Notes under the pieces: generated by a model
Told to the model about the DNA's origin: nothing
Databases searched by the model: none
Seen by the model: the letters and a program-made list of their open reading frames with translations, nothing else
DNA from: a virus
Taxonomy: Duplodnaviria > Caudoviricetes
Length of the DNA stretch: 60,984 nt
Virus record (IMG/VR): IMGVR_UViG_3300009161_000006
Span: 1-60,984 of that record
Reading direction: 5' to 3' (one strand)
Program-made: the position numbers and the translations under genes
Shown: piece by piece, positions 1 through 60,984 of the stretch
Layout of the letters: every line of letters begins with the position of its first letter
How positions within the stretch are numbered: position 1 is the first letter of the stretch

Positions 1-123
1 AACTTTTGGGTTGACTCCAAGCTCGGAGCAAGTCCCATTACAAACAAATTACATTACCAACTTTAACTTTTTAACTCAGTATCTTCCTGATACTTATGAG
101 AAAGAATTTGAGCGTTATGGTAA
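1..123. repeat. Terminal direct repeat / assembly overlap, left copy (identical to 60862-60984)
   Basis: Exact 123-bp match between the two window ends, inside the capsid gene; implies a circular or permuted unit of 60861 bp. Confidence 0.97.
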
Positions 124-1420
124 TAGAACAGTAGCTTCATTCTTACGTATGGTAGGAGCGGAGATGCCGTCAAACTCGGATATGATTAAATGGGCTGAAC
201 AAGGTCGTTTGCACACAAAGTACACAAACTGTGTTCCTGCTGCTGCTGCTGCTTCTAATACATCTGTATTTACTATTACAGACGCTACAATTACTTCGGG
301 TAATACAATCTCAATTCGTTTAGGTCAAACAGTTATGATTTTTGATAATGCTACGGGATTGTCAAACAAAGGAATCGTTATTGTTGCTCCTGCAGGTACG
401 GGTCCTACCTATACTATTACAGTTGCTTATTATGAGACAGGTGGTCAAACTTTTGCTGCTGCGTCTACTTGTTCTATTTGGGTATATGGTTCTGAATTTA
501 AAAAAGGAACAAATGGTATGTCAGGTTCTTTAGAGGCTGAAGATACTATTTTCTCAAATTCTCCAATTATCATTAAAGATAAGTATGCAGTAAACGGTTC
601 TGACATGGCTCAAATTGGTTGGGTTGAAGTGACTACTGAGAATGGTGCTACAGGATACCTTTGGTACTTAAAATCAGAACACGAAACTCGTCTACGTTTT
701 GAAGATTATCTTGAAACTGCAATGGTTGAAGCGATTCCTGCAGGTGCAGGTTCGGGTGTTGCTACTCAGGTAACATTTACATCAGCGGGTAACAAAGGTT
801 CAGAAGGTATCTTCTATGTAGTAAATGACCGTGGAAACGTATGGGGTGGTGGTAATCCAACAACTCTTTCTGATTGGGACACTGTTATCTCTCGTTTAGA
901 TAAGCAAGGTGCTATTGAAGAAAACGTAGTATTTGTTAATCGTGATTTTGGATTTGACATTGACGATATGTTAGCTGCACAAAACTCTTATGGAGCAGGT
1001 GGTACTTCTTATGGTCTATTTGACAATGACAAAGACATGGCATTAAATTTAGGATTTACAGGATTCCGAAGAGGTTATGACTTCTACAAGACTGATTGGA
1101 AATACTTAAATGACCCAACAATGCGTGGAGGTATGCCAACAGGTGCAATCGCAAGTGGAAACATCACAGGATTACTTGTTCCTGCAGGTTCTACAAATGT
1201 ATATGACCAAGTTATGGGTAAAAATGCAAAGCGTCCTTTCTTACACGTTAGATATCGTGCTTCTGAAGCAGAAGACAGACGATACAAAACTTGGATGACA
1301 GGTTCTGCCGGAGGTGCTCAAACTAGTGACTTAGATGCAATGGAAGTTAACTTCTTGTCTGAGCGTGCTGTTTGTACTTTAGGTGCGAATAACTTTGTTT
1401 TATTCCGATACGGAGTTTAA
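2..1420 (+). CDS. Major capsid protein; true start ATG at 60842 across the join (MAILASPTFGLTPS..., 479 aa)
   Basis: Follows portal and acidic scaffold genes; capsid-like size and composition; followed by a hairpin terminator; frame continuous across the overlap. Confidence 0.88.
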   Translation, partial: TFGLTPSSEQVPLQTNYITNFNFLTQYLPDTYEKEFERYGNRTVASFLRMVGAEMPSNSDMIKWAEQGRLHTKYTNCVPAAAAASNTSVFTITDATITSGNTISIRLGQTVMIFDNATGLSNKGIVIVAPAGTGPTYTITVAYYETGGQTFAAASTCSIWVYGSEFKKGTNGMSGSLEAEDTIFSNSPIIIKDKYAVNGSDMAQIGWVEVTTENGATGYLWYLKSEHETRLRFEDYLETAMVEAIPAGAGSGVATQVTFTSAGNKGSEGIFYVVNDRGNVWGGGNPTTLSDWDTVISRLDKQGAIEENVVFVNRDFGFDIDDMLAAQNSYGAGGTSYGLFDNDKDMALNLGFTGFRRGYDFYKTDWKYLNDPTMRGGMPTGAIASGNITGLLVPAGSTNVYDQVMGKNAKRPFLHVRYRASEAEDRRYKTWMTGSAGGAQTSDLDAMEVNFLSERAVCTLGANNFVLFRYGV

Positions 1421-1438
1421 TAATAATTTAATTTTCAA

Positions 1439-1469
1439 AAGGAGGGGCGCTTTGCTCCTCCTTTATTTT
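1439..1469 (+). terminator. Intrinsic terminator after capsid gene
   Basis: AAGGAGGGGC-GCTTT-GCTCCTCCTT hairpin followed by T-rich tract. Confidence 0.7.
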
Positions 1470-1494
1470 AGTAACTAAATCAAATCAAATAATA

Positions 1495-2241
1495 ATGAAA
1501 AAAAACACAACATCAGTAGATAAGACCTACAAGCTAAAAAGCAATGCAACGCCAATCTCTTTTACGTTGCCATCAAGAAACACAACTAGGTATCCACTTC
1601 TTTATTTTGATGAAGAGAACAATATGAACAGAGCTTTGCGATATGCAAGAAATCAAAAATCACCATTTGAAGATGAACAAGACGGAAACTTTCTTCTTGA
1701 ACCAATAATCTTTGATGATGGATTTCTAAGTGTCCCAAGAACAAATCCTGTGCTACAGCAATTTTTACATTATCATCCATTAAATGGATTCGCTTTTGTA
1801 GAAGTAGATAAAACAATTGATGCTGCTCAGGAAGTTGAGATGCTAAACTTTGAAGTAGATGCATTGATTGAAGCTAGACAATTAACTATAGAGCAACTTG
1901 AAGTAGTAAGTAGAGTTATGTTCCAAAAAGATGTAACAAATGTATCAACTGCAGAATTACGCAGAGATGTATTGATTTATGCTAAAAGAGAACCTAAGTC
2001 ATTTTTAGAGATATTAAATGACCCTTTACTTAAACTGCAGTCTAATGTTCAAATGTTCTTCTCAAGCAATATATTACAATTTAGAAATGGACAGCGCGAG
2101 GTGTGGTATAATACTAAAAGCAATAAAAAGAAAATGATGACTGTACCATTTGGAGAAGACCCATTTGAAACAGTTGCTTTATATTTAAAGTCAGACGAGG
2201 GTATTGAGGTATTGAAGTTCTTAGAAATAAGTTCAAAATAA
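1495..2241 (+). CDS. Conserved virion-module protein downstream of capsid
   Basis: 248-aa ORF with AAATCAAAT-type leader; position in head module. Confidence 0.6.
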   Translation: MKKNTTSVDKTYKLKSNATPISFTLPSRNTTRYPLLYFDEENNMNRALRYARNQKSPFEDEQDGNFLLEPIIFDDGFLSVPRTNPVLQQFLHYHPLNGFAFVEVDKTIDAAQEVEMLNFEVDALIEARQLTIEQLEVVSRVMFQKDVTNVSTAELRRDVLIYAKREPKSFLEILNDPLLKLQSNVQMFFSSNILQFRNGQREVWYNTKSNKKKMMTVPFGEDPFETVALYLKSDEGIEVLKFLEISSK

Positions 2242-2285
2242 TTAGTATATTTGTACTTTATTAACCCATTTAAACTTTTTAAACG

Positions 2286-2576
2286 ATGGAAAAATTTTTA
2301 GGAATTACAGTAACAGGTCAACAAGTACAAATAGTATCTGCAACAGGTATTGTATTAATTGAGCAAGACTCTACAACAACAGTTGGGATTCATTACAAAT
2401 CATCTACAGGTACAGATGTTGTAACAATTACACATGCTACAGCAGGAGCAGGTGATGAAACTATGCGTGATGCAATTCAAAATGCAGTTGTTGCTGCTTT
2501 GACAACATCGTGGACAAATGTTTTATACACTGTTGAAAATTTACCTTATGCAGTATCAAATATTTCTATAGCGTAA
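2286..2576 (+). CDS. Small putative structural/decoration protein
   Basis: Thr/Val-rich 96-aa ORF, preceded by TATATTTG (2246) and followed by a terminator. Confidence 0.5.
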   Translation: MEKFLGITVTGQQVQIVSATGIVLIEQDSTTTVGIHYKSSTGTDVVTITHATAGAGDETMRDAIQNAVVAALTTSWTNVLYTVENLPYAVSNISIA

Positions 2577-2597
2577 TATTAATTAATTTAGAAACAA

Positions 2598-2630
2598 AGA
2601 GGCGCTTTAATAGAGTGCCTTTTTTTTTAT
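2598..2630 (+). terminator. Intrinsic terminator
   Basis: GAGGCGCTTT-AAT-AGAGTGCCTT stem followed by a long T run. Confidence 0.7.
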
Positions 2631-2638
2631 TATCTTTG
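2631..2638 (+). promoter_or_regulatory. Bacteroidota primary-sigma -7 element TAnnTTTG. Other + copies: 2246, 9448, 10487, 42747, 43255, 45403, 46807, 48823, 52986, 59688. - strand copies: 30295-30302, 34645-34652, 42260-42267
   Basis: Matches to TAnnTTTG recur just upstream of gene starts on the coding strand; established Bacteroidota promoter consensus. Confidence 0.8.
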
Positions 2639-2653
2639 TAAAAAGAATAGCGT

Positions 2654-3643
2654 ATGTCTGTAATGATAAACTCCGTAAGAAACACTGTAATAGCCATATT
2701 AAATAAAAATAACTATGGATATATTTCTCCATCTGATTTTAATTTATATGCAACTAATGCGCAAATGGAACTTTACGAAGAGTATTTTAGTAGCTATAAT
2801 AAATCAATATTAGCTGAAAATGCAAGGTCATCAGGTTCTGATTACGCAGATATTAGTAAACCTATTATGGAAGTAATGGAAGGTTTTTTAGAAAGTGATT
2901 TCATTTTCCCACAACTTTCAACTTCAGGTAATCTAACTAATAATTTTTATCTTCCATCACCAACTACTGTTGGTAGTTCTGCATATATGATTAATAAAGT
3001 AATTGTATATACAAAAAAAATAATTAATGGAACAAACACTTCACAATCCAACTTTCAATTAATAGATGCAACAGTAAACTTTCCTGCTTTAGGCGTTAAA
3101 GTTGGAGATATTGTTTTAAACTTAACAACATTCCAAAGCTCTACTGTACAGTCTTTAACTACTTCAGTAGATACATTAGACTTACAAGATAATATTTTTC
3201 AGAATTTATTAGCAGGAGAAAAATATGCAATATATTCAGGTTCAAATTATTCTGAAGCTGAAAAGGTTTCAAATAGTAAAATACTTTTATTGCAAAATTC
3301 ATCGATTACAAGTCCAACATTGATGTATCCATCTTATACAAATATAAGTGATTATATGTCTTTATATCCTATAAGCATACAGGGTTATGGAGCAGTAAGA
3401 AATGATTATTTTAGATATCCTAAAGACCCTAAATGGACATATATTTCTTTAGCAAATGGTGAGCCTGTATTTGACCAATCACAACTTGATTACCAAGACT
3501 TTGAATTACCAATTGAAGATGGGTATAAGTTAGTAATGAAGATATGTCAGTATTGTGGAGTATCAATTCGTGAAGCGGATGTTGTTCAATATGCAATGGC
3601 TCAAGAACAACATGAACAGCCATCATTTAGTATGCAACAATAA
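2654..3643 (+). CDS. Head-tail connector / tail ring protein
   Basis: Position between capsid and stabilization genes; N-terminal NKNNYGYISPSDFN and C-terminal YFRYPKDPKW motifs typical of this phage group. Confidence 0.6.
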   Translation: MSVMINSVRNTVIAILNKNNYGYISPSDFNLYATNAQMELYEEYFSSYNKSILAENARSSGSDYADISKPIMEVMEGFLESDFIFPQLSTSGNLTNNFYLPSPTTVGSSAYMINKVIVYTKKIINGTNTSQSNFQLIDATVNFPALGVKVGDIVLNLTTFQSSTVQSLTTSVDTLDLQDNIFQNLLAGEKYAIYSGSNYSEAEKVSNSKILLLQNSSITSPTLMYPSYTNISDYMSLYPISIQGYGAVRNDYFRYPKDPKWTYISLANGEPVFDQSQLDYQDFELPIEDGYKLVMKICQYCGVSIREADVVQYAMAQEQHEQPSFSMQQ

Positions 3644-3653
3644 ATAGTAAAAT

Positions 3654-4577
3654 ATGACATATATATCACAATACGAATATTATGAAAATAATGGTAATAA
3701 CCCTGAAGACTTAAATTGGGGGTCTTATCAATATGTTAGTTTAGCTGATGTTGTAACTAATTTTCTTTTAATGTATTCGGGAAACCACTCATTAGTAAAT
3801 AATGAGGAGAGGTTCAAGATATTGTTCCACGCAAAGCGTGCTGTTCAAGAGCTTAACTACGATGCGTTTAAAGAGATAAAAGTTTTAGAACTAAATGTTC
3901 CAAATACATTACGATATATTCTACCATCTGATTATGTAAATTGGGTAAGGATATCGGTATATGAGAATGGCGTTCTAAGACCATTAAGTGAAAACATACA
4001 GACATTATCTTCAGGAGCATACCTTCAAGATAACCTTTCAAATATATTGTTTGACCAAAATGGAAATGCTTTATCTCCTCAGAACTCAGCTATAGATTAT
4101 GATAGAATTACAGGAACAAAAAAATCAATCTATCTAAACAAAGGGAATCAATTTGATAATCAAGCAGGGTATAATGTAGATGGTTTTTGGTATTTTGATT
4201 ATGCAATTGGAACAAGATATGGACTGAATACAGAGACCGCAAATGCTAACCCTACATTTAATGTAGATAAAAAGGCAGGTGTGATTAATTTTGATTCAGG
4301 AATGTCAGAGCGATTATGTATTCTTGAATATGTTTCAGATGGTATGGAGAATGGAGACAATTCTCTAATAACAATAAATAAATTATTTGAGGCTTATATT
4401 TATGCTTACATAAAATATGAGGTTTTAAACGCTAAATTCGGCGTTCAAGAATATGTTATTCAAAGAGCCAAAAAAGATAAGCAAGCATTATTAAGAAATG
4501 CTAAGATAAGAATAAGTAATATTCACCCCGGAAGACTTTTAATGAACTTAAGGGGCTTAGATAAAATACTAAAATAG
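3654..4577 (+). CDS. Tail ring / tubular structural protein
   Basis: 307-aa ORF with LPSDYVNWVRIS motif, tightly coupled to the next gene. Confidence 0.6.
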   Translation: MTYISQYEYYENNGNNPEDLNWGSYQYVSLADVVTNFLLMYSGNHSLVNNEERFKILFHAKRAVQELNYDAFKEIKVLELNVPNTLRYILPSDYVNWVRISVYENGVLRPLSENIQTLSSGAYLQDNLSNILFDQNGNALSPQNSAIDYDRITGTKKSIYLNKGNQFDNQAGYNVDGFWYFDYAIGTRYGLNTETANANPTFNVDKKAGVINFDSGMSERLCILEYVSDGMENGDNSLITINKLFEAYIYAYIKYEVLNAKFGVQEYVIQRAKKDKQALLRNAKIRISNIHPGRLLMNLRGLDKILK

Positions 4578-4578
4578 T

Positions 4579-7500
4579 ATGCCGAAATTTAGTAGGAATT
4601 TTGTTGCAGGAAAAATGAACAAAACTTTTGATGAAAGAGTTGTTCCAAATGGCGAGTACATTGACGCTATGAACGTGCGTATGGGTTCAACGGAAAACTC
4701 TGAATTTGGAGTTATCGAAAACACAAAAGGAAATGTTCCGTTAACAGCCTTAAAATTTCTAAATACTCCTTTAAGCGTAGATGCAAGGTGCATTGGTGCT
4801 TATGAAGATGGAGCAATGGAGACAGTATATTGGTTTGTACATGACCCAAATTTTCCATTAGGACTAACGGGTAAGCTTGACTTACTTGTATCTTTTAACA
4901 CAAATAATTCATTCCTTACTTATCACGTTATCACTATAGATAATGGTGGTAACATAAATACAACTCTAAATTTTAATCCAAAGTATCTTATTACAGGAGT
5001 AAATAAAATAGAGAACTTATTATTTTTTACGGATAACTATAATGCTCCAAGAGTAATAAATATAAATAGAAATTATGCTGTGCCATCAGGTGCTCCATTA
5101 ACAGATGCGGGTGGTATTGCAGCAGCATTGCTACTTGAAGAGTCACTACTTGTTATTAAGAAGCCACCTACTGAGTCTCCAACTGTTCAATTATTAAATA
5201 CTGTTGGTCAACAAAACTTTTTAGAAGAGAGGTTTATATCATTTGCTTATAGGTATTTATATGCTGATGGAGAGTATTCAGCTACTTCGCAGTGGTCTGA
5301 TATTGCTTTCGCTCCAAATGGATTTGAGGTAACTGTAGAGGCATACTTAAATGAGGGAATGATAAACTCATTTAATGCTTGTAAGGTAACTTACTATACA
5401 GGTGACTCTCTTGTTGTTGGTATAGATTTATTATTTAAGCAGTCAGAAAGCAATATAATTAAGATAATTGAAAAACAAAATAAACAAGACTTAGGGATAC
5501 CAAATAATATATATACATCAATAAGCTTTGATAATAGTAAGATATTTACTACTCTTCCTGAGTCTGAGTTATTAAGGTTATATGATAATGTCCCAAGATT
5601 TGCTCAAGCACAAACCCTTATGGGTAATAGGCTAATGTATGGTAATTATATTGAAGGATATGACTTAGTGACTTCACTTGGAAACCCTGTTCAATTTACT
5701 TATGAGACAGCGTTAATTCAAGAGGTAATAGGATTTGAAGCATTATTAACGTCAAAACAAACATCAACGTATCTTATTGACGGCAGTCATACTGTTCCAT
5801 TTTCAATATTAAGAATAGACTTTGCTAACTTAATTCCATATGCGTCTAATTTAATAGCAGGAGCTTCTATTGGAATTAGCATTGAGTTTATTCATGAAAG
5901 TTTTACAGGCAGTCCATTTTTAATGGGTGTGACACCAAATACTTTTGTGTCAGCTACATTTTTTTTAACATCAAGTTATAGTAGTCCATATGATTTAGCA
6001 CAAAGTGTTGAGTTCCAAGATTGGATTGGTACGGTTGCTAATATACTTCCTGTGTATGACCCTATCCCTTCAAATCCAACATCTTGCGATGGGTATACAT
6101 TGACTGATAGATTTAATTGTTTAACGCCCGTAAATTTAGCGTTTAATTTTGAAAAAAGAGCGGCAGGTATTAATGCTGTGGCTGAACCAATAAAAATAAT
6201 ATCAAGTAACCTAAATAGTTATATAGACTTGCAGATAGTTGCAACTAAATACGAACAATTAACTAGTCCGGGAACTTATGGATATGAGTATTATCAGATA
6301 ATAGATGAGTTTGTTACATTTTCAAAAGTTGGGCAAATAAGAAGTTTGCATAGCAATAGAGGATATGAGGTGGGAATAGTTTATATGGATGATTTCCTTC
6401 GTTCATCAACAGCTCTTGTTTCAGTTGACAATACTGTTTATACTCCTTGTTCTTCATCTGTAAATCAAAACTCAATAAGGGTAACTATACCTACTTCACA
6501 AGTAGCTCCATATTGGGCAACTAGATATAAGTTTGTAATAAAGCCTGACCAAGAAGGATATCAAACAGTATACTCAACATTACTTTATATAGATACCGCA
6601 AATAACAGCTTATATTGGTTTTTACTTGAGGGAGAAAATCAACAAAAGGTTGAGGTAGGAGATAGGCTTATTGTAAAAAAAGACTCAAATGGAGCAACAC
6701 AAGAATGTGTGTATACTACTGTTTTAGAAAAGGGCTCTCAAGCCTTTCCATTCCCGGGTGTATACATGAGATTAGAAACTATTAATTTTGCAGCAACAAT
6801 CCCATCTATACCTCCATATACAGACTCTAATAGTGGAGTAAAAATAACTAGAGTATATTGGTCTGAGCCCGGTGGCCCACCTTGGACTGACATAGATGTT
6901 CCTGCAGGTTCTGTTATAGGAATAATGGTATATACATATAGAAAAGGTACTTTTGACTGTAGTGAAAAAGAGGTAAATTCGTCACAATCGTATGTTTATT
7001 TTACTGCAACAAATGACTATAATAGTTTAGAAGATTGGTTTACATTTAATACTTCAACTATTATGTCAGCGCTAATAGCCCTTCCGTCTACCGGTATGAG
7101 TATCGTTTATATGGGAAGTTTTAATAATAGCGAATCAGCCATGAATACTTTTGTTACTGCGGGTGCAGCAGCTAATATAATGCGATTATATATTAATAGA
7201 GACCCTGCTGATAACCGCTTAACTTTTTGGATGTCAGGGACAGTTCAGTGTACTGTTTTTAGTGACTCAATTTCTAGGCTTGGATTTAAGATTAGTAGAG
7301 CACCTGTTAGTCCTGACTTTGTATTTGAGACAGCTCCAATAGATGCCTTGCCTGATGTATTCTTTGAAAACAATTTATCGTTTGGGATTACGTCTATTGG
7401 AGAGCATGAAGGAAATGTTCAAAATCAAGACTTTTTAATGGGACAACCTGCAATTATAAATACAGGGTTTTTCAATTGTTTTTCATTTGGAAATGGAGTG

Positions 7501-9432
7501 GAGAGTTATAAAATTAGAGACTCAATAATTGGTAGAGAGTTTAATCTTGGGGAAAGAGTAACCTCAGTCTCTGCGCAAGACTACAAAGAAGCGCATAGGT
7601 TCTCGGATATTACTTATAGTGGGGTATATAACCCTGAGTCAAATCTAAATAAGCTTAATGAGTTTAATTTAGGTCTTCTAAACTATAAATATTTAGAGTC
7701 ATCTTTTGGGTATATCTATATATTAGATGGTAGAGAGACTGATGTTTTATGTATCCAAGAAGATAAGATATCGTATGTATTAGCAGGCAAGAATTTATTG
7801 TCAGATGCAGGTGCAGGGCGAGCGCTACTTGCTGTACCTGAAGTATTGGGTACTCAGATTGCAAGAACTGAAAAGTTTGGCATAAGCCACAACCCTGAAA
7901 GTTATGTTCAATGGGGTGCTGATAGATATTTCACTGATGTAAAAAGAGGCGCTGTTATACAGCTCCAAGGAGACTCAGCACAAAACGATAAGTTACAGGT
8001 GGTATCAGAGTTTGGTATGCGAACATGGTTTAGAGATGAATTTATCTATTCACAGACTACACAGAAACTTGGAGGATATGACCCGTATATGAATGAATAT
8101 GTTTTGACTAGCAATGACATTAGTATCCCAATAGTAACGGAGTGTTTTGATTGCGACCAAGACAATACATTTTCAATAGACAACTCTTCTAACTCAACGG
8201 ATAGAGAGATAAATTATTGTATTGAATTAAATGATTGTATTGGAATTGGAACTATTACCATAGCAACAACATCTATATCTTTAGGAGGAAGCTTTACTGT
8301 ATCAGCTACCTATGATGGAACAACAACTTCAACATTAATAACAAGTGTCGGAATAGATACTGTTAGTTATAATGTAAATAATCCGTCTGTTCTTACTCTT
8401 GAAATTAATATAATTATATCTGCAGGTTCAACAATTGGATTTGATATAAACAATGAATGTCAAGAATGTGAAAAAATAAAACTAATTGAGGTAGTAATTA
8501 CTGATAATAGCAATGCAGGATTTTTCATTCATAATCAATATAACTATACTGATGTAACAATACCTTATACATCTCCATTACAGAGCAATCAAGTTACATT
8601 TGCTTCAGGTACAGCTGTTCCACTTGTTTCATATTATAATGCAGCGGTAGGATTCCAAGGACAGGGTAGCTTCCCTTACCCCGGAGTAGATATGACACTA
8701 TATACAAATAAAATTGGGTTTGATAACTATGACTTTATTGACCCTCCGAATAGATTTTTATGGACAACCACAAATATTAATTATCCAAATACACCTGCAG
8801 CTATAGCAACACTACTATCAATAGCAAATGTTGTGACTCCAATAGTAACTGTTGGAAATCAGAACTCCGCAGTTTTTTCTGTGCCAAGCTTATTTGATAA
8901 TCTTTATTTGATTTGGGACTTAAGAAGTACCACTGAGGTTGAATTATGTTATAGCGAAGTGAGTTGTGATGTCGCTTGTCTCGAATGCTCGGTTTGTGAG
9001 TGCGGAACATGGTTGGTAGTAAATAATACCGGAGAGTCTTATTTTGGTGTTCAGTATGTTAATTGTGATGGACTTAATGCTGTTATTGGAGAGTTTGACC
9101 CTGTAAGTTATACGTTCCCTAGAGACGCAGGTATATTTATATGTGCTAGGGACTTCCTTATCCCTGAGCGAATCCCCGGATTTACATATACATATATAGG
9201 TTGCTATTGTTGTGCAGAATGTCAGTCTTATAGCATATTTAACTCGGGAGGAGAAGATATAGCATTCACAGGTGAACTTCTATGCGGTGGAGGCGCAACT
9301 ACGCTTAATTTCCTTGCAGGACAAACATATGAATACTGTATGTCTAGTGTTATCTCGTACTTTGATGTGAGTTTAGGTATTGACTATGTTGAAAATCTAA
9401 TATTTACCCCGATAGAATGTAATTGCGGTTAA
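4579..9432 (+). CDS. Tail stabilization / nozzle protein with Cys-rich C-terminal extension
   Basis: N-terminal FVAGKMNK..DER..P.GEY.DA.N and internal FAYRY, NRLMYGNY, FGISHNPES, GGYDPY motifs of podovirus stabilization proteins. Confidence 0.75.
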   Translation: MPKFSRNFVAGKMNKTFDERVVPNGEYIDAMNVRMGSTENSEFGVIENTKGNVPLTALKFLNTPLSVDARCIGAYEDGAMETVYWFVHDPNFPLGLTGKLDLLVSFNTNNSFLTYHVITIDNGGNINTTLNFNPKYLITGVNKIENLLFFTDNYNAPRVININRNYAVPSGAPLTDAGGIAAALLLEESLLVIKKPPTESPTVQLLNTVGQQNFLEERFISFAYRYLYADGEYSATSQWSDIAFAPNGFEVTVEAYLNEGMINSFNACKVTYYTGDSLVVGIDLLFKQSESNIIKIIEKQNKQDLGIPNNIYTSISFDNSKIFTTLPESELLRLYDNVPRFAQAQTLMGNRLMYGNYIEGYDLVTSLGNPVQFTYETALIQEVIGFEALLTSKQTSTYLIDGSHTVPFSILRIDFANLIPYASNLIAGASIGISIEFIHESFTGSPFLMGVTPNTFVSATFFLTSSYSSPYDLAQSVEFQDWIGTVANILPVYDPIPSNPTSCDGYTLTDRFNCLTPVNLAFNFEKRAAGINAVAEPIKIISSNLNSYIDLQIVATKYEQLTSPGTYGYEYYQIIDEFVTFSKVGQIRSLHSNRGYEVGIVYMDDFLRSSTALVSVDNTVYTPCSSSVNQNSIRVTIPTSQVAPYWATRYKFVIKPDQEGYQTVYSTLLYIDTANNSLYWFLLEGENQQKVEVGDRLIVKKDSNGATQECVYTTVLEKGSQAFPFPGVYMRLETINFAATIPSIPPYTDSNSGVKITRVYWSEPGGPPWTDIDVPAGSVIGIMVYTYRKGTFDCSEKEVNSSQSYVYFTATNDYNSLEDWFTFNTSTIMSALIALPSTGMSIVYMGSFNNSESAMNTFVTAGAAANIMRLYINRDPADNRLTFWMSGTVQCTVFSDSISRLGFKISRAPVSPDFVFETAPIDALPDVFFENNLSFGITSIGEHEGNVQNQDFLMGQPAIINTGFFNCFSFGNGVESYKIRDSIIGREFNLGERVTSVSAQDYKEAHRFSDITYSGVYNPESNLNKLNEFNLGLLNYKYLESSFGYIYILDGRETDVLCIQEDKISYVLAGKNLLSDAGAGRALLAVPEVLGTQIARTEKFGISHNPESYVQWGADRYFTDVKRGAVIQLQGDSAQNDKLQVVSEFGMRTWFRDEFIYSQTTQKLGGYDPYMNEYVLTSNDISIPIVTECFDCDQDNTFSIDNSSNSTDREINYCIELNDCIGIGTITIATTSISLGGSFTVSATYDGTTTSTLITSVGIDTVSYNVNNPSVLTLEINIIISAGSTIGFDINNECQECEKIKLIEVVITDNSNAGFFIHNQYNYTDVTIPYTSPLQSNQVTFASGTAVPLVSYYNAAVGFQGQGSFPYPGVDMTLYTNKIGFDNYDFIDPPNRFLWTTTNINYPNTPAAIATLLSIANVVTPIVTVGNQNSAVFSVPSLFDNLYLIWDLRSTTEVELCYSEVSCDVACLECSVCECGTWLVVNNTGESYFGVQYVNCDGLNAVIGEFDPVSYTFPRDAGIFICARDFLIPERIPGFTYTYIGCYCCAECQSYSIFNSGGEDIAFTGELLCGGGATTLNFLAGQTYEYCMSSVISYFDVSLGIDYVENLIFTPIECNCG

Positions 9433-9475
9433 GTAAAATAAAAATGTTAATTTTGCATAACTAATAAGCAATACT

Positions 9476-9658
9476 ATGCCGGCAACATATTTTTTAAATT
9501 CAGTAGATTTGGCAAGCGCTACATACATTTATAGTGACGCATCTATGTTATATGCAGCAGCAGAAGGGTACTATTCAGACGGCACCATTTGCAGGTATTG
9601 GTATCTTGACCTTGTTCTTGGATATTGGATATTAGAACCATTTACTTATTGTAAATAG
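9476..9658 (+). CDS. Small tail-associated protein
   Basis: 60-aa aromatic-rich ORF (EGYYSDG) downstream of a TAATTTTG promoter element. Confidence 0.5.
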   Translation: MPATYFLNSVDLASATYIYSDASMLYAAAEGYYSDGTICRYWYLDLVLGYWILEPFTYCK

Positions 9659-9660
9659 AC

Positions 9661-10479
9661 ATGTTTAAAACACTTACATATAGCCCAAATGCACAAGGAT
9701 GGCCTTCATTCTATTCTTATAATCCTGATTGGATGATAGGCATGAATAATTATTTCTATTCATTTAAAGGGGGTAATTTATATAGGCATAGCGTAAACAT
9801 TAAAAGAAACACGTTCTATACCACATGGTGCGCACAAAACGTACCACCACTAGACCCATTTACCCCAACAGGACTTACAAGTGTATTAAATGACTTACCT
9901 CTTGAGAATAAATTATTTAAGACAATGGACTTGGTAGGTGATGCACCTTGGTCTGCAACCTTAACTACTGACTTACAATATACAGGGTATATAGAGCAAG
10001 CATGGTTTGAAAGGAAAGAAGCGACTTGGTTTGCATTTGTAAGAAATGATGGTGCAATACCAATGGGTCCACAAGAGTATCCTTTAAGAAGTGTAAATGG
10101 AATTGGCAATAGTTTATCAGTTGTATTTGGTGTAGGTACTGCAACTATAAACTTCTCAATAACCCCTCTTATAGCAATAGGGAGCATAATAAGCATTGGT
10201 GACATTGTTTACTTTTCAGCAGGTGCAATAGGCGCAGGTATAGTAACTAGTGTTATTCAGAACTATCCTTTAGGAGACAACTATATTATTATTGATACCA
10301 CTCCTATATGGACCACTCCTATCCCTACTCAAACGGAGTATTTCTTATTTAGTAAAAACTCAGTTGCAGAGTCACATGGTGTACTTGGTCATTACTGTTT
10401 ATTTACTCTTTCAAATAGTTTTGATACAAAAATAGAATTGTTTTCAGCAGAATCAGAGTTAATGAAAAGTTACCCTTAA
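9661..10479 (+). CDS. Tail protein, probably the separately encoded C-terminal part of the stabilization protein
   Basis: TLTYS..GWPSFYSY.PD.M and NKLFKT motifs. Confidence 0.6.
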   Translation: MFKTLTYSPNAQGWPSFYSYNPDWMIGMNNYFYSFKGGNLYRHSVNIKRNTFYTTWCAQNVPPLDPFTPTGLTSVLNDLPLENKLFKTMDLVGDAPWSATLTTDLQYTGYIEQAWFERKEATWFAFVRNDGAIPMGPQEYPLRSVNGIGNSLSVVFGVGTATINFSITPLIAIGSIISIGDIVYFSAGAIGAGIVTSVIQNYPLGDNYIIIDTTPIWTTPIPTQTEYFLFSKNSVAESHGVLGHYCLFTLSNSFDTKIELFSAESELMKSYP

Positions 10480-10528
10480 TTTTTTATATCTTTGTAGTTA
10501 CTAAGAAAAATTACTAAAAAAATATAAC

Positions 10529-11296
10529 ATGGTAGGAGCAATAATAGGAATAGCATCAACTGTAGCGACAACAGCGATGTCTTTTGCCCAAGCAAATAAG
10601 CAAAAAAAATTACAGAAACAAGCAGAACAGGAAGCTGATAAAGCAATGTTCGCAGCTCGAAAGAGACTTGAGGTAAACTATATGGATGCATTATCCGTTC
10701 AAAAGGAGCCTTATGAGTTAGCGAGACAAGCAATGCTTGCTCAAGGAACACAGGCTACACAGGCAGGTCAAGAGTCTGAGAGAGGCGCTGCTGCAACTGC
10801 AGGACGAGTACAGATGGGGCAAAATGAAGCTCAAGGAGATATTAGAACAGCAATGGGCAAAGAGTTAACTGAGATTGAAAGATTAAAGGTTGCTGAAGAC
10901 GCTAGGCTAAGAGACTTAAATACACAACTAGATTTAGGCGAAGTTGAGGGTGCTCAATTGGCTGCTGCTAATGCTCAAGAAATGTCTGCTGCTGCTATGG
11001 AGCAAGGATTTGCAGGAGTTACAAGTGCAGCAACACAAGCGGCTAATTTGGTTCCTTTGTATGGGAAGCAAAAAACAGATACCGGTGGTTCAGGTGTCGT
11101 TGACACTAGAAATGCTGTGTTAAATCCAAAAGGAGTTCAATTAACGTCAACAGGTTCAAATATGCAATTTAATCCATTCGGAACAGGAATGCCTACTTTG
11201 AATCAAGACCAACAAAATCCATTTATGTATAATACTAACTTACAAAGTAATCCTATAAATCCTTTCTATCCTCAAATACAATTACCAATCCGATAA
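10529..11296 (+). CDS. Internal virion / ejection protein
   Basis: Hydrophobic Ala/Gly N-terminus then Ala/Gln-rich coiled coil; podovirus gene order. Confidence 0.55.
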   Translation: MVGAIIGIASTVATTAMSFAQANKQKKLQKQAEQEADKAMFAARKRLEVNYMDALSVQKEPYELARQAMLAQGTQATQAGQESERGAAATAGRVQMGQNEAQGDIRTAMGKELTEIERLKVAEDARLRDLNTQLDLGEVEGAQLAAANAQEMSAAAMEQGFAGVTSAATQAANLVPLYGKQKTDTGGSGVVDTRNAVLNPKGVQLTSTGSNMQFNPFGTGMPTLNQDQQNPFMYNTNLQSNPINPFYPQIQLPIR

Positions 11297-11309
11297 AACA
11301 AAATAAATA

Positions 11310-12812
11310 ATGGCAAAAACATTTTATAAATATCAAGAGCGTGACATTGACAGCCAAGTAAATTGGGCTGATATTGGTCTTGGTATGTCTGATATGATTA
11401 CAGACCAAGTCGCTGTAAGAAAAGCAAAGAAAGAGGCGTATGATGACGAGGTAAGGGCATTCAATCAATACTTAGATGAACACCCAACGGGAGATGATGA
11501 CAATTTAACTACATGGACATCTGCTTATTCATCGGATATGCAAAAGAAAATGTTAGATAATCAGAGGGCATTTAAAAATGGTATGATATCAGAAAGAGAT
11601 AATGTTATTTTTATGCAAAATGTTAAAAATGGAACAAGCACAATTTTTGATTTAGCTACAGAGTATCAAGCTGAGTATAAGGTGAAGATGGAAAGAATGA
11701 ACTCAACTGACCCATTAAATAAATCACAAGAAGCTGAGTCTTGGCTTATGGAACAAGCAGGGTCATATGATAACTATAAAACATCTAAGCCAATTATTGA
11801 CCCTAAAACAGGGTTGGTATTAATGAGCATGAAAAAAGCAGATGGTACATATGAAACCGTTTCTGCTGCTAATTTATCAAATAGAATAAAAGCAAAGTAT
11901 GACTACTTTGATTCAGATGGAGTTGCAACAAAAATTGAAGAGGGACTAGGAGACGAGATCGTTGGTGATTATGCAGCTGCAAAGAATAGATTGAAAACAG
12001 GTACCGTTACAGATACACAGGATAAGGCAATAAAAGAAGGTTTTGATAACGCATTAAAAAAGAGGATAGGCTCAGAATTAGTCAATCCAACATCAGTATC
12101 TTCAATACTAACAAACAATATATTGTTTGATGCCCAAGGAAATACTGTTGATTATAGCTTTACTTATGATAAGGCAGAGGCTGCAGCAGACCCATTTAAA
12201 ATATTAATGGTTGTCAAAGGAGGGGGAGACGGAATGCCAATCCCTGATTTCACAACAGAGAATGGTAAAAAACAACGAGAAGCAGCTCTTGAATATATGA
12301 CTGTGCAAACGATTGAAAAAATAGATAGAAAAGTTGGTAAGCAAGTTATTGCTGCTTTAGGAGATGCTCCTCCTGTTCAAAGACCATCTGATTGGTCTCT
12401 TGCAAATGCAGAGCAGAAAAAATTATTACTTGAAAAAGGCAGAAATGCAGGAGAGCAATTAGCAATTTTACTTACATCTCCAAATGCTAGTTTGGTACAA
12501 AATGCAGGAGCTAGTTTAAGTCAATTATATGGAGGAATATCAGGCCTTAATAAGACGGGGAAAGATATGAATATAACATTTGGAGGAAAGCAAAATAACT
12601 TTTCCGGGGCAGATGTAACTCCTCTCGCTTATGCGAAGTCGGTTTTAAATAGTCTTGGATTGACCGCTGATGAGCAAAGAGCGGCATTAACAACATTCCA
12701 ACAATATGCAGGGGATGCATTAAATGATAATAGTGCAACGGGAGTAGCAGCTCCAATTGAAACGGGGAAATATGACGAAGAGAAAAAGTTTAAATATTCT
12801 TGGGAGAAATAA
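11310..12812 (+). CDS. Internal virion / ejection protein
   Basis: 500-aa helical ORF between ejection genes. Confidence 0.5.
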   Translation: MAKTFYKYQERDIDSQVNWADIGLGMSDMITDQVAVRKAKKEAYDDEVRAFNQYLDEHPTGDDDNLTTWTSAYSSDMQKKMLDNQRAFKNGMISERDNVIFMQNVKNGTSTIFDLATEYQAEYKVKMERMNSTDPLNKSQEAESWLMEQAGSYDNYKTSKPIIDPKTGLVLMSMKKADGTYETVSAANLSNRIKAKYDYFDSDGVATKIEEGLGDEIVGDYAAAKNRLKTGTVTDTQDKAIKEGFDNALKKRIGSELVNPTSVSSILTNNILFDAQGNTVDYSFTYDKAEAAADPFKILMVVKGGGDGMPIPDFTTENGKKQREAALEYMTVQTIEKIDRKVGKQVIAALGDAPPVQRPSDWSLANAEQKKLLLEKGRNAGEQLAILLTSPNASLVQNAGASLSQLYGGISGLNKTGKDMNITFGGKQNNFSGADVTPLAYAKSVLNSLGLTADEQRAALTTFQQYAGDALNDNSATGVAAPIETGKYDEEKKFKYSWEK

Positions 12813-12838
12813 CCAAAAAAAATATAAATAATATATAA

Positions 12839-15800
12839 ATGAATGACCAAGCAATAAATGACGCATATCAAATGTTTTCGCAAGGCGGGTACAGTGGTTC
12901 TATTGACAATTTTAAGCAATTAATAGCATCTAATCCAAATGCGTTAAATGATTCTTATGAGATTTTTAAGTCGGGAGGTTATAGTGATGACATTGAATCA
13001 TTCAAGACGTTAATGGGTGTTTCAAATTCTTTTTCAAATCCTTTTATTAAAAAAAAAAGTCCCGGTGGGGTATCCATTTCGGCAGATGGTTCTTCGGAAT
13101 ATCTAACTAAAAACCAAATCGACAGAATTACCCAAATTGGCGCTGACCCATTGATTTTTGAGCTTGCAGCTAAACAGGCAGCAGAAGACAAAGAAAAAGC
13201 AAAGCAATTACAGGCTACAGGATTTCGAAAGGAAATGAAGGATGCAGAAGCTATTGAGCTTAGTGGAAAGGAACAGCCTTTAAGTAAGATATATGATGAA
13301 TATGATGATTTCTTTAATACTAAAAATCAACAGGCAACAGGTGTAAAAGCATTTATAGAGGGCCAAGATAGACCCTATGGTAGAAATGATTATAGTAAGA
13401 GTGTGTCTTTTGACCCCGGATTAGGTATAGCAGTAAACGATACTAGATATAGAGTAAAGGATGGCTTTTGGGAGCGATTAGTACAAGGGGATTCTAAATA
13501 TGAAAAGATAACAAATGCTTCAAGTATATCTGCTCTAAACAAAAGATACGATAGAGACTTATCAACTGATGTTGCTCCAATAGAAGTTAAGCCAAGTGTA
13601 ATAGACCCATTTCTTAGTGTTAATTCAGATTTTCTTTCTAAGACAGAAGAGGATGCTCAAACAGCTTTAGAAAACAAGTTTGGGGGCATGGGGTTTGAAT
13701 TTGAGCAAACAGGGTTTGGTACAGATTATATAAAGGTGACTCCTAAAAATGGCGCAGCGGCAATGACATTTTCATTTGATGAAAAATCAGGTGATGAGGC
13801 TGTTAGACTACAATCTTTTTTAAGAAACAATGCTTCATTTGAAAATGAGAATGCACTGTTGCCAACTATATTACAAAGTTTTATAGCAGACAATAGAGAT
13901 TTAAGCAAGAAACCGTATAGTTCAAATGAATATAAATTATTATTTGAAGAGCTAACTTATCTTCAAAAAAAAGAAGAGATATCAAGACGACAAAAAGAGG
14001 CATCGGGGTTTGCATTTTCTGACTATGGTATAGCAGGTTGGGCTGTTGGTTTAGTGTATGACACTGAAGAAACTAGAGAGAAGCTTGCGGAAAATGCAAA
14101 AATAATGCAAGATGATTTATACAATAGCGAAGAATGGAAGTTATTTAATACTGAGAAAAGTAAATTTGAACAACAGCAAGAAGATAGGTATTCACTACTG
14201 CTTGATGATTATGAAATAAAAAAACGAAACGGTGATTACGCAGGAGCGAGAGAGGCAAAGTTAGCGATTGAAAGTGGGTTTAGTAGAGATGTTATTGGAG
14301 ACAATGTTACAAATCTTTCAAACTCACAATATGACTTAATGAGCGCTAAGAATAACCTCGTTGCAAAGGAAACAAAATTACGAGAACAAGCATCAAAAGG
14401 TTTAATAACACAAGAACAATTTGATATTGGCGCAGAAGCTATTTTAGTAGAATCAAAAAAACTAGCTATTTCCGCAGAGAGTGTTGTTTCAAACCAAAAA
14501 AAAATGAACGCTCTTGCGGGAGTATATGCTACAGAAAAAGCAAAGTATGGTAGTTTTGGGAGTAACTTAGTTAATGCATTTGTGGTTGACGCAGCCGAAA
14601 TAATAGATAAATTTAACTATATAAGAAGAGGGGGTGTTGACGTGAACAATATGATAGGAGAAGGTATTATAGGCGCCCAATCTAGGATTATAACTCCGCA
14701 ACAAAAAGAATATTATAAAAATAAAGGATATAACGAAGAACAAATAAAAAACATAAGGATTAATCAAGAAGACTTGGCAGCTAGAAAGGATTTTAAAAAA
14801 TCAATTATACAGAGTTTTGGATCTGATTTAACAACTGAAGAGTCAAAGTCACAGCTTGGGTTTGTTGAAAATGCTTTAGTTGGTGTAGCAGCATCATTGC
14901 CTTCAATGCTAACAAGGGCTATACCTGTCGTGGGACAAGTAGCAGCATTTGCAAGTATGGCAAATATGTCATACAATGCGATTGAAGAAGAGATGCTTTC
15001 AGACCCTGACTTTGAAACGACAACAAAAGGAGAAAGGGCTTTAGTGGCTGTTCCATATGCAGCTGTTATGGGGTACCTTGAAAACCTTGGTATAAGTAAA
15101 ATGACAAAAGGACAATCAGCTCTTTTAGGAAAATATATTTTAGGAAATATGGCAAAGGCTCTTCCAAAAAAATTGGGTAGAGAAGTAATTGAAAATATAG
15201 TAAATAAAGAAGTTAAAAGTTTAGTTGGTAAAGGAGTATTAAAAGTTGTTGGTGGTACATTAGCAGAAGGAGAGACAGGAGCAATGCAAACATTAGTTGC
15301 CGACATTGGAATAAAAAAAGCATATAACTCTATAAGAGCTGCTTATACCGGTGAAGATTTAACAGAGCTAACAGGAGGCGAAGCATTTGGCACTCCTCAG
15401 TCTTTTTCAGAAGGTGCATTAGCAGTTGGTGAAGGAGCATTAGCAGAGGCAATAGGTGGTTTCGCTATGTCTACAGTTATGGTAGGAGCGCAGGGATTGG
15501 CTACAGGTAAAATATCTTTATATAACCAAGATGACTTAAAGTTTTTTGAGGACTTTTCTTCGGATGAAGAATTTAAGAAGCTTATTGTGACAAAATTAAA
15601 GACAGAAATGCTAGAAGGAAGAATGTCAAAGAGACAGGCGCAAGCTGCACTAAATGACATTGACTTAGTAGCGGGTGTATTTAATTCAATAGATGAGAAC
15701 CTACCTCAACAAGCAAAGCTTGAAGCCTTTAATTTAATAAATGAAAAACGAAGATTATTAATAGAGATTGAAGGTAAAGACCCGGCCTTAAGTAAAAAGA

Positions 15801-18800
15801 GAAATGATAGAATAGCTGAAATAAATACAAGGCTAGAGGAGCTACCTTCTCTTGTACAAGAAGATAACTTAGCAGATAGAGCGAGTGATATAGAATATGC
15901 ACTTGGAAGAGGAAGAGGCACATCAAAAACCGTAAGGATTGATGGTAAAAGGGTAAGTAGAGAAGAGGCAGAGACAGAGTTACAAACAATAATCACTAAA
16001 ATAGAAGAAAATGCCATTCAAAAGCAAACAGCAAGTGAAGTACTTGTACAGCCAACAACCACAATTGGCGAAGAAGTGGTCCAAGGAGAACCCACAACAG
16101 AACTTGAAGTCATTACCGAAGAAGGTCAAAAAAGAAAAGAAGAGTTAGAGTTAGCTTTATCGCAAGAAAGGAATGATAAAGGAACAATAACGGTTGGAGA
16201 TGAGATTCAAATTAGAAGAGCAGCAGAGCTAGAATTAGAGCAGTTAAATAAGTTAGCCCCTTTAACGCAAGAAGTGGTCCAAGGAGAACCCCAAACAGAA
16301 CTTGAAGTCATTACCAAAGAAGGTGAAGCCCAAGCACAAAGGTTCAAGGATAAAGAATATTTAACAGCTGAAGAGACATTAAATTTTAGCATAAATAACG
16401 CTAAGGAAAACATAGAAAATAGAATATTAAGATTTCAAAAATCAGAAGACCCCTCAAGCGAAGATTGGATAAAGTCGGAGAAAGAAGAATTGAATCAGTT
16501 AAACGAAAACCCATTAGCATATTTTGAATCTAAATTACAGCAAGAAATTACACGTAAGACACCTATACCTGAAAGAATAGGGTATTTTGAAATGATTATT
16601 AATGAGTTCAAAGCCGTAGAAAATGCTCAAGCCGCACCAACACAAGAATTAGCTCCTGTAACGCAAGAATTGGTCTCAGAGGAGGCAACACCACAAGCAG
16701 AGAATTTAACTATAAGAGAGGAGATGTCACTTGCAGCTGAAAAAGCTCAAGGAAAAAAGGGTAAAGCGCCTAGGGCAGCTAGAGTGCGAAAAGCCCCTGT
16801 AGTAACAGCACCTGCTCTTGAAGTTGAAGCAGCACCAATTGTTGTAGAGCCTACGCAGGAAGCTGTAGTAGCACCTGTAGTAACGGCACCTGTAACTGAG
16901 GCTAAGGAAGGCGCACCTACTAAGTTTTCGTGGGATAAAATTAAGGAGTATACGAGTGAAGTAATTAGAAGCATGAGACAACTTCAATTTTCTAAATTAA
17001 ACCCTTTACTTGAACTTAAAAAACCAAGCGCAGCTCAAATAATAGAGATAAAAGCTCTTCAAGCAAAAATAAAATCTGCAGATGCAGTATTAAATGCTAG
17101 AGAAAATAAAATAAAAGAGGACGAGAAGAAAGCTGAGAAGGGAGAACCTACTGATAAAAGCCCAAGGGTAAGTGGTGTCGACCAAAATGGTAAGCCTGCT
17201 GAGTTTGTTGTAGTTGTTAATGAAAAGAAACAAACAGTAAAAGTACAGCTTAAAAAAAGAGGAGACTCAGAATTAGCAAGGCAAAAAATAGAGTCTGATT
17301 TAAAAATACAAACTGACGATAAAGGAAGAAAGTTTGTTGAGACTCAAAATAAATCAAGGGTCTATATTGATGAGAAAGTTACACCACCTAAAGCTGTAGA
17401 GTTAACTGCATTTGGAGTTCCGGTAAGTACAAAACAAGAGTATAGTAAAGAAAATCCAAAAATAATAGAAAATGAAAATGATGCTATTGAAATAGAAAAA
17501 ATAAATAAAGATTTATATACAGAAAAAATTAGCAATCTAGATATAATTAAAGAAGGTGGTAAATGGGTTGTAAGAACACAAACTGAAGGACGCGAAGAGT
17601 TTACAGGTAAAACATTAAAAGAAGCTAAAGATTATCTTGCGAATCGTAATTTAGAAACAAGGGTCGTTGGATTTAAAGAAGCGAAAGCTCCTGTAACTGA
17701 GGTTAAAGCAGAAGCGCCAAAGGTTGAGGCTGTAGTTGAAACTAAAGCAGAACCTATAGTTGAACCTAAAGCAGAACCTGTTAAGAAGCCAACGGCAAAA
17801 GCTGAACCTGTAGTTTTAAATTTTAATGTAAAATCTACTACTAGAAATGGAATGGAAATTATTATCACTGATGACAATTCTTTAAGGATGGGTGATGAAG
17901 GTCAAGAGTTAAGTAAATTAAGAAGATATGGTAAAACTAAGCACTATATTAATGATGGTATACTTGGTGTTATAATTGAAGGTTTTTCCATGGATGGAAG
18001 AGAGGGAGGACGTACCATTGTAAATGTTAAAGTTCCAAATGGTTTTAATGAAACTATTTTTGAAGAGCTTGTAAAAGGAATTAATTATCCTGCTATGACT
18101 ACAGTTGCAGAAACAGAAAGAGTATTAGCAGAAATTAAAGATGCAATTCAAAAATCAATAATTGCTCCCGCTACAGCTACTCAAGCAACAACAGAAACTA
18201 CAAAAAAATCAACAGTAACGACTGAAGATAGAATGGGTGCTATTAATAGCATAAAAGAAGAGATAGAAGCAATAAATAAGGAAATAAAAGAAGCAAAAGA
18301 AAAGGCTAGAAAAGCTGTAAATGAAATTGAAGCAAAAATTCTTGATACTAAAAATGAAAATAAAAAAGAAGAGTTACAATTTGATATAGAAGAGATTGAA
18401 ACTCAACTTGAAGAAGACCTAGATGGACTTAAAGATGACTTAGACCGACAAATAGGAATGTTGAAAGAAGAAGTTGAGTCACTTAAAGATTTAGACCTTG
18501 AAAAACCTGAGAATAAAAAGACACTATTAAGTTATATAGATGGTGCTATTGCTGCACTCAATAGTTTAAATAAACTAACATACGCAAAACTTGATGCAGG
18601 AGTTACATTAGGAACATTGAAACTTATTTTAAAGGGAATACGTCAGATAGTTATAAAAACTAATGATTTTAATGTTGCTGTTAGAGCAATGGCAACTAAA
18701 TATAAAAGTAAGCATAAAAATGAAAACATAACCATTGATGAGTTTATTGAAGAAATTAATGATTATTTAGATTCAACGTATGTTGACCCACAATCTTATG

Positions 18801-21800
18801 AAGAGTCATTAGATAAAGATATTGATAAATTTACTACTGAAATTAAAAATGCAATAAGACAAGCTCAATCACAATCAAAAACCTTAAGAGAAAAAGCAGC
18901 TGCTAAAATTAAGGACATGCTCAAGGGTAAGTTTAAAAGTATATCAGCTGTTCACATGAGGTCAATTATGACAAGGCTTGTTAGTGTTAACGTGGAGAAT
19001 CAAACTCAGTATGATAAGTTCTTAGAATACGTTGAGAAAGTAATTGAGATTACAAACTATGATGCCAAGGTTAGAGAGGCAAATGTTAAAAGGAAAAAAG
19101 CTAAAGATAATACAATAGGCAATAACCCAAAACTTGGGGACCTTTCCCTTGACTTGCTTGGTTCACTGTCACGAATGTTGAACATCAATCCAAAGCTAAT
19201 ATCAAAAGAAGTTTTTGATTCTTATTACAACATAGTTGATGACCTTTCAAAAAGAACTACCATTTTATCTCCGGGAGAAAGAGCAGACCTAAATGAAAAG
19301 GTAAATGAAATTTTTGACAGCATTGAGCAAAATGAAGAGATGCTACCTAATTTAAAAGATGCGTATGATAACTATGCAGATAAGGTTGTAAAAAATGGAG
19401 TTGTAAATTATGCAAAGACATTGACTAAGATGCTAGAAGATGGTGTCATCAATAACAATGAATTTACTTTAATGAAAAAGTACAAGTCAAAGATAGTAGA
19501 TGCTAAGGTAAAAGTGAAGATGACTGAGCAAGAGATTGCTGATGAAAAAGCAGAGTTAATCAATGAGATAACAAATACTGCAATAACATTAGACTCTATT
19601 GTTGGTGATGAGTTTAGATTAGAAAGAGAGTTGGCAAAAAGATTAGCTAAACTTTTAACTAAAAAGTCACTTGAAAATTTAGATAATAAAGAGTTAAAGG
19701 ATTTAATTAAAATACTTGATAATATAAATAATGGGTTTGTATCTAAGTCTACTCAGCAAATGGTAGAGAAGTTAAACTCAAAAGAAAATGCCCCATTATT
19801 AGAAAAAAGTATTCCAAAATCTGTAAGGGGTATATTTAAAAGAATAAGTCAACGCATAAGGGACACTACGACACGAGATAAGTATGGTGTTAATGTAACA
19901 CCACTGTTTAATATAGATGAGCAGTTTGGTGACTTTAAAAATAAAAACATATTTAACTCTGTATTTAACCAATCAGCAGTAAGCCAACAACAATACCAAT
20001 CTGAAGTATCAGAAATCCAAGGTAAATTAGTAAAAGCAGAGTCTGCCATAGCATCTTCGTTTGATAGAAATGGAAATAAAATAGTACTATCTAAATTTAA
20101 AATGATGGTATATATGATGCAACTTGAACACGACTCAAATCCAAATAGTCAAAAAGGTGATAAAAGACAAGTACATCAAGCAATGGAGACTTTGGATGCA
20201 ACAATTAAGTTTGCAGAAACAAATAAAAAGAAAAGCAGATATACCAAAGAGGATATTGACCAAATGAAAGCTATAAAGGAAGAGTTTGGAAAAGAAACTG
20301 AAGAGTTTGAAGAAGATGGTAAGACTAAAAAGAAAATAATAGATATAGATAAGTTGTATAACTCTTTTAATAAAGCTGAAAAAAATGCGCTTAAAGTTTT
20401 TGATGAAGTAAATTCTTTAATGACAAAGAAATCCACCTATACAGCAACTGTAATAAATGGTAATAAGATAACTCCTTTAAAAAATTATATTTACTATAAT
20501 ACAATCTCTGACCCAAGTACAAGTGCAGAACAGGCGACAAATTTAATTAACAATATAAATAATAATATGAAGCCGGGCACTGAATCTAAAAACCTTCAGG
20601 AAAGAACCGGAAATGTTAGTCCTGTTAACCTAGACCCTTTCTTTGCTGTAAATAGTAGTGCTAAGTCAGTACTTATTAACTACCATATGACAGAGCCAAT
20701 AAGGACAGCTAGAAAAACACTTTTAAATGCAAGAAAAATACTAGAGAACAATAAAAAAGAAAAAATAGATGTTGGGGAACAATTTGATATTCTTTCAGTT
20801 ATTGAAGAAGCATACGAAACAGCAACTAGAGATTTACTTGAAAGAAATTTCGCTCAATCAAGTGCTACTCTCGAATACTTAACAAAGGCAGGATATAGAG
20901 CTATGCTTGGAAGTGTAACAAGGTCCACTGCCGAGTTAGTATCAAACGCAGCGTTTGTTAGTATAAACAATCCAAAGGACATGGCCGCAGGGTTTAAGTA
21001 TAGAGGTATAGCACACTCAGGTAGAGGTAAAAATATATTAACAAATTTAAAAAGTAAGGTAACATCAAGAAATTATCCTCAAGGTGGTCTTAGCAGTAAT
21101 TATGTAGATTTAAGTTCTTTTACAGATAGAACTACTAAAAATGGAAAGACAAGGTCAAAAATAGTCAATGGTGTCACACAAGTTTATGACTATACTGCGG
21201 GGGCTTGGGTTAACCTTGTTGAAACAGTAGCAGATAATCTAATATCAAGACCTGACCAAATTGTAATGAAGCAACTTTATTTTGGTACATTCTCTCGTGA
21301 ATTCAAAAAAGAAACAGGTATTGAGCCTGACTTTGATAAAATTGAAGCGAATGATGAAGAGTATATGGATAAATATAAAGACGCTTTAGAAAAAGCGACA
21401 GATAAAGCCGATAGTCAAACCGTAACTGCAGGGTCAAGTATGAACGCTTATATGGGTTCTTTGCAAAATATTGTAAGAAAAGATGACAATACTCCAAAAA
21501 AAATATTTAAAACATTCAATCAATTTATGAATAGATTTACTATTCAAGAATATATTACAGCAAGAAAAGGTGTTAATGCATTAATAGGGAGGGGAGGTAT
21601 GACTGAAGCAGAAGGCATCCAAGTTTTAGCAGCAGTTTCTGCAAGGATGACATTATATTTAACTCTTGGAAAAGTATTCTCAGAAGCACTAATGTATTTA
21701 GGTGGTGTAGCATTTGGATATGGAGACGATGATGAAGATGAAGATGAAAAAACACTTTTACAAACACTATATCAATCAGCAGTATCATCTGCAACAACAT

Positions 21801-22771
21801 TATTCTTTGGTAGAAACTTTGGTAACGCCGTTAGGGCATTTGAAAATGTAGGTATAGAGGAATTAAATAAATTATATGGCGAAGATATTGGTCTTAGAAA
21901 TGGAGAATATGACCCATTTAAAGACGCAGTACAATATAACCAATTCTCAAAGGCTGATGAAATACCTGATGTTCTTGCCCTTATGGCAGGTCCATTAGGC
22001 CCTGTAATTAATGCAGGTACACTTGGTATGAAACTAGCATTTAAAGAAGCTCCAACGGAAGATAGAGCAATTGAAACAAGGAGAAAGGAGTGGTATAGAT
22101 TAGGATTAGAAGCGGCAGGGTCTGTTGGACTTGTGCCTTTTTATAGAGATGTACGAAAAGTAACAATGGATTGGGTGTATGATGAATTAAAAACAGAACT
22201 AAAAGAAGATGCTGAGAAAAAAGAAATAACAGAAGCAGAAGATGCATCTACTTTAGAAACAAAAACAAATACACTAAATAGAATGAGGGGTACCTATAAA
22301 GATGAAACAAGTAGAAGCATAATAGATTATGAATTAAAAAAATTAAACGACCCTGAATTTAGGAAAGAAGAGAATAAGAAGGAAGACGATGAGAAAACAA
22401 GATTGGCAAAGAAATATGGATACGAATCAATGACTGAATTTGAGTATGATGACAAGGAAAAGTATGACAAAGTATTTGGTGATGACTCTCCTTATGGAAA
22501 GAGAATGGCTCCAATAGCAAAAATACGACGAGAACTAAATGCTAGAATAAAAGCTGATAAATTTGGAAAGCCTTATAATCCAACAGAGAGTTCTGCAACG
22601 CCACTAACGCCTAAAGAAGAATATGATAAAAGAGTAAAAGAATCATTGGGTAAAAAAGAATATAATAAAAAAGTAAAAGAATCATCTGAATATGAAGGAG
22701 GTGAATATGGAGGCAGCGGTTACGGAGGAAGTGGTTACGGGGGCAGCGGTTACGGAGGTAGCGGTTATTAA
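12839..22771 (+). CDS. Giant (3310 aa) internal virion / DNA ejection protein
   Basis: Last gene of the + strand virion module; coiled coils, Ala/Gly hydrophobic segments, Pro/Glu/Ala linkers; no convincing RNA polymerase motif. Confidence 0.65.
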   Translation: MNDQAINDAYQMFSQGGYSGSIDNFKQLIASNPNALNDSYEIFKSGGYSDDIESFKTLMGVSNSFSNPFIKKKSPGGVSISADGSSEYLTKNQIDRITQIGADPLIFELAAKQAAEDKEKAKQLQATGFRKEMKDAEAIELSGKEQPLSKIYDEYDDFFNTKNQQATGVKAFIEGQDRPYGRNDYSKSVSFDPGLGIAVNDTRYRVKDGFWERLVQGDSKYEKITNASSISALNKRYDRDLSTDVAPIEVKPSVIDPFLSVNSDFLSKTEEDAQTALENKFGGMGFEFEQTGFGTDYIKVTPKNGAAAMTFSFDEKSGDEAVRLQSFLRNNASFENENALLPTILQSFIADNRDLSKKPYSSNEYKLLFEELTYLQKKEEISRRQKEASGFAFSDYGIAGWAVGLVYDTEETREKLAENAKIMQDDLYNSEEWKLFNTEKSKFEQQQEDRYSLLLDDYEIKKRNGDYAGAREAKLAIESGFSRDVIGDNVTNLSNSQYDLMSAKNNLVAKETKLREQASKGLITQEQFDIGAEAILVESKKLAISAESVVSNQKKMNALAGVYATEKAKYGSFGSNLVNAFVVDAAEIIDKFNYIRRGGVDVNNMIGEGIIGAQSRIITPQQKEYYKNKGYNEEQIKNIRINQEDLAARKDFKKSIIQSFGSDLTTEESKSQLGFVENALVGVAASLPSMLTRAIPVVGQVAAFASMANMSYNAIEEEMLSDPDFETTTKGERALVAVPYAAVMGYLENLGISKMTKGQSALLGKYILGNMAKALPKKLGREVIENIVNKEVKSLVGKGVLKVVGGTLAEGETGAMQTLVADIGIKKAYNSIRAAYTGEDLTELTGGEAFGTPQSFSEGALAVGEGALAEAIGGFAMSTVMVGAQGLATGKISLYNQDDLKFFEDFSSDEEFKKLIVTKLKTEMLEGRMSKRQAQAALNDIDLVAGVFNSIDENLPQQAKLEAFNLINEKRRLLIEIEGKDPALSKKRNDRIAEINTRLEELPSLVQEDNLADRASDIEYALGRGRGTSKTVRIDGKRVSREEAETELQTIITKIEENAIQKQTASEVLVQPTTTIGEEVVQGEPTTELEVITEEGQKRKEELELALSQERNDKGTITVGDEIQIRRAAELELEQLNKLAPLTQEVVQGEPQTELEVITKEGEAQAQRFKDKEYLTAEETLNFSINNAKENIENRILRFQKSEDPSSEDWIKSEKEELNQLNENPLAYFESKLQQEITRKTPIPERIGYFEMIINEFKAVENAQAAPTQELAPVTQELVSEEATPQAENLTIREEMSLAAEKAQGKKGKAPRAARVRKAPVVTAPALEVEAAPIVVEPTQEAVVAPVVTAPVTEAKEGAPTKFSWDKIKEYTSEVIRSMRQLQFSKLNPLLELKKPSAAQIIEIKALQAKIKSADAVLNARENKIKEDEKKAEKGEPTDKSPRVSGVDQNGKPAEFVVVVNEKKQTVKVQLKKRGDSELARQKIESDLKIQTDDKGRKFVETQNKSRVYIDEKVTPPKAVELTAFGVPVSTKQEYSKENPKIIENENDAIEIEKINKDLYTEKISNLDIIKEGGKWVVRTQTEGREEFTGKTLKEAKDYLANRNLETRVVGFKEAKAPVTEVKAEAPKVEAVVETKAEPIVEPKAEPVKKPTAKAEPVVLNFNVKSTTRNGMEIIITDDNSLRMGDEGQELSKLRRYGKTKHYINDGILGVIIEGFSMDGREGGRTIVNVKVPNGFNETIFEELVKGINYPAMTTVAETERVLAEIKDAIQKSIIAPATATQATTETTKKSTVTTEDRMGAINSIKEEIEAINKEIKEAKEKARKAVNEIEAKILDTKNENKKEELQFDIEEIETQLEEDLDGLKDDLDRQIGMLKEEVESLKDLDLEKPENKKTLLSYIDGAIAALNSLNKLTYAKLDAGVTLGTLKLILKGIRQIVIKTNDFNVAVRAMATKYKSKHKNENITIDEFIEEINDYLDSTYVDPQSYEESLDKDIDKFTTEIKNAIRQAQSQSKTLREKAAAKIKDMLKGKFKSISAVHMRSIMTRLVSVNVENQTQYDKFLEYVEKVIEITNYDAKVREANVKRKKAKDNTIGNNPKLGDLSLDLLGSLSRMLNINPKLISKEVFDSYYNIVDDLSKRTTILSPGERADLNEKVNEIFDSIEQNEEMLPNLKDAYDNYADKVVKNGVVNYAKTLTKMLEDGVINNNEFTLMKKYKSKIVDAKVKVKMTEQEIADEKAELINEITNTAITLDSIVGDEFRLERELAKRLAKLLTKKSLENLDNKELKDLIKILDNINNGFVSKSTQQMVEKLNSKENAPLLEKSIPKSVRGIFKRISQRIRDTTTRDKYGVNVTPLFNIDEQFGDFKNKNIFNSVFNQSAVSQQQYQSEVSEIQGKLVKAESAIASSFDRNGNKIVLSKFKMMVYMMQLEHDSNPNSQKGDKRQVHQAMETLDATIKFAETNKKKSRYTKEDIDQMKAIKEEFGKETEEFEEDGKTKKKIIDIDKLYNSFNKAEKNALKVFDEVNSLMTKKSTYTATVINGNKITPLKNYIYYNTISDPSTSAEQATNLINNINNNMKPGTESKNLQERTGNVSPVNLDPFFAVNSSAKSVLINYHMTEPIRTARKTLLNARKILENNKKEKIDVGEQFDILSVIEEAYETATRDLLERNFAQSSATLEYLTKAGYRAMLGSVTRSTAELVSNAAFVSINNPKDMAAGFKYRGIAHSGRGKNILTNLKSKVTSRNYPQGGLSSNYVDLSSFTDRTTKNGKTRSKIVNGVTQVYDYTAGAWVNLVETVADNLISRPDQIVMKQLYFGTFSREFKKETGIEPDFDKIEANDEEYMDKYKDALEKATDKADSQTVTAGSSMNAYMGSLQNIVRKDDNTPKKIFKTFNQFMNRFTIQEYITARKGVNALIGRGGMTEAEGIQVLAAVSARMTLYLTLGKVFSEALMYLGGVAFGYGDDDEDEDEKTLLQTLYQSAVSSATTLFFGRNFGNAVRAFENVGIEELNKLYGEDIGLRNGEYDPFKDAVQYNQFSKADEIPDVLALMAGPLGPVINAGTLGMKLAFKEAPTEDRAIETRRKEWYRLGLEAAGSVGLVPFYRDVRKVTMDWVYDELKTELKEDAEKKEITEAEDASTLETKTNTLNRMRGTYKDETSRSIIDYELKKLNDPEFRKEENKKEDDEKTRLAKKYGYESMTEFEYDDKEKYDKVFGDDSPYGKRMAPIAKIRRELNARIKADKFGKPYNPTESSATPLTPKEEYDKRVKESLGKKEYNKKVKESSEYEGGEYGGSGYGGSGYGGSGYGGSGY
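16011..16148 (+). CDS. Nested +1-frame small basic protein MPFKSKQQVKYLYSQQPQLAKKWSKENPQQNLKSLPKKVKKEKKS
   Basis: 45-codon ORF with A-rich leader; resembles the small phage MPFKS..Q..YL....P..AKKW family (recalled, not searched). Confidence 0.55.
   Translation: MPFKSKQQVKYLYSQQPQLAKKWSKENPQQNLKSLPKKVKKEKKS
16071..16324 (+). repeat. 56-bp direct repeat (16071-16126 and 16269-16324), 53/56 identical
   Basis: AAGAAGTGGTCCAAGGAGAACCC..AACAGAACTTGAAGTCATTACC.AAGAAGGT twice. Confidence 0.9.
22706..22768 (+). repeat. 15-bp tandem coding repeat encoding (YGGSG)x4 at the giant protein C-terminus
   Basis: TAYGGNGGNAGYGGT units. Confidence 0.9.
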
Positions 22772-22798
22772 AAAAAAAACAAACAAATATAATTAAGA

Positions 22799-23218
22799 TT
22801 AAAATCTAATATATTTAAAATCTTTTTGTTTGTCATAGTAAGCCATCAGCTCCATATCATTGGTTGATTTTGCCCTAGCTTGTCTGCCACTAAATTTAAC
22901 CTGTCCAATTAAGTTGTTTATTTGTGCATATATAATGCCATCTTCACACGCCCATATTACCACGGGGTTTAATCTTTTGTCAGATAGCTTAACAAGTTTT
23001 CTTAAAGCAATGGGGAGTGGGTAAGCATTGGCTATTGTTTTGATACGACCCTTAACCTCAACATAAGCTATTAAATTTTTATCTTTATCAAAGACCTTAT
23101 AGTCTATATCAAATTGGCCTAGCTTTTCATATGAACCATTAAATATACTGACAAATTTTTCTATAGCGAATTTTTCTCTTTTTAAGTCTTCTTCTACTTC
23201 AAAAATCGTCATATTCAA
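22799..23218 (-). CDS. PD-(D/E)XK family nuclease
   Basis: ID...YVEVKGR motif. Confidence 0.6.
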   Translation of the reverse strand: MNMTIFEVEEDLKREKFAIEKFVSIFNGSYEKLGQFDIDYKVFDKDKNLIAYVEVKGRIKTIANAYPLPIALRKLVKLSDKRLNPVVIWACEDGIIYAQINNLIGQVKFSGRQARAKSTNDMELMAYYDKQKDFKYIRF

Positions 23219-23393
23219 TTGATTTAAAAATTAATCTTAATTCTGTCATTAACACTTTTATTTCTTTTTTCGCTTCTTCATATTCTTTATCGCATATGGT
23301 CTCATATAAAACAGTCAATGAATCATATTGGATACCAATAAGGTATGCAATCCTGTCTGCTCGCTCTACTTCCTGTCTTCTTTTTTCATCCAT
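23199..23393 (-). CDS. Hypothetical protein
   Basis: ORF within replication operon, start at MDEK. Confidence 0.5.
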   Translation of the reverse strand: MDEKRRQEVERADRIAYLIGIQYDSLTVLYETICDKEYEEAKKEIKVLMTELRLIFKSIEYDDF

Positions 23394-23418
23394 AATATAC
23401 AAAAAGAAACGAAGTTAA

Positions 23419-23676
23419 TTAATTATTTGATTTTTCATACCCTTTTACTATTTTAGTTTTTACTCCGTGAGTATCTAATTCTTTTATTCTATACTCTTGC
23501 AGTGTACTTACCACACCTTTTTCTTTTTTTACTTCTATAAAGAAAGCATCGCAATTTTTAGGTAATACAAGTAAATCAGGTATACCATTTTTGTTGGTCT
23601 TGATAAGTTTTATTACATAGTACCCTTGACTCTCAAGCTCTTTAATTATTTTAGATTGTATTTGTTGCTCAGTCAT
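23419..23676 (-). CDS. VRR-NUC domain nuclease
   Basis: EQQIQ...GIPDLL...FIEVK...LQ motif; adjacent to SNF2 helicase. Confidence 0.85.
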   Translation of the reverse strand: MTEQQIQSKIIKELESQGYYVIKLIKTNKNGIPDLLVLPKNCDAFFIEVKKEKGVVSTLQEYRIKELDTHGVKTKIVKGYEKSNN

Positions 23677-23885
23677 ATCTCTTCGTCATCTCTAACCATT
23701 TTTACATTCATTCCATAAAAAGCAAAAAACAAGTCAAAACTTCTAACAACAGTTCTTCTGTTTATGTTTTTATTATTACTGAAATACCAATTTCTAAAAA
23801 TTAAATATTCTTGATGTGTTAATTGTTCTCCTGAAGCTATTTCATTTTGCTTGTCAATAGCAAGTTTTGTAAATTCATCTGTCAT
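23673..23885 (-). CDS. Hypothetical protein
   Basis: ATGA-type overlaps with neighbours. Confidence 0.55.
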   Translation of the reverse strand: MTDEFTKLAIDKQNEIASGEQLTHQEYLIFRNWYFSNNKNINRRTVVRSFDLFFAFYGMNVKMVRDDEEI

Positions 23886-25342
23886 AACATCTCTTTTTTA
23901 AAATGGCTAATGGTATAATCTTTCTTCTTTATTACTGTTTTATATATATCTTTTTCAATTCCTCCATTTGTAAAAATCCAATACACATCATTATCTAATC
24001 TATCTTTAGTTGTCATTCTATCTTTGCTTTGCCAATAACTTGTTGCACTAAAGTCAATGTTATAGTACACCAAGCACTCTGCATTCCTTAATGATATACC
24101 TTCTCTACCTGACACTATCTGAAGCGCTATGTTTTTATTTGTCTCATCAAAAACACTTAGCTCTGTTGTCAAGTTATCCGCACCAAAAACTTGACTTAAT
24201 GCATTCAATTCTTCTTTAAATTTATAAAATATTCCGATCTTTTTACCATTAAATTTTTCTTTTATAAATTCTGCCTTTGATAAATCAATAATCATAGAGT
24301 TCCCACTTTCAAACTTTATCGTTCCTGAGTATAGTTGGTGAAGCTTCATCATTAACTTAACTGAAGTGTCTGCCAATATAACTTCATCCTTACCTTCAAC
24401 AACTAAGTCTTTCTTTAACTTATCTATTATTTTATAAGTAGATTGTTTTAAGTCAACATACATAACGTGTTCTGATGTCTGAACTTGAAACCCTGCCTCT
24501 AATTGAGTATAGTTAATGGTATATGGTTTCATTTTCTCAAGTATAGACGGCAATCCTTTTGAGTAGTCCCTAATAAAAAGTCCATTGATTTTTTTTTCGG
24601 TTATGGTTACATAGGAACTGCAAAACTTATAGAAACTAGCGAACTCACGGAATGGGTTAGTTGGTATACCATACACCTGATGGTACATCTGAGAATAACT
24701 CTCCGGCGTTGGTGTTCCCGAAAGTAAAATCACCATTGGGTTGTGTGCTTTAATTAACTTCTTCACTATCATAGCTCTTTGCGAAGGCTTTGGGAAAGCA
24801 CCCATACCATGGGCTTCATCTAAAATAATAAGGTCCCAAGGTATGTCAGGGTCTATCGTATGTAAGCTTTCATAGTTTATTACGCATAAAGAGAATGAAG
24901 GTTTCAATGTATCAAAGTCTGCTTCAATTGAACTGATAGCTTTCTTCTTAGTAACAAATAAAACATCTTGCGCTCTTACTTTATCGGCTATGCCAAAGCT
25001 TGTAAGTGTCTTACCTGTTCGCACTTCCATTGCTAGATATAAGAACCTATGTTCAAGTATAATGTCTTTACCCTTTGATATAATATCCTTTTGATAATCT
25101 CTAAACGTAAACTTATTTGATTCTAAATCTTTCATGGCTAAATCTTTATAGTAAATAATGCCGTCTGCTATACTCTTGATAATAGCATCACTCTTATTAT
25201 ATTTATGCACCTCAACATCAATGGCCGTTTTTCCTCTGCCCACCTTAGTAATTGTTTTTGCATCAACAATAGACTGCAATGTCTCACAGTACTCTAACAT
25301 ATATTGATTGCTACGGCCACTTATTCTCTCAATCATTGACAC
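23882..25342 (-). CDS. SNF2-like superfamily 2 helicase
   Basis: RDYQ, RTGKT, ILDEAH, LSGTP, EGISL, QSKDR motifs. Confidence 0.9.
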   Translation of the reverse strand: MSMIERISGRSNQYMLEYCETLQSIVDAKTITKVGRGKTAIDVEVHKYNKSDAIIKSIADGIIYYKDLAMKDLESNKFTFRDYQKDIISKGKDIILEHRFLYLAMEVRTGKTLTSFGIADKVRAQDVLFVTKKKAISSIEADFDTLKPSFSLCVINYESLHTIDPDIPWDLIILDEAHGMGAFPKPSQRAMIVKKLIKAHNPMVILLSGTPTPESYSQMYHQVYGIPTNPFREFASFYKFCSSYVTITEKKINGLFIRDYSKGLPSILEKMKPYTINYTQLEAGFQVQTSEHVMYVDLKQSTYKIIDKLKKDLVVEGKDEVILADTSVKLMMKLHQLYSGTIKFESGNSMIIDLSKAEFIKEKFNGKKIGIFYKFKEELNALSQVFGADNLTTELSVFDETNKNIALQIVSGREGISLRNAECLVYYNIDFSATSYWQSKDRMTTKDRLDNDVYWIFTNGGIEKDIYKTVIKKKDYTISHFKKEML

Positions 25343-27734
25343 TTGATTTTTTCCTTATTATAATCCATCTACCTCTTGCATCACGACCTTCTTCAGGAGC
25401 CACACCTTCCTTGAACAGTGCGTATGAAGATAACCATTTGTAAAATTTAGTCCTACTCATAGACATTCTTGAATGCGGTCCATAGTCAGGATATTCTCTA
25501 ACAAAGTTATCATACAAGTCATTTTTATATAATCTAATATCTGCATCTAAAACAATCTCTCTATCTTGGTCATCAATCAATCCACACCATTCTATAAACT
25601 CGTGACTTGTTTCTGCTGATAGCTGTCTTATTTTTAAGTTTACGAATTTTGATTTAACCAATCCTGTTACTAAAAAGTTTTGTAGGTTGTTCAGCATATA
25701 GTTATCAAACTCACACCAATCATCATCGTTCCAATCTCCAAACATTAATTTACCAAACTCATCCAATGGCGTATATGTTTTGGTATAGTGCTGATGCAAC
25801 TCCAACTCCCACTTCCTTCTTGCAAATGAATTACCTGCTCCTTTGATAGCATAGTTTGTAGTTATAGCAATCTTTGGTGACTTACTGAATGGTATCTTTA
25901 TCGCATCTTTATTCTTCTTCTCTAAGGTCATACCCTCTGTTACAACACTGAACAATCTCTCAAAGTCAAAGTGTTTCTTGACATCATCGAAGCATAGTAT
26001 CTGAGTGTCTGCTGACACCAACTGATAAGCAAATGAGCGTTCAAAAGCAAAGGACTTACCATCTATAACTACAAGTTTCTTCATGCAATTTAGTGAGTTC
26101 ATAAACAATCCCTTTCCTGTACCTCCTTCAGGGTTGTCACTAATCACCTCATCATTTAATATGATAGCCGGGCAGAATGATAAGTTCTTGTATCCGTGTA
26201 ATAAGAATCCGATCGTGCTCTCCATTGTACTTATTCTATTCTCATCTTGATTACATATGTTTCTAATAAATACTTTATAATCAAAATTATCACTTACCGA
26301 ACATCTATTAAAGTTCCTATTTATTATGTGGTCCTTCCAAACGTATCCACCCAAATCTAAATAGTCAATGGTTGTTATCTCAGTACCTGTGATTTTAACA
26401 GCGCAGTTCTTATAGTACAGGTAAGCTGATGTCTTTGTGTCCTCTATGAAATAGATGTCTATCGTAGATAGTAGAGATAGAAACTCTTCCTTAAAAAACC
26501 TAGTGTTATCGGCAAAGTAATTATATATCCCAATGTCATCTAACTCTAATAGTTGCGTAAGTATAAAGTCCTTTATTTCTTTCTCAGATGTATGGTCAAT
26601 TAAATTATTAGTAACCTTTACAAACACATAACTCTTCCCTCCTTCCGGACAGTATTTATAAAACCCTGAGTCTTCTAAAAACTTCTTGAATAGTATGTGT
26701 ATCATTTTAATAACACCCTTGTCATTTTTAGACCAAAATACTTGCTGTGAATTTTCTTCTTCTACTTTATTTAATACTGAGTCAATCAAGTCAACATCAA
26801 AACTTGAGGCTTGTAGCTGACTCTTTATTTCTTTTCTTGATACTCCTCTTCTTAACTTTTCTTTTATTTGACTAATCCTCTCATCATCCTCATAGTACTT
26901 TGTTCCAAAGCTTGATGTGTTTCTATAAGCAGAGTCTATTGTCATTGATATTTCTGAGACAGTAAAGTCATCCGTTGCATATTGGTTTAGAATATAAGAT
27001 GCAAGACTCTTGTTCACTCCAAATTCATTAAATGCCATAGCAAGTATAAACGTATTGTGATTACGCTGCCCATCTATCATTGGATACTTCTTGCTCCACC
27101 ACTTAACTAATATCTCCACAATCTTATTCTCATCTGTAATTGGTATAGTTGCAATGTCTCTATGCTTAATTACTTCATTGTATTCTATCTCTTCTATCTT
27201 GTCCCATATCGAAGAGTTCTCGTTAACGTGAATTAAGGGGTCATAGGACTCATAACAGACACGACTGATGTTCTTGCTTGTATTATCAAAGTAAGGCGAG
27301 TTAAAGTGCTTCTCAAGCGAATTAAAGTAGTTTGTATGGTTGTCTATTTCTTTTGGTATCTTAACTAATACTTTCAATCCATTTCCTGATGGAGATATAA
27401 ATACTGAGAAAACATATTTACTCTTTGTAAGCATCTCTTTATCCTGCAATAAATCTTTTTGTTTTGGGTATCCATCAAAATCCAAGCAGATAAGACCACT
27501 ATGTTCAATGATTGATGTATCCGCTCGTTTGTTGAATGTACCACTGAAACAAATTGACGGAAGCAACTTTTTCATTTCATTACGCTCACTCTTATCTTTT
27601 TCTAATCGTATCTTCTTAACTAACTCCTTAGTAGCTCCAACCTTTATTCTTTCTAATATCTGATGAACCTCACGATAGAAAGGTGTGTTGGTATCTTTTA
27701 TACTTTTAAATATGGTAATGCTGTATGTGTTCAT
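25329..27734 (-). CDS. Primase-helicase (BT4734/VirE N-terminal, primase C-terminal, P-loop helicase)
   Basis: LICLDFD, FISPSGNGLK, RVCYESYDP, GQRN, Walker A GGTGKG, CFDD. Confidence 0.85.
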   Translation of the reverse strand: MNTYSITIFKSIKDTNTPFYREVHQILERIKVGATKELVKKIRLEKDKSERNEMKKLLPSICFSGTFNKRADTSIIEHSGLICLDFDGYPKQKDLLQDKEMLTKSKYVFSVFISPSGNGLKVLVKIPKEIDNHTNYFNSLEKHFNSPYFDNTSKNISRVCYESYDPLIHVNENSSIWDKIEEIEYNEVIKHRDIATIPITDENKIVEILVKWWSKKYPMIDGQRNHNTFILAMAFNEFGVNKSLASYILNQYATDDFTVSEISMTIDSAYRNTSSFGTKYYEDDERISQIKEKLRRGVSRKEIKSQLQASSFDVDLIDSVLNKVEEENSQQVFWSKNDKGVIKMIHILFKKFLEDSGFYKYCPEGGKSYVFVKVTNNLIDHTSEKEIKDFILTQLLELDDIGIYNYFADNTRFFKEEFLSLLSTIDIYFIEDTKTSAYLYYKNCAVKITGTEITTIDYLDLGGYVWKDHIINRNFNRCSVSDNFDYKVFIRNICNQDENRISTMESTIGFLLHGYKNLSFCPAIILNDEVISDNPEGGTGKGLFMNSLNCMKKLVVIDGKSFAFERSFAYQLVSADTQILCFDDVKKHFDFERLFSVVTEGMTLEKKNKDAIKIPFSKSPKIAITTNYAIKGAGNSFARRKWELELHQHYTKTYTPLDEFGKLMFGDWNDDDWCEFDNYMLNNLQNFLVTGLVKSKFVNLKIRQLSAETSHEFIEWCGLIDDQDREIVLDADIRLYKNDLYDNFVREYPDYGPHSRMSMSRTKFYKWLSSYALFKEGVAPEEGRDARGRWIIIRKKSSVND

Positions 27735-27738
27735 GTTT

Positions 27739-27870
27739 ATGTCGTTTTTATGTCGGATTCGATATCATCAAATCCTTTATTAATAAGGGTTGTGTCTTTA
27801 ATGTCGATTTTATTTCTTAATTGTAATGAAAAAAAAATAATATAATAGATATATATATATATAGTAATAT
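27739..27870. promoter_or_regulatory. Origin-like region A: ATGTCG(A/T/G) repeats plus (TA)n tract
   Basis: ATGTCG at 27739, 27750, 27801 and AT dinucleotide run at ~27849-27863, directly upstream of primase-helicase. Confidence 0.5.
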
Positions 27871-27882
27871 GTAGAGTAAAAA

Positions 27883-27907
27883 AAGGGGAAATAGACATCT
27901 CCCCCTT
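27883..27907 (-). terminator. Terminator after SSB-like gene
   Basis: AAGGGGA...TCCCCCTT stem with an A run on + (U run on -). Confidence 0.6.
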
Positions 27908-27933
27908 AATTAATCGATAATTAGAATCTCTAC

Positions 27934-28227
27934 CTAAAATGGCAGGTCATCGTTAGCGCTTGATATAGCGTCTTTCTTTTTAGGTGCTTCTGCTTTTGGT
28001 GTATCAGAATCTTGCTTCTTTGGTTCGTATACGTCTAACTCCATATAGGGGTTACCACTACGTCCATACTTTGCGTTGAGGTTTACCCAACCACCTTTCT
28101 CATGCTTACGCATGAATGTTATAGCATCATCAACCTTGATTGATACTCTTCCGATAACGAAATCGGGCGCATTCTCTTGTCTTTTGAACGAGAAGCCTTC
28201 TGCAAAGATTTTTTCGTCTTGTGCCAT
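27934..28227 (-). CDS. Single-stranded DNA-binding protein
   Basis: Small OB-like core, acidic C-terminus DDLPF, adjacent to recombination genes. Confidence 0.7.
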   Translation of the reverse strand: MAQDEKIFAEGFSFKRQENAPDFVIGRVSIKVDDAITFMRKHEKGGWVNLNAKYGRSGNPYMELDVYEPKKQDSDTPKAEAPKKKDAISSANDDLPF

Positions 28228-28335
28228 TTTACTTTGTTTTAAATTTACCCCAATCTAGTTTAATCATCCTGAATACCTTTGGGGCTAAATAAACAGGTTG
28301 ATACGTTGAGCATTGTACACTACTCATACGGTTTC

Positions 28336-29076
28336 TTAAAATAGTTCCTCTTGAACAAAATAATTGTCAATGTTCTCAGTTGAGTCACTACTAAAGTATT
28401 TCTTATATACCTCGATTGCTTTGCCTACCTTCTGCTCGCCACCAAGTATAAAGTTCTCTGTTGGTGTATAGATTCCCAATTGCTTTGTAAGCTTATCTAT
28501 AACATAGAACACTAATGGCTTACCAAATAACGTCTGATATATATAACACTGAGAGTCATAGTTGTATGATTTTGCTGACCACTTGAATTTATTTATATCA
28601 CTTGTGGTCTTTAAATCTATGATGCAGTCATCTGTTATTATATCTGCCTTACCCTTCCACATCATACCTTGTATCTCTCCAATCGCCGGCACTTCATATT
28701 GGTTCCCATCTTTGTATATCTGCTCGAAAAAAGAAAAGTTTCCTGTCATAACCTTTACCAAGTCTTCTATCTCCTCCTTCTCTTTCTTAAGTAAACAAAA
28801 ATCAAGGTTATTTGTTTTTACAAACTCCTTATACTCTTTGGTAAGCCTAGTACCTGTATCAATATATTTAAAGTCAACCGCCTTATCAGGCTCAAGAATT
28901 AACTGATGGAAGTACCTTCCTGCAGCAAAACTCTTGTTGTCTCCTCTATAGGACCCGTATAACTTTGGATTAGATAGAAGAACACCTATGTCAGAGTTAG
29001 ACATGTATTGCTTACCAATACCTCCATAATACTCTTGGTCATTTCTTAAAAGCTCTATTACTTCTTCGTGCTTCAT
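28336..29076 (-). CDS. RecE/exonuclease VIII-like PD-(D/E)XK exonuclease (DUF3799-like)
   Basis: SNSDI, GRYFH..ILEP, KGKAD, IIDLKTT, YDSQ..IY motifs. Confidence 0.85.
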   Translation of the reverse strand: MKHEEVIELLRNDQEYYGGIGKQYMSNSDIGVLLSNPKLYGSYRGDNKSFAAGRYFHQLILEPDKAVDFKYIDTGTRLTKEYKEFVKTNNLDFCLLKKEKEEIEDLVKVMTGNFSFFEQIYKDGNQYEVPAIGEIQGMMWKGKADIITDDCIIDLKTTSDINKFKWSAKSYNYDSQCYIYQTLFGKPLVFYVIDKLTKQLGIYTPTENFILGGEQKVGKAIEVYKKYFSSDSTENIDNYFVQEELF

Positions 29077-29077
29077 A

Positions 29078-29725
29078 TTAGTCTTGCTTTATTAAATTAG
29101 ATATTTCTTTTTTCACATCTGCGCCGATGGTGTACTTGATAGTGAGTTGTTGCATTAGCTTATCTAATCCAATCTCTTTGTTTAGATATACATACTTCGC
29201 AACCTTCTCCCAATTTTCAGTACCTTTCTTAAGAGCCTCTAATACAACCTCTTTCTTAGCAGGTGCAACTACAGTGGCAGTCTCTGATTCAGGTAAGTCC
29301 TCACCGGCATAGATATAAATGCCCAAGCCAAACATAGCTAAGTTCTTAACTAAGCACCTCATTAATGTTTTGTTGATATCAAACATTGTAGCAGCATCAA
29401 CAGTCTTCTCTCCGTATCTTGTTTGATAAGCATATGACTGAGCTAACATTGATTTGTTTGCTCCATCCATAACAGGAAGCCACATTTCTAAAGATTCTCC
29501 TTCTATAGTTACCTCTGTCATTACCATGTATCCAAGTGCTTCATCATAGAAGTATGGCTTGTTAGTACTGATATCTGATATTACTCTATAAGAAGCATCA
29601 GGGAAGGACTTCTTTGCCTCACTCCAAGCCCAAGCCCAAGATAAATAGGTTAGGTTACTTTTCTTTTCTACTTTGTCGTTTACATTGATAGCCGACAATT
29701 TTTCAAACGTTGTGTTTGTTTTCAT
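29078..29725 (-). CDS. Sak-like single-strand annealing protein (DUF1071)
   Basis: LTYLSWAWAW, MWLPVMD, INKTLMRCLVK, GLG.YIYAGEDLP. Confidence 0.9.
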   Translation of the reverse strand: MKTNTTFEKLSAINVNDKVEKKSNLTYLSWAWAWSEAKKSFPDASYRVISDISTNKPYFYDEALGYMVMTEVTIEGESLEMWLPVMDGANKSMLAQSYAYQTRYGEKTVDAATMFDINKTLMRCLVKNLAMFGLGIYIYAGEDLPESETATVVAPAKKEVVLEALKKGTENWEKVAKYVYLNKEIGLDKLMQQLTIKYTIGADVKKEISNLIKQD

Positions 29726-29737
29726 TTTTATTTAGAT

Positions 29738-30040
29738 TTAATTGATTACTGATTTTTCTATTCCGTTAATAATAAATGTGTAGTCTGCATCTTCTGCTAA
29801 CCTTTGAGTCACAATGTTTATACCATGAATTACTGAATTATGACTGATGTCGTATCCATTATCTTTCATGTGTTTTTGTATATACATTATACGCATTGGT
29901 CTATGGAAGCAAAGATAGTAAAGAAGATGTCTCGCATCTACTAACTCTCTATTTTTAGACTTTACAAATAACTCTTCCTTTTTGATACCCATCAAAGATG
30001 ATATCGTATTTACATACTGATTAAAGATTTCTTTTTTCAT
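29738..30040 (-). CDS. DnaA C-terminal (domain IV)-like HTH protein
   Basis: KSKNRELVDARH...HNSVIHGI resembles the DnaA domain IV signature. Confidence 0.7.
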   Translation of the reverse strand: MKKEIFNQYVNTISSLMGIKKEELFVKSKNRELVDARHLLYYLCFHRPMRIMYIQKHMKDNGYDISHNSVIHGINIVTQRLAEDADYTFIINGIEKSVIN

Positions 30041-30261
30041 TTTTCTTTTTGTATAGATGAATAGCTATATGCTATAAGAAGTATCCCACTTATAATCATT
30101 ATAGCAATAAAAAATATTGACATTAACACTGTTCCAAATACCTCAAAGGTATTAGTTGAAATGATAATTGATTCCCATAATACTCTTACTAAAAAGTAAA
30201 AGCAAAAAATATACGGCACAATTAGGGTAAGGCTTAATAGCCCTGCTGCGATTCTTTCCAT
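30037..30261 (-). CDS. Small membrane protein (2 TM)
   Basis: Two hydrophobic stretches; downstream of - strand promoter 30295-30302. Confidence 0.6.
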   Translation of the reverse strand: MERIAAGLLSLTLIVPYIFCFYFLVRVLWESIIISTNTFEVFGTVLMSIFFIAIMIISGILLIAYSYSSIQKEK

Positions 30262-30337
30262 TTGATTTTGATTTAGATTTGATTAATAATAGTACAAATA
30301 TAGTTTAACTATATTACATTTCCTAATTTATTTTGAT

Positions 30338-30559
30338 TTATTTTGTAAAAGTTTTAGTATAGTAGTCTTCACCACTAACCCAATACTCATAATTCCCAAC
30401 GTCTTTACTTTTTTTCAATTTATTTCCGTGAGCCTCAACTATTTTTTCTTTATCTATTTCTAATAGTCTGTCTCTGTTATTCCAAAACCACCCATAAAAT
30501 TCATCAGGGTTTAATTCTGCAAACATTTTGTTTACTTCTTGCATTGCTGTCTGTTTCAT
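30338..30559 (-). CDS. Hypothetical protein, MKQTA-type module
   Basis: Shares MKQTA...EKE/DKEKIV.A...YY..TF pattern with 31164-31424. Confidence 0.6.
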   Translation of the reverse strand: MKQTAMQEVNKMFAELNPDEFYGWFWNNRDRLLEIDKEKIVEAHGNKLKKSKDVGNYEYWVSGEDYYTKTFTK

Positions 30560-30560
30560 G

Positions 30561-30791
30561 TTACTCTAAGTTTAAGTTATAATTATTTAATGTCTCTCTG
30601 ATTGATTCTCTTATCTTATCAGCCATATCTCTCTCAGCTTCTGTAGCTTCTCTGTTGTCAATGGCTCCATACTTTGCTATACCTCTCAATTCTTGGTCTA
30701 AATCCCACATAGCTATCTTCCATTTGTATCCATCTAATGCAGTCCTTGCATCGTCTTGTTCTTCAAATTCATACTCAATTATTACTTTCAT
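30561..30791 (-). CDS. Hypothetical protein
   Basis: 76-aa ORF, coupled overlaps. Confidence 0.6.
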   Translation of the reverse strand: MKVIIEYEFEEQDDARTALDGYKWKIAMWDLDQELRGIAKYGAIDNREATEAERDMADKIRESIRETLNNYNLNLE

Positions 30792-31183
30792 TTGTCCTGT
30801 TTTTTAATTAATAAACTATCTCTGTATGCTATCTCTTTGTTAATGATATCAAGGTGCCAATCAGCACCACCATAGTCAAGTATTGCCTCTAGGTAGTCAT
30901 CATCCATATCAGCTATGGCTATCCAAGTTAGTGGTTGCTTACCATCCTTACCTCTACTACCTCTTGTTGCATATTGTCTGACAAGCTCAAAGTCATCGTC
31001 TGCATAGACATAATAAGTTTCAATCTTATCCATATCCATTGCACCATACCTTTCATACTCATTGCCACCATCTGCCATAGCATCATTGGGGCAACCACAT
31101 GTTACATAGTCATGCCTATGTCTACTTACTAATACCTCATTACACTCAAGGCATTTTACTGAGTTATATACTATCTGTTTCAT
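30788..31183 (-). CDS. Zn-ribbon protein (CxxC...SRHRHD..C.C...DGG)
   Basis: Cys/His pattern common in phages; start reassigned to MKQIV. Confidence 0.65.
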   Translation of the reverse strand: MKQIVYNSVKCLECNEVLVSRHRHDYVTCGCPNDAMADGGNEYERYGAMDMDKIETYYVYADDDFELVRQYATRGSRGKDGKQPLTWIAIADMDDDYLEAILDYGGADWHLDIINKEIAYRDSLLIKKQDK

Positions 31184-31424
31184 TGTCCGTGTTTTTAAAG
31201 GTTTCATTGTAGTAATTTTCAGCCATTCTATTATAGAATCTACTTTGTCTATCTGATTGTTGGTCTGACCTTCCATCTCTATAAGCATCAACTATCTGCT
31301 CCTTCTCCATTTCTTTTACTTGTTGTATTAATGAATCTAATTGTTCCCATTCTATTTCACAAAATTGTGGGTCACCATATGATTCTAATTCTTTACCTAA
31401 CCATTCTACTGCTGTTTGTTTCAT
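31164..31424 (-). CDS. Hypothetical protein, MKQTAVEWL-type module
   Basis: Paralogous pattern to 30338-30559. Confidence 0.65.
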   Translation of the reverse strand: MKQTAVEWLGKELESYGDPQFCEIEWEQLDSLIQQVKEMEKEQIVDAYRDGRSDQQSDRQSRFYNRMAENYYNETFKNTDNETDSI

Positions 31425-31639
31425 ATCATTTCTATTTAAGTAATGGGGCAACTTTTACCCCTTATCTTTTATTGTTTTGTTATGCTATACTTCGCCAAAG
31501 GTGGTTAAAATTGGTAGTTTTGGCTACATATAGGTTTTAATTGCTATTAATATGAAAATATCATACTTTCTGCAATATAAAACTGTCACATATATTAGCT
31601 AGAATTGTGACAAAAAGGTATAAATAGCTAATATATTAG

Positions 31640-32017
31640 TCACATTCCTTTTGCAATCATGTTTAATATTTCTTCTCTCTCCTCATCAGTTAGTCTAACA
31701 GGTAAGTTATACTCTTCCTTATTTTCTAATCTACATCTCTCTACCTCTTCCCATAATGAAATGTCATCATAGCAAATTGGATTGCCATCTTTATCCATGG
31801 CTTGGTATTCGTCACCATCAGATTCTCTCTCCCATAAATACCAATCTATCCAATCTGCTCCTTCTTTACCATAGTAAACATTTAATAGAATATCTATTAC
31901 TTCATTAGAGTCATCTGAGAAATTAATAAGGTCTATGCCTAAATAATATAGTTCGTTAATTTTATTAGATTTATCCCTAATCTTATTAAGGATATGTATA
32001 AATACTTCTTGCTTCAT
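31640..32017 (-). CDS. Hypothetical protein
   Basis: 125-aa ORF, DWIDWYLWE motif. Confidence 0.6.
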   Translation of the reverse strand: MKQEVFIHILNKIRDKSNKINELYYLGIDLINFSDDSNEVIDILLNVYYGKEGADWIDWYLWERESDGDEYQAMDKDGNPICYDDISLWEEVERCRLENKEEYNLPVRLTDEEREEILNMIAKGM

Positions 32018-32133
32018 TTGTCTTGTTATTAAAAGATTAGTTAATCAAGCTTCCTATATAAATACATTATTATTCTCGTGTAAATGTAATCACGCAATTG
32101 CTTTAGTTTTTTCATAAGTCACTTTTTTTTTGG

Positions 32134-32490
32134 TTAATAATAATTGTTTTTAATCTGATTCTTTATCTTTTCTAAAGTCTTTATATCATCACACTCCAAT
32201 ATCTTTGTCCTCAATGGAGTATAATATTGACGAGCAACAAACATCTCCCTTAGCTCTCTAGTATGAAGCAAATAGATTGGGTCTTTAGCCTTGTACCATA
32301 CATTATGATTTGCAATCCCATGCAAAACTGTTGCGTGAGTTTGATTAAACATCCTGCCTATGCGTGATAGCGATAACCCATTATTTCTTAGCAAATTGTA
32401 AATATAGTATCTCTTGTATAACACATGTCTATATCTACTTTTTACTTTCAAATCATTTACGTTTATGTATTCAATAATCTCTTCTATCAT
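32134..32490 (-). CDS. DnaA domain IV-like HTH protein
   Basis: LSLSRIGRMFNQTHATVLHGI matches the DnaA HTH signature (SL..IG..F.RDHTTV.HA). Confidence 0.75.
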   Translation of the reverse strand: MIEEIIEYINVNDLKVKSRYRHVLYKRYYIYNLLRNNGLSLSRIGRMFNQTHATVLHGIANHNVWYKAKDPIYLLHTRELREMFVARQYYTPLRTKILECDDIKTLEKIKNQIKNNYY

Positions 32491-32501
32491 ATTTCTATGT
32501 T

Positions 32502-32690
32502 TTAATAATCCATACCATAATCTGCTAGGTCTAATGGTGAAATGTTTCCACTCTCTAATATGTCCATTAGCCCATGAAATAATTTGCCTCCCTCAAGTCC
32601 CCTGTCATTCATATCTGTTATGAACTTACCTGAATGCTCATGACAATAGTCAATTGCATCATCTAATGTTGTCTCTTCTGTTATCTTCAT
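32502..32690 (-). CDS. Hypothetical protein
   Basis: Acidic ORF starting MKITEE. Confidence 0.5.
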   Translation of the reverse strand: MKITEETTLDDAIDYCHEHSGKFITDMNDRGLEGGKLFHGLMDILESGNISPLDLADYGMDY

Positions 32691-32877
32691 CTTTTTTTGT
32701 TTTTTTATAGTCAATAATAAATCCTACTGCCACAATGATATTCATACCAAAGGACATTAATATCTCATGGATATCAGCATATACATTCGTTGATAGATGT
32801 ACATGACCAACCATCCAAAAAGGTATGGATAAGTTTTGGCTCACCCATACCAATAGATACCTTACAAAGTGTTTCAA
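32659..32877 (-). CDS. Small membrane protein
   Basis: Hydrophobic ORF, SQNLSIPFW.VGHVHL motif. Confidence 0.6.
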   Translation of the reverse strand: MKHFVRYLLVWVSQNLSIPFWMVGHVHLSTNVYADIHEILMSFGMNIIVAVGFIIDYKKTKKDEDNRRDNIR

Positions 32878-33326
32878 GGAGCAACCACATAGTTATATGC
32901 ACTTGTGCTTCCTGACATCTTAAATTCATATGTTACTATGCCACATGTTGCATCGTTGATTCTTATCTTTATTGATGAAGCAGTCTTAAAGCTAGAAAAT
33001 ATCTCGTGTGTTGTTAGATTGTCCATAAAGAATAATGTCCTGTTGTCCTCAGAAACAGAGCAATCTAATATATTATATTTTTGATATACCCCGTTAACTA
33101 AAAAAGACATGTCCACATTGACTCCCTCGTCACATATGTATACACCACCAATATAAAAAGATATTTCATTATTATAATTCTCAAGTTTTAAAAATTGATT
33201 TTCATAACCATTAGTATGTGCAATTTTATATGGAGCATCAAATCCATTATCAACTGTTTTGTATATCCATTGTGCACTTGCTGTATAGCTTAGTGCTAAT
33301 CCTATTGTCATTAATAAAGTTTTCAT
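32874..33326 (-). CDS. Secreted/periplasmic protein
   Basis: Sec signal MKTLLMTIGLALSYTASA|Q typical of Bacteroidota. Confidence 0.65.
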   Translation of the reverse strand: MKTLLMTIGLALSYTASAQWIYKTVDNGFDAPYKIAHTNGYENQFLKLENYNNEISFYIGGVYICDEGVNVDMSFLVNGVYQKYNILDCSVSEDNRTLFFMDNLTTHEIFSSFKTASSIKIRINDATCGIVTYEFKMSGSTSAYNYVVAP

Positions 33327-33464
33327 AATTTTAGTTTTTAGTTTATTTTGTTTCGTTTTGCATTGCAAATTTGTAAATATAATTGTAAGTTAAAGCTCCC
33401 CCTGAATTGGTGTTGCCACCAATCTATTCTGTCAGCGAATGACACGTTATAATTTTCCATATGC

Positions 33465-33746
33465 TTAGTTTATAAATTTTGAACTGATTAATAATACATC
33501 TCCGACAATATAATCATCGGGAAGACCTGCTAATTCTGTTGCAATAATGTTTGGCTTTAGATTGTTCATTTTGCCCTCTTCATTTACAACTAATATTACC
33601 CCGTCTTTTAAGTATACAAGCTCAACGTATCCACCTACACAGGCTTGCATTTCGCTAAGAGTTACATGAGACTCATTGAACTCCATTGTTCTTGTGGTAC
33701 CATCTGATAAAATCAATGTACCATTTGCTTTTGTGTTTTTTTCCAT
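33465..33746 (-). CDS. DUF3846-like protein
   Basis: LSEMQ..VGGYVE...VNEEGK...N..AT...IVGDV motif. Confidence 0.8.
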   Translation of the reverse strand: MEKNTKANGTLILSDGTTRTMEFNESHVTLSEMQACVGGYVELVYLKDGVILVVNEEGKMNNLKPNIIATELAGLPDDYIVGDVLLISSKFIN

Positions 33747-33795
33747 AATTTGATTAGATTAAATGTAAAGATAGTTCATTTGCACCAATAATTGT

Positions 33796-34155
33796 TCATA
33801 ACTCTGCTGTAAAATCACAACCCCCTTGTTCTTTAATGCAATCTCTTATCTCTCTACCCAATAGCAAGTCGGCATAGTTACTCAATTCTTCAGTAGTAAA
33901 GAATGGTTTAATCATCTCATCATTGTAGCCATTATTGTTCTTAAAGAACTCTACAATTACATCGTACTTAGACCCTAAACTCTCCTCTATACTTTTAATC
34001 TCATTCTCCACCTCTTCTAGATGTTCCTCTTCATTGAAGTGATAATCAATGTACTCAGGTTGGCACTTATGTCCACCAAACCTACTTGCCGCTTCACTTG
34101 ATTGCAGCGCGAACCAAAACTTACCATTGATATCGCCTGCATAATATCTGCCCAT
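33796..34155 (-). CDS. Hypothetical protein (MGRYY.GDI.GKFWF family)
   Basis: 119-aa ORF; its first codons are duplicated upstream of the HNH gene. Confidence 0.65.
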   Translation of the reverse strand: MGRYYAGDINGKFWFALQSSEAASRFGGHKCQPEYIDYHFNEEEHLEEVENEIKSIEESLGSKYDVIVEFFKNNNGYNDEMIKPFFTTEELSNYADLLLGREIRDCIKEQGGCDFTAEL

Positions 34156-34690
34156 AACTAATTGATTTTTAGATTGTTAAACTTATTTACTATATTCCCA
34201 ACTGTTCTATGGTTTGTACCATATTGTTTTGCAATTTTTCTCATTGATATTCCTTTTTTAATTAAATTATTCCACTCTTTGTAGAATTTATTATTTCCTT
34301 TATCTTTTAATCCTGTATATGGTTTATGTAAACCAATATCGTATGCGTGTTTTGTGTTTTCACTTATTGTATGCCATTCTAAATTTTCCACACGATTATC
34401 ATTTTTAATTCCGTTTATATGATTAACGGTTTCTTTACATTGTGGATTTGGTAAATATGCAATAGCTACAAGTCTATGAATAAAATAATCTTTATTACTT
34501 ATTCTAACTTTAACATACCCTTTATGTCCTGTTTTAGATTGTTTAAGTTCTGTAAGTTTATTAAACTTTCTTTTACTAAATACTTTGCCTTCTTTAGTAA
34601 TAAAATAATCTTTTTCTATTTCTACCATAACATTTGTTTGTTTGCAAAGATACAAAACAATATGGTAATTACTAATACCTTCCCATAACT
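34142..34690 (-). mobile_element. HNH cassette bounded by 18-bp imperfect direct repeats (34142-34159, 34673-34690)
   Basis: Minus strand AGTTATGGGAAGGTATTA vs AGTTATGGGCAGATATTA; internal promoter 34645-34652. Confidence 0.7.
34158..34628 (-). CDS. HNH homing endonuclease (HNH_3 type, C-terminal HTH)
   Basis: IHRLVA..YLPN...VNHING.KNDNRVENLEW...EN..HA; start reassigned to ATG 34628 downstream of TATCTTTG. Confidence 0.88.
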   Translation of the reverse strand: MVEIEKDYFITKEGKVFSKRKFNKLTELKQSKTGHKGYVKVRISNKDYFIHRLVAIAYLPNPQCKETVNHINGIKNDNRVENLEWHTISENTKHAYDIGLHKPYTGLKDKGNNKFYKEWNNLIKKGISMRKIAKQYGTNHRTVGNIVNKFNNLKIN

Positions 34691-34762
34691 TATAATTTAT
34701 TAAATTTTGCTTACTCTGTAAGGTTTTCAGCATCCCCTTTGCACTCGTGATAGAGATACTCA

Positions 34763-35674
34763 TCAAACGCCATACATAGCTATCTCCTTAGATACTTTGC
34801 CGGTGTCTATGAACATCTGAAACTTTCTGCCAAGTTTTATTATACTCTTAACCTTATCTAAGTTTCCATTATACATTATAATTAATAGTGGTGTTACTTT
34901 TTTCATAAACGCATTATGATTTCCATTTGGATTGTTCACACTATAATCTACCAACATATAAAATAACTCATACCTCCTAATCATTTGTTTAACATTCTCA
35001 AACTTAGATGGCAGTCTAAACTCAAGCACCCCCTCATTCACATCAAACTCTTTTACAAGAGCGACCTGATACTTATCATGACACCCATGCCAATCCCAAT
35101 ACTTCTCAGTAGACTCCATTCGTCTATTGTTACAGCAATATTTTGTCCGCAACCTATGTCTATATAAAGCATATATGAGCCCACTATTTTTTCTTACGGA
35201 CTCCCTCAGTTTGTCACCACTCCACCCATTGACACCTATTGTTATGTGACCACCACATGAGTCATCACTCGGACTGAAATTATCATCTATAATTTTCTCT
35301 GCCTTGTAAAACATATCGAACACTTTGTTCCTCCACATACCTCTCGGCAATAGTGGTAGTATATGCGTTACAGCCTCATATCCACATGAACTATCGTACT
35401 CAAATCCACAGAACATTTCATGCTCATGTAGCGCCTCTTCGTCTAACTCATTTTTCTCCACCTCAAATCCTATTGTAAACCTTGACTGATACCCTGCTAA
35501 TTCATCGAACTCAATGTTCTTTCTCTTTGATATCGGTAGCCCATTTATATCTGTCTGCCACTTAGTCTTGTTCAACTTTAATGGATAAGCTTTATTATGG
35601 TATCTCACAACCTCACCTCTAATACTCTGATTTGTCTTGGTGTAAATAACACCTGACTTTTCACATTCTGTCAT
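34763..35674 (-). CDS. Putative amidoligase (COOH-NH2 ligase, Amidoligase_2-like) 2
   Basis: GFEVEK, EYDSS, YEAVT, SCGGHIT, LEFRLP motifs. Confidence 0.75.
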   Translation of the reverse strand: MTECEKSGVIYTKTNQSIRGEVVRYHNKAYPLKLNKTKWQTDINGLPISKRKNIEFDELAGYQSRFTIGFEVEKNELDEEALHEHEMFCGFEYDSSCGYEAVTHILPLLPRGMWRNKVFDMFYKAEKIIDDNFSPSDDSCGGHITIGVNGWSGDKLRESVRKNSGLIYALYRHRLRTKYCCNNRRMESTEKYWDWHGCHDKYQVALVKEFDVNEGVLEFRLPSKFENVKQMIRRYELFYMLVDYSVNNPNGNHNAFMKKVTPLLIIMYNGNLDKVKSIIKLGRKFQMFIDTGKVSKEIAMYGV

Positions 35675-35694
35675 ACATTTAGATTTAATTTGAT

Positions 35695-36144
35695 TTATAA
35701 TTTACCTTCGTCTACATAAGAGTAATATCCTTTTGACGTAACGATTACATGGTCTAATAGCCTTAAGTCCATTATCTTACACGCTTCATTTAATTTTTTA
35801 GTTAAGGCATCATCTTGCTCACTTGTTTTCAAAGCACCACTTGGATGATTATGACTCAGTATTATTCCTGTTGCTCCACAATTTAATGCCGTCACTAAAA
35901 TCATTCGTACATCTATTACAGTTGAGGTTATCCCACCTTGACTAAGTTTCTGCCAACCTATTGAACGATTTGCTTGATTGAAATAAATTACTATTGAACT
36001 CTCACAATAGTCTAATGTGTCCTCATCATACATCTTCTTCAATAATTTATAGCTGTCATCAGACCCCTTAATCTGAGTCGTAACAATCCCCGATGCCTTG
36101 TACTTCAGTGTAATCTCAGGCATATCACTCTTGTATTCTTTCAT
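35695..36144 (-). CDS. RadC-like JAB/MPN domain protein
   Basis: E...HNHPSG...S..D...LLDH motif. Confidence 0.9.
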   Translation of the reverse strand: MKEYKSDMPEITLKYKASGIVTTQIKGSDDSYKLLKKMYDEDTLDYCESSIVIYFNQANRSIGWQKLSQGGITSTVIDVRMILVTALNCGATGIILSHNHPSGALKTSEQDDALTKKLNEACKIMDLRLLDHVIVTSKGYYSYVDEGKL

Positions 36145-36156
36145 AAGTCTATTGGT

Positions 36157-36414
36157 TTAAGATTTAAAATAAAGCTCACCTACACTAAAGTATCTATCTA
36201 CGCTTTGATTCTCCACTATTGTTACCATAGAGCCATTGTTCAATCCATCAATATAGTATTGAGCGAATTGGTCACTTGAATCCTTTAGTAAATCAATCAC
36301 GTTATCTTTTGGTACTCTTGTTACACCACTCATTGGCGTGTGAGTAAATGCAATTCTAATCATTGGAAATACATTTCCGATTATGTTTCTGTAATGTCCC
36401 GCTTGTGGTTTCAT
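36157..36414 (-). CDS. Hypothetical protein
   Basis: ORF between GATase and JAB genes; start reassigned to MKPQ. Confidence 0.55.
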   Translation of the reverse strand: MKPQAGHYRNIIGNVFPMIRIAFTHTPMSGVTRVPKDNVIDLLKDSSDQFAQYYIDGLNNGSMVTIVENQSVDRYFSVGELYFKS

Positions 36415-36497
36415 AAGTTTAGTTTTTAATTGTGGCGTTAACGCCACTTTTGGTTTTCGTGCGTTATGGATGCGACACCCCCCTCGTGATAGCGAGG

Positions 36498-37409
36498 TTA
36501 GAATGGGACAGTCTCACACGTAGCGCAAATCACAGCCTTCCAATCTTCATTGTACTTTGCACCCGTGTTTAAACAGCTCTCACATTCATCTTCTTTTTGT
36601 AACGCATTGTAGTGGTCTGCCTGACAATACTCACAAGTGCCAAACTCTATTTCATTCTCCTCACATAGCGTCATGCCACAGTCGTAGCAAATCTCATCGT
36701 ATATATGCTCGTCTCTTGGTATATCTTTTTGCTTTTTTGTAGCAGGTTGCGACCAAGCGTATGAAGAGCCATACGATTGACCATATACGTTTCCCGGAGT
36801 ATATCCAACGCTACTACCAAGCGACCCTCTGTAGACTTTTGTTCCACCATAGTCAACATAGTTACTGACATACTTATATGAACCATTGGAGAACCAACAG
36901 CCATTAGCCCAATGCCCTGCTTTCTCATTGACAATAGCATATTCATTATTGGTATTCAAGAATACTAATTTGCTACCACCTATGAAGCCCTCAAGCATAT
37001 CAAGTATTATCTCATTGTACTCAAATCCCTCCGTGAAATTCTTGAGCACTACCTCGTTGAACATATAGGTATCCGAATAGTCCTTACTCGTAGGGACATC
37101 GTATATCATTCCGTTATGCACAAATCCTAAGTTATCATTGACCAAGAACGGATGACAATTTGTTTCATCAATCTTTCCGTGAGTACTGATTCGAAAATGT
37201 ATTACTATGTTTCGCTTACCATAACTCTTTTTTACCCTACTATATTCCTGATAGAACACCTCAAAGCTCTTCAACTCCTTGAATGTTTTCATTTGTTTTT
37301 TGTTGTCGATATATAACAAACCGGCACCATCGCCATTGTTATCCCAACAGTTTTTTAGTAGCTCTCTCTTAAGAGTAGCTTCTTTCTTATTCAAAATTGC
37401 TATACACAT
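36498..37409 (-). CDS. Class II (Ntn) glutamine amidotransferase with C-terminal Zn-ribbon repeats
   Basis: N-terminal M-C, N.DGAG, HFRISTHG, CHPF, HNG, SDT, WFSN; four CxxC pairs at C-terminus. Confidence 0.88.
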   Translation of the reverse strand: MCIAILNKKEATLKRELLKNCWDNNGDGAGLLYIDNKKQMKTFKELKSFEVFYQEYSRVKKSYGKRNIVIHFRISTHGKIDETNCHPFLVNDNLGFVHNGMIYDVPTSKDYSDTYMFNEVVLKNFTEGFEYNEIILDMLEGFIGGSKLVFLNTNNEYAIVNEKAGHWANGCWFSNGSYKYVSNYVDYGGTKVYRGSLGSSVGYTPGNVYGQSYGSSYAWSQPATKKQKDIPRDEHIYDEICYDCGMTLCEENEIEFGTCEYCQADHYNALQKEDECESCLNTGAKYNEDWKAVICATCETVPF

Positions 37410-37435
37410 ATTTATTAGATTAAATTATTAATTAA

Positions 37436-38644
37436 TTACGCTCCTACTTCATCATTATTTATTGAGTTACTCAACCCATCACTTTTAATTTTGCTTACAT
37501 CAATATTGTCAAGCACCTTGTTATTATACATCTTAGAGTATTGTATGAATTTATTAACCTTAGTTAGCAACTGCGATTGAGTATAAATTAACCTCAAGTG
37601 CTTGTATAACTTAGACCTCTGATTGACAATCATCTTGAGTACATCAACCTCCGAAGCATTGATATTGGTCATTATTATCCTCATTAAGTCACGTCTCCAA
37701 AGTAAATTTTTGATAGATTTTACAGAGGAAGGTAGCCTTATCTCCACCCTATTATTCTTGATATAAAAAGATGAGTATTTATCTCTCGTATAGAAGTACT
37801 CTTGCTTCTTCTTAGCTTTAGAGTATGTCTTATCGAGCCTATTCTCATACATTGAATAGAGCAGTGGTATAAACCCACTCATGCCCTCAAATAATTCATC
37901 AGGTGAATACTTAGTTGATGACACATTTATATGACCCCCACAATTTTCAGATGACTTGGCATTAATTAAGGTCATTAAGTCGGGGTCTTTTATATCATTG
38001 TCCATATCATTAGTGAACAAGTCAAAGGTCGGACTGACCAACTCATAGCCAATACAGCTATCTAATGACCCGTCATTCTCCTTGCCCCAACCTGTTCTAT
38101 CGTACACATCTCTATAGTATATTCCACAGGCATCGCCATCTTCCTTCTCCACCTCGAAGCCAACCCTCCAAACTGTTTTCTCAGTGGACTTGTCCCTTCG
38201 TGATAGCGATTGATAACTTGCATTATTTTCCGATTGGTCATCATCATCATCCGACTCATAATTTGAATCATAGTACTCATCTCGTCTGTCTGACCAATAG
38301 ATGCCATGGTCATTTGCTACGTCGCTGTCGGCATAAACTTCACCCCTACATTCTATTGATTCATCTCTGCAGAAGTATCCCTGAGCTCTTCTTGATACGT
38401 ATCCATATTGGCATCTATGGTTCTCTGTATCTATCCACTCATCATGATACTCTGAGTATGCTATGCTCTCATTACCTTCAATAAATGTACTGCCAAAATA
38501 TTCAGTATGCACATCATCATTTAGACACCATTCGTTCTCCATATCGGTCAAGGTACAGTCTGATTTCAACTCCCAAGTCCCATCGTGTAGTTCTACACAT
38601 AATTCTGCGGGGTGTACGTCCCCATTGCTTACCATTATATTCAT
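37436..38644 (-). CDS. Putative amidoligase (Amidoligase_2-like) 1 with acidic, aromatic N-terminal region
   Basis: GFEVEK, ENDGSL, YELVSP, CGGHIN, VEIRLP motifs. Confidence 0.8.
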   Translation of the reverse strand: MNIMVSNGDVHPAELCVELHDGTWELKSDCTLTDMENEWCLNDDVHTEYFGSTFIEGNESIAYSEYHDEWIDTENHRCQYGYVSRRAQGYFCRDESIECRGEVYADSDVANDHGIYWSDRRDEYYDSNYESDDDDDQSENNASYQSLSRRDKSTEKTVWRVGFEVEKEDGDACGIYYRDVYDRTGWGKENDGSLDSCIGYELVSPTFDLFTNDMDNDIKDPDLMTLINAKSSENCGGHINVSSTKYSPDELFEGMSGFIPLLYSMYENRLDKTYSKAKKKQEYFYTRDKYSSFYIKNNRVEIRLPSSVKSIKNLLWRRDLMRIIMTNINASEVDVLKMIVNQRSKLYKHLRLIYTQSQLLTKVNKFIQYSKMYNNKVLDNIDVSKIKSDGLSNSINNDEVGA

Positions 38645-38688
38645 AATAAATTTAATTTAATTGTTGCCTACTCTATTAGGTTTTCAGC

Positions 38689-39165
38689 TTACCCTTTATT
38701 GATTAAAAAATATCTTGGCTGATGAAAATCATCAAATCCATAGTCTTGCATTGAAATTATTGTTGTCCAACCTGCCTTCATAATTTCGTAGTGAGTTTGA
38801 CTTCTGCCTTCTCCTTCCGACCACGCTCCCAAAGTATACCAATCCTTATCGAAGAACTCTTCTATCTCTTGTTCTGATAGTTCTTCTTTAAATCTGTAGG
38901 TGGTTTTCCCATCAATTACATTGTAAATTTCGTTGCCTGATGCGTCTTCAAAAGAAAGTACACAATCATTGAAATCAATTTCATCAAAAGTGTAATAGGT
39001 ATATGTTGTTCCTTCACAACAAGGGCAACCACTTTCTATTGAAACATATTCTATACCTTCGTTTATTTCATCACAATTTCTTGCTATGATACATATGTGT
39101 TTATTTTCAATTCTCACATTATTGTCATGATAAATCATAAGCCACGACGTTATTTTTTCTTCCAT
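38689..39165 (-). CDS. Hypothetical acidic early protein
   Basis: 158-aa ORF with CPCC motif. Confidence 0.6.
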   Translation of the reverse strand: MEEKITSWLMIYHDNNVRIENKHICIIARNCDEINEGIEYVSIESGCPCCEGTTYTYYTFDEIDFNDCVLSFEDASGNEIYNVIDGKTTYRFKEELSEQEIEEFFDKDWYTLGAWSEGEGRSQTHYEIMKAGWTTIISMQDYGFDDFHQPRYFLINKG

Positions 39166-39495
39166 ACGTTCTAATTTTTAATTATTAATAGTAACCTCGA
39201 GGTTACTTTTGATTTATACTATTTTATTCATTGTAGTCATCGTAAATAGTAATCCTATACTTATTCAAAATAAGTGGTGCTTGTGCATTTTTCATAAGTT
39301 CCATTAATTCCTCTATAGTATTGATTTCTATTATCAATTCTTCTTCATCATATTCATTTAGTTCAGTTCTTACAATAAACTTAGAAGCTTCTTTGTAATA
39401 AGCCTTTGCAGTACCCCACGATGCACATTTTAACATAAATTCCATACTTTCTAATTTTTAATTATTAATAGTGGTTTCAAAACCACATTTGATTT
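39160..39495. repeat. 56-bp direct repeat (39160-39215, 39440-39495) with different central 16-bp palindromes
   Basis: TTCCATAC.TTCTAATTTTTAATTATTAATA-[GTAACCTCGAGGTTAC or GTGGTTTCAAAACCAC]-.TTTGATTT. Confidence 0.9.
39224..39445 (-). CDS. Hypothetical protein
   Basis: IEINTIEEL...ITIYDDY.E motif. Confidence 0.6.
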   Translation of the reverse strand: MEFMLKCASWGTAKAYYKEASKFIVRTELNEYDEEELIIEINTIEELMELMKNAQAPLILNKYRITIYDDYNE

Positions 39496-39739
39496 CAATT
39501 GTTACTTCATCCATTGCGCCCTCGAGTGACAGTGAGTCCAAATCAGCGAACCGACTCGCACAATAGCCCTGCCATCGAAGACCGTTCTTTGTAGTCCCCT
39601 TGTTATTCACACCGGAGATGATGAACGTCCTCTGCTCGAATCCATTGATGAACTCATCAAGGACATAATACTCTCTACCATTCACGACCTTTGCCCCTTC
39701 AGGTAACTTCTTATCATTGATACACGTTACCTTTCTCAT
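39458..39739 (-). CDS. Hypothetical protein (KVTCIND, SH3-like start)
   Basis: 93-aa ORF. Confidence 0.6.
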   Translation of the reverse strand: MRKVTCINDKKLPEGAKVVNGREYYVLDEFINGFEQRTFIISGVNNKGTTKNGLRWQGYCASRFADLDSLSLEGAMDEVTIEIKCGFETTINN

Positions 39740-39945
39740 CTTATATTTAGATTACTAAATATCCATTCTTCATCAAAGCGAAGCAGGTCATTTAGTTGTG
39801 TCTCACTAATCCCATTCTCGAATAGCTCTTCGATTAATGAAACGAAATCATCTTCCTTGCCCTCACTTATTATTCTGTCTTTGGTTTCTTCTGCACCACC
39901 CCACGCATCAAATTGTCTTAAGTTAATCTCGCTTGTTACTCTCAT
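39736..39945 (-). CDS. Hypothetical protein
   Basis: FDAWGGA...ETQLND.L.F motif. Confidence 0.6.
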   Translation of the reverse strand: MRVTSEINLRQFDAWGGAEETKDRIISEGKEDDFVSLIEELFENGISETQLNDLLRFDEEWIFSNLNIR

Positions 39946-39957
39946 AATTTCTGTTTT

Positions 39958-40158
39958 TTATTGGTTTATATGTTCTATTAAAAATAATTTTCTAGTCCAT
40001 TCCTCATCCTGCATTATAACATCAAGGAACATTTCACCCGTCTCTTCGTCTAAATAGACTTCATAATGAACTATACCGAAATCATCTGACCACAGGTCGA
40101 TAATAAATGATGTAGTTAGTGCGCCCATTGGTAACTCTTCTAATACTTTATACTTCAT
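39958..40158 (-). CDS. Hypothetical acidic protein
   Basis: 66-aa ORF with A-rich leader. Confidence 0.55.
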   Translation of the reverse strand: MKYKVLEELPMGALTTSFIIDLWSDDFGIVHYEVYLDEETGEMFLDVIMQDEEWTRKLFLIEHINQ

Positions 40159-40170
40159 AAGTTCTATTTT

Positions 40171-40323
40171 TTAGTAGGTATAAATTTCTTCTTCTTCGCA
40201 TACTTGACTATTAATCTCAATAAGATATAACATCTCCATACACTCATCATAAGACCCTCTCATGATTGTTCCGAATTGGTCATCAATTAGACACCAATCG
40301 TTTGTTGATTTGATTACTTCCAT
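40171..40323 (-). CDS. Hypothetical 50-aa protein (MEVIKSTNDW...), not in ORF track
   Basis: Manual translation; fills the gap with stop/start overlap. Confidence 0.5.
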   Translation of the reverse strand: MEVIKSTNDWCLIDDQFGTIMRGSYDECMEMLYLIEINSQVCEEEEIYTY

Positions 40324-40499
40324 TACTTTGCAGTTTTTTGTTGATTGTGAATACTATTTACCTGTCCGTATGCGTCACATTCTACATACTTTCGCCCATT
40401 ATTGCAACTCGTTAACACAACTAATAACACAATCGCTATTAGCATTGCTATTTTTATGCAGAACAACTGCACATAAATGTTCTTTGATAATCTTTTCAT
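40323..40499 (-). CDS. Small putative lipoprotein (58 aa), not in ORF track
   Basis: MKRLSKN...LIAIVLLVVLTS-C-NNGRKYVECDAYG lipobox-like. Confidence 0.55.
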   Translation of the reverse strand: MKRLSKNIYVQLFCIKIAMLIAIVLLVVLTSCNNGRKYVECDAYGQVNSIHNQQKTAK

Positions 40500-40886
40500 T
40501 TCTTTTAGTTTTTAGTTGTTGGTTTATATTATATTATAGTAGTGACTTAAGTATTCTTTAGCCATATATCTAACATCTCGGATACTATATCCTTGATTAT
40601 CTATTGCATTTCCATTCCTATAAACTGATTGTGTAGATGTCTTTGGATAAATAGCCATTCTATAAATATGGTTGAAGCATTTACTATTTGTCACCCCATA
40701 AATAAGAATTATGTTTATATCATCGTACTCTACAGAGTGATTTATAAACTCTTTCACATCGGAGTTATAATCCAATATACTTTTACGCTCAATTTCAACC
40801 TGTGCCAAAAAGGTTCCTGCTAGCATTTCATCCCATCTCATTTCTAATTCGCTTTCTGATTTCATTTCTTTTAGTTTTTAATTGTT
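40494..40886. repeat. 27-bp direct repeat of leader plus start (40494-40520, 40860-40886)
   Basis: Minus strand AACAA(C/T)TAAAAACTAAAAGAAATGAAA, one mismatch. Confidence 0.85.
40524..40865 (-). CDS. Hypothetical protein
   Basis: 113-aa ORF between leader repeats. Confidence 0.55.
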   Translation of the reverse strand: MKSESELEMRWDEMLAGTFLAQVEIERKSILDYNSDVKEFINHSVEYDDINIILIYGVTNSKCFNHIYRMAIYPKTSTQSVYRNGNAIDNQGYSIRDVRYMAKEYLSHYYNII

Positions 40887-41160
40887 ATTATTTTGAATTT
40901 ATTTTTATTGTGACTCCCTTGAGCCACCAATTGATTGCGCTTATAATAGCATAGCGCCATACTATAAAAGTAATAGGTCTCACATATAGAGCCATTTACA
41001 TATTGTAGTTGGTAGGTCATTATGGTTTAGTTTTTAAGTTATTGTATACATACACAATCATAAATAATGATAAAATCATTAAGCAAACACCAATACACGT
41101 TGTTACATTTTCCATTTCATTTAATTATTAAATTATAAATACTATTTTTTTAAGTTGAAC

Positions 41161-41178
41161 TGTGGTTTTGAAACCACA
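41161..41178. promoter_or_regulatory. Palindromic site TGTGGTTT(TG/CA)AAACCACA; copies at 39471-39487, 41161-41178, 41571-41588, 42074-42091
   Basis: Four near-identical 16-18 bp palindromes within 2.7 kb. Confidence 0.75.
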
Positions 41179-41320
41179 ATCGATTTCATTCTCATTGGGG
41201 CGCACGTCCCCTGTGACAGTGAGAGCATTCATCTCCACCCTCGCACCCTTAATTTGTTTGTACGTATTAATTTACCTTCAAAGAAGAAGCCCCAAATTTC
41301 ATAGAGCCCCTCAATTCTAA

Positions 41321-41548
41321 TTATTCGGCTTTCCATAAGTTCCATTTATTAGATTGGTTTATACTATAGCGTTCATTAAATTGCGCTTGCGTCACTTCCC
41401 ATATCTCCACATTCTCATTAAAAGCCACTTCCACCACGAACTCATGGTTTTCGGGGTTATTAACATTATCCTCCCAAGCAGTTTGTGAGAGTGAATTGCA
41501 CCCTGCACAAAGTGACAGGACTAAAAATATTTTTATTGTTCGTTTCAT
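41321..41548 (-). CDS. Putative lipoprotein
   Basis: MKRTIKIFLVLSLCAG-C lipobox. Confidence 0.65.
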   Translation of the reverse strand: MKRTIKIFLVLSLCAGCNSLSQTAWEDNVNNPENHEFVVEVAFNENVEIWEVTQAQFNERYSINQSNKWNLWKAE

Positions 41549-41612
41549 TTTTTTTTTATTAAAGTAAAAATGTGGTTTTGAAACCACACTATAAAAAATA
41601 TTCGTATACGCA

Positions 41613-41639
41613 AAAGCACCCTGTAAAACAGGGCGCTTT
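41613..41639 (-). terminator. Terminator after first early gene
   Basis: AAAGCACCCTG-TAAAA-CAGGGCGCTTT stem, U run on minus strand. Confidence 0.65.
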
Positions 41640-41662
41640 AATTATTCGTTTGTTCGTTTGTT

Positions 41663-42199
41663 TTACCCTTCTATCATGGTATCCATTTTGCGTTTAAGCA
41701 ATACAATAACTGCTTGAATTTGCGCCTTTGTTAGTGTACTTGTCAATTCGTCCTTATCGTTAATTGATAATTTTGACTCACCGAAAGTTAATTTTAGCTT
41801 AAATTCTTCCTTTTCTTTCGTTGGCGTATCGGTAGCGAATTTCAAAAAGTCCTGCACATTGTAGGAATCCCGAACTGAAGCTAAATAAGCGCCTTGCTTA
41901 TCGGCAAATTTATTTGCCTTAATTAATCGGTAACACCACGACTTTTCTTGAAATCCCAAGTATAAAAAGAAATCTTCCATTGTCCATTCAACGTCTGCGA
42001 CCTTGAAAAACTGTTTACATTCTTTAGTTTTGAAGTATTCAGCGCTTTCACTTACTAATTTCGCAAGACACATTGTGGTTTCAAAACCACACTTAAAACC
42101 TTGCGTTACGGCTGAATTAAGTTCGCTAATTTCTTGAGCGTTAATTCCTTTTCTTGCATTGTTCACTGCTTTGCTTTCATTCGTTGTTAATGTTTTCAT
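41663..42199 (-). CDS. First early gene, hypothetical (possibly DNA binding)
   Basis: Downstream of - strand promoter 42260-42267; contains one palindrome copy. Confidence 0.65.
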   Translation of the reverse strand: MKTLTTNESKAVNNARKGINAQEISELNSAVTQGFKCGFETTMCLAKLVSESAEYFKTKECKQFFKVADVEWTMEDFFLYLGFQEKSWCYRLIKANKFADKQGAYLASVRDSYNVQDFLKFATDTPTKEKEEFKLKLTFGESKLSINDKDELTSTLTKAQIQAVIVLLKRKMDTMIEG

Positions 42200-42482
42200 A
42201 ATAAATAAAATTAAGTAATAAATAAAATTGTTTGATGTTCAATACCTTATCGAACACAACAAAGATAGTACAATAATCGGATATAGAAAGTATAAAACTA
42301 AAATAATTTACTTTTTTTATTTGCCTATGTCCTGAAAGCCCCGCCACCACTACGTTTCAGGGTTAAAAAAAGTTTTGTTCCGTATGTTATGTTAGTGGTT
42401 TTGATAGGATAGGCAGGGCTTAAACCCTTACTGCTACTACGTTTCAGCGCTTTTAGTGTGCTTGTCCCTTGCTATATTGAAT

Positions 42483-42610
42483 CGTGTGTGCGTGTGCGTG
42501 GCTAGTATGTACGGGTGTGTGTGCGTGTGCGTGTGTGCGTGTGCGTGGGTGCATACGTGGGCGTATGTGCGTGTGCGTTACGTGTGTGCGTGTGTGTGCG
42601 TGTACGCATG
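42483..42610. repeat. Alternating purine-pyrimidine low-complexity tract (GTGT/GCGT)
   Basis: ~128 bp of (GY)n-like sequence in an AT-rich genome, at the divergent strand switch. Confidence 0.9.
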
Positions 42611-42776
42611 GGAAAAAGCCAAAAAAACGAGCAATGACGGGGCTTTCAGCACCCCACTGCCCTAAAAAAATGTCGTTTCCGTGCGTGGACCGGCGACGCC
42701 ATACCATACCATCATCCAACTACTACTATTATCTAATAAAATTTTATACCTTTGTAACTCACTAAAACAAAAGATT

Positions 42777-43025
42777 ATGTACGGAAAAAATTTAGGTAGT
42801 ATTTACGGAATAATGGACGATGGACTAACTGTAAAGGACGGTAGATTGATTAACAATAGACCAAATGGGAAGAACGGAATTGAGAAAGCTTGTGAGTTAA
42901 AGAAGGCTATAAAAAAGGCTGAGAAGATTAGTATGATATCTGAAGGAGTTGCTTTAGGGGATATGAAAGCAGAGATGAGAGAGGAGGGAATGGGTATGAT
43001 TATGCCATTTAAGTTTAAAAGATAA
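42777..43025 (+). CDS. Hypothetical protein (MYGKNLG...DGRLINNRP)
   Basis: ATG 42777 downstream of TACCTTTG (42747). Confidence 0.6.
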   Translation: MYGKNLGSIYGIMDDGLTVKDGRLINNRPNGKNGIEKACELKKAIKKAEKISMISEGVALGDMKAEMREEGMGMIMPFKFKR

Positions 43026-43029
43026 CAAT

Positions 43030-43205
43030 CGACACTACTTTGTGTTGATTTTAGTGTCGTTTTTATTTTTGTAACTAACTGATTATTAATACTTTATTCT
43101 TTTAATGTCGATTATGTCGATTTTAAAGAGAAAATAGAATGAGATAAAACTATATATAGTAATAATATATATATATATATATAGGGAAAAATTAAATTGA
43201 CATTA
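43030..43205. promoter_or_regulatory. Origin-like region B: RTGTCGATT repeats plus (TA)n tract
   Basis: CGACACTA/TAGTGTCG inverted pair, tandem ATGTCGATT at 43105 and 43114, long TA run; same layout as 27739-27870. Confidence 0.45.
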
Positions 43206-43288
43206 AGGTTTTAATATAAAAAAAAATAAATTTCTATTATATTATAAATTGGTATATCTTTGCGTCAATAATTTAATCAAATATAAAT

Positions 43289-44899
43289 ATGATAGATAGT
43301 GCAGGGTATTCACCCAAGAACTTACATTTCGGCGAAGAGGGCCGAAAGAAACTAATCAAAGGAGTAACAACAATGTCTAATGCTGTGAAGAGCACATTAG
43401 GACCGGGCGGTAATACTGTTTTAATAGAGTCGGTAAATCACTTACGTGGTATAACTGTAACTAAGGATGGTGTAACTGTTGCTCGTTCTATAGATTTGTT
43501 AGACCCTGTTGAGAATTTAGCGGTACGTATGATGAAGGAGGCTGCGGACCAAACTGCAACGAGTGCAGGAGACGGTACGACTACGGCTATTGTATTAACG
43601 GAGTCATTGGTATTGGGTGGATTGGAGTTAATAACTATTGACCACAACAGAACGGAGGTTTTGCGACAGCTATCGGAGATAACTAATAAGGTGGTGGAGA
43701 GATTGCGAGATAAGTCTACTGATGTAACGGATGATATGATAGTTGACGTTGCTACTATATCTGCGAACAATGACAGGAGTATAGGAACGATAATAGCTGA
43801 GGTATATGGTGACGTTGGTAAGACGGGCATGGTAACGGTTGAGCGTTCACAGACATCTGACACATATTCAGAGACGACAACGGGTATTAAGGTAGACAGG
43901 GGGTATAGTTCGCCATTATTCATTAATGACCAAAAGCGAGACGAGTGTATATTTGAGGACACCATGATATTGGTAGCTGACGTAGACATAAATAATATCT
44001 TACAGATAGAGAACATATTAAAGCCAATTATAAATGAGGGCAAGAAATTATTAATTATAGCTCCGTGTAATGCGAATGTGGTGAACACATTGGCGGCAAA
44101 TGTAATGAAGGGTAATTTGAAGGTATGTGTAGTAGCTCCTCCAAATTTTGGATATAAGCAACATGAATTAATGCAAGACATCGCCATAAGTGTTGGAGCT
44201 ACTTATTTTAGTGAGGGTACGGGTGATGATTTGAGTCATATTACTTATGATGATTTGGGTCATGCTGCCAAGGTTATAATCGGAAGGGAGAAGACTGTTA
44301 TATTAAAGTCAAGTGAAAACATAAACCAATCCGACATTGACGAGAGGGTAAAGCAATTGCGAGATGCTCATACACTTGCAAAGCGGAAAGATGACAAAGA
44401 CTTTATTATTGAGCGCATAGCGTCATTAACGGGTGGTATAGGTGTAATATTTGTTGGTGGCAATACTGACTTGGAGCAGAAGGAGTTGTATGACAGGGTT
44501 GATGATGCTGTGTGTGCTGTTCGTTCTGCATTAGAGGAGGGTATATTAGCAGGAGCAGGTAAGGCTTTGTATGAGATTAGCTTCGATGATTTTTTTGATG
44601 GCAAGTTGAGTAAGGAGCAAGAGGTAGCGTGTATTATTTTAAGGGAAGCCTTAAGGTCTCCATTGGTTCAGATATTAAATAACGCAGGGTTATTCGTTGA
44701 GAAGATTTACAGTGGTGATATTGCAGATGGCCATGGTTACAACTTAAAGACATCTGAGATGGGTGACTTGATTGAGATGGGTGTCATTGACCCACTAAAA
44801 GTTACTCGTAGTGCATTACAGAACGCAGTTAGTGTAGCTACTACAATACTAAGCACAAATGCCATTATTACAATGGCACGAACATATGAGTCACAATAA
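43289..44899 (+). CDS. groEL: Phage-encoded chaperonin GroEL
   Basis: TLGP.G..V, TKDGVTVA, AGDGTTTA, DRGY.SP.F, GVIDP.KV.R.AL.NA; lacks the GGM tail. Confidence 0.96.
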   Translation: MIDSAGYSPKNLHFGEEGRKKLIKGVTTMSNAVKSTLGPGGNTVLIESVNHLRGITVTKDGVTVARSIDLLDPVENLAVRMMKEAADQTATSAGDGTTTAIVLTESLVLGGLELITIDHNRTEVLRQLSEITNKVVERLRDKSTDVTDDMIVDVATISANNDRSIGTIIAEVYGDVGKTGMVTVERSQTSDTYSETTTGIKVDRGYSSPLFINDQKRDECIFEDTMILVADVDINNILQIENILKPIINEGKKLLIIAPCNANVVNTLAANVMKGNLKVCVVAPPNFGYKQHELMQDIAISVGATYFSEGTGDDLSHITYDDLGHAAKVIIGREKTVILKSSENINQSDIDERVKQLRDAHTLAKRKDDKDFIIERIASLTGGIGVIFVGGNTDLEQKELYDRVDDAVCAVRSALEEGILAGAGKALYEISFDDFFDGKLSKEQEVACIILREALRSPLVQILNNAGLFVEKIYSGDIADGHGYNLKTSEMGDLIEMGVIDPLKVTRSALQNAVSVATTILSTNAIITMARTYESQ

Positions 44900-45374
44900 G
44901 TGTAAGAAATGTGGAAAAGATTTTATTCCTGAAAAGGGATTAGTAAGTCATTGTAGCTTATTTTGCAGGAACTCAAGGCCTTGTACTGAAGAAACAAAGT
45001 CTTTAAAGAGTAATGTGATAAAAAAAAATTGGGCTGATGGAGTGTATGCAAATACTGATTGGAGCAAAGTAAATAGTAATCCTGATAAGATAAAAAATCA
45101 AATTGAGACATGGGAGAAAAAGATAAATGATAGGTTATTAAATGGTGAGCCTTTGCATGTACAAACAGTAAGAAAAATATTAAGAAAAAGGCGCGGTGAT
45201 TTTTGTTATATATGTGGTCTATCAGATTGGTTAGGGAATAAAATATCTCTTGAGACTCATCACATTGATGGCAATAATAAAAACAATACTATAAATAACT
45301 TACAAATACTTTGTCCAAACTGTCATTCACAAACTAATAATTATAGAGGTAAAAACATAAAACAAAAAAAATGA
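44886..45374 (+). CDS. HNH endonuclease with N-terminal Zn finger
   Basis: CKKC..HCSLFC; CYICG...LETHHIDGN..NN..NNLQILCPNCHSQT. Confidence 0.88.
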   Translation: MSHNKCKKCGKDFIPEKGLVSHCSLFCRNSRPCTEETKSLKSNVIKKNWADGVYANTDWSKVNSNPDKIKNQIETWEKKINDRLLNGEPLHVQTVRKILRKRRGDFCYICGLSDWLGNKISLETHHIDGNNKNNTINNLQILCPNCHSQTNNYRGKNIKQKK

Positions 45375-46107
45375 AACCAATCGGGAAATACAAAAAAAGT
45401 TGTATATTTGTAATATGGAAAATAATAAGGTTGTATATCTACACAGAAAAAAAACAGACAATTCTGTATTTTATGTAGGTATGGGGAATATGAAAAGAGC
45501 CTATTCTAAACAAAGGTCTGTATGGTGGAATAAAATAGTTGATAAATATGGATATATAATTGAAATATATAAAGACGGATTAATTAAAGAAGATGCTTTT
45601 AAAATAGAAATAAATCTTATTGAGAAATATGGTAGAATAGATTTGAAAAATGGTCAGCTTATTAATCAAACAATCGGTGGGATTACCGTAGAAGGATTAT
45701 GTAATAAAGTTTTAAATAAAAAAAGTAAATCTTTAAAGGCCGTAGTAAGAAATAAAGAATGGAATAATAAAATATCTAATTCTTTAAAAGGTAAGGCTAA
45801 AACAAATATCCATAAAGAAAATTTATCTAAAGCAAATCTAGGTAAAAAACATACAGAAGAAACTAAAGAAAAAATGAGATTATCTAATAAATCAAAAACA
45901 ATAACAGCAAAGGCAATATCTTGTTATGATTATTATTCAAATGAGATTCTTTTTAATTTTGATTCTATTAGAAATGCAGCAAAAGAATTAGGTTGTAAAG
46001 AAACTTCTATATGTAATAATTTATCTAATAGAAGTCGTAGTATTAACAGTAAAACATTAAATAAAAAAATAAAATGCATAAAAATTTAAAACCAATCGGG
46101 AAATACA
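45374..46107 (+). mobile_element. Endonuclease cassette bounded by perfect 19-bp direct repeats AAACCAATCGGGAAATACA (45374-45392, 46089-46107)
   Basis: Repeat equals groES codons KPIGKY; orphan ATG at 45371. Confidence 0.8.
45415..46089 (+). CDS. GIY-YIG-like homing endonuclease with NUMOD3 and NUMOD1-like DNA-binding modules
   Basis: VYLHR...FYVGMG..KRA, E..LI..YGR, GKKHTEETKEKM, FDSIRNAAKEL. Confidence 0.82.
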   Translation: MENNKVVYLHRKKTDNSVFYVGMGNMKRAYSKQRSVWWNKIVDKYGYIIEIYKDGLIKEDAFKIEINLIEKYGRIDLKNGQLINQTIGGITVEGLCNKVLNKKSKSLKAVVRNKEWNNKISNSLKGKAKTNIHKENLSKANLGKKHTEETKEKMRLSNKSKTITAKAISCYDYYSNEILFNFDSIRNAAKELGCKETSICNNLSNRSRSINSKTLNKKIKCIKI

Positions 46108-46343
46108 TTATTGTAAAAAATATTGACGAAGAGATTAAGACTGAGTCGGGATTAATTTTATCGGGGGAAGACGCAAGTCAGTTAAGATATAAACGTGCGA
46201 CTGTTCAGTGTTCAGGCACTGATGTGGCTAACATAAAAGAGGGCGATGAGATATATTACGACAAGGGTCGTAGTTTCACGATGATAATCAATGACATTCA
46301 GTGCACCATAATTGTAGAGGGGGACGTAGTGGTGGTCTTATAG
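46074..46343 (+). CDS. groES: Co-chaperonin GroES
   Basis: KPIGKYIIV...KTESGLIL...V..IKEGD.I.Y...DV motif; next to groEL. Confidence 0.9.
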   Translation: MHKNLKPIGKYIIVKNIDEEIKTESGLILSGEDASQLRYKRATVQCSGTDVANIKEGDEIYYDKGRSFTMIINDIQCTIIVEGDVVVVL

Positions 46344-46781
46344 TTCGTTAACGGTCCTTTTCTTACCTTTAAAAGTCTTATTCATTTCCATTATCATATT
46401 CCTATAGACTTTGTCGGTGTACTTGACATTTTTATTAAACATTGTATTGCTTTTACCCATAGGTATTTCGTTACCGCTTAGTAGGTTGTAGATTAATTTA
46501 ATTAGGCAGCTTGTTTTGTAAGGCAGGGTATATACTGCTCTACTTCCTTTGAATCCTCTACGGAACAAAACTATCCATCCATCTCTTAGCAATTGGTCAA
46601 ACCTAGTCACGTTCCAACTCATAAGTGAGTCAAACTCTTTAAACTTATCTTTATCAAAGTAGTGTTCTGAATTCAAGAACAGTATCATATCAAGGTCTGC
46701 TTGGGTCAAACCATACCTTTCTTTAACATAATATCTTATTACTCTCCAATACTTAAGATAATCATCAGTTATTTTTCTCAT
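46338..46781 (-). CDS. Winged-helix (MarR-like) regulator
   Basis: YGLTQADLDM.LFL...LL.DGWI; lone - strand gene in the late region. Confidence 0.5.
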   Translation of the reverse strand: MRKITDDYLKYWRVIRYYVKERYGLTQADLDMILFLNSEHYFDKDKFKEFDSLMSWNVTRFDQLLRDGWIVLFRRGFKGSRAVYTLPYKTSCLIKLIYNLLSGNEIPMGKSNTMFNKNVKYTDKVYRNMIMEMNKTFKGKKRTVNEL

Positions 46782-46848
46782 TTTATTTTATTTGATTTAA
46801 TTTTATTACTTTTGTAAAGATAAATCAATTATTTAAAAAATAAAAGTT

Positions 46849-47190
46849 ATGTTAACTCCTAGAAATAAAAGAGTAAAAAAAGAAACAGTTATAGATACTT
46901 TTACGCCACAAAAACTAACGGCTACAGAAACTAAAACAGTTTTTAGACGTGATGGGGTTACACCTAGAAAAACTATAGCTAAAGATTACACAAACACTTA
47001 TGATGACAAAGGATATATGGCTAAGAGAAGTGATATAACACAGGTTGTAAAAACAAAATACGATAAAAAGGGAGAGTGGACAAAACAACATATAAAAGGA
47101 TATATACCAAAAGATGAATATAAGCTATCTAAAATAAGACCAAATGGAGATACGCCATTATCAGACTCTCCAACAGTTAACCCTAAATAA
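46849..47190 (+). CDS. Basic hypothetical protein
   Basis: Downstream of TACTTTTG (46807). Confidence 0.55.
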   Translation: MLTPRNKRVKKETVIDTFTPQKLTATETKTVFRRDGVTPRKTIAKDYTNTYDDKGYMAKRSDITQVVKTKYDKKGEWTKQHIKGYIPKDEYKLSKIRPNGDTPLSDSPTVNPK

Positions 47191-47220
47191 TTAATAATTA
47201 ATAGCTAAAAACTAAAAACT

Positions 47221-47844
47221 ATGTACTCACAACAAGAAAAAGATAAAATGGCGATGAAGAACGCCACTATTGATAAGTTCGCTGCAAGAGGCGGCGGCGA
47301 AGATACGGGCGGCGGAAGCGATACAGGCGGCGGCGGCGGAGGCGATAGAACTAATCGTGGTGATAGAATGGCAGCAAGAGGACAAAGAAAAATAGGTAGT
47401 GGAGTAGAAAAAATAAGTGGTGATAGAATGGCAGCAAGAGGACAAAGAAAAATAGATAAGGGAGAAGAAAAAATAGTTAGGGCTACAGAAAAATTAGGTG
47501 ATAAATTAATAAACAAATCCGATAGGGCAGAAATTAAATTAGGAAGAATCGAAAAAAGAGCGGGTGAATTTCCTACATTAGGTCAATCTGAACGAATATC
47601 AGCTCAAACATCAAAAGCTAATAAAGCATTTGAAGATAGAGTGGCATTTTTGGAGACTCCTAAATATCGTACTATGAATTCAAGCCGTATGCCTACTCAA
47701 CCCGCCGGGCCATTCGACAAATCTGATGTCAATTTAACAAGTAAAAAGCAAGCAAAAGGCTTGGAAAAAATAAATAAAGGCGAAAGATTAGTGAAAAAAG
47801 GAACAATGCTTTCGGCTAAAATTAATAATAGAAGAAAAGGATAA
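47221..47844 (+). CDS. Basic Gly-rich protein with internal repeat
   Basis: Exact 39-bp repeat 47357-47395 / 47417-47455 (GDRMAARGQRKI). Confidence 0.6.
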   Translation: MYSQQEKDKMAMKNATIDKFAARGGGEDTGGGSDTGGGGGGDRTNRGDRMAARGQRKIGSGVEKISGDRMAARGQRKIDKGEEKIVRATEKLGDKLINKSDRAEIKLGRIEKRAGEFPTLGQSERISAQTSKANKAFEDRVAFLETPKYRTMNSSRMPTQPAGPFDKSDVNLTSKKQAKGLEKINKGERLVKKGTMLSAKINNRRKG

Positions 47845-47863
47845 AAACTAAAAACTAAACACT

Positions 47864-48121
47864 ATGCCACCAAATGACAAAAAAAATTCTACAGAGGACA
47901 CTAAGATGACTGTTGAGAAAATGGCGTTTAATAACAAGGCTATAGAGGCGATTCAAAAAAATGCTGCTGAAAGAGATGCGTTAAGGAAAAAGAATAAAGA
48001 GATTTCTGATGCAGCACGCGCACGAAGAAAGGCTAATAGAGGTTCAAGCGGAAGTAGAGATAGTTTAAAGGGATTATCAGTTCTTGGTGGCGCCTTTGCG
48101 GGCACAAGTGGTGTAAGCTAA
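47864..48121 (+). CDS. Basic hypothetical protein
   Basis: A-rich leader, 85 aa. Confidence 0.55.
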   Translation: MPPNDKKNSTEDTKMTVEKMAFNNKAIEAIQKNAAERDALRKKNKEISDAARARRKANRGSSGSRDSLKGLSVLGGAFAGTSGVS

Positions 48122-48411
48122 TGGCAACTAAAGAAAATATGAAATGCAATAGCCCGGTTCCTTCAAATAGGCCGGGCAAAAAGAAAATGGTCAAGGCTTG
48201 CAGTGGTGGTGTTGAGAAGCTTCTTCATTTTGGCGCAAAGGGTTATGGTAATAACTATAGTCCTGTAGCAAGAAAAAGTTTTAAGGCAAGACACAGTTGT
48301 GATACTGCAAATGACAAGTTAACACCAAGGTATTGGGCCTGCAAAAATCTATGGGCAGGTCCGGGTGGTTCAACTACTCCTAATCCAAGTAATCGTAAAG
48401 GAAAATACTAA
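48121..48411 (+). CDS. Conserved small basic phage protein (HFG...RKSF.ARH.C...YWA...W)
   Basis: Recognisable motif widespread in phages; function unknown. Confidence 0.7.
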   Translation: MATKENMKCNSPVPSNRPGKKKMVKACSGGVEKLLHFGAKGYGNNYSPVARKSFKARHSCDTANDKLTPRYWACKNLWAGPGGSTTPNPSNRKGKY

Positions 48412-48548
48412 TGAAAAAAATAATTGAGAAAGCAAAGCAATACGAGTCTAAGAAATCATTAGACGGTAAGATGAAATTCTTAAAAGGGAATGTTGGCAAA
48501 GTTGTAAAAGATAGCGTTAATAAAAAACCAAAAGTTTCAAAAGTATAA
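48411..48548 (+). CDS. Small Lys-rich protein (45 aa), not in ORF track
   Basis: TAATG overlap; manual translation MKKIIEKAKQYE... Confidence 0.5.
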   Translation: MKKIIEKAKQYESKKSLDGKMKFLKGNVGKVVKDSVNKKPKVSKV

Positions 48549-48552
48549 AGAT

Positions 48553-48816
48553 ATGGCAACTCAAAAATTTATGGGTAGTAATCAGTTAATCGATAGATTA
48601 GCATCTCAGGTAGGCAGTAAAGAAACAGCTATAGCTATTTTGCAAAGGCGCGGACATCTAAAAGAAGATGGAAAGACATTTACTGAAGAGGGATTAAAAA
48701 GAAATTCAATGACTGCATCTGAAAGAGCAAAAGATAGGGCATCTAAAAGAACAGGTGAGCCGATAAGTAATTTTACTTATGACCCTAGAAAAAATACGGC
48801 AAAAAAGATAAGATAA
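48553..48816 (+). CDS. Basic hypothetical protein
   Basis: 87-aa ORF. Confidence 0.6.
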   Translation: MATQKFMGSNQLIDRLASQVGSKETAIAILQRRGHLKEDGKTFTEEGLKRNSMTASERAKDRASKRTGEPISNFTYDPRKNTAKKIR

Positions 48817-48845
48817 TTTTATTATCTTTGTAAAAATAAAATCAA

Positions 48846-49016
48846 ATGAAAGGACTAGGAGACGCTATTGAAAAAATAACAACTACTACAGGAATTAAAA
48901 AGGTAGTAGACACTGTTTCAAAGGCTGTAGGTAAAGATTGTGGGTGCAGTAAAAGAAAAGAAGCATTAAACAATCCTAATTTACTTGTAAATAAAATGTT
49001 TAACCGTAAAAAATAA
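48846..49016 (+). CDS. Small phage protein GLGD.IEK...DCGC (56 aa), not in ORF track
   Basis: Manual translation; promoter element 48823 and AAATCAAATG leader. Confidence 0.7.
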   Translation: MKGLGDAIEKITTTTGIKKVVDTVSKAVGKDCGCSKRKEALNNPNLLVNKMFNRKK

Positions 49017-49020
49017 AATT

Positions 49021-49245
49021 ATGAAGACCAAAAAGATTGTTGAAAAGAAAACAGGAGAGAAATATACTTCCAAGATGGCAATGGCTAAACACGAAAAGGG
49101 TGAATCAAAATCCATGAAAAAGAAAGAGTTAAAAAATATGGCCTTTAACATTAAAGAAGCTAGCAATCAAAATTTAACTGCAGGCGCAAGAAATAATTAT
49201 GCGAAAAACGCACAAGCAGATATGAAAAATACTAAAAAAAAATAA
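49021..49245 (+). CDS. Lys-rich hypothetical protein
   Basis: 74-aa ORF. Confidence 0.55.
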   Translation: MKTKKIVEKKTGEKYTSKMAMAKHEKGESKSMKKKELKNMAFNIKEASNQNLTAGARNNYAKNAQADMKNTKKK

Positions 49246-49248
49246 GCC

Positions 49249-49722
49249 ATGCCAAATTTAAAACTTCAAGTAAGTAGAGCTCTGTCTGTTACACCTTCAG
49301 ACGATACGAATATACCAATGCCAAGCCTTATTCTACAGGGTACTGCTAGTTCAGCTTCTCCATTTAAACTTATAGATAACACTGTAGACTTTATTGCATT
49401 GGGAGTTCAGGTCGGTGATACTGTATATGCTAATGTATTAGGTGCAATGGTTACAAATGTAGATAGCGCTAATGTTTTGACTTTAAATTTAGATATTATA
49501 TCGGGTGGCGGAGACGCTTACGAATTATATTCAGGCACAAATATGTCAGGAACAATTGAGCCATCAGTATTATATGTTGGACAAAGTGGAGACCTATCTG
49601 TTGTAACAGCAGGAGGTGACAATGTTACCTTTGTGAATATTCCATCGGGGTCTTTTCTTCCTATTCAAGTTATAAGGGTTTTAACTTCAACAACGGCATC
49701 TAAAATTATAGCTCTTTGGTAA
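49249..49722 (+). CDS. Putative virion spike-base / decoration protein
   Basis: VTPSD...LYVG..GDL.V....GD.VTF..IP.G.FLPIQV.RV....TTA..IIALW pattern. Confidence 0.6.
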   Translation: MPNLKLQVSRALSVTPSDDTNIPMPSLILQGTASSASPFKLIDNTVDFIALGVQVGDTVYANVLGAMVTNVDSANVLTLNLDIISGGGDAYELYSGTNMSGTIEPSVLYVGQSGDLSVVTAGGDNVTFVNIPSGSFLPIQVIRVLTSTTASKIIALW

Positions 49723-50723
49723 TGATACAGATAGGGATAAATATAGCAGTCAATGGAGAGTCTAGTGCAGCACCTTTGCCTCCTCCTCCTCCTATATATT
49801 TCACTACTACATGGACTACTACAATTCCAAACGAAACTATCACTCTACCCTATGATGCAGCAGGTACTTATTCAGGAACTATAGATTGGGGAGATAACAA
49901 TATAGATGTAAATAGTTTTGCTAACAGTTCTCATACTTATGCCTTAGCAGGCACTTATACTGTTGAGATAATTGGTGATTGTATAGGGTGGAATTTTGGT
50001 TCCTATGGAAGTGCAACTTATATTACATCGGTAGTACATTGGGGGCAGCTTGAGTTAGGTGCTAATAATGGAGGGTATTTTAATAGTTGCACTAACTTAG
50101 ATTTATCATTAGTATCTGATATCCTTAATTTACAAAATATAACTACTCTTTATCAAATGTTTGCCAATTCAAACACAATTACAATAAATAATATTAATCT
50201 ATGGAATACAGCACAGGTCACTAGTATGAGTAGTATGTTTAATGGTGCAACTAATTTTAATCAAGCGTTAAGTTTTAATACAGACAATGTTAATGATATG
50301 AATAGTATGTTCTATAATGCATCTTCTTTCAATGGTATATTAAGTTTTAATACAGAGAATGTTAATGATATGGGTAATATGTTCTATAATGCATCTTCTT
50401 TTAATCAACCATTGGCTTTTGTTACCGGGGAAGTTGTAAATATGAACGCTATGTTTTATGGTGCAACTAATTTTAATCAAAACATAGGAGCTTGGGATGT
50501 ATCTAATGTCAATGATTTTCAAGATTTCATGGCTAGTAAAACACCTGCCACTTTCTCTACTGCTAACCTTGATGCTATCTACAATGGATGGTTTTTATAT
50601 GATGTGTTATATGGGTTGAGCCCTGTTGATTTTGGCACAGCAAAATATTCACCTGCAGGTATAGTAGGCAGGGCAATTCTTACAGGTGTCTATTTATGGA
50701 ATATTAATGATGGAGGATTGTAA
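49722..50723 (+). CDS. DUF285/BspA-like surface repeat protein with PKD-like N-terminus (possible adhesin/fibre)
   Basis: IDWGD..HTY..AGTYTV.I; repeated NT..V..M..MF..A..FNQ units including a 72-bp tandem duplication. Confidence 0.8.
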   Translation: MIQIGINIAVNGESSAAPLPPPPPIYFTTTWTTTIPNETITLPYDAAGTYSGTIDWGDNNIDVNSFANSSHTYALAGTYTVEIIGDCIGWNFGSYGSATYITSVVHWGQLELGANNGGYFNSCTNLDLSLVSDILNLQNITTLYQMFANSNTITINNINLWNTAQVTSMSSMFNGATNFNQALSFNTDNVNDMNSMFYNASSFNGILSFNTENVNDMGNMFYNASSFNQPLAFVTGEVVNMNAMFYGATNFNQNIGAWDVSNVNDFQDFMASKTPATFSTANLDAIYNGWFLYDVLYGLSPVDFGTAKYSPAGIVGRAILTGVYLWNINDGGL

Positions 50724-50745
50724 TTAAATATAAACAAACAATATT

Positions 50746-50910
50746 ATGCATAAAAACTTTCTAGCAGCTTTTTATTTTTTATTTGGATTTATCACTTCAT
50801 TTTCAATGATGTTGAGTGATGGTGAGCTTTATGTAAAGCTTGGAGGTTGTACTCTTTTTTTTTATTTGGCTTTTAGCCTTTTAGATGCCCTTGAAGATAT
50901 AGCCCCATGA
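50746..50910 (+). CDS. Small membrane protein (54 aa), not in ORF track
   Basis: Two hydrophobic segments; ATGA overlap with holin. Confidence 0.55.
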   Translation: MHKNFLAAFYFLFGFITSFSMMLSDGELYVKLGGCTLFFYLAFSLLDALEDIAP

Positions 50911-51368
50911 GAACACAACTATTCATATTATTGACGAACATTCGTTTTGCATCGACAAAATTATTTGGAATTATTGGAGCTTTCTTTTTACCTATTACAG
51001 GGATACTTTTTTTAATTGGCTTCGCTATAGTAATAGATACGTTAACAGGAATTTGGAAGTCAAAGAAACTAAACATCCCTATTACATCTAGGAAACTTAG
51101 TGCTATCATATCTAAATTAATGCTATATGAAGTCGCTGTTATTTTGTTCTATTTAATAGATAGGTTTATACTCAATGATATTATTTTAACATTCTTTTCA
51201 GTACCTTTGATGCTAACTAAGATACTTTCATTAGTTTTAGTGTCTATAGAGGTTATGAGTATATCAGAAAATTACAAGGCAGTAAAAGGCATTGATTTGT
51301 GGCAGGCTATGAAGCTATTATTTGCAAGGGCTAGGGATATTAAGCAGGATATAGATACAATAAAATGA
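50907..51368 (+). CDS. Holin (phage holin 4_1-like)
   Basis: IDTLTGIWKS...ITSRKL...IEVMSISEN; multiple TM helices; upstream of endolysin. Confidence 0.8.
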   Translation: MRTQLFILLTNIRFASTKLFGIIGAFFLPITGILFLIGFAIVIDTLTGIWKSKKLNIPITSRKLSAIISKLMLYEVAVILFYLIDRFILNDIILTFFSVPLMLTKILSLVLVSIEVMSISENYKAVKGIDLWQAMKLLFARARDIKQDIDTIK

Positions 51369-51526
51369 TAAGAAAACTATTTAAGTATTTGAACTTCCTA
51401 CAGCAGGAAAAGATTAAAGCAATGATATACAGAGCATGAAATACGCCGCATATATATTATCTGTTTTTAGTATCTTGATGATATTTGAGCACTACTTATT
51501 AAAAAAAGAAAATAAATTTTTGAGAG

Positions 51527-52114
51527 ATGAACTACACAAGAGAACAGATAGAGATAGCAGTCAAGAATAAGGGCTATGTTTGGTTTAACAGCCCCAAAGA
51601 CTATGATGTTAATATTGTAGGTATTAGAAACCTAAAGCCCGGCAAGAAGGTCACAAACGAATTCGATGACACCTTAACTTTGTCGTACAAAATAAACGGA
51701 GTTTGGCAGTACCACGAGTGGAAAATAACTACTGACCCCGGCAAAAAACCTACAGAAATATTAAGACAATCGAAAGGAGTAGCTAGACTAAAGACCGGTC
51801 AATACAGAGGGGTATATAGTGTGTCTATGCATAATGGGAAGTATGAGGCTTTATGTCAGCGTCTTGGTAATGTCACTGTATATAGAGATAATAACAAGGA
51901 CACTGTGTATGATGAGAAGATAACAGAGACAGGAATGTTCGGTATCAATATTCATCGCTCATCTATCTACAAAGACCCAACTTACGTGGACTACTTTTCA
52001 GAGGGGTGTCAAGTTTTTAGATTCAACTCAAATTTTGTCGAGTTCATGAAAATTATAAACAAGGCTAAGGCAGCATTCGGAAATAAATTCACTTATACTT
52101 TAATTGAGCTATGA
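51527..52114 (+). CDS. Endolysin (YkuD/L,D-transpeptidase-like fold)
   Basis: NIVGIR, TTDPG, FGINIH, SEGCQV (His/Cys catalytic pattern); in lysis cassette. Confidence 0.75.
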   Translation: MNYTREQIEIAVKNKGYVWFNSPKDYDVNIVGIRNLKPGKKVTNEFDDTLTLSYKINGVWQYHEWKITTDPGKKPTEILRQSKGVARLKTGQYRGVYSVSMHNGKYEALCQRLGNVTVYRDNNKDTVYDEKITETGMFGINIHRSSIYKDPTYVDYFSEGCQVFRFNSNFVEFMKIINKAKAAFGNKFTYTLIEL

Positions 52115-52239
52115 AAATAGAAGTAAATAAAAAGATAAAGCCAAAAGTAAAGCGTGCAAATATTCATGCAAAGAGTAAGACTTCTAAATTGAAGTCAAGT
52201 AAGAATTACAAGAAAACATATACAAAACAAGGGAGATGA
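52111..52239 (+). CDS. Small Lys-rich protein (42 aa), not in ORF track
   Basis: ATGA overlaps at both ends. Confidence 0.55.
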   Translation: MKIEVNKKIKPKVKRANIHAKSKTSKLKSSKNYKKTYTKQGR

Positions 52240-52523
52240 GAAATTTTTTAGCAGGTACGACTAAAGGTAAGTCTAAAACGGCAAAGTATTATCATGAAAA
52301 TCCTGAAGCGAGAGAGAAGAAGGTTAAATATGATATGAAATATCATGATACTGAAGAACGTAGAGAATATAGAAGAGACCTTCAGCGTATAAATAGAAAG
52401 AATGGTACAGCAGGAAACCATGACGGAAAAGACGTAGCCCATGTATCTAAAACAAAAACAGTATCTCAATCTCAATCTGCAAATAGAGCAGATAAAAAAA
52501 GAAACTTTTTCAAAAAGAAATAA
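52236..52523 (+). CDS. Small basic protein with minimal HNH-like motif
   Basis: DGKDVAH...S.NRA. Confidence 0.55.
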   Translation: MRNFLAGTTKGKSKTAKYYHENPEAREKKVKYDMKYHDTEERREYRRDLQRINRKNGTAGNHDGKDVAHVSKTKTVSQSQSANRADKKRNFFKKK

Positions 52524-52996
52524 TGAAACTATCGTATATCCTTGTGGTCTTTTTAAGCGCTCTAATGTTACTTGGATGCTCAAGTGAACGCTTGGCACAA
52601 TACCATTATAAAAAAGCTCTTAAACACGGCTTAAAGGTTATTCAAGACTCTGATACCATAACAATAAACACAATAGATTCTATTCCTGTAATAATAAATG
52701 ATACTATCGTATGGGAGAAGTATTTTACCACTAAGGATACTATAGTTAAGTTCAATAATATTTACGTTCCTAAAACTAGGTGGCAAACAAGAATTGAGTA
52801 TCGTTATAAGACCAAAGTTCTTAAGCAAGATGTGCTTAAATACAAGTATATTTATAAAGACTCAAAGCAAAGGGCAAAAGAAAAACGTGGCATTAATTGG
52901 CAGTTATTTTTTTGGGGAGTATTGACAGGGGCAATCCTTTTAGTTGTTATTTCTTTTGTTTGGAGAATGTTTATTAAAAAAGCATTATATTTGTGA
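52523..52996 (+). CDS. Spanin-like lipoprotein with C-terminal TM helix
   Basis: Lipobox LLGC, beta-rich DT-I repeats, C-terminal hydrophobic helix (u-spanin architecture). Confidence 0.65.
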   Translation: MKLSYILVVFLSALMLLGCSSERLAQYHYKKALKHGLKVIQDSDTITINTIDSIPVIINDTIVWEKYFTTKDTIVKFNNIYVPKTRWQTRIEYRYKTKVLKQDVLKYKYIYKDSKQRAKEKRGINWQLFFWGVLTGAILLVVISFVWRMFIKKALYL

Positions 52997-53020
52997 CAAA
53001 ATTAACTTAAATCAAATAAA

Positions 53021-53284
53021 ATGGGTAAGATAGAAAACAACGATGTTCAAGATGTTATTTTTGTAACAGAGGAAGAATTAAAAAACATCAGAGAGATGAA
53101 TAGTGATTTTTCTAAAGCAAAAATGAATCTTGGTGATTTAGAATTGCAAAAGTATAGCTTGATAAAATACATAGATGGTATCAAGGATGTTTTTACAAAG
53201 CACGAAAAGACATTAATGGAAAAGTACGGCAATGATGCTGTAATAAACATTGAGACAGGAGAAGTAACAAAAAAACAAAATTAA
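53021..53284 (+). CDS. Conserved hypothetical protein
   Basis: EKYG...INIETGE motif. Confidence 0.65.
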   Translation: MGKIENNDVQDVIFVTEEELKNIREMNSDFSKAKMNLGDLELQKYSLIKYIDGIKDVFTKHEKTLMEKYGNDAVINIETGEVTKKQN

Positions 53285-53285
53285 T

Positions 53286-53627
53286 ATGACACCGGGAAAA
53301 TTTATTGGAACATTATTCCAATCGAGAGATACAATGCATATAGCACATCTTCAAACTACTTCATTTGCAGAACATAAAGCATTAAACGCTTATTATGATG
53401 GAATACTTGATTTAACTGATACATTTACAGAAGCGTATTTTGGTCGTAATAAAAGAGTTGAAATAACTATTCCTGAATCAAAAAACACAGATGCTATTTC
53501 TCATTTAAAAGACCTACGTTCAACTATAGATTCAGAAAGAAATAATTATCCTTCAGAGTTACAAAATATTATGGATGAGATGCTTGGGTTAATAGATAAG
53601 ATTTTATACTTATTAACTTTAAATTAA
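53286..53627 (+). CDS. Ferritin/Dps-like four-helix protein (DUF5856-like)
   Basis: H..HLQT.SFAEHKAL..YYD...D.F.E..FG; LQNI.DE....K..YLL.L. Confidence 0.8.
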   Translation: MTPGKFIGTLFQSRDTMHIAHLQTTSFAEHKALNAYYDGILDLTDTFTEAYFGRNKRVEITIPESKNTDAISHLKDLRSTIDSERNNYPSELQNIMDEMLGLIDKILYLLTLN

Positions 53628-53633
53628 AAAAAA

Positions 53634-53873
53634 ATGGGAAAAATAAGCACATATGCCGTAGCTGTACCTGTATTAAGTGACCTACTAATAGGAACAGAGG
53701 TACCATCAAATAATGAAACTAAAAATTTTTTAATTTCAAGTTTATTACAATTATTACCAAGTGCTGTATTGACTTTGCCTACTTATGCATCTAATGCTGC
53801 TGCTTTAGCAGGAGGTTTAGTTCAAGGACAACTTTATGCTAGCGCTTCAGGAGTAGTGTCCATTGTATTATAA
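53634..53873 (+). CDS. Small structural protein
   Basis: KISTY...LIGT...TKNF; YA.NAAA.AGGL..G.LY motif. Confidence 0.6.
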   Translation: MGKISTYAVAVPVLSDLLIGTEVPSNNETKNFLISSLLQLLPSAVLTLPTYASNAAALAGGLVQGQLYASASGVVSIVL

Positions 53874-53878
53874 TTAAT

Positions 53879-54106
53879 ATGGAAATAAGAAAAATTTCTA
53901 TTGGTCCTGACTATAAAGGTGGGGCAATGCACTATATCGTAGGGCAAAAAATATTAAACGACACTAACGAGATACATGTAATAAAGTTTGAGGATTCAAC
54001 TCAGTCTATAAAAATATATATCATCAACGAAGCAAATGAAATACTTTTGTGGAAAGAATTTACGCATAACATTCCAATTTCTATTGAATATAATATATTC
54101 TATTAA
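53879..54106 (+). CDS. Conserved hypothetical protein
   Basis: IRKISIG.DYK..AMHY.VGQ motif. Confidence 0.7.
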   Translation: MEIRKISIGPDYKGGAMHYIVGQKILNDTNEIHVIKFEDSTQSIKIYIINEANEILLWKEFTHNIPISIEYNIFY

Positions 54107-54672
54107 TGAAATCACCATTTTACTTTATTGTTGAGTCTTTAATAAATAAAAGGTACAACAATACAAAATCCATTAGTGGACTCGATGTTATTATAAGTAC
54201 ATCTGAAGAAGACTATATATCTTCAAACAGGCTTGCTAAAGTAATAGAGGTACCATTAGGGTATTCAGGTCCAATAACTCCCGGAGACATATTACTTGTT
54301 CATCATAATGTTTTTAAATTTTATTATGATATGAGGGGTAGGCAGAAAAGCGGAAAAAGTTTTTTTAAGGACAATATCTTTTTTGTTGAGCTAGACCAAT
54401 TTTTCATGTACCAAAAAGATGGTGTATGGAATGCTTATGATAAGTATTGTTTTGTAAAGCCAATAGATGCTATTGACTCTTACATAAAAAAACCTTTTAG
54501 CAATGAGCCATTAATGGGTGAGATGCTATATCCAAATGATTACTTAATTTCAAAAGGAATAAATAAGGGGGATATGGTATGTTTTTCTCCCGATAGCGAA
54601 TATGAGTTTACTGTTGACGATGTTATGATGTATAGAATAATAGATAGTCAAATAACAATTAAATTAAATTAA
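54106..54672 (+). CDS. Tandem GroES-like co-chaperonin
   Basis: Two GroES-like halves (FIV...GD..LVHH; FVKP...GD.V.F...EY). Confidence 0.6.
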   Translation: MKSPFYFIVESLINKRYNNTKSISGLDVIISTSEEDYISSNRLAKVIEVPLGYSGPITPGDILLVHHNVFKFYYDMRGRQKSGKSFFKDNIFFVELDQFFMYQKDGVWNAYDKYCFVKPIDAIDSYIKKPFSNEPLMGEMLYPNDYLISKGINKGDMVCFSPDSEYEFTVDDVMMYRIIDSQITIKLN

Positions 54673-54953
54673 TGGATACAAAAGAAATAAAATTAAGAAT
54701 AATTGCAGCAGGTCATAAAGCGGTTGAGCAACTAATAAAAGTTGCAGAAGAAAACATTATTAAAGTAGATTCTGAAGATGAATTGGCAGCAGATAGATTA
54801 AAAAATGCTGCTATGACAAAAAAGTTAGCGATATTTGATGCTTTTGAGATACTAAATAGAATAGAATCAGAGAGAGAGGGAATTGAATCCTTAGAGAAAG
54901 GAATAAGTAAAACGGATACTAAACAAGGATTTGCTGAAAGAAGGTCAAAATAA
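54672..54953 (+). CDS. Probable terminase small subunit
   Basis: Helical ORF immediately upstream of, and overlapping, TerL. Confidence 0.5.
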   Translation: MDTKEIKLRIIAAGHKAVEQLIKVAEENIIKVDSEDELAADRLKNAAMTKKLAIFDAFEILNRIESEREGIESLEKGISKTDTKQGFAERRSK

Positions 54954-57177
54954 TATATGTTGTGTACAAAAAGATTTTGTACCCGCAACGACAATGTCCC
55001 ACAAAAATAGGGCAAGGTCTTGGTTATATGGGTATAATGAGAAGCATGACATTATTGTTATTTCAAAGAATGGTCAAATAGGTGAAATAGTAAATATATC
55101 AGGAATAAACATTGGGCTGCCACCTGTACCTGATAAAGTATATAAAAGAAGCGAAGTTAAAGCTGAACAATATTGGCAAAGAGAAGAATTGCCAAGAGAG
55201 TTATTAAAGATACCATCAATTTTCATTTGGAATGAAATGCCTTCTCAATTTAAAGACAGGTGGGTAGATTATATTGAGAATGAATTTGATTGTAGAGAAT
55301 CAGGATTTTGGTTCTATAATAATGGAGTGCCTACATACATAACGGGTTCTCATTATATGTATTTACAATGGGCAAGTATTGATGTTGGGTATCCTGATTT
55401 TAGAGAAGCAAATAGAATCTATTGGCTTTTTTGGGAAGCTTGTCGTGCTGATACTCGTTCTTTTGGAATGATATATCTAAAAATAAGAAGGTCAGGATTT
55501 TCTTTTATGTCATCTTCGGAATGTATTAATGTCGCAACTCTTGCAAGAGATGCTAGGGTTGGTATCTTATCAAAGACAGGAGCTGATGCTAAAAAGATGT
55601 TTACAGATAAGGTAGTTCCAATTAATAGTAGGCTTCCATTTTTCTTTAAGCCAATTATGGACGGAATGGATAAGCCAAAGACTGAATTAGCATTTAGAAT
55701 ACCGGCATCAAAGATTACTAAGAAAAACATGTATAATGCTGAGGCGAATGACCTTGATGGATTAGATACAACTATAGATTGGAAGAATACAGAAGACAAC
55801 TCTTATGATGGAGAAAAACTATTATTTCTAGCACATGATGAAAGTGGTAAATGGACTAAGCCAAATAATATAAAAGAAAATTGGAGAGTTACCAAAACTT
55901 GTCTAAGATTAGGTTCTAAAATTATTGGTAAGTGTATGATGGGTTCAACATCAAATGCTCTATCAAAAGGAGGGAGTAATTTCAAGGATATATATGAAGA
56001 CTCGAATGTTTCTCATAGAAATGCAAACGGTCAAACAAAAAGCGGACTCTATGCTTTATTTATACCTATGGAGTGGAACATGGAAGGATTCATAGACCTA
56101 TACGGTTCACCTGTATTCAATGCTCCTGAAACTCCAATTATGGGAGTAGATAAATTGCTAATAAAAAATGGAGCTATTGATTATTGGGAAGCTGAGGTAG
56201 ATTCTTTGAAAAGTGATGCTGATGCCTTAAATGAATTTTATCGTCAATTCCCAAGAACAGAGTCTCATGCTTTTAGAGATGAAAGTAAACAAGCTATTTT
56301 TAATCTTACAAAGATATATCAACAGATAGATTACAACGACTCAACAATAAAAGGACATCATACTACTCGTGGAAGTTTCCATTGGTTAGATGGTATTCAG
56401 GATACTAAAGTTGTTTGGACACCTGACAATAGAGGTAGGTTCTTAGTAAGTTGGATGCCTAATAAGTCTATTCAGAATAATGTATATAATAGAAATGGAG
56501 TTTATTACCCCGGAAATGAGCATATAGGTTCATTTGGGTGTGACTCTTACGACATATCGGCAGTAGTAGGTGGTAGAGGTTCTAATGGTTCTTTGCATGG
56601 CATGACTAAGTTTCATATGGACGAAGCTCCTACAAATGAATTTTTCTTAGAGTATGTAGCAAGACCACAAACAGCAGAGATATTTTTCGAAGAGGTATTA
56701 ATGGCTTGTATTTTTTATGGTATGCCTATACTAATAGAAAATAATAAGCCTAGATTATTATATCATTTCAAAAACAGAGGGTATAGAGGGTTTTGTATGA
56801 ACAGACCCGACAAGTTATATTCTAAATTATCAAAAACAGAACGGGAGTTAGGTGGTATACCAAACTCATCTGAAGATGTAAAGCAATCGCACGCATCAGC
56901 AATTGAGTCTTATATTGAGAAGTTTATAGGTATGGATTTAGTTGGAACGTATAGAGATTCAGATGAAATAGGAACTATGCCATTTACAAGAACATTAGAG
57001 GATTGGGCTAAATTTGATATAAATGATAGAACAAAATTTGATGCTTCAATTAGTTCGGGATTAGCTATAATGGCAAATCAAAAACATATATATATACCTG
57101 AGAAAAAAGAATCAAAAATTAGCATTACCTTTGCAAGATACAGTAATGATGGAAACAACAGTCAATTAATCGAATGA
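54931..57177 (+). CDS. terL: Terminase large subunit (start uncertain)
   Basis: KIRRSGFS Walker A, HDESGK Walker B, GSTSN motif III, GCDSYD RNase H-like nuclease, FDA. Confidence 0.92.
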   Translation: MLKEGQNNICCVQKDFVPATTMSHKNRARSWLYGYNEKHDIIVISKNGQIGEIVNISGINIGLPPVPDKVYKRSEVKAEQYWQREELPRELLKIPSIFIWNEMPSQFKDRWVDYIENEFDCRESGFWFYNNGVPTYITGSHYMYLQWASIDVGYPDFREANRIYWLFWEACRADTRSFGMIYLKIRRSGFSFMSSSECINVATLARDARVGILSKTGADAKKMFTDKVVPINSRLPFFFKPIMDGMDKPKTELAFRIPASKITKKNMYNAEANDLDGLDTTIDWKNTEDNSYDGEKLLFLAHDESGKWTKPNNIKENWRVTKTCLRLGSKIIGKCMMGSTSNALSKGGSNFKDIYEDSNVSHRNANGQTKSGLYALFIPMEWNMEGFIDLYGSPVFNAPETPIMGVDKLLIKNGAIDYWEAEVDSLKSDADALNEFYRQFPRTESHAFRDESKQAIFNLTKIYQQIDYNDSTIKGHHTTRGSFHWLDGIQDTKVVWTPDNRGRFLVSWMPNKSIQNNVYNRNGVYYPGNEHIGSFGCDSYDISAVVGGRGSNGSLHGMTKFHMDEAPTNEFFLEYVARPQTAEIFFEEVLMACIFYGMPILIENNKPRLLYHFKNRGYRGFCMNRPDKLYSKLSKTERELGGIPNSSEDVKQSHASAIESYIEKFIGMDLVGTYRDSDEIGTMPFTRTLEDWAKFDINDRTKFDASISSGLAIMANQKHIYIPEKKESKISITFARYSNDGNNSQLIE

Positions 57178-59669
57178 AAGATACGATAATAGATATAACC
57201 TCTGCTTCATTCCCAAGTCAGTTAGCAACGGACAGCGAAAAAGCAACAGAAAAATTTGGGCTCCAAGTAGGACAAGCTATTCAGTATGAGTGGTTTAGAA
57301 AGGATGGTGGGTCCTGTAGATTTTATAGTCAATGGAAAGATTTCCATAGGTTAAGGTTGTATGCAAGAGGGGAGCAATCCATAGCAAAATATAAAAACGA
57401 GCTAGCAATAGATGGTGATTTATCATACTTAAATTTAGATTGGACACCTGTTCCTATACTTCCTAAATTTGTAGACATTGTAGTTAATGGAATGTCTGAT
57501 AGATTATTTAAGGTTAAGGCATACTCTCAAGACGCAATGTCTCAACAAAAGAGAAGTAAGTTTCAAGATATGGTTGAGGGACAAATGGTAGCCAAAGTCC
57601 CACTTGAGATTATTCAAGAGAAGACAGGGGTTGACCCATTTATTATGCCTCCCGAGCAGTTGCCTAAAACAGATGAAGAGCTAGCTCTTTTCATGCAAAT
57701 AAACTACAAGCCTGCAATTGAGATTGCTGAAGAAGAAGCTATTAATACCATATTTGATGAGAACCATTATCAAGACATTAGAAAAAGAGTAGACTATGAT
57801 TTGGCAGTAATAGGGATTGGTATAGCAAAGCATGAATTTTTATTAGGTTCAGGTGTTTCTATTTCATATGTAGACCCTGCAAATGTAGTTTACAGTTATA
57901 CTGAGTCTCCTACTTTTGATGACTGCTTTTATTGGGGTGAAATAAAAACACTTCCAATTACAGAGTTATTAAAAATCAAGCCTTCTTTAAAGAAAGAAGA
58001 ATTAGAGAAAATATCTAAAAGCAGTCAAGGGTGGTATGATTACTATAATGTATCTCAATTCTACGAGAATAGTCTTTTTTATAAAGACACTTGTACGTTG
58101 CTTTATTTTAATTACAAGACAACAAAAAAAATAGTATACAAAAAGAAATTACTTGAGGGTGGTGGAACGAGAGTGATTGAAAAAGATGATACATTCAACC
58201 CTCCGGTTGAAATGATGGAAGAGAACAATTTTGTTAAGATTGAAAAAACAATTGATGTTTGGTATGATGGGGTAATGGTTATGGGAACAAACATAATTAT
58301 AAAGTGGGAGATGTCGGAAAATATGGTTAGACCTAAGTCAACTTCTCAGCATGCTCTTCCAAACTATGTTGCTACCGCCCCACGTATGTATAAAGGAAAC
58401 ATTGAATCTTTAGTTAGACGAATGATTCCATTTGCAGATTTGATACAGATAACACACTTGAAGCTACAGCAAGTTATTGCAAGGGTAGTGCCTGATGGTG
58501 TATTTATTGATGCGGATGGTTTAAATGAGGTTGATTTAGGAACGGGTGCCGCATATAATCCTGAAGATGCACTAAGGTTGTATTTTCAAACGGGTAGTGT
58601 TATTGGAAGAAGCTACACTCAAGAGGGTGATTACAATAATGCTAAAGTTCCAATTACTCAATTAACTTCAAACTCAGGATTAAGTAAAACTCAAATGCTC
58701 ATATCTAACTATAATCATTATATGGATATGATTCGTTCTGTAACAGGATTGAATGAGGCGAGAGACGGAAGTAATCCTGACCCCAACTCATTGGTTGGTG
58801 TTCAGAAGCTTGCTGCATTAAATTCAAATACAGCTACAAGACATATCCTTGAAGGGGCCTTATATATTTATAGGAGTTTAGCAGAGGCGTTAACGTATAG
58901 AGTTGGAGATATATTGCAGTATGCAGATTTCAAAGATGACTTTGCAAATAAGATTGGAAAATATAATGTTTCAATATTAAATGATATTTCGGATTTATAT
59001 ATTTATGATTTTGGAATTTTTATTGAAGTATCTCCTGATGAAGAACAAAAAGCACAGCTTGAAGCAAATATACAAATGGCTTTATCTAAAGGAGATATAA
59101 ATCTTGAAGATGCAATTGATATTCGTGAGTTAAGAAATCTTAAGCTTGCTAATCAATTGTTAAAGATGAAGAGAACTCAAAAGCAAGATAGAGAAAGTCA
59201 AAATCAAATGCAGATGCAAGCAATGCAGGCACAGCAACAATTAAAGTCTCAAGAGCTAGCAATGCAAACTGCTATGCAAAAGATACAAATGGAGTCTGAG
59301 GCAAAAATGAAATTAAGAGAAGCTGAGGTTAACTTTAATATCCAACAATTAACAGCAGAGGCTCAACTTAAAAAAGACCTAATGGCTGTAGAGTTTGATT
59401 ATAATATGCAGCTAAGTGGTCTTACTCAAAACAATTTGAAAACCCGAGAGGATGAGAGAGAAAATGCTAAGTCAAAAAGAATAAGTCAGCAGAATACCGA
59501 GCAATCAAAATTAATAAACCAACGGAAAAATAATTTACCTCCTCAAGACTTTCAGTCTAATCAAAATAACATAGATGGATTTGATGTGTCTCAATCTAAA
59601 CCAATGACTTTTGAGTCAAATGAAGATAGTTTAGATGGATTTGATATGAGTGAATTTTCACCTCGTTAA
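57174..59669 (+). CDS. Portal protein
   Basis: Follows TerL; 831 aa; ILPKFVDIVVNG, TGLNEARDG; Gln-rich coiled-coil C-terminus. Confidence 0.88.
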   Translation: MKDTIIDITSASFPSQLATDSEKATEKFGLQVGQAIQYEWFRKDGGSCRFYSQWKDFHRLRLYARGEQSIAKYKNELAIDGDLSYLNLDWTPVPILPKFVDIVVNGMSDRLFKVKAYSQDAMSQQKRSKFQDMVEGQMVAKVPLEIIQEKTGVDPFIMPPEQLPKTDEELALFMQINYKPAIEIAEEEAINTIFDENHYQDIRKRVDYDLAVIGIGIAKHEFLLGSGVSISYVDPANVVYSYTESPTFDDCFYWGEIKTLPITELLKIKPSLKKEELEKISKSSQGWYDYYNVSQFYENSLFYKDTCTLLYFNYKTTKKIVYKKKLLEGGGTRVIEKDDTFNPPVEMMEENNFVKIEKTIDVWYDGVMVMGTNIIIKWEMSENMVRPKSTSQHALPNYVATAPRMYKGNIESLVRRMIPFADLIQITHLKLQQVIARVVPDGVFIDADGLNEVDLGTGAAYNPEDALRLYFQTGSVIGRSYTQEGDYNNAKVPITQLTSNSGLSKTQMLISNYNHYMDMIRSVTGLNEARDGSNPDPNSLVGVQKLAALNSNTATRHILEGALYIYRSLAEALTYRVGDILQYADFKDDFANKIGKYNVSILNDISDLYIYDFGIFIEVSPDEEQKAQLEANIQMALSKGDINLEDAIDIRELRNLKLANQLLKMKRTQKQDRESQNQMQMQAMQAQQQLKSQELAMQTAMQKIQMESEAKMKLREAEVNFNIQQLTAEAQLKKDLMAVEFDYNMQLSGLTQNNLKTREDERENAKSKRISQQNTEQSKLINQRKNNLPPQDFQSNQNNIDGFDVSQSKPMTFESNEDSLDGFDMSEFSPR

Positions 59670-59716
59670 TTATTAATTATTTTTGTATAACTTTGTAAAA
59701 AATTAAATCAAATAAA

Positions 59717-60829
59717 ATGGAAATTAAAGTAAGAGCAATCGGTGACGTAGAAACAAAAAGCGTTGCACAAATAGAAGAAGAGCTTCTAGTTAAGCACGAA
59801 GAATCACTATCAACAGATAATGTGGTCCAAGAGCAAGAACAAGAGCAAGAGCAAGAAGTAACTCAAGTTGAACCACAGGAAGAGTCCTATGAGGAAGAGT
59901 TGAGTGAAGAAAAAGTTCTTTCATATATTGGAAAAAGATATAATAAAGAAATTAGTTCATTTGATGAACTGATGGCGGAAAGGCAATCTAGTGAAGAAAT
60001 CCCTTCAGATGTAGCGGCTTATATGAAATATAAGAAAGATACAGGAAGAGGATTTGAAGATTTCATAAAGTTAAATAAAGATTTTGACAATATGGACTCG
60101 GATGGTTTAATAAAAGAGTATCTACAATCTACGAATTCAGAGTTGGATTCCGATGATATAGATGCATTGATGGAAGATTATCAATATGATGAGGACATCG
60201 ATGATGACTCTTTTATTAAGAAAACAAAGATTGCAAAGAAGAAGGTTATTGGGGAAGCCAAGAAATACTTCAATCAACAGAAAGAACAATACTCTGTTCC
60301 TATTGAGTCAATAGGAGTTGGTGTTCCGGATGAAGAAAAAGAAATATACGAGGCATACAAACAATACACCAAAGAAGCGGCGACTATTGATGAATCAAAC
60401 AGGCGTAAGCGCGAATGGTTTGACCAAAAGACAAGTGAGGTTTTAAGCGATGATTTCAAAGGTTTTGATTTCAATATAAACGACAAAAAACTTTCATTTT
60501 CTCCCGGCAATCTAAGCGAGATTAAAAAGAATCATGCAACACCTCAGAACTTTATAAATAAGTTTTTAGATGAGAATGGTTTAATGAAAGACGCAGAAGG
60601 ATACCATAGGTCGTTAGCTATGGCAATGAACCCCGACAAGTTTGCTAAGTTCTTTTACGAACAAGGACAAGCTGATGCTACTGATGATGTTACACGTAAG
60701 ATTAAAAACATAAACATGTCTGAACGTAAGATGTCTGAAGCTAGTACGAAGGTTGATGGAATGCAGGTCAAGTCTCTAAGCCCTGAGTCCGGTAACGGAT
60801 TAAAAATTAGAAGTATGAAAAGAATTTAA
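59717..60829 (+). CDS. Capsid scaffolding protein
   Basis: Very acidic coiled-coil ORF between portal and capsid genes. Confidence 0.7.
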   Translation: MEIKVRAIGDVETKSVAQIEEELLVKHEESLSTDNVVQEQEQEQEQEVTQVEPQEESYEEELSEEKVLSYIGKRYNKEISSFDELMAERQSSEEIPSDVAAYMKYKKDTGRGFEDFIKLNKDFDNMDSDGLIKEYLQSTNSELDSDDIDALMEDYQYDEDIDDDSFIKKTKIAKKKVIGEAKKYFNQQKEQYSVPIESIGVGVPDEEKEIYEAYKQYTKEAATIDESNRRKREWFDQKTSEVLSDDFKGFDFNINDKKLSFSPGNLSEIKKNHATPQNFINKFLDENGLMKDAEGYHRSLAMAMNPDKFAKFFYEQGQADATDDVTRKIKNINMSERKMSEASTKVDGMQVKSLSPESGNGLKIRSMKRI

Positions 60830-60841
60830 AACTAAAACAAA

Positions 60842-60984
60842 ATGGCTATATTAGCATCACCAACTTTTGGGTTGACTCCAAGCTCGGAGCAAGTCCCATT
60901 ACAAACAAATTACATTACCAACTTTAACTTTTTAACTCAGTATCTTCCTGATACTTATGAGAAAGAATTTGAGCGTTATGGTAA
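60842..60984 (+). CDS. 5' end of major capsid gene (continues at window start)
   Basis: ATG at 60842 after AAAACTAAAACAAA leader, in frame with ORF 11..1420. Confidence 0.9.
   Translation, partial: MAILASPTFGLTPSSEQVPLQTNYITNFNFLTQYLPDTYEKEFERYG
60862..60984. repeat. Terminal direct repeat / assembly overlap, right copy
   Basis: Identical to 1-123. Confidence 0.97.

What the first reader, a model, noticed from the sequence alone, without database searches (positions are those of the whole stretch)
16011..16148. Hidden small basic gene nested in the +1 frame of the giant ejection gene
Seen: a 45-aa ORF, MPFKSKQQVKYLYSQQPQLAKKWSKENP..., with an A-rich leader, entirely inside the 3310-aa ORF. 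It starts where the host protein becomes low-complexity linker (ENAIQKQTASEV). Recalled knowledge: MPFKS..Q...L....P..AK.W proteins occur as free-standing small phage genes. Inference: the giant gene extended through, or captured, this gene, giving true dual coding.
Basis: partly seen in the sequence, partly recalled or inferred. Interest (0 to 1): 0.7.

Follow-up and report, generated by a model that had tools for sequence, protein, structure and literature searches.

The report
Conserved small gene inside giant gene
A 45-codon gene for a small basic protein really is hidden in a second reading frame of this phage's 3310-codon virion gene, and it, not the giant protein, is what evolution preserves on that stretch of DNA.

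Summary
The ORF at 16011..16148 (+) lies in the +1 frame of the 3310-aa ORF 12839..22771. Its length is unremarkable: 74% of 1000 codon shuffles give an ATG ORF this long in an alternative frame. Its sequence is what matters. It belongs to a large, almost purely viral family (phrog_1375, function unknown; 4071 representative clusters). The family occurs as free-standing genes, often beside portal and scaffold genes. It also occurs, always in this phase, nested in giant virion genes or in the 5' part of the scaffold-position gene. Among 31 otherwise unalignable giant genes, the only conserved nucleotides are window 16010-16126. There the giant frame's wobble position varies least. OLGenie-style dN/dS is 0.33 for the small frame and 1.2 for the giant frame. 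It is 0.09 against 6.3 in six close relatives; a flanking control gives host 0.28. The start region is A-rich and unstructured. Translation was not shown and the function is unknown. The island also sits exactly at a module-swap boundary of the giant genes. Verdict: an unannotated embedded gene.

The parts
16011..16148 (+). Embedded small gene: 45 codons plus stop; basic protein (pI 10.3, net charge about +10.5, 13 Lys), member of the MPFKS / phrog_1375 family
   Evidence: Small-frame dN/dS is 0.33 (32 sequences) and 0.09 (6 close relatives).
12839..22771 (+). Host gene: 3310-aa giant ORF of the virion module. The small gene lies in its +1 frame at host codons 1058-1103.
   Evidence: The homologous giant 'structural protein' of elemo phages carries the same nested ORF.
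16010..16126 (+). Island of nucleotide conservation, the only stretch alignable among 31 giant genes. In the host frame it reads as an acidic linker (pI 4.3, charge about -6) with no detectable amino-acid constraint.
   Evidence: pairwise difference at b1/b2/b3 drops from about 0.6-0.75 in the flanks to near 0 at many b2/b3 positions, and b1 (the small gene's third position) varies most.
15981..16010 (+). A-rich, unstructured leader of the embedded gene, with a +1-frame TAG two codons before the ATG
   Evidence: Mean 50-nt MFE over 30 nested loci is -2.2 kcal/mol at the start against about -5 to -7 elsewhere. The window's own value is -0.4, among the 5.9% least structured windows of the giant gene.
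16071..16126 (+). Copy 1 of a 56-bp direct repeat (3' half of the small gene's conserved core)
   Evidence: 53 of 56 bases identical to copy 2. Also.
16269..16324 (+). Copy 2 of the repeat. In the +1 frame it reads as the C-terminal half of the peptide, preceded by stops and without the N-terminal half.
   Evidence: Relative L086 and one metagenome contig that skips 16130-16355 lack the duplication.

Best explanation
16011..16148 is a real protein-coding gene embedded out of frame (+1) in the giant virion gene. It encodes a 45-aa, lysine-rich protein of a large phage-specific family (phrog_1375). The family's defining features are an N-terminus MPFKS-x-x-Q, a conserved Pro17 and Ala20, and a conserved Leu-Pro before a Lys-rich tail. 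Shown: on these ~120 nt, purifying selection acts on the small frame. The giant frame is only kept open (Phe3 is always TTC when nested, because TTT would create TAA in the host frame) and otherwise drifts as an acidic linker. Inferred: the small gene is the older partner. It was a free-standing gene of the head/packaging region that neighbouring genes grew across. In one group the scaffold-position gene extended its 5' end over it. In this phage's group a giant virion gene reads through it. Inferred: it is translated by internal initiation at its own ATG from the late structural mRNA, helped by the A-rich, structure-free leader. Least certain (about 0.3): the protein is a small basic accessory or adaptor of head assembly or of internal virion proteins. 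Its N-terminal about 45 residues would serve as a docking module, also used as an N-terminal tag on longer proteins.
For: Family: 24 of 27 candidates at E <= 1, best 6.8e-15. 4071 representative clusters at E <= 1e-3 and 644 at <= 1e-10. 51 of 70 members hit phrog_1375. Architectures, in 82 classified loci (83 sources minus L079, whose ORF has 248 aa; the loci are the best 80 of 365 plus the window and 2 elemo loci, so not a census): 34 nested in ORFs of 700 aa or more, 18 nested near the 5' end of 385-440-aa ORFs, 4 in short open stretches, 26 free-standing. All 52 giant and mid cases share one phase. Phe3 codon: free-standing 13 TTT and 13 TTC; nested 53 of 53 TTC. Codon-position variability in the nested-giant set is 0.28/0.21/0.44 for small-frame positions 1/2/3, so the host wobble varies least. 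The island coincides with the ORF. dN/dS: small 0.33 (bootstrap 0.24-0.45), host 1.20 (0.83-1.83) in 32 giant-nested sequences. Small 0.51 (0.37-0.71), host 0.98 in 16 scaffold-nested sequences. In six close relatives, per pair: 7.53 differences that change only the giant protein, 2.37 that change both, 0.17 that change only the small protein. In the upstream control domain, host dN/dS is 0.28 and the sham +1 frame 0.59. Unbiased relatives: 5 of 5 keep the ORF. Start signals. Some nested copies have AGGAGG at SD distance (L017, L024). Context of free-standing copies: portal-small-scaffold-major head in L039; portal-like, 99 aa, then small in L056. The upstream or nearby gene is a portal in L061, L067 and L037. 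The scaffold-position host gene is homologous to window 59717..60829 (E 1e-47). Fusions: the module sits at residue 1 of longer proteins with Gly-rich hydrophobic, DUF5661 or P-loop parts.
Against: There is no expression evidence of any kind: no RNA run holds the stretch, and no proteomics or ribosome data were available. P0001 alone matches phrog_1375 only at E = 0.0061. The locus sets were found with the peptide pattern or ranked by similarity, so class proportions are biased. Sequences are related, so bootstrap intervals over columns overstate independence. The alignment for one search was built on the small peptide. Genomic context is not uniform: two free-standing copies lie beside ribonucleotide reductase (L058, L072), two beside terminase, and a Streptomyces phage copy lies between a 'peptidase' and a holin. 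The head-assembly role is therefore weak. A 45-aa tree needs 5 changes for the 'giant' label, and well-supported branches force at least 2. A single capture is therefore not established. One representative protein (P0122, 1075 aa) carries the peptide in frame at the C-terminus of a giant-type N-module. No structure or complex prediction could be run.
Confidence: 0.82

Rival explanations
1. The island is conserved for a reason other than the +1 protein: a host-frame peptide motif such as a maturation cleavage or targeting site ([D/N]-A-[I/V]-Q-[K/E]-Q...), or a DNA/RNA element such as a recombination site. On this view the +1 ORF is a by-product in the nested copies.
For: The host-frame motif recurs. 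The elemo giant gene has QEDAVQKQ twice, and at the upstream copy the +1 reading is only a 10-codon stub. L087 and L089 carry degenerate upstream copies. The island lies at a module boundary, so a DNA-level role in exchange is possible alongside coding.
Against: Host-frame dN/dS in the island is about 1 or higher, while the small frame is 0.09-0.51. The host wobble position is the least variable. The host motif A-[ILVF]-Q is forced by the codons of M-P-F-K, which can be read directly from the sequence. Free-standing homologues keep the peptide with 1-17 stops in the host frame. There is no Rfam match, and the fold z-score is -1.1.
Confidence: 0.06
2. The basic peptide is not made from its own start. 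It would be made by a programmed shift of ribosomes from the giant frame into +1, giving a truncated N-module of about 1100 aa with a basic tail, by analogy with frameshift-derived short forms (recalled).
For: P0122 (1075 aa) ends with the peptide in frame after a giant-type N-module.
Against: In the window the +1 frame is closed by TAG two codons before the ATG. It is closed within 1-14 codons in 32 of 33 giant-nested loci (L060 left out; L040: 30 codons). The ATG and the residue-1 position are family features found without imposing them: 116 of 150 profile hits. The start region is unstructured. P0122 is 1 of 150 listed hits, and a sequencing indel was not excluded.
Confidence: 0.06
3. It is a chance open frame in an AT-rich giant gene, with no function.
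For: A 45-aa alternative-frame ORF is expected by length: 73.6% of shuffles. The +1 stop density of 0.099 gives P = 0.009 per position.
Against: All the comparative evidence.
Confidence: 0.01

Closest known systems
PHROG family phrog_1375 (function unknown)
   Same: 51 of 70 family members, including the window peptide (E 0.0061), match it. These are small basic phage proteins.
   Different: The PHROG entry carries no function. The window copy scores weakly on its own.
Unannotated nested ORF in the giant 'structural protein' gene of Flavobacterium elemo phages (Elemovirus)
   Same: It has the same phase, the same N-terminus and the same KKWSKE.P...SLP.KVKK features, with 42 aa. The island is about 70% identical in DNA, while the giant proteins share only about 25% identity in their best region.
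   Different: It has an insertion (PKWDC) and two Cys. In the stretches fetched from GenBank only the giant CDS is annotated over it.
Lambda Rz/Rz1 spanin genes (embedded, overlapped and separated architectures)
   Same: A small gene lies wholly inside a larger one in the +1 frame, and relatives show embedded, partly overlapping and separate layouts. Source: PMC6139136, of which only the search listing and the start of the abstract were seen. That Rz1 is in the +1 frame of Rz is recalled.
   Different: The small protein here has no Cys, no lipobox and no signal peptide. It lies in a virion gene, not a lysis cassette. It is not a spanin.
Overprinted genes of small phages and viruses (e.g. microvirus genes within genes; recalled) and the overprinting literature (PMC8227390, PMC3494269: search listing only)
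   Same: Two proteins are read from the same nucleotides, with asymmetric constraint.
   Different: Here the embedded small gene appears to be the old, widely distributed one. The long host frame is the unconstrained newcomer on the shared stretch. The genome is a 61-kb tailed-phage genome, not a size-limited one.
Streptomyces phage FlowerPower gene 48 (72-aa hypothetical protein)
   Same: It is an annotated, free-standing member in a cultured phage: 63% identity over 27 residues to a free-standing family member, E 4e-4.
   Different: It is longer, sits between a 'peptidase' and a holin, and comes from an actinobacterial host.

Membership tests
MPFKS small-protein family (phrog_1375) | Profile or HMM match | tested here: met
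   P0001 matches phrog_1375 at E 0.0061, weak on its own. phmmer-type hits reach 6.8e-15 in 5.8e9 proteins. 51 of 70 aligned members hit phrog_1375, best 3.6e-7.
MPFKS small-protein family (phrog_1375) | Module at the extreme N-terminus, starting M-P-F-K-S, with Q8, P17, A20 and L35-P36 conserved | tested here: met
   Invariant and near-invariant columns are, though those sets were found with a pattern that requires MPFKS. Independent check: 116 of 150 profile hits start MPFKS at residue 1.
MPFKS small-protein family (phrog_1375) | Small size (about 40-70 aa) and a Lys-rich tail | tested here: met
   45 aa, 13 Lys, pI 10.3. 75 of 150 profile hits are 80 aa or shorter.
Embedded out-of-frame overlapping gene | Lies wholly inside a longer ORF on the same strand in another frame, with both frames kept open in relatives | tested here: met
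   52 giant or mid cases in one phase; 53 of 53 nested Phe3 codons are TTC; 5 of 5.
Embedded out-of-frame overlapping gene | Purifying selection specific to the embedded frame | tested here: met
   dNN/dNS is 0.33 and 0.51 and 0.09. The control region behaves the opposite way.
Embedded out-of-frame overlapping gene | The embedded frame is translated | not testable with these tools
   No RNA holder was listed, and no ribosome or peptide data exist. The only support is indirect: an A-rich, unstructured start.
Two-component spanin (o-spanin such as Rz1) | Lipoprotein signal with a lipobox Cys | tested here: not met
   The 45-aa product has no Cys and no hydrophobic signal.
Programmed-frameshift product | The alternative frame is open upstream, so shifted ribosomes can enter it, and no own start is needed | tested here: not met
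   TAG lies two codons before the ATG in the window. The +1 frame is closed within 1-14 codons in 32 of 33 giant-nested loci.
Any Pfam, NCBIfam or PADLOC family | HMM match | tested here: not met
   P0001 has no match at E <= 10 in Pfam or NCBIfam. No Pfam family is shared by more than 3 of 70 members, best E 0.0068. PADLOC gives none for P0001.

The most novel reading that the evidence does not exclude
The embedded gene doubles as a portable junction for building giant virion proteins. It is the only strongly conserved DNA shared by otherwise unrelated giant genes. It could therefore act as the homology patch at which downstream 'cargo' modules are swapped between phages. On this reading the giant genes arose by fusing an N-terminal module to variable downstream genes, reading through an old intergenic small gene in the wrong frame. 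Supporting observations: in 20 of 666 pairs of giant loci the 300 aa upstream are similar (up to 89% identity) while the 300 aa downstream are unrelated, and no pair shows the reverse. DNA identity falls from about 63-100% to about 30% at +120 nt after the ATG in 8 of 8 pairs examined. In 4 of 4 metagenome runs, extra contigs match only about 16000-16130, with unrelated sequence on both sides. Duplications and deletions cluster at the island.
Probability: 0.35. Interest if true: 0.75.

Novelty: new member of a known kind. Interest (0 to 1): 0.62.

Why it matters
Gene callers do not report genes nested inside longer genes. In the elemo records fetched here only the giant CDS is annotated over this gene. 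Yet the family has thousands of representative clusters, so a common phage protein is being missed whenever it is nested. The case is also unusually clean for teaching and for method testing. The long frame is the passenger and the 45-codon frame is the one under selection, the reverse of the usual assumption. Frame-specific statistics separate the two without ambiguity. If the junction idea holds, it would give a concrete mechanism for the mosaic evolution of giant virion proteins. Culturable elemo phages on Flavobacterium sp. BAL314 offer a direct experimental system.

Tried and rejected
Length as evidence was rejected: 45 aa is expected by chance.

Pfam, NCBIfam and PADLOC gave nothing usable.

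The PDB profile search gave only designed repeat proteins, through many weak repeated matches (per-stretch i-Evalue in the hundreds). I treat these as spurious.

Rfam gave no match, the RNA fold z-score was -1.1, and sigma-70 promoter-like sites were at shuffle level. None gives support for an RNA or promoter element. Bacteroidetes-type promoters are not covered by that scan.

No RNA holder was listed for the stretch, so expression could not be examined. Contigs of 4 runs were laid. The table of variant letters was truncated ('64 more not shown'), so no strain-level SNP test was made from it.

A scan with the giant gene's C-terminal part found only one locus, on the same contig as L087. A distance-unbiased census of giant genes was therefore not obtained.

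tblastn of short peptides against cultured phages gave few hits, mostly non-significant.

The antisense frame was rejected as the conserved one. By my count from the table, a minus-strand frame is open across the small ORF in only about half of the giant-nested loci, and not in the window.

The spanin idea was rejected: there is no Cys.

The tree of 70 peptides is poorly resolved (52 columns; bootstrap not settled). I use it only to say that a single origin of nesting is neither shown nor excluded.

One 'free' locus (L071) has a 197-codon open stretch in the other phase across the small gene. L060, labelled giant, is GC-rich and doubtful. I left L060 out of the selection tests and did not follow either up.

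Literature: 'MPFKSK' and three 7-letter variants gave 0 papers. 'Elemovirus' gave 5 papers in the listing, none opened. In PMC7077304 I read the passages found; it has no elemo content. Supplements were not consulted.
Full report
**What is there.** The window is a complete 60,984-bp virus record with direct terminal repeats. Its + strand carries:
- terminase large subunit (54931..57177), portal (57174..59669) and a 370-aa gene in the scaffold position (59717..60829);
- at the other end of the record, a run of virion structural genes (11..12812);
- then a 3310-aa ORF at 12839..22771.

The reported ORF, 16011..16148, ATG, 45 aa, lies inside that ORF one base out of phase. The product has 13 Lys, no Arg, no Cys, pI 10.3 and a net charge of about +10.5. 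The host-frame reading of the same bases is acidic (pI 4.3).

**Is it more than chance?** Not by length. Codon shuffles of the giant gene give an alternative-frame ATG ORF of 45 aa or more in 73.6% of 1000 trials, and the real gene has others of 47 and 45 aa. By sequence, clearly yes.
- A word-seeded search of 5.8 billion proteins returned 24 small proteins (41-54 aa) at E <= 1 among 27 candidates, the best at 6.8e-15.
- A profile of 70 members found 4071 representative clusters at E <= 1e-3 among 1.84 billion proteins.
- 116 of the best 150 begin MPFKS at residue 1, and half of them are 80 aa or shorter.
- 51 of 70 members match phrog_1375, function unknown. No Pfam or NCBIfam family matches.
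- In one genome for each of 185,579 prokaryote species, only 17 loci were confirmed, all on MAG contigs. The family therefore looks essentially viral.

**Three architectures, one phase.** I scanned IMG/VR with the pattern MPFKS[KEQ]xQ. These loci, the window and two elemo loci made 83 sources. 82 were classified; L079 was left out because its ORF has 248 aa.
- 34 have the small ORF nested in an ORF of 700 aa or more, up to 3498 aa. One of these, L060, is GC-rich and doubtful.
- 18 have it nested 70-200 nt into a 385-440-aa acidic ORF.
- 4 lie in short open stretches.
- 26 are free-standing, with 1-17 stops in the would-be host frame.

These proportions reflect ranking by similarity and are not a census. 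All 52 giant and mid cases use the same phase. The 17 MAG loci show the same three layouts: 4 giant, 3 mid, 2 short, 8 free.

The 385-440-aa host is the homologue of the window's scaffold-position gene (E 1e-47), but with an added acidic N-terminal extension that covers the small gene. Free-standing copies sit directly after the portal and before the scaffold and major head genes in L039, and after a portal-like gene and a 99-aa gene in L056. Portal genes neighbour L061, L067 and L037. Other contexts also occur: terminase (L052, L034), ribonucleotide reductase (L058, L072), and 'peptidase'/holin in Streptomyces phage FlowerPower.

**Which frame is selected?**
- Phe3 is TTT in 13 and TTC in 13 free-standing copies, but TTC in 53 of 53 nested ones. 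TTT would put TAA in the host frame.
- In 32 distinct giant-nested copies, pairwise differences at small-frame positions 1/2/3 are 0.28/0.21/0.44. Position 2 is the host's wobble, and it varies least.
- I aligned 31 giant genes by their own frame. All three codon positions are saturated (about 0.6-0.75) on both sides. Conservation appears only at window 16010-16126. blastn of 2.5 kb against cultured phages likewise matched only 15991-16136, at 70% identity.
- An OLGenie-style count gives small-frame dN/dS 0.33 (0.24-0.45) and host-frame 1.20 (0.83-1.83). For the scaffold-nested set the values are 0.51 and 0.98.

The cleanest test uses relatives found without the peptide, through the giant gene's upstream domain. 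All 5 keep an ATG-started +1 ORF of 43-51 codons. In four it begins MPFKS. In one it begins MPRES, after a deletion that joined a degenerate upstream copy to the island. Across these five and the window, a pair differs on average by:
- 7.53 changes that alter only the giant protein,
- 2.37 changes that alter both proteins,
- 0.17 changes that alter only the small protein.

This gives small dN/dS 0.09. In the 118-codon upstream control, the host frame has dN/dS 0.28 and a sham +1 frame 0.59.

**Caveats on these tests.** The sequences are related. The alignment was built on the small peptide. Distances are uncorrected.

**How it is probably expressed (inferred).**
- The +1 frame is closed two codons before the ATG in the window. 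It is closed within 1-14 codons in 32 of 33 giant-nested loci. Entry by long-range frameshifting is therefore unlikely.
- The 15 nt before the ATG are 67% A (98.7th percentile in the gene). Some nested copies carry AGGAGG at SD distance.
- Over 30 nested loci, the mean folding energy of 50-nt windows rises to -2.2 kcal/mol at the start, against about -5 to -7 elsewhere.
- No RNA family, unusual fold or above-chance promoter match was found.
- No RNA data exist for the stretch.

**What it does (weakly inferred).** The family is unannotated. Three observations suggest a small basic accessory or docking module linked to head assembly or internal virion proteins:
- It is frequently placed next to portal and scaffold genes.
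- It is embedded in two different late virion genes.
- It appears as an N-terminal module on longer proteins with Gly-rich hydrophobic stretches, DUF5661 or a P-loop domain.

The non-head contexts argue for caution. I give this role about 0.3.

**Direction of evolution (inferred).** Free-standing forms occur in contigs of 33-61% GC and make up most profile hits. Nested forms are a subset whose host frame shows no amino-acid constraint. The peptide tree cannot say how many times this happened.

**A boundary of mosaicism.**
- Among 37 giant loci (666 pairs), 20 pairs have similar upstream 300 aa (150 bits or more, up to 89% identity) but unrelated downstream 300 aa. No pair shows the reverse, 7 are similar on both sides and 513 on neither.
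- DNA identity falls to about 30% at +120 nt from the ATG in 8 of 8 pairs examined.
- In 4 of 4 metagenome runs, depth spikes at 16008-16109, from contigs whose sequence is unrelated before about 15997-16006 and after about 16126-16133.
- Rearrangements cluster here. There is a 56-bp repeat in the window that L086 lacks. One contig skips 16130-16355. L087 and L089 carry degenerate upstream copies. Elemo has a 10-codon stub.

Whether the island promotes exchange or merely marks a domain boundary is open.

**Comparison and novelty.** The architecture is that of embedded phage genes such as Rz1 in Rz. That is recalled; the embedded, overlapped and separated layouts come from PMC6139136, of which only the listing was seen. 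The protein is not a spanin: it has no Cys. Searches for the motif in 8.4 million papers and preprints found nothing. In the elemo stretches fetched, only the giant CDS is annotated over the nested ORF. I file it as a new, unannotated member of a known kind, with two unusual features: the long frame is the unconstrained one, and the gene sits at a module junction.

Noticed in passing
window 16071-16126 and 16269-16324: A 56-bp direct repeat (53 of 56 identical) duplicates the 3' half of the small gene's core. In the +1 frame, copy 2 reads as the peptide's C-terminal half, preceded by stops. The 90%-similar relative L086 has no duplication and a 51-aa small ORF. One metagenome contig skips 16130-16355.
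   Followed up: partly
window 22690-22768: The giant protein ends in a run of Gly-Gly-Ser-Gly-Tyr repeats. Its meaning is unknown.
   Followed up: no
L001 3187-3219 (elemo phage): A second, decayed copy of the start of the small gene (10 codons, then a stop) lies 396 nt upstream of the intact one. It has the identical host-frame motif QEDAVQKQ.
   Followed up: partly
L087, L088, L089 (IMG/VR contigs): L087 and L089 carry a degenerate extra copy of the island about 90-100 codons upstream. In L088, a deletion between the two copies produced a hybrid start reading MPRES instead of MPFKS, with the ORF still open.
   Followed up: partly
protein P0122 (1075 aa, metagenome): The small peptide is in frame at the C-terminus of a giant-type N-terminal module. 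This is either a natural split or fused form, or an assembly indel. Its contig could not be fetched.
   Followed up: no
window 59717-60829: The window's scaffold-position gene is homologous (E 1e-47) to the 385-440-aa genes that host the small gene in other phages. It lacks their acidic N-terminal extension and has no nested copy.
   Followed up: yes
proteins P0029, P0169, P0075, P0049, P0070, P0113, P0137: The 45-residue module occurs at the N-terminus of longer proteins with unrelated C-terminal parts: DUF5661, a P-loop (AAA_18-like, below cutoff), and Gly/Ala-rich hydrophobic stretches.
   Followed up: partly
L071 908-1498: One 'free-standing' copy is covered by a 197-codon open stretch in the other alternative phase (+2). 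This may be a different overlap arrangement.
   Followed up: no
window 14800-15500 (giant protein about aa 690-870): The giant protein's N-terminal module contains Gly/Ala-rich hydrophobic segments. They resemble those in the longer proteins that carry the small module at their N-terminus. This rests on visual comparison only.
   Followed up: no

Follow-up and report, generated by a model that had tools for sequence, protein, structure and literature searches.

Background

Homing endonucleases are, to our knowledge, thought to persist in genes only by way of self-splicing introns or inteins, and otherwise to reside between genes. I-HmuI of the Bacillus phage SPO1, for example, is an intron-encoded HNH nicking endonuclease.

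In fungal mitochondria, mobile ORFs (mORFs) make gene hybrids, namely in atp6 of Allomyces macrogynus and in atp6, atp9, cox2 and nad3 of Glomus sp., as described in the accessible part of PMC3630166. According to that account, an intron-free endonuclease ORF lies inside a coding gene, supplies a foreign replacement for one end of the gene, so that the gene is kept whole, and leaves the native end alongside as an untranslated relic; most differences in the replacement copy are synonymous, and they point to horizontal transfer. The Seg and Mob endonucleases of T4-like phages are likewise intron-free; they lie beside their presumed targets, are variably present and spread by break repair with co-conversion of flanking markers (PMC2988022, in the portion available). 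Also in T4, mobA entered the coding gene 60 together with an extra piece that is thought to protect against self-cleavage (Bonocora et al. 2011; PMC5009743, in the portion available).

Here we describe a locus in a stretch of viral DNA of 60,984 nt (hereafter the window), in which an HNH endonuclease gene interrupts the first codons of a conserved gene, referred to as the target gene. Among described systems the fungal mitochondrial mORF comes nearest, and the phage case is a mirror image of it at the 5' end. The mORFs are mitochondrial, encode LAGLIDADG or GIY-YIG enzymes, replace the 3' end of the gene (about 50-280 nt) and in many cases form an in-frame fusion with the gene that hosts them (PMC3630166, same portion). 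In contrast, the window cassette is carried by a phage and replaces the 5' start (a 14-nt relic and a 24-27-nt patch), and its HNH gene is a separate ORF with a promoter-like box. The Seg and Mob genes are located between genes or overlap the end of an upstream gene in the accessible account of PMC2988022, in whose text 'duplicat' does not occur, whereas the window cassette is situated inside the coding start of its target. The co-conversion known from T4 has a counterpart here in the carried patch of 24-27 nt, with sequence identity falling about 70 nt into the target. In the case of mobA, gene 60 is split into two polypeptides and the ribosome has to bypass the protective 50 nt (PMC5009743, same portion), whereas the window target is whole and calls for neither bypassing nor splicing. 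A phage endonuclease cassette that replaces a gene start was not found in full-text searches of the main texts of freely accessible papers.

Organization of the locus

The window represents a complete virus record, is bounded by direct terminal repeats, encodes crAss-type muzzle protein domains, and was found in sequencing runs labelled as freshwater or sediment metagenomes. Among GenBank phages (INPHARED), blastn of positions 33400-35700 gave distant matches to the HNH core only, with a coverage of 6-8%, and tblastn of the 119-aa target protein gave no match. The features of the locus are listed in Table 1.

Table 1. Positions of the cassette, its target gene and associated features in the window, together with the endonuclease gene next to groES
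Feature	Position	Strand	Remarks
Relic start	34673..34686	-	ATGGGAAGGTATTA; corresponds to nt 1-14 of the target gene
Relic stop codon	34674-34672	-	TAG; relic reads ATG GGA AGG TAT TAG, with the ATG at 34686
18-bp direct repeat, upstream copy	34673..34690	-	2 mismatches to 34142-34159
Spacer (44 nt)	34629..34672	-	TAC[C/G]ATATT block and TAtcTTTG box; presumed promoter of the HNH gene
HNH homing endonuclease gene	34158..34628	-	156 aa plus stop; ATG at 34628, TAG at 34158; domain matches
Carried replacement start	34132..34155	-	codons 1-8 of the working target gene; within the block absent from the empty allele
18-bp direct repeat, downstream copy	34142..34159	-	AGTTATGGGCAGATATTA
Target gene	33796..34155	-	119 aa, PHROG 33624; opens with ATG GGC AGA TAT TAT at 34155
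DUF805b RNA motif (Rfam RF02914)	34708..34740	-	39.3 bits, gathering score 35.6
groES-side endonuclease	45415-46089		PHROG 314 'homing endonuclease'; weak NUMOD1/NUMOD3 Pfam matches

Read on the minus strand, a short dead copy of the target gene start (the relic) is followed by a spacer, by the HNH gene and, with 2 nt ('tt') between the HNH ORF and the next ATG, by the working target gene. As the relic runs directly into TAG (34674-34672), it encodes MGRY only. The HNH gene is an ORF of its own, in a frame different from that of the target gene and with stops on both sides. The relic forms part of an 18-bp direct repeat, the downstream copy of which begins with the final base of the HNH stop codon, continues through the 'tt' linker and takes in nt 1-14 of the working gene. 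The portion of the repeat common to all related cassettes is 14 nt (ATG to TATTA), and the additional AGTT is local to the window. With up to three mismatches allowed, AGTTATGGGCAGATATTA has one other match in the 60,984 bases, at 34673-34690, and both differences between the copies are at third codon positions (GGA/GGC, AGG/AGA). Shuffles gave 0.13 matches on average, and one of 100 shuffles reached two. An Rfam search of 33400-35700 (E up to 1) detected no intron family, the small DUF805b motif upstream being the sole match. The original prediction had read the locus as an intron-free insertion of an HNH endonuclease gene, preceded by a relic (MGRY-stop) and a promoter, followed by an intact MGRYY gene and flanked by two 18-bp repeats with two synonymous differences. 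The minus-strand reading, the window scan with its 100 shuffles and the Rfam search all agree with this description, as do the Pfam, PHROG and PADLOC matches of the ORF given below.

We presume that the spacer contains the HNH gene's own promoter. A sigma-70 scan placed no site in the spacer (10 sites in the region, 7.6 expected), so the predicted promoter does not stand as one of this type, but a TAtcTTTG box was found at 34652-34645, beginning 24 nt ahead of the HNH start codon. The box conforms to TAnnTTTG, which we take to be the Bacteroidota -7 promoter element and which is present within 60 nt upstream of 12 of the 71 window genes, compared with about 4.7% expected. In all five loci that carry the HNH gene the spacer has a length of 44-45 nt, and both TAC[C/G]ATATT and TAnnTTTG are conserved.

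The DUF805b motif ends 22 nt upstream of the relic ATG. It occurs once more at 38665-38697, where the distance to the following start codon is 21 nt. In L001, the closest IMG/VR relative of the locus, a sub-threshold copy (20.8 bits) is located 25 nt ahead of the target gene. In the window, the motif probably belongs to the native 5' control region, which at present runs into the relic. A regular association of the motif with the target gene was rejected, because it scores above threshold in the window only, is sub-threshold in L001 and is absent from the eight other loci searched (E up to 1). An inverted repeat formed by 34217-34238 and 34646-34667 has 15 exactly matching nt in the window and 13 in L041; a conserved RNA or DNA hairpin between the spacer and the HNH 3' region was dismissed as a general feature because it is not kept in L042, L099 and L100 and shows no covariation. 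We also considered a longer, decayed relic that reaches into the spacer (TAC[C/G]ATATT compared with target GAYATH, at a 1-nt offset), a likeness seen by eye and too short to test.

The HNH endonuclease

The 156-aa ORF contains an HNH_3 domain (PF13392; 35.6 bits with a cut-off of 24.8, E 6.9e-9 in Pfam) and matches PHROG 59 at 7.9e-40 and the PADLOC model 'HEase' at 4.7e-11. Below the Pfam cut-off, NUMOD4 (16.6 bits) matches the N-terminal part and HTH_23 (18.8 bits) the C-terminal part. By sequence, I-HmuI (1U3E; E 0.006) is the one relative with a solved structure, and its residues 11-100 align with residues 6-95 of the window protein; VNHINGIKNDNRVENLEW aligns with the catalytic H..N..N motif of I-HmuI, and H70, N78 and N82 are invariant in an alignment of three HNH sequences. 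Judged from these matches, the protein is an I-HmuI-like HNH enzyme with an HNH_3 domain, a putative NUMOD4-like N-terminus and a putative C-terminal helix-turn-helix. It resembles I-HmuI in size, in its putative domain order and in the aligned catalytic His/Asn positions; in contrast to I-HmuI, which is encoded inside a group I intron, the window enzyme is encoded without one. The nicking chemistry and cut position of I-HmuI would apply to the window enzyme by analogy only. The dN/dS ratio of the HNH gene is 0.09-0.29 and the 471-nt ORF is intact in all five loci; the low ratio indicates that the HNH copies are under purifying selection and that the enzyme is kept functional.

Occupied loci and mobility of the cassette

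HNH relatives with 67-82% protein identity were detected on four other contigs (L041, L042, L099 and L100; L042 and L098 are one contig). All occupied and empty loci are metagenomic contigs. A scan of IMG/VR for the left-junction pattern yielded 16 stretches, two of which were real, both on contigs already found, and the 303-aa upstream gene, used as a synteny anchor, recovered one locus. Altogether, five occupied target loci stand against 39 empty ones. The layout is identical in all five: a 14-nt relic, a 44-45-nt spacer, a 471-nt ORF, 'tt' and a 360-nt target gene. The relics follow the pattern ATGGGAAG[A/G]TATTA, with A or G at position 9.

Between the occupied loci, the HNH proteins are 66-87% identical, compared with 50-65% for the target proteins. 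Among the window, L041 and L042, the HNH dS is 0.29-0.47, whereas synonymous sites of the target genes are saturated (pS 0.73-0.83). Compared in 30-nt windows, L041 and L042 show 80-97% identity within the cassette, and the value drops to 40-63% from about 70 nt into the target. By these measures the HNH copies are far younger than the target genes that host them. A tblastx comparison of the flanks of L041 (14.6 kb) and L042 (12.9 kb) detected no similarity beyond the cassette and the target, and a comparison of the L041 contig with 10 kb of the window revealed nothing further in common. As the flanking genes are unrelated, the cassette moves horizontally; taken together, a cassette more alike than its target, unrelated flanks and a low dN/dS ratio show horizontal spread among targets that had already diverged, with selection acting on the enzyme.

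Empty alleles in IMG/VR and in metagenomic runs

Pfam (up to E 1), NCBIfam and PADLOC assigned the target protein to no family, and its nearest clusters in the Atlas consist of unnamed viral proteins. In IMG/VR we identified 39 relatives of the 119-aa protein that lack the HNH gene. The N-terminus of the target protein is very conserved (MGRYY.GDINGKFWF): 38 of the 39 open with MGR[YHF]Y.GDINGK, and L033 has IGRNY at the matched place. None of the 39 loci contains an HNH gene (tblastn, 1e-3), in none does the start pattern recur on either strand, and no endonuclease domain was detected among the 30 distinct upstream neighbours of the HNH-less relatives. The closest relative, L001, has a target protein 71% identical to that of the window and the same neighbours, RadC upstream and DUF3846 downstream. 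A conserved target gene start and single starts in HNH-less relatives had both been expected from the original prediction, and both were found, the latter in 39/39 relatives and in a near-identical empty allele from run X4; the retention of both starts without the HNH gene, which would speak against an insertion, was seen in 0/39.

In run X4, a contig of 1100 nt (depth 68) joins position 34681 directly to position 34131, so that a 549-nt block of the window is replaced by 18 nt. Upstream, this contig differs from the window at 40 of 1020 nt (96% identical); beyond the joint, 56 letters were accepted at 85% likeness, and the differences named are those among the rows listed. The empty allele has a single start that reads MGRYYNGD and then continues as in the window. 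An HNH-bearing contig is also present in run X4, at a depth of 3.4, both depths being rough values. In run X5, the loose end of one contig matches the empty site of the L001 type at 30/30 positions. Occupied contigs were found in runs X2, X4 and X5, and contigs in runs X2 and X5 bridge both cassette junctions. Parts of the window without cover in runs X3 and X4 were left out of the evidence. Presence/absence polymorphism at one precise site thus exists among close relatives in nature.

The carried start

The first eight codons of the working gene in the window are ATG GGC AGA TAT TAT GCA GGC GAT, and the block absent from the X4 allele ends directly behind them. Over nt 4-24 of the working start, the window differs from the X4 empty allele at 10 positions; compared with L001, there are six differences in the first 18 nt and one in the next 18. 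L041, L042 and L099 have 24-26 of the first 27 nt in common, with target proteins that are 60-63% identical. Among divergent pairs of empty alleles (at most 70% protein identity, n=395), at least 26 of 27 nt are shared in one pair and at least 24 of 27 in 39. Because the N-terminus is conserved anyway, as these 39 of 395 pairs demonstrate, the shared 5' end taken alone is a test of moderate power. Together, the differences from X4 and the shared 5' nucleotides of L041, L042 and L099 indicate that the first 24-27 nt or so of the working gene travel with the cassette, in line with the replacement 5' end that had been proposed for this element.

The signal at residue 10 of the target protein is stronger. 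All 39 empty alleles and the window have Asn at this position, L041, L042 and L099 have Glu, and L100, which carries Trp4 as well, has Gln. The change is present in four of five occupied loci (Fisher p 3.7e-5, uncorrected for shared ancestry) and represents at least two independent events. It possibly reflects escape from re-cutting. In the working start of the window no special recoding was seen; the HNH-less L005 and L006 begin with an identical 14 nt, and Asn10 is kept. For this copy, the immunity to cleavage that the original prediction had considered possible is thus not suggested by the sequence.

A second endonuclease at groES

The exact 19-mer AAACCAATCGGGAAATACA at 45374-45392 and 46089-46107 flanks a second endonuclease gene in the window, and none of 100 shuffles reached two matches. 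As had been suggested for this site, its architecture matches that of the HNH locus: a dead groES start (ATG at 45371) is found on one side of the endonuclease gene and the working groES (46074), which has a 4-residue N-terminal extension, on the other, and the endonuclease gene is preceded by TAtaTTTG. Endonuclease-free groES relatives start with MKPIGKY or MQPIGKY, like the groES relic. Since Pfam gives weak NUMOD1/NUMOD3 matches only, the name GIY-YIG for this enzyme is based on PHROG 314 and on a reading of the N-terminus. The same design, with relic start, TAnnTTTG box and new start, is found in L182 and L183; in L126 the groES-side endonuclease is present with no clear relic. Among 25 dereplicated distant relatives of the HNH protein, 12 have a testable downstream gene on the same strand, and a relic-like copy was found in 0/12 of these. 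Start replacement is thus a trait of a lineage, not a rule of the HNH family.

A probable homing cassette inside a coding start

We consider it likely that the 531-nt unit is a homing cassette, independent of introns and inteins, which resides within the opening codons of a gene conserved among phages; the mechanism outlined here is deduced from the arrangement of the locus. The unit comprises the 14-nt relic, the 44-nt spacer with the presumed promoter, the 156-aa HNH gene and the 2-nt linker, and it lies immediately 5' of a complete target gene, of which the first 24-27 nt move along. In a mixed infection, the HNH enzyme would nick or cut cassette-free alleles near target codons 5-12, and the break would be repaired from the cassette-bearing genome, whereby the cassette and the first codons are copied. 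During this repair the relic would be the pairing partner of the left end and the body of the gene that of the right, so that both homology arms derive from the target gene. The substitute start would keep the gene intact and offer a natural place for changes that block re-cutting. With both arms in one conserved gene, upstream synteny would not be needed and the cassette could enter phages that are otherwise unrelated, which matches the unrelated flanks of the occupied loci.

That the repeat is due to chance, to an assembly artefact or to a transposon-type target-site duplication is hardly credible, even though the sequence is AT-rich and the repeat short: the shuffle expectation lies well below one match (0.13), and the same junctions recur in five contigs that are independent of each other, as well as in Logan contigs from runs X2 and X5. 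A transposon is further contradicted by the lack of a transposase (the sole cassette protein being the HNH nuclease) and of terminal inverted repeats (the best inverted repeat is internal, see above), by the two differences among the 18 positions of the repeats and by the identical insertion site in 5/5 loci. A somewhat better case, but still an improbable one, can be made for an ordinary free-standing intergenic HNH gene with the repeat as a neutral scar of a single illegitimate recombination. Free-standing endonucleases beside target genes are common in phages (PMC2988022 and PMC10448857, in the portions available), the working start of the window is an ordinary allele, and more distant HNH relatives are without such a repeat. 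However, a scar would be expected to decay over the synonymous divergence of the HNH genes, which ranges from 0.3 to above 2, whereas the relic is intact in 5/5 loci. As these loci lie in unrelated genomic contexts, the scar would have to be transmitted or regenerated with every transfer. In addition, the same design has evolved with a different endonuclease at groES.

The constancy of the relic bears on another reading, which overlaps with the homing cassette favoured here and differs solely in the purpose of the relic: the relic would be a working cis element of the cassette (a mimic of the upstream half of the homing site), serving as operator by which the HNH protein turns down its own promoter, in the manner of I-TevI, and/or as portable left arm, and the insertion would have occurred just upstream of the target ATG. 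The relic is 13-14/14 identical in all 10 pairs of loci, while spacers (57-87% identical) and HNH synonymous sites (differences up to 0.71) are strongly diverged. Since coding gives no reason for keeping a stub of four codons, the constraint is at the DNA level. The GGA-AGR-TAT type is found in all five relics, compared with seven of 29 unique empty alleles, and the relic of the window differs from the X4 empty allele at three of eight positions, which would fit its arrival together with the block; this allele, the closest empty one, matches neither the relic nor the working start. The relic may therefore travel with the cassette instead of being the resident's own stranded start. Moreover, it ends 21 nt ahead of the TAnnTTTG box, at about the place of an upstream promoter element, and homing-site-like operators overlie the promoters of I-TevI, I-TevII and I-TevIII in T4 (PMC2988022, in the portion available). 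Against this reading, repeated homing into recognisable alleles would also hold a functionless relic constant, and the relic of the window has exactly the 14 letters of the true start of L001, with the bases just upstream nearly the same as well. We regard a working cis element as possible but rather doubtful. The data fit a relic that is regenerated at each homing from recognisable alleles, one that serves as left homology arm, or one that acts as operator, and these readings are compatible with each other. As the relic-type start occurs in only seven of the 29 unique empty alleles, the enzyme may reach a minority of alleles.

Conclusions

We tentatively propose, with slightly more doubt than belief, that start-replacement cassettes represent a general, so far undescribed lifestyle of homing endonucleases in phages, that the relic is a working part of the cassette and that changes in the carried start are determinants of immunity. 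If so, a portable left arm would free the cassette from upstream synteny, the relic might in addition be an operator for self-repression, and the immunity determinants would be Asn10 to Glu/Gln, Tyr4 to Trp and synonymous recoding. That a single genome of 61 kb has this design twice, with unrelated endonucleases, suggests that the design is common. The five occupied and the many empty natural alleles provide a panel for mapping the recognition site of the HNH enzyme and substitutions that allow escape from it, and for genome annotation a tiny dead ORF ahead of an endonuclease gene is predicted to mark the site that the enzyme attacks. As the cassette would carry its own promoter and a new start, neither an intron nor an intein would be needed. 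Besides residence in introns or inteins and residence between genes, phages would thus have a third solution, namely to replace the few codons displaced by the insertion, and this would explain how a 531-nt cassette can hop between otherwise unrelated phages, taking short foreign coding patches along.

A second cassette at groES

The stretch at 45371-46107 (+) is a second start-replacement cassette, in which an endonuclease gene separates a dead gene start from a substitute, working one (see the table). The initial 16 nt of the working groES are shared with the 3' end of the endonuclease ORF, and an exact 19-mer is present in two copies, at 45374-45392 and 46089-46107. Among the loci with relatives of this endonuclease, the same design was found in L182 and L183, while L126 carries the endonuclease without a clear relic. 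A third endonuclease gene follows groEL and precedes the dead groES start. The 5' end of this gene overlaps the final 14 nt of groEL and its stop codon overlaps the ATG of dead groES; the same gene lies upstream of groES in 12 of 82 groES-related loci (L104-L115).

Features of the groES region, the HNH cassette and their surroundings
Feature	Position	Strand	Remarks
22-nt inverted repeat, 15 nt exact	34217-34238 + 34646-34667		arms 407 nt apart
DUF805b RNA motif (Rfam RF02914)	34708-34740	-	39.3 bits
303-aa gene	34763-35674	-	between RadC and relic
DUF805b RNA motif (Rfam RF02914)	38665-38697	-	42.7 bits
Palindromes of TGTGGTTTTGAAACCACA type, examples	41161-41178; 41571-41588; 42074-42091
GT-rich CGTGTGTG repeats, one block	42483-42612
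Third endonuclease gene	44886-45374	+	Pfam HNH 1e-4; PHROG 10822
Dead groES start	ATG 45371	+	upstream end of groES cassette
TAtaTTTG box	45403-45410	+	between dead groES start and endonuclease ORF
Endonuclease ORF of groES cassette	45415-46089	+	PHROG 314
Working groES start	46074	+	carries MHKNL extension

Sequence elements in and around the HNH cassette

One arm of the 22-nt inverted repeat lies in the cassette spacer and the other in the part of the HNH gene coding for the helix-turn-helix; in a shuffle control it was matched in one of 300 shuffles. Of the other HNH-bearing loci, L041 has it too (13 nt), and it is not conserved in L042, L099 and L100.

Both DUF805b motifs score above the Rfam gathering score of 35.6 and terminate 21-22 nt upstream of a start codon, one ahead of the relic ATG at 34686, the other ahead of the gene that begins at 38644. 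L001, the closest IMG/VR relative, has a sub-threshold copy 25 nt upstream of its target gene. The motif may act as a promoter or leader element of the phage. Recurring intergenic palindromes were also noted in the window at 39160-42100.

The 303-aa gene matched no family. It is missing at the corresponding place in the syntenic relatives L001 and L002, where the target gene follows RadC within about 270 nt; a 25%-identical relative is encoded elsewhere in L001.

Four contigs of 20-213 kb (L036-L039; one labelled GVMAG) match the target protein over its first 20-26 residues only (MGRFY.GDINGK...). In large viral contigs, this highly conserved N-terminal motif appears to stand at the front of proteins that differ in the rest of their sequence.

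Follow-up and report, generated by a model that had tools for sequence, protein, structure and literature searches.

Single-gene units bounded by leader and start-codon repeats in a 61-kb freshwater phage genome: accessory genes with a PeSL-like pattern and two endonuclease genes

The idea of gene cassettes exchanged at the leader of the following gene is already published: in T4-like phages such units are known as PeSL cassettes, whose motifs extend as far as the start codon and yield mini-circles by recombination (Arbiol et al. 2010, PMC2839356). A review describes illegitimate, one-sided repair of breaks at microhomology in T4 intron homing (PMC2988022). Rad52-like recombinases act on short, diverged homology (PMC3945230).

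The window analysed here is a whole stretch of 60,984 nt, a 61-kb freshwater phage genome rated complete, with 34% G+C, recovered by metagenome assembly (IMGVR_UViG_3300009161_000006). It was compared with IMG/VR relatives (L numbers) and with metagenome runs (X numbers), the latter as contigs, which hide rare variants. Contigs of X4 and X8 are approximately 96-98% identical to the window, and X2 and X3 are the runs nearest the source sample. Two genes for presumed recombination enzymes were identified by profile matches, as a first-pass annotation of the region had claimed:

28336-29076, minus strand: PDDEXK-like nuclease (DUF3799, E 1e-20)
29078-29725, minus strand: Sak annealase (SSAP_Sak, E 3e-51)

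No integrase, tyrosine or serine recombinase, resolvase or Y1 transposase was found in this genome rated complete, which agrees with the description of the locus as integrase-free.

Four single-gene units bounded by direct repeats had been proposed, and a repeat search of positions 33000-47500 recovered all four pairs in place, each overlapping a start codon. The pair of the HNH unit (34142/34673; 34 nt, 76% identity, 16/18 in the core by our count) covers the ATG at 34155 and a relic ATG at 34686, and that of the GIY unit (45365/46080; 28 nt, 89%, with 19 identical positions from 45374/46089) covers a relic ATG at 45371 and cpn10 codons at 46089. The pairs of unit 2 (39160/39440; 56 nt, 80%) and unit 3 (40494/40860; 27 nt, 96%) cover the ATGs at 39165 and 39445 and at 40499 and 40865, respectively. 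The longest identical runs are 21 nt in units 2 and 3, 19 nt in the GIY unit and 9 nt in the HNH unit (the last by our count). These runs (9-21 nt) lie at or below the minimal pairing segment of 23-27 bp given for Red-beta in PMC3945230, where Sak is not among the four recombinases assayed.

Chance similarity in AT-rich DNA, or chimeric assembly joins, is an extremely improbable source of these repeats. The low G+C content, the fact that short two-copy repeat families are often due to chance and the metagenomic origin of the record would all speak for it. However, the 21-nt cores of units 2 and 3 each have exactly two copies in the 60,984 nt with up to three mismatches allowed, compared with 0.05 and 0.06 expected from shuffled sequence. 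Moreover, for three of the four units a single contig from another run (X2 record 1, X3 records 12 and 15) reaches across the unit and its two repeats, with 0-3 differences from the window, and the same architecture is found in independent genomes. The second repeat of unit 2 is bridged by no contig piece among those listed. That the repeat pairs are not chance is confirmed.

Units 2 and 3 lie in a hypervariable region (38.6-42.2 kb). Its accessory ORFs, like a few genes elsewhere, follow composite leaders, in which a short box comes first, either an 18-nt hairpin or a DUF805b motif second, and an AT-rich stretch last, running into the ATG and one or two codons. The features of this region are as follows:

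38640-39215, minus strand: 158-aa gene (38689-39165) with both flanking leaders, a block exchanged between lineages
38665-38697, minus strand: DUF805b motif in the leader of a 402-aa gene (42.7 bits)
39160-39215, minus strand: unit 2 composite repeat, copy 1, running from 8 shared bases through the hairpin and leader to the ATGGAA that opens the 158-aa gene
39224-39445, minus strand: unit 2 cassette, 73-aa ORF
39440-39495, minus strand: unit 2 composite repeat, copy 2, with hairpin TGTGGTT-TTGA-AACCACT (39470-39487)
39943-40174, minus strand: fifth cassette, missed by the first-pass annotation (ORF 39958-40158; 19-nt leader repeats at 39943 and 40156; repeat family D4)
40494-40520, minus strand: unit 3 leader repeat, copy 1 (leader and ATGAAA of ORF 40323-40499)
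40524-40865, minus strand: unit 3 cassette, 113-aa ORF
40860-40886, minus strand: unit 3 leader repeat, copy 2

The block at 38640-39215 is 93-96% identical to L214-L218, whereas its flanks are approximately 72% identical or unrelated; identity falls near 39189 on one side and, on the other, at 38644, where the next gene has its ATG. In L215, two DUF805b leaders surround an extra AIG2-like gene (so labelled from our reading of its translation), where the window has a single leader. A distant homologue of the 73-aa ORF is flanked by a perfect 21-nt repeat in L138, a 141-aa ORF of L135 has a perfect 32-nt duplication that includes 8 coding bases, and a 22-aa ORF lies between repeats with the same geometry in L218. 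Homologues of unit 3 with different neighbours occur in L004 and L215, where the flanking repeat is absent.

For each of the four units, contigs of X4 or X8 hold an allele in which the unit is missing and one repeat copy remains, and these indels break within or at the repeats, so that the empty sites and the breakpoints are both as the cassette proposal would have them. Unit 2 is absent from an X4 contig (record 19; 280 bases skipped), and X8 has about 250 other bases between two leader copies at this site. The fifth cassette is skipped in an X8 contig (213 bases, 39953 to 40167, with 7 letters fitting both sides). At unit 3, an X4 contig joins 40513 to 40908, skipping 394 bases, with 22 other letters similar to the sequence flanking copy 2; the evidence for this empty allele, one contig with a 26-nt short side, is weak. 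Contigs of X2 and X3 have no joints at these sites, and neither excision nor a circle was seen in the contigs. The geometry is as claimed, namely single genes bounded by repeats that overlap the leader or start of the next gene, and leader recombination is visible as a pattern.

Leaders were compared from -30 to +9 for 82 called genes of the window, using crude gene calls (ATG-only, greedy). Among the resulting 3,321 pairs (mean 16.4, sd 3.4), of which only 77 are adjacent on one strand, the adjacent pairs of units 2 and 3 rank first and second (32/39 and 30/39). Family-wide, in 218 loci and at a threshold of at least 25/30 identical positions, near-identical leaders were found in 7/2,786 adjacent pairs, in 5/5,034 at distance 2-3 and in 2/23,307 further apart, an adjacency enrichment of approximately 29-fold. 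Adjacent near-identical leaders are, in themselves, rare across the family (7/2,786).

These figures bear on the view that the repeats are regulatory or translation-start motifs only, and that random illegitimate recombination acts together with selection at gene boundaries, a reading that we consider unlikely. Leader types recur in relatives and before non-adjacent genes (for instance, at 47221, 47864, 32874 and 36157), and part of the leader similarity is thus functional. Furthermore, two of the leaders are the curated RNA motif DUF805b, the leader hairpins fold stably in computed structures, and a second HNH gene and most inserts between groEL and cpn10, described below, have no repeat. By contrast, the motif-only view does not lead one to expect that the top two leader pairs would both be adjacent, nor the family-wide enrichment. 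Moreover, repeats reach into the first codons, as the 8 coding bases in L135 illustrate, joints carry 7-15 letters that fit both sides, and the edges of the exchanged block are sharp at the leaders.

The two endonuclease units are located on either side of the hypervariable region:

33796-34155, minus strand: conserved 119-aa target gene (MGRYY.GDINGKFWF), found in 39 relatives
34142-34159, minus strand: working leader end and start of the 119-aa gene, the second repeat copy, which holds the HNH stop codon
34158-34640, minus strand: free-standing HNH homing endonuclease gene, 160 aa from the ATG at 34640, with a TATCTTTG box upstream
34673-34690, minus strand: relic start (119-aa gene) on the left side of the HNH gene (leader end, ATG and four codons, then a stop)
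34708-34740, minus strand: DUF805b RNA motif (Rfam RF02914) ahead of the relic start, scoring 39.3 bits where the gathering score is 35.6
44886-45374, plus strand: second HNH endonuclease gene (HNH2), placed after the groEL stop and before the cpn10 start; no repeat flanks it
45371-45392, plus strand: relic cpn10 start (ATG and six codons), the ATG overlapping the HNH2 stop
45415-46089, plus strand: GIY-YIG-fold homing endonuclease gene with a NUMOD-type C-terminal part and a TATATTTG box upstream
46074-46343, plus strand: cpn10 (GroES-like) gene (Pfam Cpn10, E 1.8e-9), its new ATG inside the 3' end of the endonuclease gene
46089-46107, plus strand: second copy of the cpn10-start repeat, within the cpn10 gene

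The HNH product matches Pfam HNH_3 (E 1.1e-8) and PHROG 59 (E 5e-40). The GIY-YIG label is supported by the invariant residues Y8, Y20, G22 and E65 and by a fold search that matched the I-TevI and UvrC GIY-YIG domains, with a PHROG 314 match at E 3e-16, but not by Pfam, as a search with PF01541 gave no match. HNH2 (Pfam HNH, E 1e-4, with PHROG matches) is present in L001-L008, where one cpn10 start follows it, and absent from L009 and L010, in which the groEL stop, one base and the cpn10 ATG are consecutive. HNH2 is a counter-example, an endonuclease gene inserted without a repeat.

Relic starts accompany the other two endonuclease genes consistently. The relic of the 119-aa gene is found in all three genomes with this HNH gene (the window, L173 and L174), and the relic cpn10 start in all four with this GIY gene beside cpn10 (the window, L076, L219 and L220), in four different upstream contexts; the layouts thus recur in two and three other genomes, respectively. 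Among 68 genomes with a groEL-cpn10 gap of at least 60 bases, the GroES-start duplication occurs in 2, accompanying only the GIY gene, and a second cpn10 start is missing in the other 66. GIY-less alleles in X4 and X8 contigs join 45377 to 46093, skipping 715 bases with 15 letters that fit both sides. The HNH gene has no match in 39 loci carrying the 119-aa gene. HNH-less alleles in X4 and X8 join 34131 to 34681, skipping 549 bases, with 18 diverged letters reading MGRYYNGD; since these differ from both repeat copies at synonymous sites, they are not deletion products of the present arrangement.

The first-pass annotation had assigned all units to one leader mechanism. The pattern of the accessory ORFs fits such a mechanism, but the endonuclease units are better explained by homing, because the GroES-start duplication occurs only with the GIY gene and HNH2 is repeat-free, and, for the HNH unit, because simple recombination between the two copies would not give the HNH-less allele. 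Overall, the earlier interpretation is partly supported.

A further explanation, chiefly for the endonuclease units, is that the repeats are insertion scars, left by template switching or one-sided microhomology repair and functionless later. The relic of the HNH unit matches the native leader and start in the close relative L134, and the leader of the working copy matches the distant relative L046, in which the HNH gene is absent; the two copies would thus stem from different lineages. The 119-aa gene itself looks mosaic, its 5' part being nearer to L046 and L138 and its 3' part to L134 and L135. The documented one-sided repair of T4 introns (PMC2988022) and the perfect duplication in L135 also fit scars. 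Nevertheless, relics are kept in 3 (HNH) and 4 (GIY) genomes at 65-82% endonuclease identity and beside different upstream genes, so that continued function, or crossing-over that recurs within the relic, fits better than a neutral scar. In addition, the two copies of unit 2 hold different hairpins between identical flanks (AGTAACC-TCGA-GGTTACT at 39190-39207 in copy 1, and the TGTGGTT type in copy 2, which is read through as the C-terminus of a 93-aa ORF) and hence are not a duplication of one target. We regard the scar explanation as unlikely.

We consider it probable that two kinds of unit share one geometry through PeSL-like recombination at shared leaders combined with homing, a mechanism that we infer from sequence. 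Composite leaders would be the sole sequence common to unrelated neighbouring genes and co-infecting relatives, and a crossover between two leaders would insert, delete or swap exactly one gene; since only leaders are shared, recombination would move one gene and the next would keep its leader and start. The phage's own Sak annealase and PDDEXK nuclease may be the recombining enzymes. The two endonuclease genes lie among the opening codons of their conserved targets. Each has a dead relic to its left and supplies or keeps a working start to its right, and both would spread via double-strand-break repair. The relic may be a scar of one-sided repair or the sole left-hand homology when the upstream gene differs.

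Hairpins also occur outside the four repeat pairs:

36431-36448, minus strand: hairpin AGTGGCG-TTAA-CGCCACA and upstream box, ahead of ORF 36157-36414; X4 and X8 skip from 36160 to 36454 (short sides 26)
41161-41178, minus strand: TGTGGTT-type hairpin with an upstream CTCACTGTCAC box
41571-41588, minus strand: TGTGGTT-type hairpin, then a T run
42074-42091, minus strand: TGTGGTT-type hairpin inside a 178-aa gene (41663-42199), codons 37-42

In an integron-like reading, the hairpins would be the targets of a recombinase or nuclease that is specific for hairpins and has escaped recognition; the 178-aa protein would be a possible candidate. Stems are uniform within each genome and vary between genomes (TGTGGTT, AGTGCAC, AGTATAC, AGTCTGT, AGTACGG), the hairpin inside the 178-aa gene follows the type of its own genome and is absent at that site from 21 distant orthologues, and two joints flank a hairpin. 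However, searches for an integrase, a resolvase or a Y1 transposase found none, the 178-aa protein gave no match at the level of family, sequence or fold, and hairpins are missing from the repeats of units 3 and 5 and of the two endonuclease units, which makes this reading very improbable. Integron gene cassettes are single promoter-less genes bounded by attC hairpins that are conserved in structure and variable in sequence. The units described here resemble them in both respects, but no integrase accompanies them, most of the repeats are leaders rather than hairpins, and the cassettes do not form one array behind a common promoter. Integrons are mentioned in the discussion of PMC2839356.

The comparison system remains the PeSL cassettes of T4-like myoviruses (PMC2839356; Comeau et al. 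2014, PMC4122927). Both systems have composite intergenic stem-loop motifs that end at the ribosome-binding site and start codon of the next gene. In hyperplastic regions these motifs lie on either side of orphan ORFs and hold the crossovers of the indels and replacements that distinguish close relatives, and a dedicated integrase is absent. The phage studied here belongs to another group, has a 61-kb genome and carries Sak and PDDEXK proteins in place of the T4 recombination system. In contrast to PeSLs, no sigma-70 promoter is evident at its leader motifs, stems are genome-specific, some leaders are DUF805b motifs and some repeats extend into the first codons.

Like the seg and mob genes of T-even phages (PMC2988022), the GIY-YIG and HNH genes lie beside conserved genes, are present or absent between relatives, have promoter-like boxes of their own and would spread with co-conversion of flanks. 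Unlike seg and mob, they lie inside the first codons of the target, flanked by its duplicated start, and the 3' end of the endonuclease gene supplies the working start. The words "duplication" and "direct repeat" are absent from that review, and a literature search combining free-standing endonucleases with direct repeats and duplication returned nothing on the subject, judging by titles and abstracts. One-sided repair in T4, with homology on one side and microhomology on the other, would explain a recipient relic beside donor sequence; its products are experimental, whereas the arrangement described here is conserved in several natural genomes.

In the nrdA gene of Aeromonas phage Aeh1, insertion of the endonuclease gene mobE splits the gene and creates new starts and stops. 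Here too, an endonuclease gene has its place within coding sequence, and new translation signals keep the host gene functional. In contrast to nrdA, the target is unsplit: it has its opening codons in duplicate, and translation from the new ATG gives the entire protein.

The window is a complete virus record (60,984 bases, 34% G+C, completeness rated at 100%) that has direct terminal repeats and was assembled from a freshwater metagenome. A DNA search of the phage collection returned no DNA-level relative, and the closest GroEL protein in that collection, from an uncultured Caudoviricetes record, is 61% identical. Related GroEL proteins are encoded by 384 IMG/VR stretches, 80 of which were kept for comparison. 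The DUF805b motif and boxes of the form TAnnTTTG, which we take to be a Bacteroidota promoter consensus, suggest that the host is a member of Bacteroidota. The main genes discussed here are:

28336-29076, PDDEXK-like DUF3799 protein
29078-29725, Sak annealase
34158-34640, HNH endonuclease of the HNH unit
35695-36144, RadC-like protein
43289-44899, GroEL
44886-45374, HNH2, an HNH endonuclease between groEL and cpn10
45415-46089, the 'GIY-YIG' gene
46074-46343, Cpn10

The first-pass annotation had proposed that single genes are gained and lost in this phage independently of an integrase. Searches of the complete genome agree: no integrase, resolvase or Y1 transposase is encoded (the tyrosine recombinase profile PF00589 gave 0 matches, and controls matched 14/14), and a Sak annealase and a nuclease are present. 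Group I introns, considered as carriers of the endonuclease genes, were rejected, as Rfam detected no intron family either in 33000-47000 or in the whole window. Other repeats occur nearby. A GT-rich imperfect repeat block (42483-42612, units like CGTGTGTGCGTGTG) separates divergently oriented genes, and contigs of other runs seem to break there; the ORF 47221-47844 contains tandem 59-60-nt repeats and GGCGGCGG runs at 47280-47500 (repeat families D2, D10 and D20).

The repeat pairs bounding the HNH unit, unit 2 (a 73-aa ORF, 39224-39445), unit 3 (a 113-aa ORF, 40524-40865) and the GIY unit were all recovered in place by a repeat search, each overlapping a start codon or the codons that open a gene. 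In pairs 2 and 3, the 21-nt core has exactly two genome copies at up to 3 mismatches, with 0.05 and 0.06 copies expected, and the adjacent pairs of these two units are the most similar of the 3,321 leader pairs formed by 82 crudely called genes of the window. Because a related leader word, TAAAAACTAAA, also precedes non-adjacent genes, this similarity partly reflects a common motif; near-identity is nevertheless a property of neighbouring genes. Over 218 loci, near-identical leaders (at least 25/30 matching positions) were counted in 7/2,786 adjacent pairs, 5/5,034 pairs at distance 2-3 and 2/23,307 pairs further apart. Such pairs are rare across the family and strongly tied to adjacency. At 41229-41352, a leader-like word with ATG of the D4 repeat family (copy at 41334) opens a frame of only 35 codons where ORF 41321-41548 ends; it could be either a very short gene or a relic leader.

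Contigs of four other metagenome runs (X2, X3, X4 and X8) were aligned to window 33000-47000. The window arrangement is reproduced in X2 and X3, in which the HNH unit, unit 3 and the GIY unit lie in single contigs with 0-3 differences; no joints at the units' repeats were found in these contigs, a type of data that cannot reveal rare events. Relatives about 96-98% identical to the window, but with units missing, occur in X4 (sediment, 2019) and X8 (lake water, 2025). In both runs, an HNH-less allele joins 34131 to 34681, skipping 549 bases and carrying 18 diverged letters, and reads with its flanks as a single start, MGRYYNGD. Similarly, a GIY-less allele joins 45377 to 46093 in both (715 bases skipped, 15 letters fitting both sides), and X4 additionally has a GIY-bearing contig. 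Unit 2 is absent from an X4 contig (39193 to 39474, 280 bases skipped), and its slot in X8 is occupied by about 250 bases of other sequence flanked by two copies of one leader. A fifth cassette, which the first-pass annotation had missed, is bounded by repeats of family D4; its absence in X8 (39953 to 40167, 213 bases skipped, 7 common letters) removes ORF 39958-40158. The empty allele of unit 3 occurs in X4 only (40513 to 40908, with 22 letters resembling the flank of repeat copy 2) and, resting on a 26-nt side, is weakly supported. X8 has no cover over 41406-42339, and joints within groEL (43416-44765) have short sides. Empty sites with breakpoints at the repeats, as predicted by the first-pass annotation, are thus present in X4 and X8 contigs.

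The first nine codons of the HNH-less X4/X8 allele (window 34131-34155) carry many synonymous differences from both window copies, and the allele is no recombinant of these two copies. Speculatively, it might be a cleavage-resistant target.

The sets of small ORFs between about 38.6 and 42.2 kb differ among the close relatives L002, L004 and L214-L218. A composite element recurs in this region in the window, L002, L004, L215, L217 and L218. Its box (TCRCTMTCAC) is separated by about 35 bases from an 18-nt hairpin with the pattern AGT-N4-TYRA-N4-ACT; a leader starting with ATTAATAATTAA and the ATG come next. The hairpins have folding energies of -6.5 to -10.8 kcal/mol (z -2.1 to -4.0). The 56-nt repeat of unit 2 is such an element. 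Its two copies are identical over the 8 bases before the hairpin and at 31/32 positions after it, through ATGGAA. Since their hairpins differ, one being of the window's usual type and the other foreign, yet equally well paired, the copies are not a simple duplication.

Exchange between lineages also has its edges at leaders. The stretch 38640-39215, comprising a 158-aa gene and both neighbouring leaders, is 93-96% identical to L214-L218, and the next gene only about 72%. Identity is lost near 39189 on one side and at the start codon of the following gene, 38644, on the other; the block has been exchanged recently. For the 158-aa protein, no related locus was found among viral contigs, and five came from a metagenome scan; a search with a 303-aa protein gave one distant locus, and a 402-aa protein has distant relatives only (up to 46% identical), of little use for breakpoints. 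Comparable cassettes are found in other genomes. In L135, a 141-aa zinc-ribbon ORF lies at the start of the 119-aa gene (33796-34155 in the window) with a perfect 32-nt duplication including 8 coding bases; in L138, a relative of the unit-2 ORF lies between perfect 21-nt repeats; in L218, a 22-aa ORF lies between leader repeats; and in L215, a gene labelled AIG2-like from its translation alone is enclosed by two DUF805b leaders, against a single one in the window. Polymorphisms in which a single gene is present, absent or replaced end within repeats, and the same leaders are found in front of unrelated genes and in different lineages.

A 93-aa gene is a moved cassette. It lies in the hypervariable region of the window (39458-39739), where its C-terminus is read through a hairpin, and between the RadC-like gene and the 119-aa gene in L134 (3724-3942) and L135 (3272-3520). 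Elsewhere, the box and hairpin are translated as the tail or inner part of adjoining small ORFs (e.g., ...SLS..S....NEP.SALECT), and cassette joints therefore create chimeric ORF ends. Translated box-plus-hairpin elements are located at:

L002, 3969-4171
L004, 1127-1340
L215, 3008-3257
L218, 1642-1884

Within any one genome the hairpin stems are alike, whereas those of different genomes differ. The wider hairpin lists were selected for pairing, and the covariation that they display is partly by construction; an unbiased check by the flanking motif ATTAATAA found hairpins at 7/61 sites, with five stem types, and is noisy. The simplest reading of this uniformity is concerted evolution by conversion among copies. 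One hairpin (42074-42091) lies within a conserved 178-aa gene (41663-42199), at codons 37-42, and follows the intergenic type of its genome in the window, L002, L004, L010, L215 and L218; 21 distant orthologues have KKKFEQT and no hairpin at this site. Searches of Pfam, PHROG, PDB sequences and folds gave no match for the 178-aa protein, although its model is predicted with good confidence (pLDDT 87.5). Promoter and terminator scans were uninformative: a sigma-70 scan gave 68 sites against 58.6 expected, the promoter type of the host being outside its range. A sense-strand T run is present at one hairpin only (41571). The DUF805b motif (RF02914) scores 42.7 and 39.3 bits in the window, above the gathering threshold of 35.6, at two positions:

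38665-38697, minus strand, leader of the 402-aa gene
34708-34740, minus strand, leader of the relic start in the HNH unit

Copies similar to those of the window are found in L002, L134, L135 and L215. A full-text literature search for the motif name returned nothing beyond an unrelated mention.

Each endonuclease unit features a relic, i.e. a dead copy of the start of the target gene to the left of the endonuclease gene, and a working copy to the right. The HNH protein matches PF13392 (E 1.1e-8, 35 bits, cut-off 24.8) and PHROG 59 (E 5e-40), and its target is the 119-aa gene. Its layout was compared in the two of 41 HNH relatives that are 82% identical. These genes, in L173 and L174, occupy the same place ahead of homologues of the 119-aa gene, and share the relic (ATG and four codons, then a stop), the TATCTTTG box and a 3' end reaching into the working leader. 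None of 39 other loci holding the 119-aa gene has the HNH gene. The relic, together with its leader, corresponds to the native start in the close relative L134, and the working leader of the 119-aa gene matches the distant L046. The gene itself looks like a mosaic, the first 200 nt or so being nearer to L046/L138 and the last 150 nt or so nearer to L134/L135, at identities of only 0.6-0.8; this is suggestive of co-conversion of the HNH flanks. The pattern fits a break-repair origin in which a crossover fell within the target gene and the left junction lay in the relic or at its edge.

The order groEL, then cpn10, is kept in all 79 genomes having both genes (78/80 loci and the window); cpn10 was not seen in loci L036 and L057. 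The intervening space is an insertion hot spot, ranging in length from 5 to about 3,560 bases and varied in content (window 43289-46343, L001-L080). For instance, the groEL stop and the cpn10 ATG are separated by one base in L009/L010, and HNH2 is followed by one cpn10 start in L001-L008. In the window, the original cpn10 start (ATG and six codons) survives as a relic overlapping the HNH2 stop and is followed by a TATATTTG box and the GIY endonuclease gene, whose 3' end contains a new ATG; a second copy of cpn10 codons 2-7 follows this ATG. L076, L219 and L220, whose endonucleases are 65-71% identical, share this layout with the window (4/4 genomes), behind four different upstream contexts: HNH2, a small ORF, groEL itself and another gene. 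The GIY gene is present or absent at one site among relatives, and relatives of 36% identity occur in L049/L050.

Among the 68 genomes with a groEL-cpn10 gap of at least 60 bases, a second cpn10 start is present in two (the window and L076), with 0/200 shuffles as good, and absent from the other 66. The search query is off register for L001-L008 and L079, three rows of which gave 15/21 matches with 3-6/200 shuffles as good and were taken as chance. Furthermore, no repeat flanks HNH2 at its insertion site between the groEL stop and the cpn10 ATG. Because 66/68 gapped genomes and the HNH2 insertion lack it, the duplication of the cpn10 start belongs to this GIY gene rather than to insertions at the site generally. 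HNH2 runs from within the final groEL codons to a stop that overlaps the relic ATG; it is missing from L009/L010 and 55-58% identical in L001-L008.

The GIY protein has no match to Pfam PF01541 and 0 matches to PDB by sequence alone; profile searches of PDB gave only weak GIY-YIG matches (E 0.14-0.89). In an alignment of 37 sequences, Y8, Y20, G22 and E65 are invariant, and R28 and N84 are at least 90% conserved; we assume that these are the equivalents of I-TevI residues. A confidently predicted AF2 model (pLDDT 86.8) retrieved mostly GIY-YIG domains at ranks 1-16 of a fold search, with modest E-values (2e-3 to 0.18), including I-TevI (1ln0/1mk0) at a target TM of 0.59-0.60 and a match probability of 0.98-0.99. 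Conserved residues and the modelled fold together predict that the gene encodes a GIY-YIG catalytic domain.

The view that all four units are leader cassettes stands for the small-ORF units, which are leader-bounded; the endonuclease units form a separate class, better explained by homing. Cassettes are probably moved by recombination between leaders, either within one genome or between co-infecting relatives, presumably carried out by Sak and the nuclease. Endonucleases would cut free alleles, and their genes would be copied in by break repair. According to the available text of PMC3945230, short, diverged homology suffices for Rad52-like recombinases; Sak is not among the enzymes tested in that text, and the identical runs at the units, 9-21 nt long, do not exceed the 23-27 bp that it quotes for Red-beta, which counts against this mechanism, as do the lack of joints in X2 and X3 and the nature of the HNH-less allele. 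For T4 introns, PMC2988022 describes one-sided repair of breaks at microhomology. It is possible, but rather improbable, that the relic is a functional, portable left homology arm and that hairpins are kept uniform by hairpin-directed conversion, both being parts of integrase-free, start-codon-anchored cassettes in a large freshwater phage family. If so, homing would need homology to the target gene only, independently of the upstream gene, and the relic would be a working part of a mobile element rather than a scar.

By family, the endonuclease genes of the window are ordinary free-standing homing endonuclease genes. Their placement is unusual, each gene lying within the target's first codons together with a conserved relic and a start supplied anew. 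We did not find it described: the available text of the T4 review PMC2988022 contains neither 'duplication' nor 'direct repeat', and a full-text search, judged by titles and abstracts, returned nothing on the subject, which is no proof of novelty. A duplicated target start could let a homing endonuclease gene occupy a coding region without cost to the host gene, and perhaps allow moves between genomes with differing upstream genes. For genome annotation, repeats of this kind point to genes that are optional and to relic starts that are not to be called genes.

Integron cassettes depend on a tyrosine recombinase (IntI), whereas PF00589 detects none in the window. In T4-like phages, PeSL motifs end at a start codon, recombine mutually and yield mini-circles, as described in the available text of PMC2839356. 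PeSLs are stem-loop motifs ending at the start codon of the next gene, as does the composite element of the window. A strong early promoter is a further PeSL feature. Indel and replacement breakpoints fall within PeSL motifs, and those of the window likewise fall within its elements, both at the joints (39193/39474, 39207/39488, 39953/40167 and 40513/40908) and at the edges of the 158-aa block (39189 and 38644). By analogy, the system appears to work like PeSL-mediated modular shuffling. PeSL hosts are T4-like myoviruses, whereas the window is a 61-kb genome with terminal repeats and a Sak annealase. Because phage group, motifs and recombinase differ, and the promoter part is putative, the system is not a PeSL member in the narrow sense. 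The integrase-free gain and loss of single accessory phage genes is only partly understood, and the PeSL model rests on T4-like phages; the same geometry is seen here in an unrelated, abundant group of freshwater phages of about 60 kb. With different motifs, a different recombinase and natural empty, filled and replaced alleles, a PeSL-type model therefore becomes testable beyond T4.

Follow-up and report, generated by a model that had tools for sequence, protein, structure and literature searches.

The window, by which we mean the whole stretch of DNA analysed here, is the complete, 60,984-bp genome of a crAss-like freshwater phage. Its pre-replication arm harbors a cassette of five real ORFs, all on the minus strand and located, according to the ORF listing of the window, exactly at the positions given in the preliminary description. 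In order, they encode amidoligase 1 (AL1; 37436..38644, 402 aa), a class-II (Ntn) glutamine amidotransferase-like protein (GAT; 36498..37409, 303 aa), a small ORF product (36157..36414, 85 aa from its ATG), a RadC-type JAB domain protein (35695..36144, 149 aa) and amidoligase 2 (AL2; 34763..35674, 303 aa), with intergenic gaps of 26, 83, 12 and 20 nt, respectively. The position of these genes makes early expression plausible. Profile libraries make the JAB protein alone obvious among the five products. Nonetheless, the existence of homologs for AL1 (a family of 614 representative clusters), AL2 (850 homologs) and the small ORF (125 homologs), together with the presence of the entire stretch in a DNA run from another sample (X2) with 0-3 differences per contig, indicates that these genes are not chance ORFs.

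The block is bracketed by the only two copies in the genome of the DUF805b hairpin (Rfam RF02914), both on the minus strand and both above the gathering score of 35.6 bits. The first copy (38665..38697, 42.7 bits) overlaps the stop of the 158-aa ORF that precedes AL1 and is located upstream of the AL1 start codon at a distance of 20 nt. The second (34708..34740, 39.3 bits) follows the AL2 stop by 22 nt and precedes, by about 80 nt, the likely start of a gene encoding an HNH homing endonuclease. Hairpins of this type are also found upstream of AL1 in five related loci (L082, L089, L090, L094 and L099), with second copies preceding a p119 homolog in L082 and L161, and their 4-bp stem covaries among phage copies. 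RF02914 is a candidate cis-regulatory hairpin but, unlike the Rfam family, the phage copies precede an amidoligase gene and the HNH/p119 block rather than a DUF805 gene; the main text of PMC5737381 does not mention the DUF805b motif. The hairpin pair probably marks regulatory or transcript boundaries of the block.

The HNH endonuclease gene (34158..34628, minus strand) matches PF13392 (E 1.1e-8) and phrog_59 (E 2.4e-40). Its ORF can be extended to a TTG at 34766, but translation probably begins at the ATG at 34628. A contig from run X4 joins position 34131 to 34681 and lacks the intervening 549 nt with the HNH gene, which is a mobile insert outside the enzyme set.

Two amidoligase lineages and an Ntn amidotransferase

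Neither AL1 nor AL2 matches any Pfam model, even at E ≤ 10. Their identification as amidoligases is based on their mutual paralogy (BLASTP E 3e-13; hhalign probability 99.8%), on the detection of PF12224 in 11/44 AL1 relatives and on fold matches to the glutamine synthetase (GS) superfamily. AL1 is predicted to comprise an N-terminal beta-rich domain (residues ~1-126) that is joined through an acidic linker to a GS-like carboxylate-amine ligase domain (~155-402). Foldseek searches with its AlphaFold2 model (pLDDT 95.1) returned 11 matches at E ≤ 1e-3, to GmaS and glutamine synthetases, with GmaS (7cql, E 3.9e-5) as the best match. The AL2 model is of middling quality (pLDDT 66.1) and yielded no Foldseek matches at E ≤ 1e-3. 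With VIA-align, rows 1-19 fell entirely within the GS/GCL/YbdK/PafA/Dop superfamily for both AL1 (Z 8.9-5.3) and AL2 (Z 8.6-6.3); since the tool calls Z values of 6-9 common, what counts in this result is that the first 19 rows are uniform, rather than how high they score. Invariant positions in AL1 (E164, E166, K167, D191, S193, E201, C235, G236, H238, R269, E301 and R303) and AL2 (E71, E73, K74, D94, S96, E100, C140, G141, G142, H143, R174, E218 and R220) include an ExE...E...CGGH...R...ExR signature that is invariant in 90 sequences spanning both lineages. Both proteins are hence predicted amidoligases with a GS-like fold and an intact catalytic motif, in agreement with the fold initially proposed for them.

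In the GAT protein, a GAT-II domain (residues ~1-195) is connected by a linker rich in Gly, Ser and Tyr to two zinc ribbons at the C-terminus, formed by four CxxC motifs (at residues 241, 259, 276 and 295). It matches PF13230 just below the cut-off (E 5.4e-5; 22.7 bits against a threshold of 23), as well as N-terminal portions of the GlmS, PurF and EgtC models. The protein begins with MCIAIL, and the cysteine following the start is conserved in 112/112 complete GAT ORFs (111 MC, one VC), alongside invariant R73, N99, G100 and D113 (C2 being likewise invariant). The class-II Ntn signature and the zinc ribbons anticipated for this protein were thus both found, and the ribbons point to a partner in the cytoplasm, either a protein or another macromolecule.

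Coupling between AL1-type genes and GATases is tight. A GATase is present in 73/78 AL1-type loci, the remaining five loci stopping at the amidoligase gene, with a median gap of 12 bp and a distance of at most 200 bp in 72/73 cases. The pairing of amidoligase and GATase first noticed at this locus is therefore a widespread and strongly conserved phage module, and the AL1 and Ntn amidotransferase pair is the working core of the cassette.

AL2 belongs elsewhere. On the inferred tree, it is nested within an AL2 clade (support 100), whereas AL1 is sister to its L082 counterpart (support 100). Amidoligase Pfam models match none of 30 AL2 family members. All 64 AL2-type loci with at least 4 kb of downstream sequence contain a GATase, and 69 of the 70 GATases of AL2-type loci carry a gamma-glutamylamine cyclotransferase (GGACT) domain, a fusion checked by Pfam in two proteins (PF06094, E 1.7e-20 and 7.5e-18). 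By contrast, GGACT occurs in only 6/78 AL1-type loci and nowhere in the genome of this phage. Furthermore, exactly one amidoligase is found in each of 36 near-complete AL2-type genomes. AL2 thus represents a second amidoligase lineage that is invisible to Pfam, and in this phage it lacks its customary GAT-GGACT partner. The two ligases are not a matched pair but come from separate lineages with different partners, and the cassette is a mosaic in which recombination has brought them together.

Candidate chemistry of the cassette

We favor, with moderate confidence, a mosaic cassette with a core of AL1 and the Ntn amidotransferase, accompanied by AL2 and by passenger genes, and probably delimited by the two hairpins. 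AL1 would activate a carboxylate with ATP, generating an acyl-phosphate, while GAT would cleave glutamine and pass the ammonia to AL1, so that the pair would form an amide on a substrate. AL2, as a second ligase of separate ancestry, probably contributes another amide-forming step. The usual partner of its lineage, a fusion of amidotransferase and gamma-glutamylamine cyclotransferase, points to gamma-glutamyl-type chemistry, and the absence of this partner from the phage implies that AL2 would work alone or with the sole GATase present. Every chemical step proposed here is a prediction.

The leading alternative, which we regard as rather unlikely, is a gamma-glutamyl ligate-and-remove cycle, in which the ligases would couple glutamate, through its gamma-carboxyl, to an amine (for instance a polyamine, the side chain of lysine or an amine of the cell wall) and the Ntn domain, and also GGACT in relatives, would take off or transfer the gamma-glutamyl group. 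Such a cycle could use this group for transient protection or activation, or sequester a host amine. The GAT-II-GGACT fusion prevalent in the AL2 lineage fits this cycle better than ammonia transfer, and the Ntn domain could accordingly be a gamma-glutamyl amidohydrolase rather than an ammonia donor. GAT retains, along with its N-terminal Cys, the residues for holding the free alpha-amino acid moiety of a glutamine or gamma-glutamyl group. Gamma-glutamyl amidohydrolases, among them EgtC, make use of such residues too, and GAT matches the EgtC model weakly (TIGR03442, E 0.0019). The top Foldseek match of AL1 is, moreover, a gamma-glutamylmethylamide synthetase. EgtA/EgtC and GmaS, which function in ergothioneine synthesis and methylamine use, respectively, similarly associate a GS/GCL-fold ligase with a class-II GATase-like hydrolase acting on a gamma-glutamyl amide; the phage, however, lacks the other pathway genes, and the likeness is at the level of fold (10-16% identity), which does not demonstrate a substrate. 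The scarcity of GGACT in AL1-type loci and its absence from the phage itself also argue against the cycle, and heteromeric glutamine amidotransferases show equally tight coupling of ligase and GAT.

Amidation or extension of peptidoglycan stem peptides, or of another envelope component, as a block to superinfection appears improbable. The MurT/GatD pair is one precedent. The fold of MurT is that of the Mur ligases and GatD belongs to the class-I (triad) GATases, unlike the GS-fold ligase and class-II GATase of the phage. As described in PMC3267633, MurT and GatD together amidate the glutamate of peptidoglycan in a glutamine-dependent manner, and they resemble the phage pair in having adjacent genes for an ATP-using carboxylate activator and an ammonia-supplying glutaminase. 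A common logic may underlie both pairs. A cell-wall role has been proposed for phiEco32-type modules, in a suggestion that the consulted part of PMC10580990 ascribes to Iyer et al. 2009, and the location of the cassette in the pre-replication arm is consistent with it. Yet none of the five cassette proteins contains a Pfam peptidoglycan-binding domain, the PG_binding_1 hits in 5/30 AL2 relatives are not significant (E of at least 0.11), and the zinc ribbons of GAT hint at a partner in the cytoplasm.

The RadC-type JAB protein and other variable neighbors

The likely start of the small ORF is the ATG at 36414, rather than the GTG at 36447 (which would yield 96 aa), because its homologs are ~85 aa long (about 83-89 aa). 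These homologs lack Pfam domains, and a protein atlas search gave no usable lead. The small-ORF stretch is skipped or replaced in contigs of two runs (X23 and X4). In L082, AL1 and GAT are followed by four different small ORFs in this slot and then by JAB, and AL2, HNH and the small ORF seen here are missing.

The JAB protein matches PF04002 (RadC; E 4.5e-36) and carries, from residue 98, the sequence HNHPSGALKTSEQD, an intact HxHx7Sx2D JAMM metal motif. It resembles the RadC-type JABs of phages and conjugative elements in being a small, stand-alone protein encoded among early genes, but differs from RadC-type JABs elsewhere in lacking a fused HhH, ArdC or helicase domain. Solo RadC-type versions have been described in phages (PMC5512222, in part). 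JAB was found near an amidoligase in 5/158 related loci (3/80 AL2-type and 2/78 AL1-type). RadC occurs in four of 50 whole records from relatives carrying an AL2 ortholog, and just two of the closest 80 JAB loci contain an amidoligase.

These counts bear directly on the function initially envisaged for the cassette, in which the ligases would tag a host target, the GATase would supply the amide and JAB would detach the tag, with superinfection exclusion or anti-defence as possible purposes. The close packing of five genes on the same strand and the intact JAMM motif are compatible with such a system, and the presence of two GS-fold paralogs is reminiscent of PafA/Dop, both of which are among the VIA-align fold matches (4bjr, Z 7.8 and 6.6; 9cku, Z 7.3 and 6.8). 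Nevertheless, the phage paralogs belong to separate lineages, and there is neither proteasome context nor a gene for a Pup-like tag: the small ORF, whose product has ...YFKS at its end, gives way to other sequence in variants and is missing from L082. The sections consulted of PMC5512222 and PMC3239186 argue that RadC-type JABs have no groove for the ubiquitin tail and act on nucleic acids. JAB had no match in PADLOC, whose scope would have included JABs of the Cap3 or Bil type. Co-occurrence of JAB with paired amidoligases, the check proposed in the preliminary description itself, was observed in 0/12 related loci with two amidoligases. A lack of linkage between JAB and amidoligases in relatives, named in the preliminary description as a refuting result, is what the counts show. 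The linkage counts bring the tag-and-remove system close to refutation, and we consider it very improbable. Of the original interpretation, the ligase fold, the GATase class and the ligase-GATase module hold, and the role of JAB as an eraser is not supported.

JAB is instead a sporadic neighbor, or occasional passenger, and not a conserved working part of the enzyme set. Its position after AL1-GAT is preserved in the three closest relatives (the window, L082/L160 and L161). It lies inside the hairpin-bracketed block in the window and L082, and after GAT and before the second hairpin in L161, whose contig begins within GAT and does not cover the upstream end of the block. Within these three relatives, JAB may have a clade-specific functional tie to AL1-GAT. 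Along with the small ORF and the HNH endonuclease, the RadC-type JAB is best seen as a variable passenger of one transcription block.

DNA base hypermodification, in which the ligases and GATase would complete a side chain carrying an amide on a modified base (pyrimidine or purine), is hardly credible: although Pfam amidoligase and glutamine-amidotransferase genes adjoin thymidine-hypermodification genes in viral contigs (PMC8989533, as excerpted), Pfam searches of the 70 window proteins revealed no kinase, amino-acid:DNA transferase, dUMP hydroxymethylase or TET/JBP domain, and the neighbors in the 158 related loci are small early ORFs rather than modification enzymes.

Relation to known phage modules

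The mosaic cassette resembles the modules of Amidoligase_2 (PF12224) or COOH-NH2_lig (PF14395) and GATase genes in LUZ24-like UFV-P2 (ORF21/23/25/28) and OM43 phages, in which genes for a GS-fold ligase and an Ntn GATase likewise sit side by side within the early arm of lytic phages. Known modules often comprise two ligases with an intervening HNH endonuclease, as listed in the UFV-P2 table (PMC3890496) and in the part of PMC10580990 consulted. The cassette departs from them in that both of its ligases fall below every Pfam model, in the absence of an ATP-grasp partner, in the provenance of AL2 from a lineage partnered by a GAT-GGACT fusion, and in its 303-aa GATase ending in two zinc ribbons, compared to the 486 aa given for UFV-P2 in the portion available. 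A phage module combining an amidoligase with a class-II GATase was reportedly predicted by Iyer et al. 2009, and the cassette described here is a further member of this module.

Folds and conserved residues of the two amidoligases

The five reading frames proposed for this minus-strand cassette in the preliminary description were all found exactly where it had placed them: amidoligase 1 (AL1, 402 aa, 37436-38644), a class-II amidotransferase-like protein (GATase, 303 aa, 36498-37409), a small ORF (36157-36447, or 36157-36414 from its ATG), a RadC-type protein (JAB, 149 aa, 35695-36144) and amidoligase 2 (AL2, 303 aa, 34763-35674), with intergenic gaps of 26, 83, 12 and 20 nt. Neither ligase matched a Pfam, NCBIfam or PHROG family. 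The Pfam family PF12224 (Amidoligase_2) failed to match AL1 or AL2 at E <= 10, and a search of the whole genome was also blank; within a diverse set of 44 AL1 relatives, the same model detected 11 at E <= 0.01 (1e-5 at best), and among 30 AL2 relatives it detected none, even at E <= 1. AL1 and AL2 are nonetheless paralogues, sharing 26% identity over 183 residues (E = 3e-13) and aligning in profile-profile comparison with a probability of 99.8% (E = 1.1e-29).

The glutamine synthetase-like fold anticipated for both ligases was recovered in their predicted models. The AL1 model is confident (pLDDT 95.1), and a Foldseek search with it returned 11 matches at E <= 1e-3, each to a gamma-glutamylmethylamide synthetase (GmaS) or a glutamine synthetase. 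When the AL1 model was compared all-against-representatives with VIA-align, rows 1-19 were glutamine synthetase, glutamate-cysteine ligase, YbdK, PafA or Dop (Z 8.9-5.3, rmsd 3.8-5.2, 147-211 residues aligned), followed at row 20 by an unrelated protein (Z 4.3). The AL2 model is weaker (pLDDT 66.1) and yielded nothing in Foldseek at E <= 1e-3; its first 19 VIA-align rows all belong to the same superfamily (Z 8.6-6.3), with an unrelated protein at row 20 (Z 5.7).

Across 90 sequences from both lineages, residues E164, E166, K167, D191, S193, G199, E201, C235, G236, H238, R269, E301 and R303 (AL1 numbering) are invariant, and E71, E73, K74, E100, H143, R174, E218 and R220 are the AL2 counterparts. 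These motif residues sit on predicted strands. The pattern ExE...E...H...R...ExR would be that of the glutamine synthetase metal, ATP and phosphate sites. Judged by their paralogy, the PF12224 matches among AL1 relatives, the predicted fold and the conserved motif, AL1 and AL2 are members of the glutamine synthetase-like carboxylate-amine ligase superfamily, and we file them there rather than in PF12224 because neither matches that family. Sequence searches of solved structures with AL1, AL2 and their profiles retrieved no ligase.

AL1 carries in addition a beta-rich N-terminal domain (approximately residues 1-126), for which we obtained only weak LIM/FYVE-like leads (protein atlas LIM, 0.79); its cysteines and histidines are not conserved. 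Separately, positions ~100-184 of the AL1 family profile, in the N-terminal part, aligned with ryanodine-receptor repeat chains in the PDB (6uhi, E = 1.3e-4), and the Pfam RyR model had no match among 44 AL1 family members. Both lineages are large, AL2 being represented by 850 retrieved proteins and AL1 by 614 representative clusters. A scan of genome contigs found just three AL1 relatives, all on MAG contigs, and provided no cellular context. One AL2 orthologue (L004, 386-1279; record G045) is interrupted by a single in-frame TGA; the gene could be broken or recoded at this codon, or the TGA could be an error of sequencing.

Coupling of the ligases to a class-II amidotransferase

The GATase begins with MCIAIL, placing a cysteine directly after the initiator methionine. 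Among 118 related ORFs, six are cut by locus ends; 111 of the 112 complete ones start with MC at the aligned position and one with VC, the latter probably from a GTG start. R73, N99-G100 and D113 are invariant in alignments of 112 and of 59 sequences, and presumably represent the glutamine-holding and oxyanion-hole residues of GlmS and PurF. The Pfam GATase_4/GATase_6 models align to the first ~105 residues only and score the window protein at 22.7 bits against a cut-off of 23, which the relatives in L081 (25.3 bits) and L082 (24.9 bits) exceed. Towards the C-terminus, a Gly/Ser/Tyr-rich linker is followed by four CxxC motifs making up two zinc ribbons, and at least one such ribbon is present in 53 of 68 AL1-type and 43 of 44 AL2-type partner GATases. 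The N-terminal cysteine, the invariant R/NG/D residues and the four CxxC motifs substantiate the initial reading of this protein as a class-II (Ntn) GATase with zinc ribbons.

To compare gene content, we scored the ORFs of related viral loci with the window proteins and their profiles, covering 80 listed loci around AL2 relatives, 78 around AL1 relatives and the 80 closest around JAB. A GATase gene is present in 73 of the 78 AL1-type loci, and the other five loci end at the ligase gene. The gap between ligase and GATase has a median of 12 bp (26 nt in the window) and does not exceed 200 bp in 72 of the 73 evaluable loci, establishing that the pairing of amidoligase and GATase noted at the outset is conserved. 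In the AL2 lineage, every one of the 64 loci whose downstream sequence spans at least 4 kb encodes a GATase, at a median distance of 1,718 bp (range 61-3,782) that is occupied by variable small ORFs; the commonest intervening gene, a 49-98-aa ORF found in 50 of 70 loci, has no tag-like feature. The GATase is fused to a gamma-glutamylamine cyclotransferase (GGACT) domain in 69 of 70 AL2-type partners, and a Pfam check of two such fusions identified PF06094 (E = 1.7e-20 and 7.5e-18). The window genome lacks a GGACT domain. All 36 near-complete AL2-type genomes encode exactly one amidoligase.

A second ligase, in the order ligase-GATase-ligase, occurs in 12 of the 78 AL1-type loci (L095, L119, L121, L122, L125, L127, L128, L130, L134, L135, L137 and L138). 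To place these genes, we inferred a ligase tree with FastTree (81 rows, identical rows dropped; 19 AL2 loci and 40 of 59 single-AL1 loci sampled). On this tree, AL1 is sister to the L082 ligase (support 100; 76% identity in the catalytic part), and AL2 is nested within the AL2 clade (support 100). As judged from sequence, the window merges the AL1-type and AL2-type arrangements. In nine of the ten sampled two-ligase loci, the first ligase belongs to one clade and the second to another, pointing therefore to a fixed two-ligase system in another phage group.

Mosaic structure, the JAB gene and a flanking hairpin

The record represents a complete virus, 60,984 bases long and bounded by direct terminal repeats, with a G+C content of ~31-37%, encoding a terminase, a portal, structural proteins, a 3,310-aa virion protein and a crAss-type muzzle-domain protein; near-identical DNA is present in freshwater and sediment metagenome runs from 20 studies. 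The cassette lies within a minus-strand gene run (42719 to 22799) that comprises many small ORFs, then the cassette, then recombination and replication genes, a position that would fit an early or middle block. A promoter scan produced 62 sites against 64.2 in shuffles, showing no excess, and we hence make no promoter claim; contigs from RNA libraries span parts of AL1, GATase, JAB and AL2 and are uninformative on transcription or timing. The replication genes include a BT4734-like primase/DUF5906 protein, a SNF2-type helicase, a Sak annealase and PDDEXK nucleases, and no DNA polymerase family was detected at 25329-27734 or in the whole genome. GroEL and two GroES-like proteins are encoded as well. 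Four copies of a 16-nt palindrome, GTGGTTTYRAAACCAC, lie in the arm of small ORFs upstream of the cassette (39471-39486, 41162-41177, 41572-41587 and 42075-42090) against a chance expectation of none; the palindrome could serve as an operator or a terminator, or be associated with a promoter. A DNA search of a phage collection did not find a similar cassette, returning just HNH matches and one AL2 relative, and PADLOC gave no matches among eight proteins.

Around the ligase-GATase core, gene content varies. The L082 locus has the order AL1, GATase, four small ORFs, JAB, an 86-aa ORF, p119 (a gene downstream of the cassette in relatives) and DUF3846, with neither AL2 nor HNH. One contig from the sediment run X4 joins 34131 to 34681 and thereby lacks the HNH gene, one from the RNA library X24 joins 38697 to 39213 and lacks the upstream 158-aa ORF, and contigs from X23 and X4 skip or replace the small ORF; those from run X2 keep the window arrangement with 0-3 differences per contig. 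The slots of the HNH gene (34158-34628), the 158-aa ORF (38689-39165) and the small ORF (36157-36447) are, on the strength of these contigs, gene-exchange hot spots. Translation of the small ORF probably starts at the ATG at 36414, giving 85 aa, because its 125 homologues measure ~83-89 aa.

The JAB protein (35695-36144) matches PF04002 (RadC) at 123.9 bits (cut-off 22.1; E = 4.5e-36) and retains an intact JAMM motif, E...HxHx7Sx2D, whose HxH part starts at residue 98; E48, H98, H100, S108 and D111 are invariant in six sequences. The preliminary description had cast it as the eraser of a writer/eraser set in which the ligases attach a tag, the GATase gives the amide and JAB removes the tag. 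This role is contradicted by gene content, JAB not being linked to amidoligases in relatives, the very outcome which that description had named as refuting it: JAB occurs in 3 of the 80 AL2 loci listed and 2 of the 78 AL1 loci, and the proposed co-occurrence with paired amidoligases fails in all 12 two-ligase loci. Of 50 whole records that carry AL2, four encode RadC (two of the 36 near-complete ones), in one case as a domain inside a 2,666-aa ORF. Conversely, among the 80 closest JAB loci, gathered by an alignment query since a single-sequence query returned no viral loci, an amidoligase is present in two and a GATase in three, and two of these three contigs had already been counted. A tag protein with a conjugatable C-terminus is likewise not linked to the cassette: the sole small ORF ends in ...GELYFKS, is replaced in variants and absent from L082, and has no Pfam or protein-atlas lead. 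Two comparative papers (PMC5512222, PMC3239186) argue that JABs of the RadC type have no groove for binding a ubiquitin-like tail and that they act on nucleic acids. Our verdict is that JAB is a passenger. Against this verdict, however, JAB stays slightly downstream of AL1-GATase in the three closest relatives: the window, L082/L160 and L161. The 2,666-aa frame with a RadC JAB domain (G012:C1:41401-41727) is in the L025 record, from a related 63-kb phage; the protein looks like a giant multidomain one and is possibly virion-delivered.

An Rfam scan of all 60,984 bases produced just two matches at E <= 1, both to RF02914 (DUF805b) and both on the minus (coding) strand, above the gathering threshold of 35.6 bits: one at 38665-38697 (42.7 bits), 20 nt before the AL1 start, and one at 34708-34740 (39.3 bits), 22 nt after the AL2 stop. 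Of the 11 closest loci that were scanned with Rfam, four (L082, L089, L090 and L094) have the element upstream of AL1, and L099 has it there too. A model built from nine copies located just ten sites in 100 sources totaling 1.58 Mb; the copies known from L082 (7924-7965 and 11740-11780) and L161 (3605-3644) include second ones that immediately precede the p119 homologue. The 4-bp stem presents compensatory changes at three of its four pairs, with a covariation of 0.569 versus 0.145 in shuffles, a value reached by none of 500 shuffles. Where both ends are visible (the window and L082), the block is bracketed by this 33-nt hairpin, and the 38697-39213 variant joint falls exactly at the hairpin edge.

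Possible chemistry and significance of the ligase-amidotransferase core

Of the systems described so far, the amidoligase-GATase module carried by LUZ24-like phages, among others, comes closest; the account of the UFV-P2 early arm in PMC3890496 also lists two glutamine synthetase-type ligases, an HNH gene and a GATase. By analogy with two-protein amidotransferases such as MurT/GatD (PMC3267633), AL1 would most likely activate a carboxylate at the expense of ATP and its Ntn partner would supply ammonia from glutamine. A complex prediction pairing residues 150-402 of AL1 and residues 1-200 of the GATase gave no answer in either direction, scoring 0.00 in both runs.

As the main alternative to an ammonia-supplying partner, the Ntn domain could be a gamma-glutamyl amidohydrolase, a reading favored by the GGACT fusions, which argue that at least the AL2 lineage handles gamma-glutamyl amines. 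Cell-wall modification is a possible role, an explanation for which later papers (PMC10580990) credit Iyer et al. 2009. DNA hypermodification, a role suggested in PMC8989533, is also possible, but no 5-hmdU kinase, amino-acid:DNA transferase, dUMP hydroxymethylase or TET/JBP was detected among the 70 window proteins by Pfam at E <= 1e-3 or 1e-2, thresholds that very divergent versions may escape. We consider it very improbable that the whole hairpin-bracketed block is one regulated unit in this phage clade. In such a unit, AL1 (through its beta-rich N-terminal domain) and the GATase (through its zinc ribbons) would bind a host macromolecule, on which the two ligases and the GATase would together place a mark joined by an amide bond (gamma-glutamyl or amidated). 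A co-transcribed JAB would process that target, and the DUF805b-like hairpin, either as an RNA switch or as a site for protein binding, would tie expression to the pathway.

Few phage enzyme sets without a known substrate are as widespread as the amidoligase-GATase pairs. The window reveals no new kind of system, and it sharpens rather than solves the substrate question. It parts a tight ligase-GATase core from its passengers, removes an attractive but unsupported writer/eraser account, and shows that two large ligase lineages escape Pfam. What it newly contributes is this pair of Pfam-invisible lineages, their hybrid arrangement and the association of a candidate regulatory hairpin with a ligase gene. 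Since the whole AL2 lineage pairs with a GAT-GGACT fusion, the chemistry of these enzymes is narrowed towards gamma-glutamyl amides.
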